DNA from: Escherichia phage LF82-23
Direction: 5' to 3' (one strand)
Sequence record: PV660458
Length of the DNA stretch: 42,378 bases
Shown: positions 1 to 42,378 of the stretch, piece after piece
Position numbering within the stretch: the stretch's first letter is position 1
Layout of the letters: each line of letters opens with the position of its first letter
Program-made: the position numbers and the translations under genes
The notes under the pieces: generated by a model
The model's database searches: none
Told to the model about the DNA's origin: nothing
Seen by the model: the letters and a program-made list of their open reading frames with translations, nothing else

Positions 1-306
1 ATGGCATCCGTGAACAAGCAGCTCGATGGGCTGCACCGGATGCTGGTGGAGTATCTGTCCGACCGCTTGGCCGACGCTCGTAGGAAAGATGAACATGGTA
101 ATATCATCGAACCTATGGCGGCGGCTGAGCTGTCCGTACTTCGCCAGTTCCTGAAAGATAACGGTATTCAGGCTGATAAAGACCACGCCGACGATTTACT
201 CGCGCTGCAAGAGCAGCTTAACAACGAGAAAACGGAAGCAGGTCGTAAAGATATCATGTCTGCTGCCATCAACTCAATCGCAGAAGATAGCGGGATGATG
301 CACTAA
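1..306 (+). CDS. probable terminase small subunit (DNA maturase A-like)
   Basis: 101-aa ORF starting at window base 1; stop overlaps the start of the large terminase ORF (TAATG at 304-308); AAGGAG at 42367-42372 at the window end would be its RBS if the sequence is circular. Assignment by position and size only. Confidence 0.5.
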   Translation: MASVNKQLDGLHRMLVEYLSDRLADARRKDEHGNIIEPMAAAELSVLRQFLKDNGIQADKDHADDLLALQEQLNNEKTEAGRKDIMSAAINSIAEDSGMMH

Positions 307-2066
307 TGGATTTACAACGCCGCATGGTGATGGCAGGAATCGTTCGCGCCCACTACGAGAACAACTTCCCGCTGTTCCTGCATGACTACTTCGCATGGCT
401 GGGCTTTGACCTCACTGAAATGCAGCTCGACATTGGCCGCTACATGGCCGACCGGACGCTCAAGAACAAGTGCGTCATGGCTCAGCGCGGTGAGGCAAAG
501 TCCACCATCGGTATTGCTCGCGCCCTGTACGAGTTCGTTCAGATGCCGAACGCCACTGTGTTGTTGGTATCTGGTTCGGACGACTATGCGGGTACGCTGT
601 CGCACGCCATCGTGTCTGCCATTATGCAATGGGAGCGTCTGGAATGGCTGCGCCCTGAGACTCGCGCTGGCGCACGTACGTCCTATACGGACGGCTTCGA
701 CGTGCATCACGCATTCCGTATCCCTGACAAACAGCCCTCTGTAAAAGCGGTCGGTATCTTCGGCCAGTTGCAGGGGAACCACGTATCGCTGTTGATTGCC
801 GATGACGTGGAGACTACCAGTAACGGTAGCTCTCCTGCCAACCGCGCCCGTATCAACACCCTGACCAAAGAGTTTGCGGCTATCGCCAACGATGGTGCAG
901 AGATTCTGTACCTCGGCACACCGCAGACGCAGGACTCCATCTACAACACGCTCCCGCAGCGTGGCTTCGACGTTCGCATCTGGCCCGGTCGTTTCCCAAC
1001 GGTTGAGGAAGAAGAACGCTACGGCGGCTGTCTGGCCCCGTGGATTAAGCAGAAGATGGAGGGCCACCCGGAACTTCGCACAGGCTACGGTATCCTTGGG
1101 AACCGTGGTGCGCAGACCGACCCGCAACGCTACTCCGAAGAAAAGCAGTTGCAGAACGAGCGAGACTACCAGCAGGCAGGCTTCCAGTTGCAGTTCATGC
1201 TGGATACGTCGCTGTCGGATGCGCTCAAACAAACGTTACATCTCAAAGACTTAATCTTCTTCCACGGCTCAACGCAGTCTGCGCCGGAGGTTCTGCATTG
1301 GTCGAACCACCCGCGCCATGCCGCCGAGCTGCCACTGGATTTCCCACTGGCTCGCGCTCAGCTATTCTTGGCTGCTGATTTCTCGGACACTTATGTACCA
1401 TTCGAAAATACCTCGGCGTTTCTTGACCCTGCTGGTGGTGGGTCGGACGAATCAGTTATCATCGCCACCGCTTCTGTCGGCCCGTTTATCCACGTCATTG
1501 GTATGCACGTCTACCACGGCGGCCAGACGGAGGAAAACATCAAGGCGGCGGTAGAGTGGCTCGCTGAAACCGGGGTCAAACGGCTGGTCATTGAGGATAA
1601 CATGGGCCACGGCACCGTGACCAACATGTACCGAGGTGAGATTAAGCGCCAGAGCTTGACCATTGGCTGTGAGGGCGTGTACTCGTCTGGCCAGAAAGAG
1701 GTGCGTATCATCAACCGCCTTGGCCCAATCATGCAGCGCCACCGTGTCGTCGTGCATTGGTGCGTTGTTGAAGAAGACCTGCGGCTGTGTCGCGGGATGA
1801 ACAACGGTGGTCGAGAGTTCAGCCTGTTCTGGCAGCTCCAGAACCTGACACAAGACCGTCAATCCATCCCACACGATGACCGTATCGAAACCCTATCTGC
1901 TGCCGTGTACCTGCACGCTGAGGTGCTACAGCAGGACGAACATGAAGAAGCTGCCAAGCGCGAGACGGCTGCCGCACGAGAGTTCCTTGCCAACCCAATG
2001 GGTTACGATGACTCGAAGTGGCGTAGCCATAAGCCTGTGCGTGGCGTGCGACGGAGACTACGTTAA
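306..2066 (+). CDS. terminase large subunit (DNA maturase B)
   Basis: 586-aa ORF, translationally coupled to the upstream small ORF; size and position typical of T7-group large terminase; N-terminal region resembles T7 gp19-family proteins as I recall them (not searched). Confidence 0.8.
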   Translation: MDLQRRMVMAGIVRAHYENNFPLFLHDYFAWLGFDLTEMQLDIGRYMADRTLKNKCVMAQRGEAKSTIGIARALYEFVQMPNATVLLVSGSDDYAGTLSHAIVSAIMQWERLEWLRPETRAGARTSYTDGFDVHHAFRIPDKQPSVKAVGIFGQLQGNHVSLLIADDVETTSNGSSPANRARINTLTKEFAAIANDGAEILYLGTPQTQDSIYNTLPQRGFDVRIWPGRFPTVEEEERYGGCLAPWIKQKMEGHPELRTGYGILGNRGAQTDPQRYSEEKQLQNERDYQQAGFQLQFMLDTSLSDALKQTLHLKDLIFFHGSTQSAPEVLHWSNHPRHAAELPLDFPLARAQLFLAADFSDTYVPFENTSAFLDPAGGGSDESVIIATASVGPFIHVIGMHVYHGGQTEENIKAAVEWLAETGVKRLVIEDNMGHGTVTNMYRGEIKRQSLTIGCEGVYSSGQKEVRIINRLGPIMQRHRVVVHWCVVEEDLRLCRGMNNGGREFSLFWQLQNLTQDRQSIPHDDRIETLSAAVYLHAEVLQQDEHEEAAKRETAAAREFLANPMGYDDSKWRSHKPVRGVRRRLR

Positions 2067-2734
2067 TGTCCTTGATTACCATTACTGACCAACAGCGGTA
2101 CGATATCGGCTACCGCGCCAACATCGCTGCGAACCTTACGCAGCGTTTCGTGAACAACACTACTCAGATTACGGCAGCTCAGGCTGCTGACATTGATACG
2201 GCCATACAGCAGCTCATGACGGCGCTGGAAGCCGCAGGCTATAGTTCCGTACCAGAAGGCTCTGTTATCGTCGCAGGCGGCGATACAGCGACCGTGGTGA
2301 ACCAAGACGGCACTGTGTCCAAGACTGGTACGGTTGAGGTGGACGGTGACACTTATCAGATTCGATTCCCGGTCACTACGGGTATGAAGTCCAACGGTGA
2401 TTCCATCTCTGTGCAGAACGTGAACGGTGCTGCTGGCATCACCTCTACTGCATTCGTCAACACCAATGGCGTGCTGCTGGCAGCCCGGCTCCCCTCGACG
2501 GTAGCCTGCATCTCCAGCGGTAACGGTATCCAGATTCGCAACTCTGCGGGTACGGCTATCGCTAACGCCACTTTCACGGTTTCCAACGGTGTTATTGCGT
2601 ATGGCACCTTCCCGGCAACCATCGCTGCGGTAGCCAACGCCGCTGCCCTGCAAATCCCGGTAACTGGCACCTACGTGGATACTGTTACCTTCACTGTCGC
2701 TGGTGGCGTAATCACTGGCATCACACTCTCTTAA
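2066..2734 (+). CDS. hypothetical Gly/Thr/Val/Ala-rich beta-type protein, possibly virion- or tail-associated
   Basis: 222-aa ORF coupled to terminase stop (TAATG); low-complexity T/G/V/A/N-rich composition reminiscent of fibre/beta-sheet proteins; no catalytic motif recognised. Confidence 0.45.
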   Translation: MSLITITDQQRYDIGYRANIAANLTQRFVNNTTQITAAQAADIDTAIQQLMTALEAAGYSSVPEGSVIVAGGDTATVVNQDGTVSKTGTVEVDGDTYQIRFPVTTGMKSNGDSISVQNVNGAAGITSTAFVNTNGVLLAARLPSTVACISSGNGIQIRNSAGTAIANATFTVSNGVIAYGTFPATIAAVANAAALQIPVTGTYVDTVTFTVAGGVITGITLS

Positions 2735-2745
2735 GGAGAATCTTT

Positions 2746-2940
2746 ATGGCACTTGTTGATTCTACCGCTGCTGAACGTGCGGAGTTCGTGGCAGCCTGTA
2801 ATATGGCGGCCAAGTATCTGAACGTTTGGACGGAAGACTACTTCTTCGATACCACCAACACTGAGCTGGTTGCGTATTATCAGACCTTTGTGACCCGTGT
2901 ACAAACGGCGCTCACTAACCTGACGAACGCCGCAGCGTAA
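2746..2940 (+). CDS. hypothetical protein (64 aa)
   Basis: ORF with GGAG 7 nt upstream of ATG; no transmembrane segment; function unknown. Confidence 0.45.
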   Translation: MALVDSTAAERAEFVAACNMAAKYLNVWTEDYFFDTTNTELVAYYQTFVTRVQTALTNLTNAAA

Positions 2941-2950
2941 GGGGTATCTC

Positions 2951-3439
2951 ATGAAACTGTCTCGGCTAATGGCCGGGGCAGTCCTATCAGCGTCGCTGAC
3001 TCTGACGGGCTGCTCCGCAACTAGCGCACTGTCTGCTGTAACTTCGGCTGTATCTCCCAACAAGCCGGAACTGACGGCTCAGGTAGGTGCAGAAAACACG
3101 AAGCAAGGTATCGGTGTGACTGCGAAACAGTCCGATGAAACCGAAGTCGGTGATGTATCAGGCAACGCGAAAGTGGATACCGCTAAGCAGGGTTCGAATG
3201 GCACTTCCGTCAAGGACGTCTCAGGAGGCTCTGTAAACGCTTCTAAGCAGGGGTCACAAATGACCCAAGGAAACGTACAGGCTAAAACAGTTGTCATCTC
3301 TCAGAGCGACCCACGCAGTCTCCTGTGGGCATTTGGCATGGGCCTTACGTGCATCCTTGGTCTGGTCATGTGGTTTGTACCATCTCCGTGGAAAAGGAAA
3401 GTGAAAGATGACGGAAGCAAAGAAGGAGCCAACTCCTAA
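2951..3439 (+). CDS. lipoprotein with C-terminal transmembrane helix; unimolecular spanin (u-spanin) candidate
   Basis: N-terminal signal peptide ending in lipobox LTGC (Cys21), low-complexity periplasmic middle, C-terminal hydrophobic helix LLWAFGMGLTCILGLVMWFV; lies directly upstream of holin candidate and endolysin. Architecture matches the T1 gp11-type u-spanin. Confidence 0.55.
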   Translation: MKLSRLMAGAVLSASLTLTGCSATSALSAVTSAVSPNKPELTAQVGAENTKQGIGVTAKQSDETEVGDVSGNAKVDTAKQGSNGTSVKDVSGGSVNASKQGSQMTQGNVQAKTVVISQSDPRSLLWAFGMGLTCILGLVMWFVPSPWKRKVKDDGSKEGANS

Positions 3440-3791
3440 CATCCACTCGCGTATGGGTGCAGTGGAGGCTCGTATGCAATCCGTAGAACTTCGACTCGAC
3501 AAGCACGAGGTACAAATCGCGACCCTCGAAAAGGGTGATGCTGCAATGCTGGCCAAGTTAGCGGAGAACGATACCCGCTGGCAGACGGTTCAACAGCAGC
3601 TCCTTGTGGTTGAGCAAATTCAGGACATTCAGAAGACTATGAGCCACATCGGTAAGTTGTTCACGGCGGCGGCTCACGCTGTCAAATGGTGTCTCTTAAC
3701 TGCATCCCTGTGTAGCGGTATCTACTTAGCAATCAAGGCTGGTGACTTAAGCTCACTGCAAGCCTTCATCACTACACTACTGGGGATGTAA
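3408..3791 (+). CDS. membrane protein, holin candidate
   Basis: 127-aa ORF; predicted coiled-coil N-terminal region then hydrophobic C-terminal segment (AAAHAVKWCLLTASLCSGIYLAI); stop overlaps endolysin start (TAATG). Endolysin lacks a signal/SAR sequence, so a holin is expected here. Confidence 0.4.
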   Translation: MTEAKKEPTPNIHSRMGAVEARMQSVELRLDKHEVQIATLEKGDAAMLAKLAENDTRWQTVQQQLLVVEQIQDIQKTMSHIGKLFTAAAHAVKWCLLTASLCSGIYLAIKAGDLSSLQAFITTLLGM

Positions 3792-4327
3792 TGACTAACT
3801 TTGAAATCTGTATGCGGTTCACCGGGCTGGCAGAAGGTGGTTACACCAAGCTGCCCGGCGATACCGGAGGGGAAACGAATCATGGAATTAGCGACGCTCG
3901 TGATGGCAAACTGGATGGCCGAGCTTGTGGTGTCCCTACTGGGCTTGGCGGCACTATTTGTGTACCTATCAAGCAGCTCACCAAAGCACAAGCCGAAGCA
4001 ATCTATCGACGGGATTACTACACCCCCATCCGAGGTGACGAACTTCACCCTGCGATTGCATGTGCCGTGTTTGACTACGGTGTCAACTCCGGTGTCTCCC
4101 GTGCGGCGAAAGCTCTACAGCGGGTATGCGGCGTTGCACAAGACGGGATTGTTGGCCCTGCTACCGTGGCAGCAGCCAAACGTCTGGAACCTCACTCCGC
4201 AGCAGCAGCCATCTGTGACCTTCGTATTGCGTTCCTAAAGGCTTCTACAGCCCCGACAGTGGTTCGCTATAGGGATGCCTTGGTTGCTCGTGCAAAACGC
4301 TGTAGCGCTTACTGTGCGACGCTGTAG
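3791..4327 (+). CDS. endolysin, glycoside hydrolase family 108-like N-terminal domain plus C-terminal peptidoglycan-binding-like domain
   Basis: N-terminal motif FTGLAEGGYTKLPGDTGGETNHGI matches the GH108 EGGY...D.GG.T..GI signature; C-terminal region resembles PG_binding_3-type domains; last gene before the non-coding terminus. Confidence 0.8.
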   Translation: MTNFEICMRFTGLAEGGYTKLPGDTGGETNHGISDARDGKLDGRACGVPTGLGGTICVPIKQLTKAQAEAIYRRDYYTPIRGDELHPAIACAVFDYGVNSGVSRAAKALQRVCGVAQDGIVGPATVAAAKRLEPHSAAAAICDLRIAFLKASTAPTVVRYRDALVARAKRCSAYCATL

Positions 4328-4544
4328 GGGTATCCGAAAGCTGATGCAATGAACAGGCCGTGGGTGCAATACCCCGGCTTGAAAATTGACTATTTGTACG
4401 TGCCCCTCCCTCGACCCAAATGACCGCGCGTGCCCCCATAGCGTGTGCGCGGTTTAGCCTCGCGACGTGCGCGATAATTGCTCGCGTGCGCTGCGCGGCG
4501 CGTCGAAAGGATTGCCTGCGTGCGGTATAGCTCGTGCGTGTCGC

Positions 4545-4900
4545 GTTTCATCGTCTGCCGTGTGGCGTGCTGTGCGCTGTCCTGCTGGCTGTGCTGTGCG
4601 GTGCTGTCCTATGGGGACGCTCTGCGCTGGCTGGCTGGTGCTGTGGTAGCGGTGCGGTCGGTCGGGTATCTGTCTCTTTTCGTGGCGCGGCGTGGTGCTG
4701 TGTGGTGGCGGTGGTGCTGCGTGGTGCTGTCCTGTCTGCTGGTCTACTGTCTGCGCCTGCCAGCTCTGCGCGTCGTGCTCTGCTACCTGCTGTTACTGTC
4801 CTACTGCCTTCACTGTCTGCCGTCTGTCAGTCCTACGGTCTGCCATCCGTCATCCGTTCGGCGCTCGCTTGTTTCGGCTGCGCCGCGCTCGCTCTGCGTA
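4545..4900. other. A-depleted, GT- then CT-rich low-complexity non-coding block
   Basis: Roughly 5% A on the + strand by eye over about 350 nt (e.g. 4681-4740 contains no A); degenerate short repeats (GCTGTG, GGTGCTG, CTGTC); ORFs here exist only because stop codons need A. Confidence 0.7.
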
Positions 4901-5060
4901 TCTAGCGATACTATATCACTATAGACACTTTCATAATTATCTATTGATATCAGTAACTTATAACCTATCTGATAACGGTATTCTGACCAGTGTTATGATT
5001 ATCTAATCAAACTTTAATCCTAATGATTACAGTAACTTATCACTTTTCTTGAAAATAATA
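4901..5060. repeat. AT-rich block with clustered short GATA/TATC-type palindromes (candidate terminus/ori/packaging region)
   Basis: TTGATATCA, TATCTGATA, TGATTATCTAATCA, CAGTAACTTAT x2 seen directly; lies between the A-depleted block and the early promoters. Confidence 0.5.
4919..4934 (-). promoter_or_regulatory. inverted copy of conserved 16-mer ATGAAAGTGTCTATAG (candidate phage RNAP promoter element)
   Basis: Reverse complement of 4919-4934 is identical to 25618-25633; extended match about 27 nt with one mismatch. Confidence 0.35.
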
Positions 5061-5061
5061 C

Positions 5062-5091
5062 TTGCAAACTGTTTTGGTTTTGTGCTGTAAT
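5062..5091 (+). promoter_or_regulatory. sigma70-type early promoter P1
   Basis: TTGCAA (5062-5067), 18-nt spacer, TGTAAT (5086-5091) preceded by TGn extended -10. Confidence 0.6.
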
Positions 5092-5165
5092 TCATCACGT
5101 CGAAAGGCACTAGCCCAGTAGACAAGATTGAACGGTAACACTGCTCTTTAACAATCTGGAGTGTA

Positions 5166-5194
5166 TTGACAAGGCAAGCTCACTATGCTGTAAT
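5166..5194 (+). promoter_or_regulatory. sigma70-type early promoter P2
   Basis: TTGACA (5166-5171), 17-nt spacer, TGTAAT (5189-5194) with TGc extended -10. Confidence 0.7.
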
Positions 5195-5302
5195 GCTTCC
5201 ACGTCAGCCAGCAAGCTAAACAGTCATTGATAAAGACGTTAAAACACACGCAGGCAAACTGGTACGGGTTATTCATCTCAGAACGGGCGCTGAATAAAAC
5301 GG

Positions 5303-5331
5303 TTGACAGGATGAAACGAGTATGCTGTAAT
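5303..5331 (+). promoter_or_regulatory. sigma70-type early promoter P3
   Basis: TTGACA (5303-5308), 17-nt spacer, TGTAAT (5326-5331) with TGc extended -10. Confidence 0.7.
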
Positions 5332-5382
5332 ACGCTCCAGATTGACAGGGCAGCAAGCCAGTCAGTCAGAAGTAAAAAGTAG

Positions 5383-5411
5383 TTGACACGCTGAATACGA
5401 TGTGATGTAAT
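5383..5411 (+). promoter_or_regulatory. sigma70-type early promoter P4
   Basis: TTGACA (5383-5388), 17-nt spacer, TGTAAT (5406-5411) with TGa extended -10. Confidence 0.7.
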
Positions 5412-5843
5412 CAGCACCGAGTTGAAAGGTTGCAAAACAACCTGCTCTGAGTGAACGTAAACAGGCCACGTAGTGTCTCGGCCTCATGGGTATCCGGCGC
5501 AGCTAGGAACTGGTGAGGGCACCGCCGAAAGGCAATAGGGGTAGCGCCCGGTGCGATGGGAACGGAGAAGCGCGATAGACGCAGCGCAGTATCAGCACAA
5601 TCCCGAACGTCTTATAAGGCGCGGAGTGAAGCGGGTAGGTAGGCAAGCTGGTAACGGTGAGCCGGACTGCTGGAGGACTCCTGAGAGTGGATGCAGACAA
5701 TATCCACGGCGCGAAATGGGCGGGGCGATTTTTCAGGGTAGTGAATCCGACAAGCCAATCAATGCCAACGAGTGCAGACTGTACGGCGCGTCACAATGGG
5801 TTCACTATCCACCTGAAAATAGCCAACAACTGGAGAAATTAAT

Positions 5844-6233
5844 ATGTACCGTATCTATGCAAGCGCATATCGTCAGGGCAACGCTGAGTCAGTCAATCTG
5901 GCGCTTCATTGCAAGGCACTGCGAACGGTGCAGGACATGTTCGGAGTGGTTCCGGTCACACTGACAGGCAAGTTCGACAATGCGTATGAGTTAAGCATGG
6001 TCTTCCCTGTCGATGGAATCTACGAAATCCGACAGGCTGTTAAGCTGTTTTGTAAAGCCTTCGAACAGGACTGCATCATGGTAGTGACCAAAGACGACGA
6101 TGCAATCTTCATGGACTCACCGTATCCGGGTAAGCCTGCTGGCAAGCTGGTCAGCAAGACTAACGAGGAAATGGAAGCCGGGCAGCATACCGCTTGGACT
6201 TACGATGGTGAGCAATTTTGGGTAGTGGAGTAA
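5844..6233 (+). CDS. hypothetical early protein (129 aa)
   Basis: First ORF after promoter array and leader; GGAG 9 nt upstream of ATG. Confidence 0.6.
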   Translation: MYRIYASAYRQGNAESVNLALHCKALRTVQDMFGVVPVTLTGKFDNAYELSMVFPVDGIYEIRQAVKLFCKAFEQDCIMVVTKDDDAIFMDSPYPGKPAGKLVSKTNEEMEAGQHTAWTYDGEQFWVVE

Positions 6234-6244
6234 GGAGCATGACT

Positions 6245-6316
6245 ATGTTCACTGCACTGTGTGTTATTGCGGCGGCGTGTTGGGTTATTGACCAGCGCCT
6301 GCCTAAGCGAGCCTGA
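6245..6316 (+). CDS. tiny hydrophobic peptide (23 aa), candidate small membrane protein
   Basis: AAGGAG (6232-6237) 7 nt upstream of ATG 6245; peptide MFTALCVIAAACWVIDQRLPKRA; below the 60-aa floor of the ORF track. Confidence 0.3.
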   Translation: MFTALCVIAAACWVIDQRLPKRA

Positions 6317-6317
6317 T

Positions 6318-6401
6318 ATGTGGGACTTACTGGTAGCGTTATTCTGGTTCGTCTTTGCAGGCTTGTGGATTTACTGGCTGACTCGTCCCAAATTATGGTG
6401 A
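6318..6401 (+). CDS. tiny hydrophobic peptide (27 aa), candidate single-pass membrane protein
   Basis: ATG 1 nt after the stop of the preceding tiny ORF (possible coupling); peptide MWDLLVALFWFVFAGLWIYWLTRPKLW has an 18-residue hydrophobic core. Confidence 0.3.
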   Translation: MWDLLVALFWFVFAGLWIYWLTRPKLW

Positions 6402-6465
6402 CTGCCTAATGCGTCTTGCGAGGCGCATTGTGAAGTAACCAACCAACAACCCGACGAGGTGTATC

Positions 6466-6993
6466 ATGACTACTGTTAAATATACTGCATTCAAAGACGC
6501 TGCCGCTCTGGACAAGGCTATTGAGTCTACCGTCAAGAAGGCGCACTCACTCCGTAACGAGATTCAGAACGTTGCGGTCGGTATCATCCTGCACGCTTAC
6601 CATCACGGCGACTACACTCGTGCTGAATCCTTCGTGAATCAGCTCGGTCAGGGTGTCCGTGGCAAGGCGCTGGTAGACTGGTTCGTCAAGTTCGGCGGCC
6701 TGATTATCGGTGAGAACGGCGGTAAACAGGGCTTCATCGGCTGGCAGGGCGCTGAGTACATCAAGGCGAACATCGACACGGCCAAAGCCACCATGTGGTG
6801 GAGCATGAAGCCTGAGCAGGCGTTCGAAGGCTTCGACCTGCAAGATGCGCTCGAAAAGCTGATTGCCAAAGCTGAGAAGGCGCTGAACAAGGCCAATGAG
6901 CTGCGTCACGAAGGCAAGGACGAAGACGCGAACAAGGTAGTCGTGCCGCAGAACGTCCTCGACCTGCTGCGCAAGGCTAAACAGGCTGCCTAA
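6466..6993 (+). CDS. hypothetical early protein (175 aa)
   Basis: ORF with GAGGTG 6 nt upstream of ATG; preceded by hairpin AATGCG-N10-CGCATT (6408-6429). Confidence 0.6.
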   Translation: MTTVKYTAFKDAAALDKAIESTVKKAHSLRNEIQNVAVGIILHAYHHGDYTRAESFVNQLGQGVRGKALVDWFVKFGGLIIGENGGKQGFIGWQGAEYIKANIDTAKATMWWSMKPEQAFEGFDLQDALEKLIAKAEKALNKANELRHEGKDEDANKVVVPQNVLDLLRKAKQAA

Positions 6994-7007
6994 GCGGGAT
7001 TGACTCA

Positions 7008-7045
7008 AGCCAGTGTCACGGCGCTGGCTTTATGGCAATTCTGCC
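7008..7045 (+). promoter_or_regulatory. conserved early intergenic unit 1: hairpin (AGCCAG/CTGGCT) + GGCA-N4-TGCC element
   Basis: Stem 7008-7013/7024-7029; GGCAATTCTGCC 7034-7045; 34 nt from GGCA to ATG of next gene. Confidence 0.5.
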
Positions 7046-7067
7046 CCAACCATTTAGGAGCTTCACC

Positions 7068-7349
7068 ATGTCTATCAAAACTGTAACTGCTTTCATCACC
7101 AAACGCGACGGCGAACTGTACGGCTTCGCTGTGTCTCTGAACGAAGGCCAGTACCTGCACCATGTCCGTGAAGACGGCGAGCCGACTGAGGCTGCTGGTA
7201 TTCTGGAAACGCTGGCTGGTATCCCGCTGCCGCATGAGTTCATCATCATGCTGGCTGAGCAGGACGAAGACGAGCTGAAAGCGCGTCACGGTAGCGGCCT
7301 GACGCTGGAAGAAATCGGCACCTTCGAAGCCGAGGTTGACGACGAGTAA
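7068..7349 (+). CDS. small acidic early protein (93 aa)
   Basis: AGGAG 9 nt upstream; ORF-track start 7032 lies inside the conserved upstream element, so the downstream ATG was chosen; acidic C-terminus (EAEVDDE). Confidence 0.6.
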   Translation: MSIKTVTAFITKRDGELYGFAVSLNEGQYLHHVREDGEPTEAAGILETLAGIPLPHEFIIMLAEQDEDELKARHGSGLTLEEIGTFEAEVDDE

Positions 7350-7360
7350 GCGTTGTCCTG

Positions 7361-7398
7361 CTGCGCCTTCAACGAGGGCGCAGCGTGGCAATAATGCC
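7361..7398 (+). promoter_or_regulatory. conserved early intergenic unit 2: hairpin (CTGCGCC/GGCGCAG) + GGCA-N4-TGCC element
   Basis: Stem 7361-7367/7377-7383; GGCAATAATGCC 7387-7398; 34 nt to ATG. Confidence 0.5.
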
Positions 7399-7420
7399 TT
7401 ACTCAATCGAGGGTTTTACT

Positions 7421-7762
7421 ATGACTATCAAACTGGTTCTGCTGTCCAACATCGCTGCCTCTGCTTTCGGTGAAGGCGTTCCGGCTGACGCTATCACCAG
7501 CGAGTGGGTTGGCTTCACTCAGGACGGTGAGAACTACCTGATTGCAGGCCGCAACCGCGACGGCGACAGCGCTGAGCAAATCGTTGCGCACTTCGACAAC
7601 GACAGCAACTTCGCAGAGTTCCGCGAGTCCGGCTTCCCGCTGGAGCTGTTTGCTCTGATGGGCGGTCACTCCTTCCTCAGCACTGAAACGCTGGGTGAGG
7701 GCGTGGTTATCAACGTGCTCAAAGAGTACGACGCGGAAGACGATATCGACTTCAACGCGTGA
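7421..7762 (+). CDS. small acidic early protein (113 aa)
   Basis: Conserved RBS context GAGGGTTTTACTATG; acidic C-terminus. Confidence 0.6.
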   Translation: MTIKLVLLSNIAASAFGEGVPADAITSEWVGFTQDGENYLIAGRNRDGDSAEQIVAHFDNDSNFAEFRESGFPLELFALMGGHSFLSTETLGEGVVINVLKEYDAEDDIDFNA

Positions 7763-7769
7763 TACCTTA

Positions 7770-7806
7770 CTGCCTCGTTGCGACGGGGCAGTGCGGCAAT
7801 CATGCC
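7770..7806 (+). promoter_or_regulatory. conserved early intergenic unit 3: hairpin (CTGCC/GGCAG) + GGCA-N4-TGCC element
   Basis: Stem 7770-7774/7787-7791; GGCAATCATGCC 7795-7806; 33 nt to ATG. Confidence 0.5.
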
Positions 7807-7827
7807 CTAACCTTTTGAGGATTCAAT

Positions 7828-8103
7828 ATGTCCACTATCAATGTGTTTGCACTGAACAACGGCGGTCTGGCTTTCATCGTAGGCGAGACCAAAGACAATG
7901 CACCGTCGCTGGGCGTGCAGCCGAAGCCGGACGCAAGCCACGATGAAGTAATCGGTGAAGTGCGCGAGGCGCTGGAAGACCTCGGCGGTATGCTGATTGC
8001 CATTCAGGGTGGCAAGCTGTCGGTTGAAAAGCTGAACGAACTGGAGCCGCGCTTCATCACCAGCTTCGAAGCCGACAACGTAGACGCGGCTGACTTCGAG
8101 TAA
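7828..8103 (+). CDS. small acidic early protein (91 aa)
   Basis: Conserved RBS context TGAGGATTCAATATG; acidic C-terminus (EADNVDAADFE). Confidence 0.6.
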   Translation: MSTINVFALNNGGLAFIVGETKDNAPSLGVQPKPDASHDEVIGEVREALEDLGGMLIAIQGGKLSVEKLNELEPRFITSFEADNVDAADFE

Positions 8104-8135
8104 TCAACCAACCATCAAGCAACAGGAGTACGAGC

Positions 8136-8372
8136 ATGGCTAAGTTTGAACTGGTACGCTTCATCGACCCGAACGATGGTGAAGTAACCTTCGCACAATT
8201 CACTGCCGACCGTGCGCTGGTAGCAGTGTACACCAGCGAGCGTTACGGTCGCTTGAAGCTGGGCAAGGAAGAAAACTTTGACAGCGTAGAGTATGTGCTG
8301 GCGCAAGGTGACGAGTACGCCGACGCTGTGCAGGCTGCGCTGGATGAAGGCGAAGTCGTAGAGACTGCGTGA
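8136..8372 (+). CDS. small acidic early protein (78 aa)
   Basis: AGGAG 8 nt upstream of ATG; acidic composition. Confidence 0.6.
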   Translation: MAKFELVRFIDPNDGEVTFAQFTADRALVAVYTSERYGRLKLGKEENFDSVEYVLAQGDEYADAVQAALDEGEVVETA

Positions 8373-8379
8373 TTTCTGT

Positions 8380-8418
8380 CTGCCCTTGCATAGTCGAGGG
8401 CAGTAGGGCAATCATGCC
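8380..8418 (+). promoter_or_regulatory. conserved early intergenic unit 4: hairpin (CTGCCC/GGGCAG) + GGCA-N4-TGCC element
   Basis: Stem 8380-8385/8398-8403; GGCAATCATGCC 8407-8418; 34 nt to ATG. Confidence 0.5.
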
Positions 8419-8440
8419 ACAACTAACTGAGGGTTTTACC

Positions 8441-8725
8441 ATGGCTAAAGTAACTGCATACTACTCCGCTTCCCAAAAAGATATCGTTGCAATCGTGGGC
8501 GATGGCTTCGAAGAAGGCAACATGGCGCTGTGTATCTCTGGCTGCCACGCTGTACCGGAACTGAACACGGTTGAAGATGCGAAGGCGGCGCTGCCGTACC
8601 TCGAATCTGATATCAGCCGCATGGGTGACTTGGCGTTCCTGCTGAACGGCGGCACCTTGAACGAAGGCGCGGCTGAGAACATGCCTGCTCAGGGCTACGA
8701 AGCGATTGGTAGCTTCGAGGTCTAA
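8441..8725 (+). CDS. small acidic early protein (94 aa)
   Basis: Conserved RBS context TGAGGGTTTTACCATG; ORF-track start 8369 rejected as upstream extension. Confidence 0.6.
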   Translation: MAKVTAYYSASQKDIVAIVGDGFEEGNMALCISGCHAVPELNTVEDAKAALPYLESDISRMGDLAFLLNGGTLNEGAAENMPAQGYEAIGSFEV

Positions 8726-8727
8726 GC

Positions 8728-9069
8728 ATGGCGCTGCATCCGGTCAAGGTATTCCGTGGGCCTGACATTACGGATGGGCAAGACGTGGCGGTACTGCTGT
8801 ACCGCCTGCCCGATGGTCAGGAAGGGCTGGTCGTCATCGACCAGATTGAAATCTTAGGCCAGCACATGCTGACCAGTGAGGCGACCGACGAACAAATCAT
8901 CGACCGCTTCAAAGCATACGCCGGGCGCAGGCCATTCATCATTGACCTGCTGAACGAGCAACATCATAGCGCCGCGCCGCTGGCTGTCCAGACGTGGCTC
9001 AAGGTACTGACTCCCATCTATGAAGGGCAGATGTATCTCTTTGGTATTGACAACGAGGAACAATCATGA
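8728..9069 (+). CDS. hypothetical early protein (113 aa)
   Basis: GAGGT 6 nt upstream of ATG. Confidence 0.6.
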   Translation: MALHPVKVFRGPDITDGQDVAVLLYRLPDGQEGLVVIDQIEILGQHMLTSEATDEQIIDRFKAYAGRRPFIIDLLNEQHHSAAPLAVQTWLKVLTPIYEGQMYLFGIDNEEQS

Positions 9070-9308
9070 GCAAGAAAGTTAAGCTGCAAGTAGTAGGCCG
9101 TCGCGCTGGCTTTACCGAGGGTAAAGAGTACGACGCAGTGCTGATTGCGCCGGGCGAGAATCTCGTCAAGGCATTCCCGAAGCTGGCCAGTGTCTACGGC
9201 AAGGGCGCTGAGGATGTGGCAGGCTACGAGACTGTGGCTGTGCTGAACGAACAGGGTCATCCGTGTGACTTCTTCACTGAGTCTCACGACTGGTTCAAGG
9301 TGGTGTAA
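9066..9308 (+). CDS. hypothetical early protein (80 aa), paralog of 9587-9829
   Basis: ATGA overlap with upstream gene; shares GKEYDAVLIAPGE / GKEYAAVLVEAGE segment with the ORF at 9587. Confidence 0.6.
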   Translation: MSKKVKLQVVGRRAGFTEGKEYDAVLIAPGENLVKAFPKLASVYGKGAEDVAGYETVAVLNEQGHPCDFFTESHDWFKVV

Positions 9309-9309
9309 C

Positions 9310-9576
9310 ATGGCGCACTACCTTGCGAGAGTTCGTGTAATGGTCAATGGTCTGGAACACATCGAGCGCGAGGTGGTGCAGGCGATAGACTACGAGGGCG
9401 CAGAGCAGAAGGTTGATGCTCTGCTGCGTGGTGGCTGGTTCACTCACGACGCATTCAGTTGGTTTGATTCCGACACCAACTGGTACAACTTCCAAGGCGA
9501 GAACGAAGCGGCTCGCATTGAAAGCATCGACGGCATCCCGACTTCGGATGCTCTTGTTCTCCAAAAATATATCTGA
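9310..9576 (+). CDS. hypothetical early protein (88 aa)
   Basis: AAGGTGGTG upstream of ATG 9310; ORF-track start 9265 rejected. Confidence 0.55.
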   Translation: MAHYLARVRVMVNGLEHIEREVVQAIDYEGAEQKVDALLRGGWFTHDAFSWFDSDTNWYNFQGENEAARIESIDGIPTSDALVLQKYI

Positions 9577-9586
9577 GGTACACAAC

Positions 9587-9829
9587 ATGGCACGTTCAAT
9601 TCTGATTCGCATCATCGGTCACGAAGCACAACCGCACTGGTTCTCTGGCGCGGTGAAGGATACCACCATCGGCAAGGAGTACGCAGCCGTGTTGGTTGAG
9701 GCAGGTGAAGAAACGCCGGATGGCTATGAGCCTGACGAGCAGGGCATCGCATTCATTGATGATGTTGGTGATGATTGCTTCGCTTACTCCAGCGCACACC
9801 TCGGCCACACCATCGAAATCGTCGAGTGA
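9587..9829 (+). CDS. hypothetical early protein (81 aa), paralog of 9066-9308
   Basis: GAGGT 8 nt upstream of ATG 9587; shared internal motif with 9066-9308. Confidence 0.55.
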   Translation: MARSILIRIIGHEAQPHWFSGAVKDTTIGKEYAAVLVEAGEETPDGYEPDEQGIAFIDDVGDDCFAYSSAHLGHTIEIVE

Positions 9830-9885
9830 TAAGCTACAGCCTCTGCTTGCGGGGGCTGTGTCATTATCAAACGAGCGAGGTCACT

Positions 9886-10038
9886 ATGAGTGGGAGCACA
9901 TACAATGCCCACGCCAACCAGATATCATACGCTGGTTACTGTGCGCTGGGCGGGGCGAGCAACCCCAACCTAATGAGCCGGGCGGTGTATCTCGGCGGTC
10001 ACTATATGCACCATGAATATTATTTAATCCGGGGGTAG
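9886..10038 (+). CDS. hypothetical small early protein (50 aa)
   Basis: GAGGT 6 nt upstream of ATG 9886; preceded by hairpin ACAGCC-N12-GGCTGT (9836-9859). Confidence 0.4.
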   Translation: MSGSTYNAHANQISYAGYCALGGASNPNLMSRAVYLGGHYMHHEYYLIRG

Positions 10039-10040
10039 TT

Positions 10041-10325
10041 ATGGTACTGGCATCTGAATCAATCATCGAACAAGCTGGCGCAATTCGTGAGGCTGAGCAT
10101 CTGCGTGGGGTAGCCGCAACGCTCGGTCACTGTGCTGGTAACGGCGGCCTGCGTGGGCACTCGGTCGGCGGCGTATTTCCCTGCGTGATATTCTCGCGGG
10201 GCAACCCACATGAACACCTCGACTGGTGCTTCCTCGCACCGAACGGCGACGAGTTCGACGGCTTCATCAGTTACGAAGATGCGTATGCAGCCGCGCAACA
10301 ATGGCTGGAACAAAGAGAGGTGTGA
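10041..10325 (+). CDS. hypothetical early protein (94 aa)
   Basis: ORF with G-rich RBS; unknown function. Confidence 0.55.
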   Translation: MVLASESIIEQAGAIREAEHLRGVAATLGHCAGNGGLRGHSVGGVFPCVIFSRGNPHEHLDWCFLAPNGDEFDGFISYEDAYAAAQQWLEQREV

Positions 10326-10327
10326 GT

Positions 10328-10627
10328 ATGAGTAAGTGGAGTGAGGGCGTAGCCCGGTTACAGCGTTGGTTAGTGGATGCGTTCGGCACACCGCCAGCCC
10401 CGTCGCATGATGACTCGCCGTTCCAGTACGTCGAGAAGAAGACGGAGGAACTTAAGCTGGGTGATTACGTGGTAGCATACGGCGGGTACATCCAGCGCAT
10501 CGGTGCCGTTGAATATGATGGCAGCCGACTGGTCGTTACCAAACTGGGGCATGGCCCCGAACGTGAATGGCAGGCGTACGAAGCTGACGAGTTCACTGTG
10601 CGCATTATGAAAGAGGCAAACAAATGA
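10328..10627 (+). CDS. hypothetical early protein (99 aa)
   Basis: GAGAGGTG upstream of ATG 10328; ORF-track start 10226 rejected. Confidence 0.55.
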   Translation: MSKWSEGVARLQRWLVDAFGTPPAPSHDDSPFQYVEKKTEELKLGDYVVAYGGYIQRIGAVEYDGSRLVVTKLGHGPEREWQAYEADEFTVRIMKEANK

Positions 10628-11136
10628 TTGACTTTAAAACTTTTAACCAGAAGCAGTTGGCTGTGATTAAAACTCTGGCCGACCACATCGACAGCGAACC
10701 CATGCTCAGTGAAGTCATTGAGTTTAAGGGTGGGTACTTGCCGAAGCAAAGTTACATCGGCGCGGTGCGTGCTGGTAAGGAAGCGGCGCTGGATATTATC
10801 CCGGCCACTCGTACTGGTGCGCTGCTGGCTCGCAACGTCAGCGTCATCATCGGTATGAATATGCGTGCCGCCGTGGATGCTCGCGATGAAGAAGCTCAGA
10901 TGGAACTGCGTCTCGCTGGTAAGCTGGCGGCGCAGGCCATGTCGAGCAAGGATATTGCTGAGCAGTATCACGACTGGTACATGGCGTGCGCCAACGTGCC
11001 GAGCGATATCAGTGAGACCACGCTGGGTCTGCTGTTCGTGGGTGAGTTCATCGACGCAACGATTCGCAACCTCAAGGGTAATGTGGAGGCTATGATTCGT
11101 GCGATGCTGGAGTCGAAGAATGCAACGCGACACTAA
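10624..11136 (+). CDS. hypothetical early protein (170 aa)
   Basis: ATGA overlap with upstream ORF; last ORF before terminator-like hairpin. Confidence 0.6.
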   Translation: MIDFKTFNQKQLAVIKTLADHIDSEPMLSEVIEFKGGYLPKQSYIGAVRAGKEAALDIIPATRTGALLARNVSVIIGMNMRAAVDARDEEAQMELRLAGKLAAQAMSSKDIAEQYHDWYMACANVPSDISETTLGLLFVGEFIDATIRNLKGNVEAMIRAMLESKNATRH

Positions 11137-11154
11137 GCTCACCGTAATTAAATC

Positions 11155-11185
11155 ACCCACCGGATTATTCTGGTGGGTTGTTAAT
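11155..11185 (+). terminator. candidate early (host RNAP) terminator
   Basis: Stem ACCCACC (11155-11161) / GGTGGGT (11172-11178), 10-nt loop, followed by TTGTTAATAAA; sits at the boundary between early and middle genes. Confidence 0.4.
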
Positions 11186-11326
11186 AAACTCCAGCCGAAT
11201 AAACCTTTGGCTGTGCGTGATACTAAGTGGGAGGCCGAGAGTAAACTCGAAGACCTGCAACGCATAGTGCGTAATGTTATTCCGGCGTAGTCATCTACTC
11301 ATGCCTGTTATTATTTAGCAGGCATT

Positions 11327-11342
11327 ATGAAGGTGTCTATAT
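11327..11342 (+). promoter_or_regulatory. conserved motif ATGAAGGTGTCTATAT (candidate phage RNAP promoter), preceded by hairpin 11301-11325
   Basis: 15/16 identity with the 16-mer at 25618; 21 nt upstream of the first middle gene start. Confidence 0.35.
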
Positions 11343-11363
11343 TGGCCAACGTGAGGATGAAAT

Positions 11364-11567
11364 ATGTTCAGAGTTATATTGTTGTTCCTGTTCCTCGTAT
11401 TAATATGGGGTGCTATCTGGTGCGTGCTGGCAATGACTGTGCTGGTGCCTGCCATCGGTGAATCAGCAACGGGTGGGCTGGGTACAATACTCGGTATGCT
11501 GGTGGGCTGGGGCTTAATGTCGTTCAGCCTTGACGTAGGCCAGAGCCGGAGGTGGATTAAATGGTAA
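11364..11567 (+). CDS. small membrane protein (67 aa, two hydrophobic helices)
   Basis: GAGGATGA upstream of ATG; sequence dominated by two hydrophobic stretches. Confidence 0.55.
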   Translation: MFRVILLFLFLVLIWGAIWCVLAMTVLVPAIGESATGGLGTILGMLVGWGLMSFSLDVGQSRRWIKW

Positions 11568-12001
11568 AGCCAAAGTATAAAGTCGGGGATGAAATCGTAG
11601 GCGACGATGGCACTGGCACCCGGTCGGGTAAGCTGGGCATCATTGCGTGGGTTAACCCTGACCGCCGAGCGTGGGAGCGTAGCGGGGAGACTCGTTACAT
11701 CGTGAGCTGGATTGGTGAGCGCCTGAATGCGCAGCCGGATATCAGCCACTACAAATCTGATTGGCTGGAGGACAACACCAGTCTGGTCAGTACCCCGGCG
11801 CAGCAGCGCGGTCGGTTCATGTGCGTGGTCGAAGGTGGCAGCACGCCGCCGAAGGTTGAGCACATCACTGAACGTGAAGCGCGTGAAGAAGCTGAGCGAC
11901 TGGCCGAGCGCCACGGCGGTACTGTCCGTGTGCTGCAAGTTATTGCCAGCGTGAAGATGAAGAAGAAGATTCAGTACATACCGGACTGGGATAACGAATG
12001 A
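11561..12001 (+). CDS. hypothetical protein (146 aa), N-terminal KOW/SH3-like motif
   Basis: N-terminus YKVGDEIVGDDGTG resembles that of the ORF at 14362 (LKVGDRVINIDTRS). Confidence 0.5.
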   Translation: MVKPKYKVGDEIVGDDGTGTRSGKLGIIAWVNPDRRAWERSGETRYIVSWIGERLNAQPDISHYKSDWLEDNTSLVSTPAQQRGRFMCVVEGGSTPPKVEHITEREAREEAERLAERHGGTVRVLQVIASVKMKKKIQYIPDWDNE

Positions 12002-12708
12002 TGAAATCAGTGAGCAACGACGAGTGGCCGGAGCTGGCGAAGCGTCTGCCAGTAGGACAAAAGCGAAGGACGTTTCACAGTTGCTCCCGGTCATTCAGCA
12101 AGACCAACTTCGAGTACGGTCGTGCGCCGGATTACATCTGGTGCAAGTGCCACCGCTGTGGGTATAGCCGCAAGCATGACTTAACTCATGCAGTGTACGT
12201 GCCGCCAGCGGAGGTGCAAGTGAAGGTGCCAACTGATGTGGTGCCTATCACTGAGGTGATTGCCAAGCAGCCACGCTTGCTGCTGCCAGTGCTGGAGCGG
12301 GAGAACCTGATGCCGCACCTGTCTATCCTGACTGCAAGCCCAACGTATGGCAGGCTGTATCTGCCGGACGACACGGGCAGCTACTGCGGTCTGGATTATA
12401 CCGGGCGACAGTTCATCCCGTGGCGCTCGCCGCACAAGCATAGCTTGGCAATGAAGGTCAGCCCTCGTGGTAATGCTGAGACCAACTGCCTCTGGATTTA
12501 TGGTGAGGTGGGCGAGTATCTCCAGCAGGTACGCGACGGCGGCAACTGCGCGTTCGTTCCAAACGTGGACGACTCAACGTTGCAGGCGCTGGTCAGTGTG
12601 ACGCTGGCGTATGGATACAACCTCGTGGTTATCTGTCACCACCCAAGTGCTCAACGTATCCGCAGGGAACTGCGCGTGGTAGGGCGAGTGCAGATAGTAG
12701 GAGAATGA
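11998..12708 (+). CDS. zinc-ribbon protein, possible DNA primase domain
   Basis: Cys/His cluster HSCSRS...CKCHRCGY near N-terminus; position immediately upstream of helicase (primase position in T7-group genomes); TOPRIM motifs not confidently seen. Confidence 0.35.
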   Translation: MMKSVSNDEWPELAKRLPVGQKRRTFHSCSRSFSKTNFEYGRAPDYIWCKCHRCGYSRKHDLTHAVYVPPAEVQVKVPTDVVPITEVIAKQPRLLLPVLERENLMPHLSILTASPTYGRLYLPDDTGSYCGLDYTGRQFIPWRSPHKHSLAMKVSPRGNAETNCLWIYGEVGEYLQQVRDGGNCAFVPNVDDSTLQALVSVTLAYGYNLVVICHHPSAQRIRRELRVVGRVQIVGE

Positions 12709-13107
12709 ATGACACCTTGCATTGAGCACGGGCAGAAGGGTGATAAGTCTGGCTACGGTATGGCTAAGTATCGCGGCCAGTTCATGCGACTGCACCGCGC
12801 AGTATACTGCGAGCACAACGACACTGACCCGGCCAGCATCAAGGGCAAGGTGGTCATGCACCGTTGTGATAATCCACGCTGCATTAATCCAGAGCACCTG
12901 CTGCTGGGTACACATGCCGACAACATGCTGGACATGAGCCTCAAAGGTAGGCAGCCAAAGCCCAAGCTCACACCTGAGCTGGTGGCGCAGGCCGCTGAGC
13001 TGGAGTCGGCTGGCGTATCACAGCGTGAGATTAGCGAACGCCTCGGCGTGGCGCAGTCCACAATCAGTAGGGCATTGAGAAAGAGGACGTGGAAGCATGT
13101 TGGATAA
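12709..13107 (+). CDS. HNH endonuclease with C-terminal helix-turn-helix
   Basis: Motif HRCDNPRCINPEHLLLGTHADN (HNH) and C-terminal SQREISERLGVAQSTISRALRKR (HTH). Confidence 0.7.
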   Translation: MTPCIEHGQKGDKSGYGMAKYRGQFMRLHRAVYCEHNDTDPASIKGKVVMHRCDNPRCINPEHLLLGTHADNMLDMSLKGRQPKPKLTPELVAQAAELESAGVSQREISERLGVAQSTISRALRKRTWKHVG

Positions 13108-14362
13108 GTTGTTACTGTCTGTCATGAGGGAGCGGGGTAAGTATAACTCCTTACGCCACGCCATTCCTGATGACACCATGAGCCAGACGACCGGGTACAT
13201 GCTGCGTGCGTATGGTTCTTACTTCGATGCGTTCCCGGATTCAGACTACGTGGATTTGGAAACGCTTGGCACTCACGTAAGGTTAAAGACTGGCAGTACG
13301 CCGGAGCAGATGGGTGCGTTCGACTCACTGTGCTCACAGCTAAAGGAGTACAAGCCGACCAAGCAACAGATGGAAGGTATCATCGACCAACTGGTGGAGC
13401 TTGACACGGCAGGCCGAGTGAACCTGTTAGCACAGAGGTATGATAACGGTGAGGAAATTGATTTTATCTATGAGCTTGGCCGTCTGGCTGAGGGCGCACG
13501 CCGCAGTCGGGGTCAATCATCCGTTACCGATTACGTCGATGACGATGTTGTTGACATTATTAACCGCACTGATGATGACCAAGGTTTTAAGTTCGGTCTC
13601 ATGTGTCTGCAAGATAGCGTACGCGTACTGCTTCCCGGCGACTCCGTTGCAATCGCTGCCCGACCTGACAGTGGGAAGACCAGCTTCATCGCGTTTAACC
13701 TTACGCGAATGGCGGCGACAGCAGCGAAGCTCTATCCGGGCAGACCAATCCTGTGGTTCAACAACGAAGGGCAGGGCATCAACATCATCCCGCGCATCTA
13801 TCAGGCGGCGCTCAACTGTACGCTCCCGGAACTGAAAGAGCTGGGTGAGGACAGGGGCAAGCTGCACGCTGCGTATGCCAAAGCACTGGGTGCGCCAGCC
13901 AATGTGATTCGTGTTAAGGATATGCACGGCGCGACGCTGGCGAAAGCTGAGCAGGTTATCGAAGCGATGAACCCGTGCATCGTGGTGTGGGATATGCTTG
14001 CCAACTTCAAGCTGTCTGTGTCTGACCCGTCGAGCAACAAGGCGAGTCAGGTCGAGCAGCTATGGCAGGAGGTACGTGAGCTGGCAGTGCGTCACAACTT
14101 TGTGTCGCTGGCTACGGTTCAGGTATCGGCTGACGGTGCCGACGATATGTTCCCGGCGCTCGACGCATTGAAGGATTCCAAGACTGGTATCCAAGGGGCG
14201 ACTGATGTTATCGTGATGCTCGGCAGCGTGGATGACCCATCGCTGGCGGCGCGGCGCGGTGTCAGTACGCCGAAGAACAAACGCCAGATTGCTGGGCGTC
14301 CAAGCAACGTGCGGTCACAGGTACACTTCTTTGCTGACCGCTGCCAATACGAGGATATGTAA
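13097..14362 (+). CDS. replicative DNA helicase (T7 gp4 helicase-domain / DnaB-like)
   Basis: Walker A AARPDSGKTSF; size and position before DNA polymerase. Confidence 0.65.
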   Translation: MLDKLLLSVMRERGKYNSLRHAIPDDTMSQTTGYMLRAYGSYFDAFPDSDYVDLETLGTHVRLKTGSTPEQMGAFDSLCSQLKEYKPTKQQMEGIIDQLVELDTAGRVNLLAQRYDNGEEIDFIYELGRLAEGARRSRGQSSVTDYVDDDVVDIINRTDDDQGFKFGLMCLQDSVRVLLPGDSVAIAARPDSGKTSFIAFNLTRMAATAAKLYPGRPILWFNNEGQGINIIPRIYQAALNCTLPELKELGEDRGKLHAAYAKALGAPANVIRVKDMHGATLAKAEQVIEAMNPCIVVWDMLANFKLSVSDPSSNKASQVEQLWQEVRELAVRHNFVSLATVQVSADGADDMFPALDALKDSKTGIQGATDVIVMLGSVDDPSLAARRGVSTPKNKRQIAGRPSNVRSQVHFFADRCQYEDM

Positions 14363-14715
14363 TGAGCAGATTGAAAGTAGGTGACAGGGTAATCAACATC
14401 GACACACGTAGTGTACATCACGGTGCCAAGGGTACTGTCGTGGATGTGAGCGACCGCTACATCAGCATCGACCGCGATGATGGTGCTCGTGGTTCTGGCA
14501 TCGGTGGCTCGTGGACTGCGCGGCACAAGTCGTGGGAGTTACTGAAAGAGGTAGCCGAGGCACCGGAGCCGACAACTGCTGGTGAGGACTGGAGCTACGC
14601 TGAGGCTGAGCGTCTGTATCAGGCAGCATGTGATGCCATGTCTGTTTACAATCAGTACGTTGAGCGTAAGCCTACGACCAACTACCTGACTGGCGCGGCA
14701 CCGACTAAGTGGTAA
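14362..14715 (+). CDS. hypothetical protein (117 aa), N-terminal KOW/SH3-like motif
   Basis: ATGA-type overlap with helicase; N-terminus paralogous to 11561-12001. Confidence 0.5.
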   Translation: MSRLKVGDRVINIDTRSVHHGAKGTVVDVSDRYISIDRDDGARGSGIGGSWTARHKSWELLKEVAEAPEPTTAGEDWSYAEAERLYQAACDAMSVYNQYVERKPTTNYLTGAAPTKW

Positions 14716-14726
14716 AGGAGAACACG

Positions 14727-14918
14727 ATGGAAGAACGCACGTATCGAGCAGCACCTCTGAACCAACGAGAGCAGACCATCATCCGGGCGCAGTACCGGAA
14801 GGGTGATTCGTTCCGTGGTGCTGAGGCATTGGCTGAGCGATTCAATGTGCCGCCTGCTGATGTGGTGGCAGTGGTGAACTTCACTTACCGTAAGGGGAAA
14901 CAGAAGCATGACAAGTAA
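14727..14918 (+). CDS. hypothetical protein (63 aa)
   Basis: AAAGGAG 6 nt upstream of ATG 14727. Confidence 0.5.
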   Translation: MEERTYRAAPLNQREQTIIRAQYRKGDSFRGAEALAERFNVPPADVVAVVNFTYRKGKQKHDK

Positions 14919-15591
14919 TGCCGAAGTCAAGCGCGTGTGGGCAGAGGATATCTGCCGTCTGCTGCAATCCGAAGAACTGAACTTCGTGGTTGCCGGGGGA
15001 GGGGCAAGGGATACCGCGCTGGGTGTTGAGCCGAAGGACTACGACATTGTGGTCTTCGGTTGGGGCGGCGACCTGAGCCGTGTGGCTGGCCGACTGGACT
15101 GGCTGGACTCCAGACTGGAGGACTATGCCGAGCAGCACGGGCTGGCGTATGAGTACATGCCGAGCTATCACGATGCGGCAGAGGGTGGCGACTTTGGTTC
15201 CCGACTGTACGGGGTGTTCAAGATTGGCCCGGTCGATATCATCATCAGTAAGTGTGGCTGCTGGTCACAGGTGCTGAATGAGTTTGACTTCAACCTGAAC
15301 CAGTTCTACTTCCCGTCCAGCATCCCTCGCTACTCCGGCCAGTACAGCCGTGACCCCGGTGAGTTCATGGCTTATCCGTACGAGCCGAACCTGACCGCCG
15401 CCGATGTGCAGTGGTATCCGGCGCTGGCCAGTCTGGTTGAAAGCTACGACGACCTGCTGACTCTCCGTGTCTGCCGACCGGATGCAAGCCTGAGTCGTTA
15501 TGCCTACATGCTGGAGAAGCACGAGCGGCTGCTGCCGTCCATTCAGGAGTACGTGAACAATAAGCCTGACCACTTAGGTGGCCAAGCATAG
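14908..15591 (+). CDS. Pol-beta superfamily nucleotidyltransferase, CCA-adding/poly(A) polymerase head-domain-like (minimal, 227 aa)
   Basis: Motif NFVVAGGGARDTALGVEPKDYDIVVFG matches the class-II tRNA nucleotidyltransferase signature GGxVRDxxLGxxxKDxD (compare E. coli CCA enzyme [25 protein letters not shown], from memory). Confidence 0.6.
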   Translation: MTSNAEVKRVWAEDICRLLQSEELNFVVAGGGARDTALGVEPKDYDIVVFGWGGDLSRVAGRLDWLDSRLEDYAEQHGLAYEYMPSYHDAAEGGDFGSRLYGVFKIGPVDIIISKCGCWSQVLNEFDFNLNQFYFPSSIPRYSGQYSRDPGEFMAYPYEPNLTAADVQWYPALASLVESYDDLLTLRVCRPDASLSRYAYMLEKHERLLPSIQEYVNNKPDHLGGQA

Positions 15592-15601
15592 CGGAGGACT
15601 G

Positions 15602-18067
15602 ATGGCAATTAGAGCACAGGTGATTGACGTTGAGACCGAGAACCATGAGTGGTATGGGGAGCTGGCATCGCCGCGCTGCCCGGATAACTATGTGGTTATG
15701 CAGGGTCAGCGTGACTGTGTGCTGACCAAGGATGGCTGGGTGTTCTACGAGCGCGAGGAATATCGGTACAGTTCGAGGGAGGATTGGTTGCAGAACAAGA
15801 GCCTGCACCTACATCCCGACACGAACATTCTGGTAGCCCACAACGCGCCGTATGAATTGAGCTGGTGGTTCGAGCATTACGGTGACGAGTTCATTGCCTT
15901 CCTCAAACGAGGTGGCCGTGTATTCTGTACCGCGTATGCTGAGTATCTGCTGACGCATCAACAATCCCAGTACCCATCCTTGAACGAGACAGCACCGAAG
16001 TATGGCGGTACTCACAAGGTGGATGCAGTCAAGGCGATGTGGGAGTCAGGCTACCTGACCAGCCAGATTGACCCTGAGCTGCTGAGCGAGTATCTGTCCG
16101 GGCCGTCCGGCGATATTGAGAACACGACCAAGCTGTTCGTTGGTCAGTGGGCAGAGCTGACGAAGCAGGGTATGTTGCCGATGGCACTGACCCGGTTCGA
16201 GGGTATGCTCATGTGGGCGTACATGATGCACGCTGGTCTGCATGTTGACCGCGAGGTTGCCGAGCGCAACCGCCGTGAGTTGCAGGATGCAATCAGTGGG
16301 CTGACTGATACACTGCTGAGTTACCTGCCAGCCGACATGCCGAAGGAGGCGCGTGAGCAGTTCAAGTTCACGTCAGCTTATCACATGAGCGCGTTCGTGT
16401 TCGGCGGCGTGATGAAGTACAAGGCGCGAGTCGAGCGCCGGGATGGGGATGGCAATCTCATTTACGTGAAGGTGGATGCGCCACTGTTCAAGCGAGGCAA
16501 GGACAAGTGGGTCAAGCATACCAGTGAGTGTGAGTGGGATGACGAGACCGGGCTATGGTATGACCCGGTTGAGAAGGTACACCAGACCATCTACTCCAGC
16601 GGGAAGAACAAGGGTGCGCCTAAGTTCGAGAAGCTGGCGACGGATGAAGTGGATACCAAGTGGGGTGAGGTGCTGTTCCGTATGCCGGGCCTCCTGCGTG
16701 TGCAGGATAAACGAGCGAAGGAGATTGCAGACAACCTCGAATGGGAAGACCCGAAGCGACCGGGTGAATACCTGCGGCGCACGGGTGACTGGGTTGGTAA
16801 GCGCAGGCTTGCCGATGGCAGTCCGGTATTCAGTACGGCGGGTGAGGTGCTGGACATTCTGGCAGCTCGTAAGATTCCCGGCGTGGTGGAGATTGCCGAC
16901 CGAGCCAAGGCACAGAAAGACCTCGGCACTTACTACCTGAGCGAGACGTTCGATGAAGAAGGGAACGTGACTGGCCAGTCGGGGATGATGCAGTTCATCC
17001 AGCCGGACAGTATCGTACACCACACCATCAACATGACCGCGACGGAGACGACGCGCTTATCATCGGCGCGACCTAACAGTCAGAACTTGCCACGTAAAGG
17101 TACGAGTAAAGTTAAGCAGATGTTCACCTCACGCTTTGGTGAGGGTGGCCGCATCGTTGAGGCTGACTACTCGGCACTGGAAGTGGTGGGGCTGGCCGGG
17201 TTCAGCAAGGATAAGAACCTGATTCGTGCATTGCTCGACGGTATCGACATGCACTGTATGCGTCTGTCAGCTCAGCTCAACGAGCCATACGAGGACGTGC
17301 TTAAGAAGTGCAAGGATGAATCCCATCCTGACCATGCACGATACAGTCAGATGCGTACTGACATTAAGCCGAAGGCGTTCTCATATCAGTATGGTGCAAC
17401 AGCGCGAGGCATTGCGTACTCGACTGGTTGCTCTGAGGAAGAAGCTCAAGCGTTCATCGACAACGAGAAGGGTCTGTTCCCGGAAGTTGAAGAATGGTTC
17501 GACTCGGTTATCTTCCCAGCCGTAGAGAAAAGTGGACAGAGCAATGTGTTCAAGGAGCAGGACGAGAACGGACGGTGGCAGGTGTATCGCCGTGGTCACT
17601 TCCGGTCGCCGGGTGGAACTTGTTATTCATTCCGTCAGTATGAGAAATGGAACAAGGCGGCGCGTGCTCACCTGATGGAATACAAACCAACTCAGATGCG
17701 TAACTATCCGATTCAGGGTGAGACCGCATTTTGGGTACAGGGAATCGGTGGCCTGCTGTTCCGCTGGCTGCTATCGAACGACTTCTTTGGTGGGCGTGTG
17801 GTTCCCATCAACCAAGTGCATGACGCATTCTATTTCGACATTGCACCTGACTGCCCCCACGAGTTCTTCGTTGGACTCAAGGCAATCATGGAAAGCATCC
17901 CGGAATACTACAACCACGTATGGCCAGAGTATAACCTGACAGTGCCGTTCCCGGCAGAGGTGGAAGCAGGGCCAAGCATGTACGAGAAGCACCACGTAGA
18001 GACGACAGCCGATGAAGTGCTGGAGTTTAAGAGACAATTCCTGACGAGTAAGGGTATCGCATTATGA
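15602..18067 (+). CDS. DNA polymerase, family A (T7 gp5-like)
   Basis: Motif A DYSALEVV, motif B RTDIKPKAFSYQYGA, motif C VHDAFYF; N-terminal exonuclease D-x-E (DVETE). Start chosen at ATG 15602 (GGAGG 4 nt upstream); ORF track begins at GTG 15578. Confidence 0.85.
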   Translation: MAIRAQVIDVETENHEWYGELASPRCPDNYVVMQGQRDCVLTKDGWVFYEREEYRYSSREDWLQNKSLHLHPDTNILVAHNAPYELSWWFEHYGDEFIAFLKRGGRVFCTAYAEYLLTHQQSQYPSLNETAPKYGGTHKVDAVKAMWESGYLTSQIDPELLSEYLSGPSGDIENTTKLFVGQWAELTKQGMLPMALTRFEGMLMWAYMMHAGLHVDREVAERNRRELQDAISGLTDTLLSYLPADMPKEAREQFKFTSAYHMSAFVFGGVMKYKARVERRDGDGNLIYVKVDAPLFKRGKDKWVKHTSECEWDDETGLWYDPVEKVHQTIYSSGKNKGAPKFEKLATDEVDTKWGEVLFRMPGLLRVQDKRAKEIADNLEWEDPKRPGEYLRRTGDWVGKRRLADGSPVFSTAGEVLDILAARKIPGVVEIADRAKAQKDLGTYYLSETFDEEGNVTGQSGMMQFIQPDSIVHHTINMTATETTRLSSARPNSQNLPRKGTSKVKQMFTSRFGEGGRIVEADYSALEVVGLAGFSKDKNLIRALLDGIDMHCMRLSAQLNEPYEDVLKKCKDESHPDHARYSQMRTDIKPKAFSYQYGATARGIAYSTGCSEEEAQAFIDNEKGLFPEVEEWFDSVIFPAVEKSGQSNVFKEQDENGRWQVYRRGHFRSPGGTCYSFRQYEKWNKAARAHLMEYKPTQMRNYPIQGETAFWVQGIGGLLFRWLLSNDFFGGRVVPINQVHDAFYFDIAPDCPHEFFVGLKAIMESIPEYYNHVWPEYNLTVPFPAEVEAGPSMYEKHHVETTADEVLEFKRQFLTSKGIAL

Positions 18068-18963
18068 CCGCATCTGTATTGAACCGCATGAACTCCATCG
18101 TCGAACAGTATGTTGACGAGGAAGAACTTGACTTTAACGAAGCCACGTCTGGTGGTGGTAAGCTGCTGCCGGAAGGTAAAGCGCTGGCACGTCTGGTTGG
18201 CTACATTGAAGTGGGGCCGAGCGTAACCAAGCAGGCACCGGACAAGCCGCCTGTCAATAAGTTCTTCCTCCAGTTCGCGCTGTGGGGCAAGGCCAAGAAC
18301 GGCGAGACTTACCATGAAGTTGTCAATGGTAAGATGGTGCCGGGCAAGGTGCGCACGCAGTTCATCGCTGTGAAGAAAGACCTGAACAGCAAGTCCGGCG
18401 CTTACAAACTGTTCAAGCGTATGAACCCGGACAAGACTGCGAAGCACTTCGCGCAGCTTCTGAACCACACCTTCATCGTTCCGATTATCCACAACGAATC
18501 GGGCGAGGGTGAGAACAAGAAGGTGTACGCCAACATCGACCTTGAGAACATCATGCTCGCGGTTGACCCGGTGACTGACCAGCCGTACCCGGTGCCGGAA
18601 GTCGAAGACGAGACGCTGTTCAAGCTGTTCCTGTGGAACCGTCCGACCAAGGAAGACTGGGAATCCCTGTACATCGAAGGCAAGAACGACGATGGCAAAT
18701 CCAAGAACTGGATTCAGGACAAGCTGCTGGAGTCTCCTGAGTTCCCCGGCTCTCCGCTTGACCTGCTGCTGAATGGCGCTGGCGCTGGCTCGGCAATCGC
18801 TGAGCTGCCGGAGCTGGGTGACGTGGGCCAGCCGGAGGAAGTGGCTGAGGTTAAGCAGGAAGTGCAGGAGCTGGCGACGGCGGGTGCGGCTGACAAGTCG
18901 GCAGCGTCCAAGCCTGAGCCGGACGTGACTGGCGATGCTGACTTCGGCCTGCCGAGTTTGTAA
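18064..18963 (+). CDS. hypothetical protein with acidic C-terminal tail, possible ssDNA-binding protein
   Basis: ATGA overlap with polymerase stop; acidic C-terminus with terminal aromatic (GDADFGLPSL), reminiscent of T7 gp2.5 tail; weak inference. Confidence 0.35.
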   Translation: MTASVLNRMNSIVEQYVDEEELDFNEATSGGGKLLPEGKALARLVGYIEVGPSVTKQAPDKPPVNKFFLQFALWGKAKNGETYHEVVNGKMVPGKVRTQFIAVKKDLNSKSGAYKLFKRMNPDKTAKHFAQLLNHTFIVPIIHNESGEGENKKVYANIDLENIMLAVDPVTDQPYPVPEVEDETLFKLFLWNRPTKEDWESLYIEGKNDDGKSKNWIQDKLLESPEFPGSPLDLLLNGAGAGSAIAELPELGDVGQPEEVAEVKQEVQELATAGAADKSAASKPEPDVTGDADFGLPSL

Positions 18964-18971
18964 CTGACAAT

Positions 18972-18987
18972 GGCACAGGGATGTGCC
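18972..18987 (+). repeat. perfect 6-4-6 palindrome GGCACA-GGGA-TGTGCC
   Basis: Seen directly; intergenic, immediately downstream of the stop at 18963. Confidence 0.6.
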
Positions 18988-18998
18988 GTGGAGGGTAC

Positions 18999-19196
18999 AT
19001 GCGAGAGTTAGAGCCGGGCGAGGTTATCGTGTACGACGAGCCTCGCGACATGTGCATGGTAATCAAAAGCCGCAGCGAGCGAGTTGAAATGAGCTACGAC
19101 ATGTTCTTCACTTTGAAGAAGATGATTGAGGACATGCTGATGGAGAGAGTGAATGAGCAGATTGAGACGCTTGCTTCACAATGCCGAGGAACTTGA
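18999..19196 (+). CDS. hypothetical small protein (about 65 aa)
   Basis: ORF-track start 18981 is inside the palindrome; ATG 18999 follows GGAGGG; start uncertain. Confidence 0.35.
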   Translation: MRELEPGEVIVYDEPRDMCMVIKSRSERVEMSYDMFFTLKKMIEDMLMERVNEQIETLASQCRGT

Positions 19197-20127
19197 TGAC
19201 CAGTTTGATGGTTACGTGTCTGGTCGTATTCTGCTGTGCGATGCTGACTCGACAGTCTACGTCGCGTCGGCCACGACCAGTAACATCGAGACAGCGAAGA
19301 CGCGCTTCTGCTCAGGGGTGCTGACCGCTAAGTTCCTCGCCAATGCTCAGTCAGTTCGTATTGAGCTGACGGCGGCAGAGTGTCGCAAGGCTGGTCGATA
19401 CAAGCTGCGCGGCGTGAAGCCGTATCAGGGCAACCGGGATAAGAAGTCGAAGCCCGGTCTGGTTGAGCCGTTGCGTAAGGCGATTGGCCGAAACATGTTC
19501 AACGTTCCCGATGGTGAGGATTGGTACGTCCACCTGAACTTTGAGTTCGAGGCAGACGATACCTTAATCATGGATGCGTGGACGATTGGGCTGGAGGATG
19601 CTGTCATCTACAGCGCGGATAAAGACCTGCGCTGCTGGCCGGGCAGGTTCCTCGACCCGTACGAGAACAAGGTGCTGGAGCCATGCAAAGGTATCGGCAG
19701 TCTGTGGTGGCACGAGACCAAGAGTGACAAGTCATTGATTGGTCATGGGCCTATCTTCTTTTGGGCGCAGATGCTGATGGGCGATACCGCCGACAACATC
19801 TCTGGTGTCAAGAAGATTGGTAAGCAGACAGCTTACAACATGCTGGTCGATTATCAGGAGACTGATGACGAGTCGGCTGTGGCTGAGTTCGTGCTCCGTG
19901 AATACATGGTGCGTGACCAGAACCCATGGCCAGAAGCAGTGGCGCTGTGGCTGTACCGCACGCCGACCTACTCATTCGCAGCCCACCTGAATACGCTGAC
20001 CTTGAGCAAGGAGCTGCGTGTCTGGCTGCACAAGAAATTGAATGAGGAATGGTATGCGGAAAGTGACTGGCGCGACCTTGTTGCAGATGCGGAAGAATGC
20101 GATGGGCTGTCCTTGCCCACTCTGTAA
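19153..20127 (+). CDS. 5'-3' exonuclease (FEN-family, T7 gp6-like)
   Basis: Motif GDTADNISGVKKIGKQTA (H3TH) and acidic clusters FEADD / SADKD. Confidence 0.75.
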   Translation: MSRLRRLLHNAEELDDQFDGYVSGRILLCDADSTVYVASATTSNIETAKTRFCSGVLTAKFLANAQSVRIELTAAECRKAGRYKLRGVKPYQGNRDKKSKPGLVEPLRKAIGRNMFNVPDGEDWYVHLNFEFEADDTLIMDAWTIGLEDAVIYSADKDLRCWPGRFLDPYENKVLEPCKGIGSLWWHETKSDKSLIGHGPIFFWAQMLMGDTADNISGVKKIGKQTAYNMLVDYQETDDESAVAEFVLREYMVRDQNPWPEAVALWLYRTPTYSFAAHLNTLTLSKELRVWLHKKLNEEWYAESDWRDLVADAEECDGLSLPTL

Positions 20128-20434
20128 CGAACCGATGGTAGACCTCAAGCTCATGGTTGTTGACCACGACCATGTGAGTGGGGAGATTCGCGGTGTCATC
20201 TGCCGCTGGTGTAATGCTCAGCTCGGCAAGGTAGAGAACTCTGCCAACCGAGCGAAGCGCCAGCGCACAGTTGACGACTGGCTGGACAGCGCCATCGAGT
20301 GGCGACGTAAGCAACACACTGGTCTGATGTACCCAACGCACAAGACCGAGGCAGAGAAGAAAGCGGCGACAGCCGAGAGACGTAAGAAGGCGGCAGCCGC
20401 GAAAGCGCGAGCCTTAATCACTAAGGGGAAATGA
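20102..20434 (+). CDS. endonuclease VII-family (Holliday-junction resolvase-like) protein
   Basis: Motif CPCPLC...VVDHDHVSGEIRGVICRWCNAQLG; start chosen at ATG 20102 (GGAAG upstream); the ORF extends upstream to 20042, overlapping the exonuclease. Confidence 0.65.
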   Translation: MGCPCPLCNEPMVDLKLMVVDHDHVSGEIRGVICRWCNAQLGKVENSANRAKRQRTVDDWLDSAIEWRRKQHTGLMYPTHKTEAEKKAATAERRKKAAAAKARALITKGK

Positions 20435-21558
20435 TGACCAAGTTAACTAATCACCAACTCAAAGAAGACATTGCCGAAGGGCTTGGCACCAAGGCCATTG
20501 CTGAGAAGCACGACATGACCGAGAGCGCCATTCGATACCGGAAGCGCCAGCTTGCCAAGAGCGGCTGGAGTCCTGAGCACGACATGACGAAGGAGGTGCC
20601 GGAGCCGTATGCGGTGAAGGGTACGTCCACGCTGTACGATAAGGACGGCAACGTTGTCATGCAGTGGGTGAAGACAGCACTCGACCGTGAGCAGGAGCTG
20701 GCGCTGCTGCAAGAAGCTGTCGATGCTATTAGCGAGAGCATCACCCCGGAAGCTGCCCGACCGTACGCCGGGGGCGCGGCACCTGCTGAGCTGCTGAACC
20801 TGTTCGTGCTGACTGACTACCACCTCGGTATGCTGGCATGGGCAGAGGAAACTGGTGACGACTGGGATATGAAGATTGCGGAAGACCTGCTGGTTAAGTG
20901 GTTCTCGGCAGCGATTGCCAGTGCGCCGCCAGCACAGGTTGCCATCTTCGGCCAGCTCGGTGACTTCCTGCACTGGGATGGGTTGGATGCAGTAACGCCA
21001 TCGAGTGGTCATGTGCTTGATGCTGACACGAGATTCCAGAAGCTGGTGCGTGTGGCTATCCGGGCGCAGCGCCGCATCATTGGTATGCTGCTGGATAAGT
21101 TCCCGCAGGTTCACGTGGTGTGTGCCGAGGGCAACCACGACATGGCCAGCTCAATCTGGATGCGCGAGCTGCTGCATGTCCTGTACGCCGACGAGCCGCG
21201 TGTCACCGTTGACCGCAGCCCTGACCCGTACTACTGCTATGAGCATGGCGAGACGGCGCTGTTCTTCCACCATGGTCACAAGCGTAAGGCAGAACAACTG
21301 GAGACTGTACTGGTCGCCAAGTTCCGCGAAGTGTATGGCCGAACCAAACATGCGTATGCACACGTTGGCCACCTGCATCACAAGAAGGTACTGGAGTCTG
21401 GTGTCATGGTTGTCGAGCAGCACCGCACGCTGGCGGCGAAGGATGCCTATGCCTCTCGTGGTGGTTGGCTGAGTGAGCGCAGCGCGAGCGTGATTACTTA
21501 TCATGCCCGGTACGGTGAGGTCGCACGATTCACCATTAGCCCGGAGATGTTAGAGTGA
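20431..21558 (+). CDS. calcineurin-like metallophosphoesterase with N-terminal HTH domain
   Basis: Ordered motifs TDYH, GDFLHWDG, GNHD, HHGH, GHLH fit the metallophosphatase signature D-x-H / GD / GNHD / H / GH-x-H; N-terminal KAIAEKHDMTESAIRYRKRQL looks HTH-like. Confidence 0.65.
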   Translation: MMTKLTNHQLKEDIAEGLGTKAIAEKHDMTESAIRYRKRQLAKSGWSPEHDMTKEVPEPYAVKGTSTLYDKDGNVVMQWVKTALDREQELALLQEAVDAISESITPEAARPYAGGAAPAELLNLFVLTDYHLGMLAWAEETGDDWDMKIAEDLLVKWFSAAIASAPPAQVAIFGQLGDFLHWDGLDAVTPSSGHVLDADTRFQKLVRVAIRAQRRIIGMLLDKFPQVHVVCAEGNHDMASSIWMRELLHVLYADEPRVTVDRSPDPYYCYEHGETALFFHHGHKRKAEQLETVLVAKFREVYGRTKHAYAHVGHLHHKKVLESGVMVVEQHRTLAAKDAYASRGGWLSERSASVITYHARYGEVARFTISPEMLE

Positions 21559-21779
21559 CGAGAACACTGTACCAAGAAGATGTGGTGCAGCTCAAAGAGG
21601 ATGGCCTTTCCATTGAGTGGGAGGCCAACACTCAGGTCGAGCTGTATAAGGATGGCACCGTCTGCATTTCGCAGGACGGTGAGGAAGTCTGGTTGCCTTG
21701 GGCATATGTCCGGGATATTATTTTCGCTCTTGAGGAAGCACACGATGCACATGAAAGACACCGTAGTAGTAGACCTTGA
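21555..21779 (+). CDS. hypothetical protein (74 aa), GTG start
   Basis: GTG overlapping upstream stop (GTGA) with GGAG 10 nt upstream; overlaps next gene by about 35 nt; uncertain. Confidence 0.35.
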   Translation: MTRTLYQEDVVQLKEDGLSIEWEANTQVELYKDGTVCISQDGEEVWLPWAYVRDIIFALEEAHDAHERHRSSRP

Positions 21780-22272
21780 CGGCACGCTGGCTGATGGCCG
21801 TTGGCGTTTACACCTGCTGCCTCCACCGGAGCGTCGGCACCTTGATGAAGCGTGGGCCGAGTTCAACTTGGCTGGCGCTGACGACCCTGCGTTTCAGGAC
21901 ACGATTGATATTGTGAACGCTCTGGCCCTCACGTATCGCATTATCATCCTGACCGGACGCGGAGCCGTGGCCCGTGAAGTAACCGAGCAGTGGCTTGACG
22001 AAGCTGGTGTGGTTTACGACAAGCTAATCATGAGAGAGATTGGCGACTGCCGTAAGGACACGGAGATGAAGCTGGCGGCGCTGGAGGATATCGGCATCGA
22101 GAACATCGTCTGTGCTTTCGATGACCTGCCCCACATCGTGGACTTTATGCGTGGCCTCGGCATCACGGTTTATGAAGTGACCCGGTATGAGGACAATCAC
22201 GAGTATGTTCACGCAAATGCTAAATACGATGGCGCTGATTCTAAGGTCGATGGAGGTAAGGCGAATGGGTAA
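21745..22272 (+). CDS. HAD-superfamily phosphatase (DxDGT motif)
   Basis: N-terminal VVVDLDGTLADG (HAD motif I); GAGGAAG 6 nt upstream of ATG 21745; ORF-track start 21580 rejected. Confidence 0.6.
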   Translation: MHMKDTVVVDLDGTLADGRWRLHLLPPPERRHLDEAWAEFNLAGADDPAFQDTIDIVNALALTYRIIILTGRGAVAREVTEQWLDEAGVVYDKLIMREIGDCRKDTEMKLAALEDIGIENIVCAFDDLPHIVDFMRGLGITVYEVTRYEDNHEYVHANAKYDGADSKVDGGKANG

Positions 22273-22843
22273 GAAAGGTCAGAAGTTTATCTTAGACCCG
22301 ACACGCAACTGGGGCACTGGTACGCTGCTGAGCGACATTGCTGAGCAAGGTATCATCCTGACGTATGACGAGCCGTACGATGTGCCGAACGACAGCCGTG
22401 ACTACTACACCTGCGTCAAGGATGGCACGACCCACCTGCTGGTGTTGGAACCCTACGAAGTGAAGGAGGTTGAAATGTCCTTTATCCCGAACGACCCGTA
22501 TGACCCTTCCAGTGATGTTGAGGTGGCCGTGGTCAAGAGCGCCGGGCCGGGCGGTATGAAGTTCGACGGCGGCAAGCCCCGCATGTCTCTGCTGTTCGAC
22601 GGCTGCCCAAATGCACTGGAGGCTGTGGCCAGCGTGCTGACCTTCGGCGCTGAGAAGTATGCAGCTCACTCGTGGCAGACTGTACCGGAAGGTGAGGAAC
22701 GCTACAAGTCAGCATTGCTCCGGCACCTGACGGCGGTGGGCAAGGGTGAGGAACTGGATAGCGAATCCAACCTGCATCATCTGGCGCACGCCGCGTGCAA
22801 TGCGCTGTTCATTCTGGAACTCGAATTAAGGAAACGTAAATGA
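22265..22843 (+). CDS. hypothetical protein, possible all-alpha NTP pyrophosphohydrolase (MazG-like / dATP-dGTP diphosphohydrolase-like) domain
   Basis: C-terminal KFDGGKPRMSLL...FGAEKYAAHSW...LLRHL...GEELDSESNLHHLAHAACNALFILE resembles that family as I recall it; GGAGG 8 nt upstream of ATG 22265. Confidence 0.35.
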   Translation: MGKKGQKFILDPTRNWGTGTLLSDIAEQGIILTYDEPYDVPNDSRDYYTCVKDGTTHLLVLEPYEVKEVEMSFIPNDPYDPSSDVEVAVVKSAGPGGMKFDGGKPRMSLLFDGCPNALEAVASVLTFGAEKYAAHSWQTVPEGEERYKSALLRHLTAVGKGEELDSESNLHHLAHAACNALFILELELRKRK

Positions 22844-23154
22844 GTCGTTATCAAAGAGCCGTTGACGACACGGTGGTTGACCATAAGGTGTGCGGTGCCT
22901 GCCACGGCAGCGGCACCTACCGTGGCATGTTGATTGGTGGGCAGGTAGTCCTGATGGATTGCGAAGCCTGCGGCGGTACGGGTACTAATGACCCGGCACT
23001 GCAACATTCTGTACTGAGTGACTTAGGCCAGCGCGTACAAGCGCAGCCGGGATATGACGAGCCAAGCAAGCCATCGTATGGTGTGGGTATCGTCGAGCAA
23101 TACGCCGAAGACGGCAAGCTGATTGAGCACCTGAGCAAACAAGTTAAGGAGTAG
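22840..23154 (+). CDS. zinc-ribbon protein with DnaJ-like CxxCxGxG repeats (104 aa)
   Basis: CGACHGSG and CEACGGTG motifs; ATGA overlap with upstream gene. Confidence 0.5.
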   Translation: MSRYQRAVDDTVVDHKVCGACHGSGTYRGMLIGGQVVLMDCEACGGTGTNDPALQHSVLSDLGQRVQAQPGYDEPSKPSYGVGIVEQYAEDGKLIEHLSKQVKE

Positions 23155-23156
23155 TC

Positions 23157-25589
23157 GTGGATTTACTTGCAGAGCAGATTCGACTTGAAGAAGAAGCGCG
23201 AGCCAGACACCGCGAGGGCTGGCTGGATAATATCAAAGAGGCGATGGCCAGTGGCCGCGCCGGGTCGGTGCCGTTGCTCCAGCGTATGATGGTTGAGGCT
23301 TATCCTCTGGTCGAAGCTGCGATGCAAGAAACCCTGAACGAAACGACCCGTGGGTATGGTGCGCAGTACCGGACGTACATGCGTGAGATTGGCACCAAAG
23401 CGTGTGCCTCTCTCGCACTGAGCATGGCGGTGTCCGGTGCTGCGTCGGAGCAGGCGGTACTCAGCCTGCTCAAGAGCATGGGCAAGGCACTGATGGCTGA
23501 GGTGGTGTACCTCCGGGCGAAGCAGACCGGGCCACAGCAGGCGGCGTACATGGAGCGCGTTAAGCAGGATGTGAAGAAGTCTCGCTCGAAGTCAGCGAAC
23601 CACGTCTACAACAAAGCGCGTGCGTCGGCGGCGAACGTTGGGGTGGAGATTGATGTGCTGCCGCAGCGTGCGCTGATTACCATTGGCAAGCTGATGATGA
23701 AGTGCGTCGAGCCAACTGGTCTGGTGTCCACGATTCGCGTCGGCGGCAACCAGCGGCAGCGCGGTACGGCACACTTTGCACTGCATGAGGATGTGCTGGC
23801 TACGATGAACGACTGGCTGGACATGCCGCGTGCTGATGGCATGTGCTGCCCACCGCTGATTATCCCGCCGAAGCAGATTGCGCCGAACGGTCGCAGCGGT
23901 ATGTGGCATTCGGATGGGCAGGCGGCGATGTACCGGGTCATGAGTCGCATGAACCACAAAGGGTATCGTGCGTTGAACGTTGACCCGACCCCCGTTATAG
24001 AGCCGTGTATGATGCTCAGCAGCGTTCCGTACCGAGTTAACCCAATGGTACTGGAGTTCCTGCGAACGAACCGTACAGGCGTTATGGGGCTGCCTGTGCC
24101 GCCTCGTGAGCCTACACTTCCGTTTACCATCCCCGCTGGTGTGAGCTTCGCGCAGTACATCAGCAAGTTCCCACCAGAGATGCAGCAGCAGATGGACGCT
24201 GAGGCTCATGAGTACAAGGTGAAGACTCGCTTGTATTACAATGAGTTGCGTAAGTTCACATCGCAGATGCTGGCGCTGAACGGTGCAGTCAAAGAAGCAG
24301 ACAGGTACGCCCAGTATGATAGGATTTATCTCCCGACTTACGCCGATACGCGGGGCCGAATTTATTATTCTTCGACCCTTAACCCTCAGTCTATCGACGC
24401 GGTGCGAGCGCTGCTCGAACTTGCTGAACCAGTGGCTCTCGGAAGTGAGGGGCTGTTCTGGCTCAAGGTTCATGTTGCGAATTGCTTCGGCTACGACGCA
24501 ACCGACTTCGATGACCGGGCGGCGTGGACGGACAAAACACTCCCCCGACTACGTGAGGCGTGCCGTCTTCCAGAGGCATTTGATTCGTTCTGGTCAGAGG
24601 CCGATAGCCCTATCTCAGCGTGGGCTGCATCTGTTGAACTCATTCGAGCTATCGACAGCGGAAGTCCTGAGACTTATCCCTGCCGAGTGGTTACGCAATG
24701 GGATGCTACATGTTCAGGTCTCCAACACCTCAGCGCAATGCTACGAGATGAAGTTGGGGGTGCTGCTGTCAATCTTATCAATAGCGTGGGGCGAAAGGCA
24801 GACATATATCTCAAGACGGCAGCAGCGGCGATGCAGGCTCTTGAAGATAGTGAAGCGCAGTCACCGACGCAGATGGGTACGTGGCTTGTTTCAATCGGCA
24901 TTGTACGGGCGATGGCTAAGAAACCAGTGATGACGTACGTGTACGGGGCAACCCGGCACGGGATGGTGGACTACTACTGCCTGTACCTGCGTGAGAACCG
25001 GGTCAAGCTACCGGACGGCAAGAGCCTGCTGGAGTGTGCGCAGTTCATCGCAGAGTTCATGTGGAATGCAATCCCTCGCGTTGTGCCGAAGGCGGCAGAG
25101 CTGATGGCGTGGTTGCAGGCTATCGCGGTGGAGGCGGCAGCCAACGGCGAGTACGTGGAAATCATTGCACCGTCAGGGTTGCGGGTGGTTAACCTGTACC
25201 AAGCTAGCAAGGAGACGATGCTCAACAACATCAACCTCATGGGTATCCACAGCATTAAGCTGCGCGAGTATCTGGACAAGCCGGACGGCAGGAAGTGTGC
25301 CGCTGCGATTGCTCCGAATTTCGTACACGCCATGGATGCCAGCCACATGATGAAGGTGCTGTGGGAGATGTGGAATAACGGGGTGTACATGGTATCCATC
25401 CACGATTCGTTCGGGGTGGCGGCTGCACATGCCGGGCTACTTCACAAGGTCATTCGTGAAAAGTTCGTGCAGATGTACGAGCAACATGACCCAATTCAAC
25501 AACTTGCTGTACGATACAATGCTGTTGCACCTGAACGTGGCAATCTGGATATCCAGCTTGTGAAACAATCAAGCAAGTTTTTCTGCTAA
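23157..25589 (+). CDS. single-subunit DNA-directed RNA polymerase (T7-like)
   Basis: [25 protein letters not shown] and VSIHDSFG match T7 RNAP catalytic segments ([20 protein letters not shown], HDSFG); GTG start with AAGGAG 5 nt upstream. Confidence 0.9.
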   Translation: [810 protein letters not shown]

Positions 25590-25593
25590 TAAA

Positions 25594-25645
25594 TAGTGAT
25601 ATGTATCATTGACTTAAATGAAAGTGTCTATAGTGATATGTATCA
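25594..25645 (+). promoter_or_regulatory. repeat cluster downstream of RNAP gene: TAGTGATATGTATCA x2 flanking conserved 16-mer ATGAAAGTGTCTATAG (candidate phage promoter / origin)
   Basis: Direct repeats at 25594-25608 and 25631-25645; 16-mer at 25618-25633; location corresponds to the promoter/origin region after gene 1 in T7. Confidence 0.4.
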
Positions 25646-25699
25646 CGCTACCGGTAGCCCCGTCAGTGGCGGGGGTTACTGCCACTCAGAGAGGATTGT

Positions 25700-25885
25700 A
25701 TGGGTAGAGAATCTCCACTTGAAAGAGTTCAGTTCACTAAAGCTCAGTTAGCTCTACTGGAAAAGCACTTCGGTACATGGTCTCAGGTAGGTAAGACTGT
25801 CACCCCCGACACTAACCTACCTCTGATTAACAGAGAAGCTGGTAAGCAAGACGTTCTGGATTTCATCAGAGAAAGAGTGATTTGA
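25700..25885 (+). CDS. hypothetical protein (61 aa)
   Basis: GAGAGGA 6 nt upstream of ATG. Confidence 0.5.
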   Translation: MGRESPLERVQFTKAQLALLEKHFGTWSQVGKTVTPDTNLPLINREAGKQDVLDFIRERVI

Positions 25886-25886
25886 A

Positions 25887-26306
25887 ATGAAAGTGTCTAC
25901 TATGGGAAATACATCACACACGACGATGCCACTCGACATTCGCCGTGCTGTGGCCGAAGGCATTCAAGCTGAGCGGCCATGGTCAGACCTATCTCCCGAT
26001 GTGATTGTTGACAGCATGTACGAGGCCACCGCCTCCGGTTGTGTTGACGTTTACATCACTGACGATGACGGCAGCCTCATGGCTGTTGCTCACATCGGCA
26101 GGTTATTCGATATTCATGTGGGTGAGATGGTGGTCGTTATGGCCTCATACGTCTGGCCCCAGTACAGAAACCGTGGAGTGATGCGTGCCATCCTCCGTGT
26201 ACTCAAAGACGTGGCCCGTTCTGCGGGTGTACGTTGGTGCGGTTACTCCCATATGGTGCGGCCTTACGTTCAGGAGTACCGCTTCATTGATTTGGAGAAA
26301 CCGTAA
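25887..26306 (+). CDS. hypothetical protein (139 aa); weak acyltransferase-like resemblance
   Basis: Start overlaps third copy of the conserved motif (ATGAAAGTGTCTACTA); segment YRNRGVMRAILRVL only loosely GNAT-like; start uncertain. Confidence 0.4.
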   Translation: MKVSTMGNTSHTTMPLDIRRAVAEGIQAERPWSDLSPDVIVDSMYEATASGCVDVYITDDDGSLMAVAHIGRLFDIHVGEMVVVMASYVWPQYRNRGVMRAILRVLKDVARSAGVRWCGYSHMVRPYVQEYRFIDLEKP

Positions 26307-26566
26307 TGGGTAGCGTAGGCAAAGTATTCAAGGGCATTGGCTCCGTCTTCGGACTGGGTAGCCAAAAGCCGCAGTACACTATCAAGACTGACCCGGCGCA
26401 GGTCAAGGCTCAAGCTATGCAGGCCAACCTCGCAGCCGACTTGTCGAACGAGAACACCCCAACCATTCAGGCAGGTGGCCAAGTAAGCTCGGCCTCTGAT
26501 ACGCTGGGTGGTCGCCGCCGCCGCACCGGAACTGGTGTGGCAAGTAACCTCGGCATTGGGAGCTAA
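26306..26566 (+). CDS. hypothetical Gly-rich small protein (86 aa)
   Basis: ORF immediately upstream of portal gene. Confidence 0.5.
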   Translation: MGSVGKVFKGIGSVFGLGSQKPQYTIKTDPAQVKAQAMQANLAADLSNENTPTIQAGGQVSSASDTLGGRRRRTGTGVASNLGIGS

Positions 26567-26568
26567 GC

Positions 26569-28134
26569 ATGACTCAAGACGCGCAGAACGTCAGCTATGA
26601 GTCTCTGTGGCAGAAGTACCGGGATAGTAACGTTGTCACGAAAGCGCGGGAGTACAGCCGCTACACACTGGCCAAGCTGGTGAGCGAGTACGACCGCAGT
26701 GACGTGGACGACATGAACCGCCAGCAGATTACTCGTGATTACCAGTCTGTCGGCGCTCTGCTCGTCAACAACCTGACCGCTCGGTTGGGTGAGTTCCTGT
26801 TCCCGGCTTCCGCACGATTCGTGAAGCTGAAATTAAACAAGGTGTCTGACCAACAGCGGCAGTCTATGTCTCAAGTTAATCAGGCGCTTATCACTATTGA
26901 GAAGGCCATCGTAGACAAAGCCAAAGAGAATGGCGGCTACGCTGACCTGCTCCAGTGCATTGCCCAACAAGCTGTGACCGGAAACGCCGCGCTGTACCGC
27001 GATATGGAAACTGGTTCGTACCGAGTGTACGGATTGGAATCCTTCGTGGTGCAGCGCGACGGTCGTGGTGTTGTGGTGGATGCTATTGTCAAGGAGCGCA
27101 TCCAGTGGGATTCTCTGCCGAAGGACTTTCAGAATGAGCTGAACTCCAAAGGCTTCCGCTGTGGTGGGAACAAACGCGTGTGGCTGTATACCCGCGTCCT
27201 TCGCGTTCAGAAGGACAGTGGTAACTACGGCTATGAAGTAACGCAGCAGATTGGCAACTACCAAGGCTGCGTCTATACCCCCGGTAAAGATTACTACCCT
27301 GAAAAAGTCTGCCCATGGTTATTCCCAGTGTGGTCTTTGAAGTCTGGCGAGCATTACGGTCGCGGGATTGTCGAAGACCACGCTGGGGATTTCGCACGTC
27401 TGTCGCTCCTGTCTGAGCATTCTGCTCTGTACATGCAGGAAGCGCTACGCGTGCTGTGGATGCTCACTGGTTCTGGCGGCAACGTCGATGACATTGAGAG
27501 CGCAGAGACTGGGCAGGTCATTCCACTCCAGAACGGCACCACGTTGTCGGGGCTGGAGGTCGGGGATTACCAGAAAGTTCAACAGGCCCGTGACGAAATC
27601 AACCAGATTGTGCAGCGACTGGCGCAAGCCTTCATGTACACTGGCGAGTTCCGTGACTCCGAACGTACCACCGCCACCGAAGTGCAGCAGGTAGCAACCA
27701 GCGCCGAGCGTGGGCTGGGTGGGCCGTACTCAATGCAGGCTAAGACCCTCCAGATTCCTCTGGCGTATGTCCTGCTCGCGGAGATTGACGAGTCCACCGT
27801 ACCAGATATCGTCGGCAACATCCTGTCGCTTCAAGTCGAAGCTGGCTTGGATGCTCTCGGTCGAAGCATTGAAGCTGAGACGCTTATCAGAGCGCTCTCC
27901 GACTCGCAGGCAGCAATGGTTGCTGTCCAAAATATTAATGGCGTTGCTAACACCATCGACCCTCAGAAAGTCCTTGAGGTTATCTTTGCCTCCAATGGTG
28001 TTGCGCTGGACGACTATCGTAAGTCGCCACAAGACTTGGCCCAAGAAGGTCAGGCCATCGACAATGCAGCCGCTGCCGCCGCTGGCGTACAGCCGGGCGC
28101 AGTTGATGTAGCGCCTAACATCGCACAGATTTAA
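26569..28134 (+). CDS. head-tail connector (portal) protein
   Basis: 521-aa ORF, first large gene of the structural block; synteny portal-scaffold-capsid-tail tube as in T7 gp8-gp12. Confidence 0.75.
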   Translation: MTQDAQNVSYESLWQKYRDSNVVTKAREYSRYTLAKLVSEYDRSDVDDMNRQQITRDYQSVGALLVNNLTARLGEFLFPASARFVKLKLNKVSDQQRQSMSQVNQALITIEKAIVDKAKENGGYADLLQCIAQQAVTGNAALYRDMETGSYRVYGLESFVVQRDGRGVVVDAIVKERIQWDSLPKDFQNELNSKGFRCGGNKRVWLYTRVLRVQKDSGNYGYEVTQQIGNYQGCVYTPGKDYYPEKVCPWLFPVWSLKSGEHYGRGIVEDHAGDFARLSLLSEHSALYMQEALRVLWMLTGSGGNVDDIESAETGQVIPLQNGTTLSGLEVGDYQKVQQARDEINQIVQRLAQAFMYTGEFRDSERTTATEVQQVATSAERGLGGPYSMQAKTLQIPLAYVLLAEIDESTVPDIVGNILSLQVEAGLDALGRSIEAETLIRALSDSQAAMVAVQNINGVANTIDPQKVLEVIFASNGVALDDYRKSPQDLAQEGQAIDNAAAAAAGVQPGAVDVAPNIAQI

Positions 28135-28144
28135 TGGAGAATAC

Positions 28145-29371
28145 ATGTTTGGTGAATCCCAACCTACTGCCGCACCCGCTCCCCAAAACGTACCCGCTGG
28201 CCCGACCTATGCTCCCTCTGGTCACGGCGGTAATGATTATGGTGGAAGCCCACAGGTGGTACAGAACCCAGCGTTAGGCCGACTGGGTACGCCTATCGAG
28301 TTACCTCGTGGTGGCGCTACCCCGCAGCCAGCGCAGCCGTTCGGACAGCAGCCGGGCCTGATTCCTTCACAGGAGCACAACCCGTATGCACAGCCCCAAC
28401 AGGGAAACCCAAGTCCTTACGCACCCGTACCTCAGCAGAACCCGTATGGTGCTCCGCAGCAGACCTCTCCGTTTGCGGCACCACCAATTCCGGTTAATGG
28501 GTATCAGAATCCGGGCGCAACGCCTCCGGGCCAAGCGGCTCCGGCACAACAGTTCCAACAGCCTGTAGCACCACAGCCTTATGCTTTCGACCCGTATGGT
28601 CGTCAGCCGGGTCAACAGCCGCAGGCGCAGCAGCCTCAGCAGCAACAGCCTTTCCAGCAGTTGCAGCAGCAGCCGGGCCAGCCACCGCAGCAGTTCCAGA
28701 ATCCCAACCTCACGGCTGATAAACTGGCGACTCAAGAAGGTGGCCTGACCGCAGAGCAGGTTGCTCAGATTTTCCCGGACGATACCAGTCGCGCCGTATT
28801 CCAAGGCATGGACACCATTGCCCGTGGCCAGAACATCGACCTGCTCGCAGCGTTCGGTTCTGCCTATGAGCGTCGTGACCCTACTCTGGTTAATGAGCGT
28901 TATCTGGCACAGTTCGACCCACAGACTGTATCAATCCTCAAAGGTCAATTCGGCGCACTGGTTGCGGCTGGTCAGCAGCGCGATGCTGCAATCGAGCAGC
29001 AGGTTTACCAGATGGCTGGTGGCGAGGAACGATGGGGTCTGGCTGTACAGGCATTCAATACTGCCGCTGATAAAGGCACCATTGATGCTGTTGTTGCGGC
29101 TGTGAACTCCGGCGACCCTAATCAGGTACGTCTGGCAGTGAACACCATCCTCCAGTTCGCTGGTTCCGCAGGGAACTTGATTCAGCGCTCTGGACAAACT
29201 TTGACGCCTAATGGTGGCGGTCAAGCACCTCGTGAGGTTATGACCAACGAGGCATTCCGTCAGCATCTTGGCTGGCTTGAGCAGGCGCATCCTGTTGGTT
29301 CCCCGGAATACAACAAGCATTACGCCGTACTGGTAGAGCAGCGCCGTCAGGCTAAAGCTCAAGGTTACTAA
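28145..29371 (+). CDS. scaffolding protein
   Basis: Pro/Gln-rich low-complexity protein between portal and capsid genes. Confidence 0.65.
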   Translation: MFGESQPTAAPAPQNVPAGPTYAPSGHGGNDYGGSPQVVQNPALGRLGTPIELPRGGATPQPAQPFGQQPGLIPSQEHNPYAQPQQGNPSPYAPVPQQNPYGAPQQTSPFAAPPIPVNGYQNPGATPPGQAAPAQQFQQPVAPQPYAFDPYGRQPGQQPQAQQPQQQQPFQQLQQQPGQPPQQFQNPNLTADKLATQEGGLTAEQVAQIFPDDTSRAVFQGMDTIARGQNIDLLAAFGSAYERRDPTLVNERYLAQFDPQTVSILKGQFGALVAAGQQRDAAIEQQVYQMAGGEERWGLAVQAFNTAADKGTIDAVVAAVNSGDPNQVRLAVNTILQFAGSAGNLIQRSGQTLTPNGGGQAPREVMTNEAFRQHLGWLEQAHPVGSPEYNKHYAVLVEQRRQAKAQGY

Positions 29372-29391
29372 TTTCTTCGTAAGGATTTCTC

Positions 29392-30384
29392 ATGGCTGAT
29401 AACGCTTATACCCCGAACCAGTTCCGTCCACACTGGGGTGGCGCGAACTCTGACAACGACATTCACCTTGAGGTGTATGACCGTGACGTGCAGACCCAGT
29501 TCATTTACAACTCCATCTTCCGTTCCGGTCTGACCAACTTCAAGTCTGTGGCTAACCAGTCCAACACTTGGCGTGGCGACCGTCTCGGCTCTGTGACCGT
29601 TAAAGGTCGTCGCTCTGGCGAGGCGCTGGACAACCAGCCAGTTCGCTCTGAGAAACTGATTGTCACTGTGGATACCGTGTCCTACATCCGTATCCCGATT
29701 GACTATCAGGACGACTGGACTGCGCCGGACTTCCGCGCCGAGCTGACCCGTAATATGGGTACTGCTCAGGCGAAGGCGTTCGACCAAGCACACGTCATCC
29801 AGCTCCAGAAGTCTGCTGACTTCGTGCCTCCGGCTTCTCTGGCAGGTGCGTTCAACGCAGGTATCAAGGAGCAGGTCACTCTGACTGGCACCGTGGCATC
29901 TGAGGAAGATGACGCGTCTGCGCTGGTGCATGGCCACAAGAAAGCTATCGAGGCGTTCATTCGCCGCGACGCTGACCTTGGCCGTCTGGTTACGCTGATT
30001 GACCCGGCGTGGTTCAGCATCCTGCTGGAGCACAAGAAACTGATGAACGTTGAGTTCACTGGTGGCCGTGGTGTCAACGACTTCGCAATGCGCCGTGTGG
30101 CTTACGTGAACGGTATCCGTATCATCGAGAGCAACGCGTTCCCGCAGGCGGCAATCACTGACCACATCCTCGGCCCTGACTTCAACGTCACTGCCGACGA
30201 GATTCAGCGCAAGATGATTATCTTCGACCCGTCTCTGGCTCTGGTCACTGTCGAAGCCCAGCCGCTGTTCAACCGCGTATGGGATGACGAACGTGAACTG
30301 ACCAACGTTCTGGATAGCTTCCACATGTACACCGTGGGCCAGCGTCGTCCAGACGTGGTGGCAGTCGTCACTACCGAGACCTAA
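29392..30384 (+). CDS. major capsid protein
   Basis: 330-aa ORF at the gp10 position; followed by a terminator-like hairpin. Confidence 0.8.
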   Translation: MADNAYTPNQFRPHWGGANSDNDIHLEVYDRDVQTQFIYNSIFRSGLTNFKSVANQSNTWRGDRLGSVTVKGRRSGEALDNQPVRSEKLIVTVDTVSYIRIPIDYQDDWTAPDFRAELTRNMGTAQAKAFDQAHVIQLQKSADFVPPASLAGAFNAGIKEQVTLTGTVASEEDDASALVHGHKKAIEAFIRRDADLGRLVTLIDPAWFSILLEHKKLMNVEFTGGRGVNDFAMRRVAYVNGIRIIESNAFPQAAITDHILGPDFNVTADEIQRKMIIFDPSLALVTVEAQPLFNRVWDDERELTNVLDSFHMYTVGQRRPDVVAVVTTET

Positions 30385-30394
30385 TGGTAAACTC

Positions 30395-30417
30395 GAAGCC
30401 CTTCTCTGAGGGGCTTC
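30395..30417 (+). terminator. hairpin downstream of capsid gene (candidate terminator / RNA-stabilising element)
   Basis: Stem GAAGCCC (30395-30401) / GGGCTTC (30411-30417), 9-nt loop, followed by U-rich TATGATTAT. Confidence 0.45.
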
Positions 30418-30440
30418 TATGATTATCACTGGGAGGTTTT

Positions 30441-30989
30441 ATGACTCTACTCGAAGCAGTAAACATTGTTCTTCGAGCATTGTCCGAACACACCGTATCT
30501 TCAACTGAGATTCGAAACCCGTCCGTTACCCTTGCACTTGACAAGATTGGTATCGCTCAGGAAGAAGTTCTCACTGATGGTTGGTGGTTCAACAATATTC
30601 GAATCACCATCCCTCGCGAAACGGATGGTAGGGTTAAATATCCCGCCGACGCTCTTAGCTTCATCCCTGATGGGTTTGAGTGCATTGTGCGCGGCGGGTA
30701 TCTTTACAACGCGCAATCCCAAACCTTTGTTTTTACAGAAGATGTTCCGGGATTGGTGACTTATGATTTGGGCTGGGATGACCTACCAAGTCCGGTGCAA
30801 AGACTCGTTGCTTATCAAGCAGCTATCTCTGCGTATGCCGATGACATGGGAGACAACCCACCTGCCAGCGTGACGGGCGGTTACGCCATGGCGCTCCAGC
30901 AGTGCCAGACCATTCATACCCGTCAGCGTCGATTCAATGCTCGCCAGCGTAAGAGCTGGTGGCGCTATGAGAGTGCTCGGAGAGGATAA
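30441..30989 (+). CDS. tail tubular protein A
   Basis: 182-aa ORF at the gp11 position. Confidence 0.7.
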   Translation: MTLLEAVNIVLRALSEHTVSSTEIRNPSVTLALDKIGIAQEEVLTDGWWFNNIRITIPRETDGRVKYPADALSFIPDGFECIVRGGYLYNAQSQTFVFTEDVPGLVTYDLGWDDLPSPVQRLVAYQAAISAYADDMGDNPPASVTGGYAMALQQCQTIHTRQRRFNARQRKSWWRYESARRG

Positions 30990-33439
30990 TGCCAGTATAC
31001 CAAGGCGCTTATAAATCCATCCTCGGCGGCGTGAGCCAGCAGGTCTATACCGACCGCCAGCTATCGCAGGTTGAGGAACAGGTCAACATGACCTCTGATA
31101 CTGTTCGTGGCCTGCGTAAACGCCCCGGCACCCGACTGCACCGTACTGTGGATTCCACTAACGCGAACGTCTGGAGCCTTGGTAACTTCGGCCACTTACG
31201 CTTCTATACCACTAACCTCGGATGGGGCATCACCACGTTCATCGTCAACACGAAGACTGGTTATGTCACGTCCATCGTCGAGACCGAAACTGTCCAGTTC
31301 ATGGGCCAGTCCAGCTATCTCGTCACGAACAACCCCGACGACATTGTATTCGCTACCGTGGGCAACACCATGTATGTTGCCAACTGCTCCAAGCTGCCCG
31401 TGCTTCTGGAGAACGAGACGCGTATGAATCCGGGTCGCCGGGGTTACTACTTCGTTATCGCTGGTGCCTACGGCAAGCAGTTCACTGTTCGCGTGCAGAC
31501 CAAGCTCGGCGCGGTCAGCGCAACGTACACTACGCCTGAAAGCTCAGCGACCACGGGCAATCCATCGCAGGAGTCCACGCCGGAGTACATTGTCGGTCAG
31601 CTCAAGTCTCAGCTCGACACGCATGTAGGCGGGGCTGAGGGTATCGAAGTCGTGGCACAGGACGGCGCGTACCTGTACATCCAGTGTACCGAAGCTGCTG
31701 CTGACATGAACGTGTCCACCTCAACTGGCTCAAGCTATGCCATTGCCTCCAACACCCACACTGTTGACCTGACCACTAAGCTGCCAGCGCGACTGCCTGC
31801 ATCTGCTGGTGGATTCATCATGACTGTTGGCGATGCTAACTTTGCCCAGTATTTCCAGTGGAGTTACAACGACTCCCGCTGGATTGAGAAAGGTGCTTAC
31901 GGCTCCCCCACCGGGATTAACCCAAGCACTATGCCATTGGTGTTCAGCACGACCTCGACAGCGAACCAGCACACCTTTGCTCAGGGTGTGTGGCCGGGGC
32001 GACTGGCTGGCGATGACAAGACCAATGCCATCCCAGCATTCACCGATGCCGATGGCGTGGGCATTACCGGGCTGGCCTCCTTCCAAGGTCGCCTGATTGT
32101 GTTCTCCGGGCCGTACATCACCATGGGTTCCAGTGACAAGGAAGACCGCAACAACTTCTTCCGTACGACTGTGACGCAGGTGTTGGACGACGACCGTATC
32201 GAGTTCACTGCGTCCAGCTTCGCCGGGGCATCGTTCCGGTACGGCATCCCGTTCAACTCCGACCTGATTCTGGCCAGCGAAGAACACCAAGCTGTCATCC
32301 CCGGACGTAACCAAATCCTCACGCCGAACAACGCCACCGCTGTGTTGACCTCGACGTACCAGATGGACACTGGCGTAGCGCCGACCACTTCTGGCCGCAG
32401 CCTGTATTACGCGTACCCGCGCTCGAACAGCTCGTTCTCCATCAAGGAGATGCTGCCGTCCGGCTACACGGATTTGCAGTACGTGAGTCAGGATGTGACC
32501 GACCACCTACCGACCTATCTGGAAGGGGCCAACTCATATATCTCTGCCAGCACCACGAACAACATCGTCGTGTTTGGCTCGACCACTGAGAAGTCAACGC
32601 TCTACGTGAACGAGTACCTCTGGTCTGGTGACGAGAAGGTTCTGTCCTCGTGGCATCGCTGGGAAATCTACGGCACCGTGCAGGCTGCGTGGTTCGTCCG
32701 TGAGGTTCTGGTTGTGCTGGTTGAGCAGCAGGGCCACATGAACTTGCTCACGCTATCTATGCGAGACTCCCCTGACCCTACTGACCCGGCGCGATTCCTC
32801 CCGGCCATCGACTACGCCCAGTTGATGACTGTGACGAACCCGGCCACGGACAGTTCGTACATTCAGTTCGCCGCCACTGGTGAGCAGAAAGCGCTGTGGG
32901 ATATCATTCAGTACCGCTACCAGACTGAGGGCAACTGGGATTTCATGACGAACGTAGTGCCGTCCGGCAACTACATCGGGGCTGAGGTGGGTGTTAAATC
33001 CATCGACACCACGAACCGCCGTGTGTATCTCCAGCCTTCATACGGCAGCACCTCGCTGTATGTGGGCCTGCGCTTCAAAGCAGTGTTCAGTCCTACGCCG
33101 CCACGAGTGTTCAATCAGGACGGCTCGTACATGGACGTGAACAAGATGGTCATCATGCACTACAACTTCACGTTGCGGTACACGAGCCTGTTCAATATCA
33201 CAGCCAGCGACCGGGGCGCGTACTCTGCGCTGAACATCATCAGCAGCCCTATCCGGTACACCAGCCAAGAGCTGGGTCTGGAGTCTGCGATGTTGGCTAA
33301 GCGTGCGCACTTGAAGGTTCGCATGGGTCTTGAGGTGGAATCCAGCAGCATGGTCGTGGACTCGTCTACGGCTGGCGACCTGAACATTCAGGGGCTTGGC
33401 TACTACATCAAGTTCTACAACAAAGTTCGGAGAATCTAA
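30989..33439 (+). CDS. tail tubular protein B
   Basis: 816-aa ORF at the gp12 position; ATAATG overlap with the preceding gene. Confidence 0.7.
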   Translation: MPVYQGAYKSILGGVSQQVYTDRQLSQVEEQVNMTSDTVRGLRKRPGTRLHRTVDSTNANVWSLGNFGHLRFYTTNLGWGITTFIVNTKTGYVTSIVETETVQFMGQSSYLVTNNPDDIVFATVGNTMYVANCSKLPVLLENETRMNPGRRGYYFVIAGAYGKQFTVRVQTKLGAVSATYTTPESSATTGNPSQESTPEYIVGQLKSQLDTHVGGAEGIEVVAQDGAYLYIQCTEAAADMNVSTSTGSSYAIASNTHTVDLTTKLPARLPASAGGFIMTVGDANFAQYFQWSYNDSRWIEKGAYGSPTGINPSTMPLVFSTTSTANQHTFAQGVWPGRLAGDDKTNAIPAFTDADGVGITGLASFQGRLIVFSGPYITMGSSDKEDRNNFFRTTVTQVLDDDRIEFTASSFAGASFRYGIPFNSDLILASEEHQAVIPGRNQILTPNNATAVLTSTYQMDTGVAPTTSGRSLYYAYPRSNSSFSIKEMLPSGYTDLQYVSQDVTDHLPTYLEGANSYISASTTNNIVVFGSTTEKSTLYVNEYLWSGDEKVLSSWHRWEIYGTVQAAWFVREVLVVLVEQQGHMNLLTLSMRDSPDPTDPARFLPAIDYAQLMTVTNPATDSSYIQFAATGEQKALWDIIQYRYQTEGNWDFMTNVVPSGNYIGAEVGVKSIDTTNRRVYLQPSYGSTSLYVGLRFKAVFSPTPPRVFNQDGSYMDVNKMVIMHYNFTLRYTSLFNITASDRGAYSALNIISSPIRYTSQELGLESAMLAKRAHLKVRMGLEVESSSMVVDSSTAGDLNIQGLGYYIKFYNKVRRI

Positions 33440-33440
33440 T

Positions 33441-34181
33441 ATGGGTTGGGCAGCTTTTGCTAAAGCTGGTGCCGACGCTACGAACTCCTTCATCACCACC
33501 TACGCTCAAGGACGAGCGGAACGTGCGCAGATGAAGGCTGTGCAGGCAGAGAACGAACGCCTGAACAAGCAGACGTGGCAGGCAATGGGCCAGCGCATCA
33601 ACACCGTGAATCTCCAGCGTGGCCTGCTCCGGCAGCAGACTGGCACCGACCTATACAACATCAACAAGGAAGCTAACCGGGCATCCGGCGCGAGCATTAA
33701 CAATGCCGCCGCTGCCGGGATTGAAGGTGCCTCTGTGGACGAGGCGGTCACGGATATCAGCCGTCAGAATCAGGAAAGCCAAGCGCAGACCCGGTTCAAC
33801 GAGCAGATTCAGGAGATGAACCTCGACACCAGCATCAACGATATCATCGACACCGCAGTCGCAGCTCAGCGTTATTCGCAGAAGCCAGCGAGCAACAGCA
33901 TGATTGTGGGCCGCGCCATTGGCGTATCCGCTATGCAGTTTGCTTCAAGCCTCGCGCAGACCAGCTTCGACTACATGCCGACCGAAGGTGCGAAAGGTAC
34001 TGGCACGCAGAGTGGCAGTGCAGGCGCTACAGCGTCAACGTTCAGTAATCTCGGCTCAACTACAGCGAGTTATGGAACAACTAACTGGATGCAAAAGGCT
34101 GGGGAATTTAACCCGGTTCCGGCGCAATATGATTCAAATCGTTACATGGGCTACGGCTCAGGTTCAATCTTTGGGGGCTAA
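33441..34181 (+). CDS. internal virion protein A (gp14-like)
   Basis: Position and size; GGAG 8 nt upstream of ATG 33441; ORF-track start 33396 rejected. Confidence 0.55.
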   Translation: MGWAAFAKAGADATNSFITTYAQGRAERAQMKAVQAENERLNKQTWQAMGQRINTVNLQRGLLRQQTGTDLYNINKEANRASGASINNAAAAGIEGASVDEAVTDISRQNQESQAQTRFNEQIQEMNLDTSINDIIDTAVAAQRYSQKPASNSMIVGRAIGVSAMQFASSLAQTSFDYMPTEGAKGTGTQSGSAGATASTFSNLGSTTASYGTTNWMQKAGEFNPVPAQYDSNRYMGYGSGSIFGG

Positions 34182-34183
34182 TC

Positions 34184-36880
34184 ATGGCTACTATGCGTGA
34201 CCAGCGTGGCGCTAACCTTAATGCTGCGCAGCAGGGATTACCAAATGTGCAGCAGGCGCAGACTCCGTTTAGTCTCGCAGGCCGCGATACTCGCATCGAC
34301 ACGTTTCCTACCGAGTCCATTCAGCGCGTACTGAACATGGCCAGCGCACTTGCTGGCCGTGTCACTGAGCGTGCGAACGAGGAAGAATACCTCAAGGGTG
34401 CCAATGCCGCCGCGAGCGGTAAGGCTGTTGAGGATTTGGATTCGAACTGGCTGACTGCCCAGTTCCAGAAGGCTGGTTACAACGACCAGTACAAGCGTAT
34501 GCAGATGGCGAACGTCGCCTCTGAAATCTCGGCTAACATGCCGCAGTACGCGAAAATGAGTCCTGACGAGTTCTTGAAGGTGGTGGACGAGAAGACCACT
34601 GGCCTGTTCGAGAACACTGATGGTATGACGCTGAACGGTCGTAAGTCTCTGCTGGAGAACCAGCTCACGTTCAGCAACACCCTTATCCGTACGCAGGCTG
34701 CCCAGCATGGTAAGTATCTGGTTGAGCAGCGTGCAGCTATGTACAATGCGCAGGGTAACACTCTTGTTACTCTGGCGGCTCAGGCCAAGGCGACTGGTGA
34801 CGGCGGCGCGTACGCTAACGCTACGGCTGCGACCATGGCGTGGGCCAAGTCCATTCTGGCAGACGATAAGCTGCCGCTGGAAACTCGACGGACTCAGGTA
34901 ACGTCCATGATGGGGCTGATGCTCCAGCAGGATTTGCGTACCCCTGTCGAGACTGCTGTTAACTCCGGGCTGTTCAACGAGCTGCCTGCCGAGGACTTGG
35001 CCAAGCTGCAAGGTCAGATTCGTGAATCCAAATCTCGTACCGAGGTTCAGGACAACATGGGTCTGCTGGCGCAGAAGGGTCAGCTCGATGCGCGTCAGGC
35101 AGTGTTCGGTGACGTTACGCCGGAGCAGTACACGCAGACGCTCCAGCAGATGGTGGACAACAAGCTGATTAGTGCTGGTGGTTTCAGCTCTGCTATCGAG
35201 TCCTTCTACAAGGATTATGCGAAGCAGGCCAAGGCCAGCCAGCTCGGTCAGGCGTACGCTACCGGGAACCAGACGTACATGCTCCAGCAGGGTGCGAGTG
35301 AACAGGATGGTGCTGACGCATTCATCAAGGCTCGCATGAAGCAGCCGGGCGCGACGGCAAGCTCCGTGGCATTCGACCTGCTGCAAGTTGGCGCACAGAC
35401 TGGCTTCCCTTCTGCGTATAAGTCTGCTGCCAAACTGATTGAACCATCCCTGTCGAACTTCGGCACCGTGGATGAAATGAACCCTGATGCAGCCGCTACC
35501 GTGACCGGGCTGATTGACCGCGTGGCCGTGGCCGAGAATCAGGGTGATAAGACCGCGTGGACTAAACTCCTGTCCGGTCTGTCCGAGGAAAACCAAGAGA
35601 AGATGGTGTACATGCGCGAGCAGATTAAGGCCGGGCGCACCATCGACCAAGCTGGTCAGGGTTACATCAAGCAGCAGCAGGACTACGCTGGCTTAACCCC
35701 GGCACAGAAATCTCAAATCCTCACGCAGCGTCAATCTGACGTTAACACTGTGGTGAACTCCCTTGAGGCTCAGGGCTTCTTTTCTCGCACTTGGCAGGGG
35801 CTGGCTGGTCTGTTCTCAGACACTCAGCAGAACCTGTTCCAAGCTCGCGTCGCATCTGGTGACATTACTGCCGCGCAGGAAATGTCGGAGGTGTCTGCCG
35901 CGTACCGCGAGGAACTGCAAGCTGTCGTCCTCAAGAACCCGAACGTGACCAAAGATGGTATGGAAGCCCTCGCATCTGCGAAGCTGGCTAACCGTGTCCT
36001 CCGCGTCGGGGAAACCACATTCAGTCCCGGCTCTGTGCTTATCGCACCGAGAGGCCAAACTGTTCAGTCTATGCTCGGCTTGCCTGCTGACGTAGCCCCC
36101 GACCGTATCGGTCGCGCTATCGCCGCACTTGACCAGACCAAGGCACCAGAAGGCTTCGAGTCGTCCTACTCGTTTATGCCAGATGGCTCTCTGAACGTTC
36201 AGTTCTTCAACAAGCAAGGTGACGTTTCCCCGAACTCGGTACGCATTCTGCCGCAGGTCGTGCAGGAACGCATCCGTGAAGACGACCGTGCAGCGGCCAC
36301 TGCCAATAACGAAGTCTATGGCGACGGGAAACTCTTTGTTGATAAGTCCAGTAACATCGGGATTCGCGTGAATGGCGTGAATACTGCTGGGGTAGACGAG
36401 CAGCGTATGCTTGTTGCCCGTGGCAAACTGATTGACTTCGAAGGTATCCGCAATACCACTTACCGCGACAGCACTGGTGTGCAGACGAACGGTATTGGTA
36501 TTTCTGACCGCAGCCCGTACTTCTCGGAAGGTCAGGCATCCGGTATGAAAGGCGGTACTGAATGGTCTCCGCGAACTATCCATGATACGTTCGTGCAGCA
36601 CACCAACATGGTGGCCCGGCAGATGCCCGGCACTGCTGCTGCACTGGGGTGGAGTCGTGACAACGATGCCCAGTTCCAGTTCATGATGCAGATGGGTTAT
36701 CAGGCAGGTTCAAGCTGGTATCGCACCGATGGCGCGTACAGCAAGCTGGCTGATGCAATCCGTGTTGGCGACCAAGAGAAAGCTGTTCAGGCTCTGGCTG
36801 CGACTCCGGCTTACAAGCTGTCGCAGGACGAGCGTAAGCAGTATTACGTCCAAACTCTACTCGCAGGTATGCAGGAATGA
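34184..36880 (+). CDS. internal virion protein B (gp15-like)
   Basis: 898-aa ORF at the gp15 position. Confidence 0.6.
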   Translation: MATMRDQRGANLNAAQQGLPNVQQAQTPFSLAGRDTRIDTFPTESIQRVLNMASALAGRVTERANEEEYLKGANAAASGKAVEDLDSNWLTAQFQKAGYNDQYKRMQMANVASEISANMPQYAKMSPDEFLKVVDEKTTGLFENTDGMTLNGRKSLLENQLTFSNTLIRTQAAQHGKYLVEQRAAMYNAQGNTLVTLAAQAKATGDGGAYANATAATMAWAKSILADDKLPLETRRTQVTSMMGLMLQQDLRTPVETAVNSGLFNELPAEDLAKLQGQIRESKSRTEVQDNMGLLAQKGQLDARQAVFGDVTPEQYTQTLQQMVDNKLISAGGFSSAIESFYKDYAKQAKASQLGQAYATGNQTYMLQQGASEQDGADAFIKARMKQPGATASSVAFDLLQVGAQTGFPSAYKSAAKLIEPSLSNFGTVDEMNPDAAATVTGLIDRVAVAENQGDKTAWTKLLSGLSEENQEKMVYMREQIKAGRTIDQAGQGYIKQQQDYAGLTPAQKSQILTQRQSDVNTVVNSLEAQGFFSRTWQGLAGLFSDTQQNLFQARVASGDITAAQEMSEVSAAYREELQAVVLKNPNVTKDGMEALASAKLANRVLRVGETTFSPGSVLIAPRGQTVQSMLGLPADVAPDRIGRAIAALDQTKAPEGFESSYSFMPDGSLNVQFFNKQGDVSPNSVRILPQVVQERIREDDRAAATANNEVYGDGKLFVDKSSNIGIRVNGVNTAGVDEQRMLVARGKLIDFEGIRNTTYRDSTGVQTNGIGISDRSPYFSEGQASGMKGGTEWSPRTIHDTFVQHTNMVARQMPGTAAALGWSRDNDAQFQFMMQMGYQAGSSWYRTDGAYSKLADAIRVGDQEKAVQALAATPAYKLSQDERKQYYVQTLLAGMQE

Positions 36881-39800
36881 TTATCACACAAGAATCGCTC
36901 GACAAGTTCATGGCTCCCAAGCAGGGGGCCAATGCCCCTACGCTGGTGATTCCAGCTCCCGTAAAGACTGCTGACCTCAGCACTCCGCTGCAAGATGCCA
37001 CTCGTCAGGGTGCCGTCGAGCAGTTCGACAAGATGCAGGAACTGGAAGCGACTCCGATGGCCACGGCGTTGAGCGCTTCTGTGAAGAACTGGGATACCAC
37101 CCAGCTCTTTGATGCGGCAATCAACAAGCCTGTGTTTCAGGCTGACCCAAACTTCCACCCTAACGAGGCGTTGCAGAACGTCCAGTTCCCGGTGGGGGAG
37201 GATGACCGTAAGTTCCTGTTCAAATCCAAATCCATGGACGAGTTCAACTGGCGCACCCAGCAGCTCCAAGAGATGCGCGAGCGTACCCAGTTGGCTCACA
37301 CTGCCCCGGTGATGAACGCGGTTCTGCAATTTGCTGACCCGCTGTACCTCGCCACTGACCTGCTCTCGATGGGAGCAGGCACTGCCCTGAAATTAGGTCG
37401 CCTCGGAACCGCCGCTGTCGGTGCAGCTTCAACTGCTGCCACTATGACAGCGGTGGGTAATGAAGCACGCCCAGTGTCTCAGAACGAAATCATCTTCGCG
37501 GCTGCCCTGCACGGGGCGGCCACCACTGCATTCTATCGCCCGGCCCCGGTACAGCGCTCGCTGGCCGACCTGTCGCCGGAGGAATTTGCAGCGGAGATGC
37601 AGCGTCGTAATGGCATCGACCCGAACAACCCGCCGCAGTTCGACCCGAACAACGCCATGTCACCTATGGCAATGTCCTTGGGCTTCGGCGGTCGTGGTGC
37701 AACCGTGGTTGATGAAGTGCCTGAGTCCATCCGTGCCGCCGCACAACGTGGCCTCGACCTTGCTCGCCGTGGTGAGCAGACCAACCCTAAGCGTCCGTTC
37801 CTTGAATGGTCTCTGTTCAAGTCATTCAGCCAGCATTCCGACGAAGCCAGTGCTCTGGCCGGGCGACTGCTGGATGACCCGCTGAACCCGAACATGACCT
37901 CTGCTGCCGCAATCCAGCGCGAGACTCAGGCTCGCTTCGGCGTGCTGCTGAACCAGTACGAGGACACCCTGCGTAATGCGCTGAGCACTGATGGCTGGAC
38001 TAACATCCGGCGCTTCCGTGACCCGGTTGGTTATCGCCGGGCGCAGCAGGAGTTCGAAGCTGCTGTCCGTCTCGAACTGGACAAGCGCATGATTGACAAA
38101 GAGTTCAGAGGTGCCAACGAGAAGGTGGCCGCCGCCGCTGACCGACTGGGGGAATACTCCCGCGCCGTTGGCCGCGAGCTGGAAACGAAGGGCATGGTTG
38201 AGCCGGGCTTCGTAGACAAGAACCCGTACTACTACCCGCGCCGGATGAACGTGACCAAGATTGAGCAGGCTGAGCAGTTGCTCGGTAAGAAGCCATTCAT
38301 GAAGCAGATGACGACTGCGGTGCAGCGCGGTATCGGTACTGACCGTCCGACTGCCAACGTCATCGCCCATGCCATGGTTGAGCGTGCTCGCCGCAAGGGT
38401 TATGGTGTTGACAACTCCGGTATGATTATCAACAAGGAGGGCCGCGATGAACTGCTCGAAATCATTGAGAACTCGAAAGGTCTCGACGAGGCTGCCAAGG
38501 CCCGTGCTTCCGCACTCCTTCGTGAGTCTGGCTCGGACGCTGGCCGACCGTCGATGCTCAAGAGCCGTATCAACATCGACATGATGCACACGCTTGGCCC
38601 GAACTTGCAGGTGCGTGACCTGTTCGACGACAGCATCACCAGCATGATGGACAGCTACAACCGCCGCATTACTGGGCGACTGGCTCTGCATGAGGCTGGA
38701 CTGGGTACTGACGCTGAACGTGTCGCCGCTCGCGAGGCTCTGGCCAAATCCATCAAGGATGGTACGGCTCGTCGCCAAGCGCTGGCGCAGTACGATAACA
38801 TCATGGCCTACTATCAGGGTGCCCCGGTCGGTGAGGAAATGCCGCAGTTCATGCGCCAGCTCTCTGCGCTGACTCAGGCTACTGGTCTGGCTGCATCTGG
38901 CCTGTGGCAGTTGGTGGAATACGGCACGATGATGCAACGTTTCGGGGCAGTCAATACGTTTCGCGCCATGATGCGTACAATTCCCGAAGCACGCGCACTA
39001 TTTAAGCAAATGAGGGTGTCTACTAAGGAAGGTCGTCAATTGGCTCTGGATGCCGAGGAAGCGCTGACTGCGGCTGTGGCGAGTGATATTCGTATGCGCC
39101 CAATCATGCAGCACTACGACGACATGTTCTCTGCCGACAAGTCTCCGTGGGTTATGCGTCTTGAACACGCCCGTGATGCCACGATGTTCATCAACATGCA
39201 GAAATACATTCACTTCCACCAGACTCGAACCAACGCTGCTCTCGTGATGCAGACGCTGCGTAAGGCAGCCGAAGGTGATGCCAAGGCTATTGCAGCCATG
39301 AAAACCTACGGTGCCAATGACGCGCTGCTGTCTGATATTCGCAAGCAGGTTGGTACTCATGGCACCAAGCCAGATGCTTGGGATGAAGGGGTATTCAATC
39401 GCTCTCGCATTGTCATGATGAATGCCATGGATGACGCTATTGTTCGCGCTCGCGTAGGTGAGCTGCCTGCATTTGCTGAGTTCAGTACGCTGGGTAAGTT
39501 CCTGTTTACGTTCCGTCGATTCGTCGCGGCGACGCACAACAAGACTCTGGTTGGTACGTGGAACCGTGAGGGTGCCCGTGGCATGGCTACGCTCATGGCG
39601 TACCAGTACCCGCTGGCAATGATGGCCACTGCTGCTAACAACGTGATTTCCGGTAAGGCATTCTCCGACCCGGACACTATGGCTCCGAACAAACTGGCTG
39701 GTCAGGCACTGAACTACCTTGGTGCTATTGGCTTTGCCTCTGAGTTCACTGGAGTTCTGACCGGGCAGCAGCGCAGCTTCGGTGCGCCGGGCCTGCTGTT

Positions 39801-39984
39801 CCTTGACCGCGCTTACGGTGTGGCGGGTGCAGCTACCAGTGCTGCTGGTGGCGTGCTGACTGGCGATACTGAGCAGGCAGTGTCTGGCGCTCGCAAAGCG
39901 GCAGGCAACATCATCCAAGCTATCCCACTCATTTCAATCGTGCCGGGAGTCCGAGCACTCAACGAAGCAGTTAAGGGTGAATAA
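36877..39984 (+). CDS. internal virion protein C (gp16-like)
   Basis: 1035-aa ORF at the gp16 position; ATGA overlap with the preceding gene. Confidence 0.6.
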   Translation: MIITQESLDKFMAPKQGANAPTLVIPAPVKTADLSTPLQDATRQGAVEQFDKMQELEATPMATALSASVKNWDTTQLFDAAINKPVFQADPNFHPNEALQNVQFPVGEDDRKFLFKSKSMDEFNWRTQQLQEMRERTQLAHTAPVMNAVLQFADPLYLATDLLSMGAGTALKLGRLGTAAVGAASTAATMTAVGNEARPVSQNEIIFAAALHGAATTAFYRPAPVQRSLADLSPEEFAAEMQRRNGIDPNNPPQFDPNNAMSPMAMSLGFGGRGATVVDEVPESIRAAAQRGLDLARRGEQTNPKRPFLEWSLFKSFSQHSDEASALAGRLLDDPLNPNMTSAAAIQRETQARFGVLLNQYEDTLRNALSTDGWTNIRRFRDPVGYRRAQQEFEAAVRLELDKRMIDKEFRGANEKVAAAADRLGEYSRAVGRELETKGMVEPGFVDKNPYYYPRRMNVTKIEQAEQLLGKKPFMKQMTTAVQRGIGTDRPTANVIAHAMVERARRKGYGVDNSGMIINKEGRDELLEIIENSKGLDEAAKARASALLRESGSDAGRPSMLKSRINIDMMHTLGPNLQVRDLFDDSITSMMDSYNRRITGRLALHEAGLGTDAERVAAREALAKSIKDGTARRQALAQYDNIMAYYQGAPVGEEMPQFMRQLSALTQATGLAASGLWQLVEYGTMMQRFGAVNTFRAMMRTIPEARALFKQMRVSTKEGRQLALDAEEALTAAVASDIRMRPIMQHYDDMFSADKSPWVMRLEHARDATMFINMQKYIHFHQTRTNAALVMQTLRKAAEGDAKAIAAMKTYGANDALLSDIRKQVGTHGTKPDAWDEGVFNRSRIVMMNAMDDAIVRARVGELPAFAEFSTLGKFLFTFRRFVAATHNKTLVGTWNREGARGMATLMAYQYPLAMMATAANNVISGKAFSDPDTMAPNKLAGQALNYLGAIGFASEFTGVLTGQQRSFGAPGLLFLDRAYGVAGAATSAAGGVLTGDTEQAVSGARKAAGNIIQAIPLISIVPGVRALNEAVKGE

Positions 39985-42368
39985 TGGCGAACAGCTATAA
40001 CGCTTACGTGGCAAACGGAACGCAGACCGCGTTCCTTGTCACCTTTGAGCAACGCGTGTTCACTGAGATTCAGGTGTACCTCAACTCCGAACTCCAGACG
40101 AGCGGGTACACCTACAACTCTGTGACCAAACAGATTATCTTCGACACCGCCCCGCTCGCCGGGGTGATTGTCCGACTCCAACGTTACACCTCTGAGGTTC
40201 TACTGAACAAGTTCGGCCAAGACGCTGCCTTCACTGGGCAGAACCTTGACGAGAACTTCGAGCAGATTCTGTTCAAGGCCGAGGAAACTCAGGAAGCATG
40301 GCTCGCGCCGCTTGACCGCGCCGTCCGTGTTCCAAACTCTGAGGTCTCTATCAACGCATTACCGAACGTCGCTGGCCGCCGCAACAAGGCATTGGGCTTT
40401 GACAGCAATGGCCAGCCGTTCATGATTCCTCTGGTCGATATCCCGGACTCCGCTCTGGCGATTGCTCTGGCAATGGCTGACGGCGGTAAGTGGATTGGTA
40501 CTCTTGGTGGTGGCACGTTCCTCGACCGTCAGGATACCGTATGCCTGTCCGAGTTCACCAACAATACCGGGTACGCTTCTACCGCCGCTGCGGTGCAGGC
40601 TTGCTTCGATTATGCCAAGGCCAACAACAAAGTTGTTGATGCCCGTGGCTGGGAAGGTACTGTCAGCTCCACTGTCCTGATGGACGGTATTGAGGTTGTC
40701 GGTGGTACGTGGAATGGTACAGCAGACATTCGACTGCTGAACGCCACGTTCCGCAACTTCTCTGCGTCAAAGGTTCGTGTCTGCTACTGGGGCGGCAATG
40801 TACGCATTGCTGACTACGAGTTCACCGACCACCCATCGGCATCGAAAGTTGCCAGTATTCTGTTCCAAGGCAACATCGCCGGGGGCAGCTACGTCATTGA
40901 GAACGGCGTACACCGCAATGGCTACTTCGGTATTCTCCAGCAAGGTACTGGCGAAACCATTGACAACGGTGTGATTCGCAACATCGCGCTCATGGATATG
41001 GCTGGTGACGGTATTGAGATGAACGTAATCAACAAGCACTATGATGGTGGCCTGTCGATTGAGAACATCTACCTCGAAAATATCAACGGTATCAACCCAA
41101 CCTCCAACCCATCCTTCGTATCCAACTGGGGTATCGGGATTGGTCTGGCTGGTCAAGGGCCGTTTGGCTGGGATGCTGCTGAAACCCAATACGCGAAGAA
41201 CATCACAGTCCGTGGTGTTCATGCTCCGCGCGGCGTGCGACAAGTCATCCACTTCGAGGTGGCCAAGAACTGTTCAGTGTATGACGTACACGCCAACCCT
41301 GACCTGACTGTTTCCAACGGTACGGGCCTGACCGCCGCTGGTGTTATCACCTACGGCTGCAAGGACATGGTTATTGACGGGGTGTACGGTGAGCCTATCG
41401 TCGGCACCACAGGCACTGACCCGGCTGCTGTTCGTCTGGTGATGTGTGAGTGGGGTGCTAACCAAGCGGGTGCAGGTGGTGTGCCGGGTGCATCTAACCC
41501 GTCATTCAACATGACGCTGCGCAACATCTACACCAAGACCGGGCGTGTCTACGCTGGTGTTGGCTCCGATGATGTGAACACCAACGTATACCACCTTGAG
41601 AACATCCACTGCTACCGTCTGAGCCTCTTTGGTGTGGCAACCCTCCTGAACATGACCAACGTGACGGGTGTTGACTTCGACTGCGTAGGCGATGACTCCA
41701 GCGGCGGTACGTCCTCTAATGGTGTGTACCCGCGACGCAAGACCTGCCTGAACATGGTGAACGTGAACTTCTATGGGCCGGGCATGACAGAGGGTGCGCT
41801 GTACAGTAAGGCTCGCTACACGGATATCAGTACTCTGAACTCCAACGTGCGTGCTATTCCGTACTCCAACATCCAAGGTAACGTTGGCGTTATCCTGTCT
41901 CCGGTCAACCGTATGTACACGCTACCAAACGACCTTGCGACACTGACTGGCGGGGAGTTCCCAACTGGTAGGGAGTTCTGCGAGGGTACGGTACTGTTCA
42001 AGACCGATGGCTCCGGTGGCAACTTCATAGTTACCAAGTTCGGTGCCTACATTCCCAATGACGGCAACAACTTCAAGGTGCGTGCTGCTGCCGCTGGCCA
42101 GACTTATCTGGAGCAGAACCTGACTCCGGCTGGTACTCAGGCTTCTACCTCGTGGCTGTACCATAAGCCAATCTCTGCTGGTACTCGACTGAACATTCCG
42201 GGTGCCGGGCCGGGCGGCGATACGCTCACTGTGACGGTGGTGCGTGCTCCGTATCAGGTGGACAACAACATCGGAAACCCGGTGCGCATCGACATTACCC
42301 CGGCCATTGTGACGGCAATCCCTGCGGGAACGCAGCTCGCCGCTACCTACCCGGTGGCCTACATCTAA
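39984..42368 (+). CDS. tail fibre/tailspike with T7 gp17-like N-terminal anchor and beta-helix (polysaccharide depolymerase-like) domain
   Basis: N-terminus AFLVTFEQRVFTEIQVYLN...FTGQNLDENFEQI follows the T7 gp17 adaptor pattern; central region shows periodic N/G/I/V-rich repeats typical of right-handed beta-helix (pectate-lyase-like) tailspikes. Confidence 0.7.
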   Translation: MANSYNAYVANGTQTAFLVTFEQRVFTEIQVYLNSELQTSGYTYNSVTKQIIFDTAPLAGVIVRLQRYTSEVLLNKFGQDAAFTGQNLDENFEQILFKAEETQEAWLAPLDRAVRVPNSEVSINALPNVAGRRNKALGFDSNGQPFMIPLVDIPDSALAIALAMADGGKWIGTLGGGTFLDRQDTVCLSEFTNNTGYASTAAAVQACFDYAKANNKVVDARGWEGTVSSTVLMDGIEVVGGTWNGTADIRLLNATFRNFSASKVRVCYWGGNVRIADYEFTDHPSASKVASILFQGNIAGGSYVIENGVHRNGYFGILQQGTGETIDNGVIRNIALMDMAGDGIEMNVINKHYDGGLSIENIYLENINGINPTSNPSFVSNWGIGIGLAGQGPFGWDAAETQYAKNITVRGVHAPRGVRQVIHFEVAKNCSVYDVHANPDLTVSNGTGLTAAGVITYGCKDMVIDGVYGEPIVGTTGTDPAAVRLVMCEWGANQAGAGGVPGASNPSFNMTLRNIYTKTGRVYAGVGSDDVNTNVYHLENIHCYRLSLFGVATLLNMTNVTGVDFDCVGDDSSGGTSSNGVYPRRKTCLNMVNVNFYGPGMTEGALYSKARYTDISTLNSNVRAIPYSNIQGNVGVILSPVNRMYTLPNDLATLTGGEFPTGREFCEGTVLFKTDGSGGNFIVTKFGAYIPNDGNNFKVRAAAAGQTYLEQNLTPAGTQASTSWLYHKPISAGTRLNIPGAGPGGDTLTVTVVRAPYQVDNNIGNPVRIDITPAIVTAIPAGTQLAATYPVAYI

Positions 42369-42378
42369 GGAGAAACCC

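Follow-up and report, generated by a model that had tools for sequence, protein, structure and literature searches.

A predicted tailspike colanidase of a Bonnellvirus-type phage, combining a gp17-type tail anchor with a beta-helix enzyme module

Introduction

Colanic acid, also called M antigen, is a loosely attached slime exopolysaccharide that is common to many Enterobacteriaceae, and it is neither a serotype-specific K capsule nor an LPS (PMC9143390). Phage J8-65, which was isolated on mucoid E. coli K-12 and is active on it, forms halos and lowers the level of high-MW colanic acid. Acting on purified colanic acid, the recombinant enzyme of phage NST1 produces reducing ends and sets repeat units free, and it also removes the capsule layer (PMC9143390). 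For the homologous protein gp150 of phage Phi92, hydrolysis of the beta-1,4 Glc-Fuc bond has been reported (Xu et al. 2025, as cited in PMC13450770). A literature search for a link between Bonnellvirus and colanic acid returned nothing relevant.

Here, we establish the gene, domain architecture, fold, homology, and genome context of a tailspike of Escherichia phage LF82-23 (PV660458). The window, by which we mean the whole stretch of 42,378 nucleotides that was analysed, is a complete Bonnellvirus-type genome of ~42.4 kb, permuted to begin at the small terminase gene. The tailspike is of an already known kind, the close relatives of which have been annotated, assayed, and structurally solved, and it is ordinary in the sense that it is almost identical to these proteins. 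The features discussed below are collected in Table 1.

Table 1. Positions in the window of the tailspike gene, its parts, and related genes
Feature	Positions	Strand	Evidence
Tailspike colanidase gene (predicted function), complete	39984..42368	+	794 aa plus TAA; ORF listing, phrog_6117, J8-65/NST1 identity, 90%-identity cluster
N-terminal tail anchor, T7 gp17-type, aa 1-~112	39984..40319	+	PF03906, tail-fibre PHROGs, profile and AF2/Foldseek
Neck/linker, aa ~113-161	40320..40466	+	moves together with the anchor module
Right-handed parallel beta-helix catalytic domain, aa ~162-630 (C-terminal boundary approximate)	40467..41873	+	6e0v match, AF2, Foldseek
Most conserved core/candidate active site, aa 304-467	40893..41384	+	invariant alignment columns, WcaM match
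C-terminal domain, aa ~631-794, mixed beta with short helices	41874..42365	+	6e0v alignment to the last residue; AF2
Tail tubular protein A	30441..30989	+	phrog_446 'tail protein', E 8e-48
Tail tubular protein B	30989..33439	+	phrog_457 'tail protein', E 1e-181
Single-subunit RNA polymerase	23157..25589		

Genome Context

The genes for a T7-like RNA polymerase, portal, capsid, tail tubular proteins A and B, and internal virion proteins lie on one strand of the window and are syntenic with those of J8-65. In nucleotide comparisons with J8-65 and the '-sur' phages, 96-100% of the structural half aligns at 85-94.6% identity and the replicative half at 90-94%; this substantial identity and the collinearity with J8-65 place the phage in Bonnellvirus (Autographiviridae). 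The closest whole-genome relatives include the Enterobacter phages BHUENT7 and SS-2025, and the hosts of close relatives are E. coli K-12, Enterobacter, Kosakonia, and Cronobacter. In T7-like tails, tail tubular proteins A and B are the adaptor and nozzle at which a gp17-type anchor docks, and T7-type versions of both are encoded here. The possibility of a further receptor-binding protein, or of a KP32-type branched spike system, was considered and dropped, as the small terminase gene directly follows the tailspike gene, which is also the arrangement in J8-65.

Identity of the Gene Product and Its Substrate

The reading frame runs uninterrupted from ATG to TAA, and its product is matched over residues 89-794 by phrog_6117, "colanic acid degradation" (E 7e-236). 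All 16 megablast hits of the gene are full-length, at 80.9-91.5% nucleotide identity; the label tailspike colanidase or colanic acid-degrading is carried by 12 of the 13 annotated records (the RZ4 record reads hypothetical), and the three others have no annotation. In addition, clustering at 90% identity groups the protein with those proteins of J8-65, smaasur, and Kc261 that are annotated as 'tailspike colanidase', and the cluster also has members from phages of Cronobacter and Kosakonia and from an assembly of Enterobacter bugandensis. Full-length homology to experimentally characterised colanidases is found through phrog_6117, NST1, J8-65, and Phi92 gp150. Judged from its sequence and relatives, the product is very probably a tailspike colanidase of a Bonnellvirus-type phage that acts on colanic acid, and we hold the explanation developed below, taken as a whole, with the same high confidence.

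The spread of hosts raises the question of whether the same fold and anchor could have been turned to another colanic-acid-like capsule or exopolysaccharide, for instance of Enterobacter, Kosakonia, or Cronobacter, or of the Klebsiella K108 type. The two Enterobacter phages among the closest genomes and the mixed origin of the cluster would fit such a shift, as would the existence of divergent alleles with the same anchor (P0005-P0007), in which the enzyme part is 40-55% identical to that of the window protein; moreover, a title in the reference list of PMC13385381 likens the K108 capsule to colanic acid. Nevertheless, we consider a shifted specificity improbable, because the protein is 96% identical to that of J8-65, a phage both isolated and active on mucoid E. 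coli K-12, and shares its 90% cluster with smaasur, which comes from K-12 MG1655. Differing hosts alone do not imply a differing substrate, since the named genera belong to the Enterobacteriaceae, a family described as secreting colanic acid (PMC9143390).

Action on colanic acid hence remains the preferred reading, and it narrows what the preliminary description had suggested, namely an encapsulated Gram-negative host, for example one of the Enterobacteriaceae, and a capsule, exopolysaccharide, or LPS as substrate. The hosts of the relatives agree with the family, but 'encapsulated' is only loosely apt because their isolation hosts include the ordinary strain K-12 MG1655. As to the substrate, the exopolysaccharide option stands and can be named as colanic acid slime, whereas a serotype-specific K capsule or LPS does not fit. 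The GC content, which had been estimated by eye as above 50%, is 55.3% in the gene and 53-58% in the window.

The N-Terminal Anchor and Neck

The N-terminal ~110 residues had been likened to the tail-fibre adaptor of T7. BLASTP of residues 1-160 against T7 gp17 (NC_001604) gave only noise and no meaningful alignment, and the anchor was therefore assessed by profiles and structure. The Pfam profile PF03906 (Phage T7 tail fibre N-terminal domain) matches residues 2-104, with 21.8 bits (E 1.7e-4) for the full-length protein against a gathering cut-off of 25.2 bits, and with 25.5 bits, marginally over that cut-off, for the isolated first 170 residues. Among 41 sequences scanned (the N-terminus of the window protein and 40 relatives), 17 match PF03906, with a best E of 5.9e-12. 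Tail-fibre PHROGs match residues 4-104, and a profile built from the N-terminus finds, in the PDB, the anchors of fibres and spikes from podovirus tails of known structure.

Residues 1-183 had pLDDT <50 in the full-length AF2 run, and the N-terminus was refolded from a dedicated alignment obtained by a second database search. The resulting model of residues 1-170 has a mean pLDDT of 77, reaching 85-96 over residues 1-70, and is laid out as a beta-sandwich (aa 1-69) followed by a long helix (72-112). Its Foldseek matches include 8es4 (E 2e-6), 9efk, 8i4m, 7y22, and 8vbx, and a match to the T7 portal-tail complex was also obtained (9jz0_b; E 6.6e-3, target-normalised TM 0.64, rmsd 4.0 A). In fold, the model is thus the equivalent of the anchors that have been resolved for fibres and spikes in podovirus tail complexes. 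A direct pairwise resemblance to T7 gp17 did not emerge from BLASTP or from hhalign of the anchor (probability 45%, E 2e-4); because of these two results, the likeness to T7 is to be read at the level of the family rather than as specific to T7. In this form the proposal of a gp17-type anchor holds: the domain belongs to the wider gp17-type family and is closest to phiKMV-like and other podovirus anchors, not to T7.

The anchor and the enzyme module are exchanged independently among phages. The neck is 92-98% conserved in P0005 and P0006, the enzyme part of which differs as described above, and homologues with other types of anchor align only past aa ~160-200. Homology to Phi92 gp150 starts at aa 162, that is, after the anchor and neck. 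The recombination junction between anchor and enzyme lies, judged from these alignments, at about aa 160-200. The protein is a clean example of a receptor-binding protein assembled from exchangeable anchor and enzyme modules. Its practical value is modest, and the tailspike alone opens no new question.

The Enzyme Domain and Its Conserved Core

The sequence of PDB entry 6e0v (Phi92 gp150) matches residues 162-794 with an E of 7.8e-65. In the AF2 model, pLDDT is mostly >85 at residues 190-794, and a long run of short strands extends over residues 217-626. The top PDB match of the full model in Foldseek is 6e0v_A (E 1.5e-35, target-normalised TM 0.67, 28% identity), followed by the beta-helix tailspikes of Sf6, HK620, and CBA120, and also by AlgE4; the placement of domains in this monomer model is unreliable because the global rmsd to 6e0v_A is high (18 A). 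Both the right-handed beta-helix and the C-terminal domain of the colanidases, as known from 6E0V, are present in the model. The C-terminal domain is kept in all colanidases including Phi92 gp150, with F659, P660, G740-G745, and T777 invariant. An intramolecular chaperone or peptidase domain at the C-terminus was considered as well, and was dropped in view of the lack of a family match and the homology of the mature 6E0V chain up to the last residue. Structure prediction with Foldseek, and comparison with depolymerases of known specificity, had been named in the preliminary description as ways of checking its beta-helix depolymerase-like domain; the former shows the helix, and the latter leads to the colanidases of J8-65, NST1, and Phi92.

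Conservation is highest in the core, aa 304-467, which carries three invariant motifs, GDGIEMNV (D342, E345, and N347), NWGIGIGLAG (W382), and RQVIHFE (R419, Q420, H423, and E425). These eight residues are invariant in the 29-sequence alignment A1, which comprises the window protein and 28 homologues, and they are also present in WcaM, a bacterial protein discussed below, and in Phi92 gp150, which was compared separately in a pairwise alignment. On the strength of their invariance, D342, E345, and E425 are put forward as the likeliest candidates for catalytic or substrate-binding carboxylates; no published assignment of catalytic residues was found.

The beta-helix fold invites the possibility that the enzyme cuts by beta-elimination, as a polysaccharide lyase, rather than as a glycoside hydrolase. 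Many beta-helix depolymerases are lyases, the distant Foldseek matches include alginate lyases/epimerases and PL6 enzymes, and the DNS reducing-end assay applied to NST1 (PMC9143390) cannot tell the two chemistries apart. However, the Glc-beta-1,4-Fuc bond reported to be cut by the Phi92 homologue lacks a uronic acid where a lyase would require it, and this homologue is called a hydrolase in what PMC13450770 relates of it; likewise, PMC9143390 describes the enzyme of NST1 as a hydrolase, with intact repeat units as the products released. The invariant residues are the carboxylates D342, E345, and E425, and an evident Ca-binding lyase signature appears to be absent. Taken together, these points make a lyase very improbable and favour a hydrolase, by analogy with the homologues and by way of a secondary citation.

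A purely adhesive fibre or spike, with a degenerate beta-helix and no catalysis, is so improbable as to be nearly negligible. Nothing specific speaks for it, apart from the general fact that other phages have beta-helix spikes without activity, and every A1-invariant motif shared with WcaM is intact in the window protein, which is, in addition, near-identical to enzymes of demonstrated activity.

Relation to the Host Protein WcaM

The catalytic core of the tailspike is homologous to WcaM, a protein of the bacterial host that is encoded in the colanic acid (wca) biosynthesis cluster. The NCBIfam model WcaM (TIGR04004) matches residues 304-467 with an E of 1.8e-16, and BLASTP against a verified WcaM (P0033) gives 34% identity at an E of 5e-16. 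The tailspike is nonetheless a WcaM homologue and not a WcaM, because its score is 59.9 bits against an equivalog cut-off of 794.6 bits and its alignment to the model is confined to these residues; genuine WcaM proteins score 856-906 bits. WcaM has the motifs GDxIExNV, NWGIGIGLAG, and RQxxHxE in common with the tailspike core, and both proteins carry the precomputed Pfam assignment PF27800. Unlike the tailspike, WcaM is ~465 aa long, begins with a signal-like sequence, and has neither a phage anchor nor the colanidase C-terminal domain.

A serious but still tentative possibility is that WcaM serves the cell as a colanidase of its own, in chain trimming or release, as might be compared with AlgL, PslG, and BcsZ in other exopolysaccharide systems, and that the module was exchanged between phage and host. 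A literature search for a link of WcaM to phage colanidases or to hydrolase activity, the WceF paper included, found nothing relevant. Since PF27800 already unites WcaM and the tailspike, only the functional inference is new, and it concerns WcaM more than the tailspike. If it is true, a direct route to testing the function of WcaM would be open through the phage enzymes, together with the D342/E345/E425 motif and the structure 6E0V.

Proposed Mechanism

The spike would be the single receptor-binding and receptor-destroying tailspike of the phage, a phiKMV/LIMEzero-like member of the Autographiviridae. The anchor would fix it, presumably as a trimer and in six copies per virion, where tail tubular proteins A and B meet. 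[quoted passage not shown] If the enzyme behaves like Phi92 gp150, it would cut the beta-1,4 linkage between glucose and fucose and yield repeat-unit oligosaccharides. In this manner, the virion could bore its way through the slime of colanic acid around E. coli, Enterobacter, and hosts related to them, towards a putative secondary receptor in the outer membrane, and free or virion-borne enzyme could give rise to spreading halos such as those seen with J8-65.

Comparison with Known Systems

The closest described protein is gp40 of the Bonnellvirus J8-65 (YP_009101389, 'tailspike colanidase / colanic acid degradation'), which is also 794 aa long and, at 96% identity without gaps, differs by 34 substitutions. 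Its gene occupies the same position, between that of a gp16-like internal virion protein and the small terminase gene, the latter following at a distance of 10 nt. With an identity of only 88.9% in the tailspike DNA and of ~85% in the structural half of the genome, the phage around the gene is a different one from J8-65.

The colanic acid-degrading protein of NST1 (ADI49571, HM214492) is 88% identical over its full length, with 790 rather than 794 aa and two small indels. Its anchor and neck are near-identical, residues 1-199 differing at 2 positions only, and the substitutions lie mostly in the beta-helix, at residues 240-600. As the beta-helix is the least conserved part in comparison with NST1 (68-90% per 50-residue block in the NST1-like P0002/P0003), a difference in fine specificity, such as one concerning the state of acetylation or pyruvylation, is possible.

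The Phi92 gp150 colanidase (PDB 6E0V/6E0W) shares with the window protein a homologous beta-helix and C-terminal domain, at ~28-35% identity, and all of the core motifs. Phi92 is, however, a myovirus, and its gp150 has no gp17-type anchor, the chain beginning ~30 residues ahead of the homologous region. For the N-terminal part, the common profile and fold, with the Pfam match noted above, are those of the gp17-type anchors of T7, HRP29 gp44, PhiM1 gp47, the phiAB6 tailspike, and Kp7/Kp9. Downstream of the anchor, T7 gp17 continues into a coiled-coil shaft and a tip domain, whereas the window protein has the beta-helix enzyme in that place.

Genomic location of the tailspike gene

The preliminary description had placed a tailspike gene at window position 39984, and this feature is genuine, its coordinates coinciding exactly with an uninterrupted reading frame. 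The start codon and the TAA that closes the preceding gene, which encodes a 1035-aa internal virion protein, have one base in common (TAATG; window 39982-39986), an overlap that suggests translational coupling. The ATG is preceded, at a distance of 6 nt, by the purine-rich stretch AAGGG. GC content is 55.3% for the gene and 53-58% across the window, where every long ORF is read from the + strand.

Features of the window and conserved motifs of the tailspike (A1, alignment of 29 sequences: the window tailspike and 28 homologues; residue numbers refer to the window tailspike)
Feature	Position	Strand	Basis
Small terminase	1..306	+	PHROG match
Large terminase	306..2066	+	PHROG match
Single-subunit RNA polymerase	23157..25589	+	PHROG match
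Portal	26569..28134	+	PHROG match
Major capsid	29392..30384	+	PHROG match
Tail tubular proteins A and B	30441..33439	+	PHROG match
Internal virion proteins (n=3)	33396..39984	+	PHROG match
Tailspike ORF, 794 aa, uninterrupted ATG to TAA	39984..42368	+	ORF listing
GDGIEMNV motif	D342, E345, N347		Invariant in A1
NWGIGIGLAG motif	from W382		Invariant in A1
RQVIHFE motif	R419, Q420, H423, E425		Invariant in A1

The small terminase gene starts with its ATG at base 1 of the window; at the other end, only GGAGAAACCC remains after the tailspike stop. The ribosome-binding site of the small terminase gene (TAAGGAGAAACCC) forms the extreme end of the window, directly 3' of the tailspike stop (42366-42378). 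The gene order is that of Escherichia phage J8-65, the type species of Bonnellvirus (Autographiviridae), earlier described as phiKMV/LIMEzero-like, where a 'colanic acid degradation' gene follows the last internal virion protein and the small terminase gene lies 10 nt downstream, a spacing identical in the window. Because the tailspike stop stands at the window end, the small terminase ATG at base 1 and the order matches that of J8-65, we conclude that the window is a complete genome of ~42.4 kb, permuted to begin with the small terminase gene. The best whole-genome matches, Enterobacter phages BHUENT7 and SS-2025 and Escherichia phages Ec1-ASingh, megetsur and mellemsur, reach only 93-94.6% nucleotide identity, so the customary 95% criterion would make this phage a Bonnellvirus species of its own.

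Anchor module

Residues 2-104 align with the T7 tail fibre N-terminal domain of Pfam (PF03906). The score is 21.8 bits in the full-length scan, slightly below the 25.2-bit threshold, and 25.5 bits, slightly above it, on the isolated N-terminus; the domain was matched in 17 of 41 N-termini scanned (the window's own and 40 relatives). Several tail-fibre PHROGs match residues 4-104. A profile of eight diverse N-termini matches the solved podovirus tail anchors of 23sh gp9 (E 6.5e-10), PhiM1 gp47, the phiAB6 tailspike and HRP29 gp44, and more weakly 8e4g and 8dsp, ~165-aa chains labelled just 'Tail fiber protein'. BLASTP of the anchor against T7 gp17 itself gave no match, and hhalign paired residues 1-104 with T7 gp17 1-115 at E 2e-4 and a probability of only 45%.

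The anchor region was uninformative in the first, full-length AlphaFold2 model. A second model of residues 1-170, built on a 41-sequence alignment, shows a beta-sandwich (1-69) at pLDDT 85-96, followed by a long helix (72-112). Nearly all Foldseek matches to this model are fibre anchors of podovirus portal-tail complexes, including that of DNA-ejected T7 (9jz0_b, E 6.6e-3, TM 0.64, rmsd 4.0 A). The earlier assignment of a T7 gp17-type anchor of about 110 residues thus holds at the family level, but the closest anchors are those of other podoviruses and not that of T7.

Enzyme module

From residue 162 to the C-terminal residue 794, the sequence aligns with that of the crystallised Phi92 gp150 colanidase tailspike (6E0V/6E0W; E 7.8e-65). 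With 29 homologues as input, AlphaFold2 modelled the full-length protein at pLDDT mostly >85 over residues 190-794; in this part the model shows a capping helix (200-213), many short strands (217-626) and a mixed C-terminal domain. In a Foldseek search of the PDB, 6E0V ranks first (E 1.5e-35, TM 0.67 normalised to target), followed by the right-handed beta-helices of Sf6, HK620, CBA120 TSP2/3, AlgE4 and GH87. The run of strands, together with these matches to 6E0V and to classic beta-helix tailspikes and enzymes, confirms the beta-helix that had been proposed.

The invariant columns of A1 (n=29) cluster in the three motifs listed in the table. Judged by conservation alone, the carboxylates of D342, E345 and E425 would be the best catalytic candidates. 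A spike that binds without catalysis is very unlikely, as all invariant motifs are intact.

Relation to WcaM

An NCBIfam model, 'colanic acid biosynthesis protein WcaM', matches residues 304-467 (window 40893-41384) at E 1.8e-16. Identity of the tailspike with WcaM was rejected, its score being 60 bits against an equivalog cut-off of 795 bits, whereas three ~465-aa proteins from the database search score 856-906 bits and are genuine WcaM. WcaM is 34% identical to the tailspike core and keeps all three motifs (GDxIExNV, NWGIGIGLAG and RQxxHxE), and one precomputed Pfam accession, PF27800, is common to both. On these comparisons, the phage colanidase core is homologous to WcaM of the host wca cluster, and WcaM itself may therefore act on colanic acid. 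This hints at a module shared by host and phage; our literature search found no paper on the link.

Module exchange

Per-block identities to the window tailspike in the homologues P0005 and P0006 are 92-98% over residues 1-200 and 40-55% in the enzyme part. For enzyme homologues that have a different N-terminus, the alignment starts only at about residue 160-200; the module junction lies in this region, and recombination has swapped enzyme modules there. Across P0005-P0007, anchor and neck (window 39984-40580) are kept at 92-98% and the enzyme (40581-42365) at 40-55%; the 'unique version of tailspike colanidase' that PMC7552041 describes in phage Lidtsur is probably of this type.

Alternative N-termini of the colanidase module include the P22-type head-binding PF09008 and the TSP1/Gp66-type PF18668, on contigs as large as 154 kb; therefore, the module is spread over contigs of very different size with differing anchor types. 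Among the homologues P0008-P0027, the tail fibre protein of Kosakonia phage Kc166B exemplifies the PF09008 fusion, and some PF18668 fusions also carry PF26208. Conversely, the gp17-type anchor also precedes unrelated beta-helix domains (PF13229 and PF12708). Its closest non-enterobacterial relatives come from metagenome bins of Alphaproteobacteria (Rhodospirillales, Micavibrio; P0032, P0035, P0037 and P0038-P0060), where the anchor is joined to pectate-lyase-like domains (PF12708). Some of the contigs measure 216-470 kb, and these proteins may be gp17-type spikes that are carried by prophages or have been domesticated.

Proposed mechanism and comparison with known colanidases

The gp17-type anchors of T7-like tails dock as trimers at the adaptor/nozzle junction. 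Combining knowledge of such tails with the homologue literature, we propose that residues 1-~112 would fix the spike to the tail, that colanic acid would be bound along the beta-helix and its backbone cut endolytically, and that this cleavage would open a way for the virion through the slime layer down to an outer-membrane receptor. For the window tailspike, we infer oligomeric state, docking site, cleaved bond, catalytic residues and secondary receptor.

On mucoid E. coli, phage J8-65 produces halos that expand and that T7 can invade, and it reduces the high-molecular-weight colanic acid fraction (PMC4179555). The recombinant NST1 enzyme releases reducing ends from purified colanic acid with repeat units as product, brings its average mass down from 8.7 MDa to 107 kDa and visibly removes the capsule layer (PMC9143390). 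Phi92 gp150 reportedly hydrolyses the beta-1,4 glucose-fucose linkage (Xu et al. 2025, as cited in PMC13450770). Given the cleavage site and products described for these homologues, a lyase is unlikely.

phrog_6117, 'colanic acid degradation', matches residues 89-794 (E 7e-236). Megablast with the gene returned 16 phage records, all covering it in full at 80.9-91.5% nucleotide identity; three are without annotation, 12 of the 13 others are labelled tailspike colanidase or colanic acid-degrading protein, and the homologue of Cronobacter phage RZ4 is labelled hypothetical. A shifted substrate specificity is conceivable, since relatives come from Enterobacter, Kosakonia and Cronobacter; however, these are all Enterobacteriaceae, a family described as secreting colanic acid, and the window allele shares 96% identity with an allele that acts on E. 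coli K-12.

The 90%-identity cluster of the tailspike includes the J8-65, smaasur, Kc261 and RZ4 proteins. Another member by this clustering is P0101 (WP_052954283.1), which RefSeq files under Enterobacter bugandensis as a hypothetical protein; its 42.7 kb contig appears to be a Bonnellvirus-type phage genome that was assembled together with the bacterial isolate. The exact tailspike sequence is already present in a public Logan assembly.

Anchor profile and fold matches, the 6E0V fold and phrog_6117 together support the original reading of an anchor joined to a depolymerase. With gapless 96% amino acid identity to J8-65 gp40 and 88% identity to the NST1 colanic acid-degrading protein, the tailspike is a near-identical allele of a well-known, annotated, biochemically and structurally characterised protein type.
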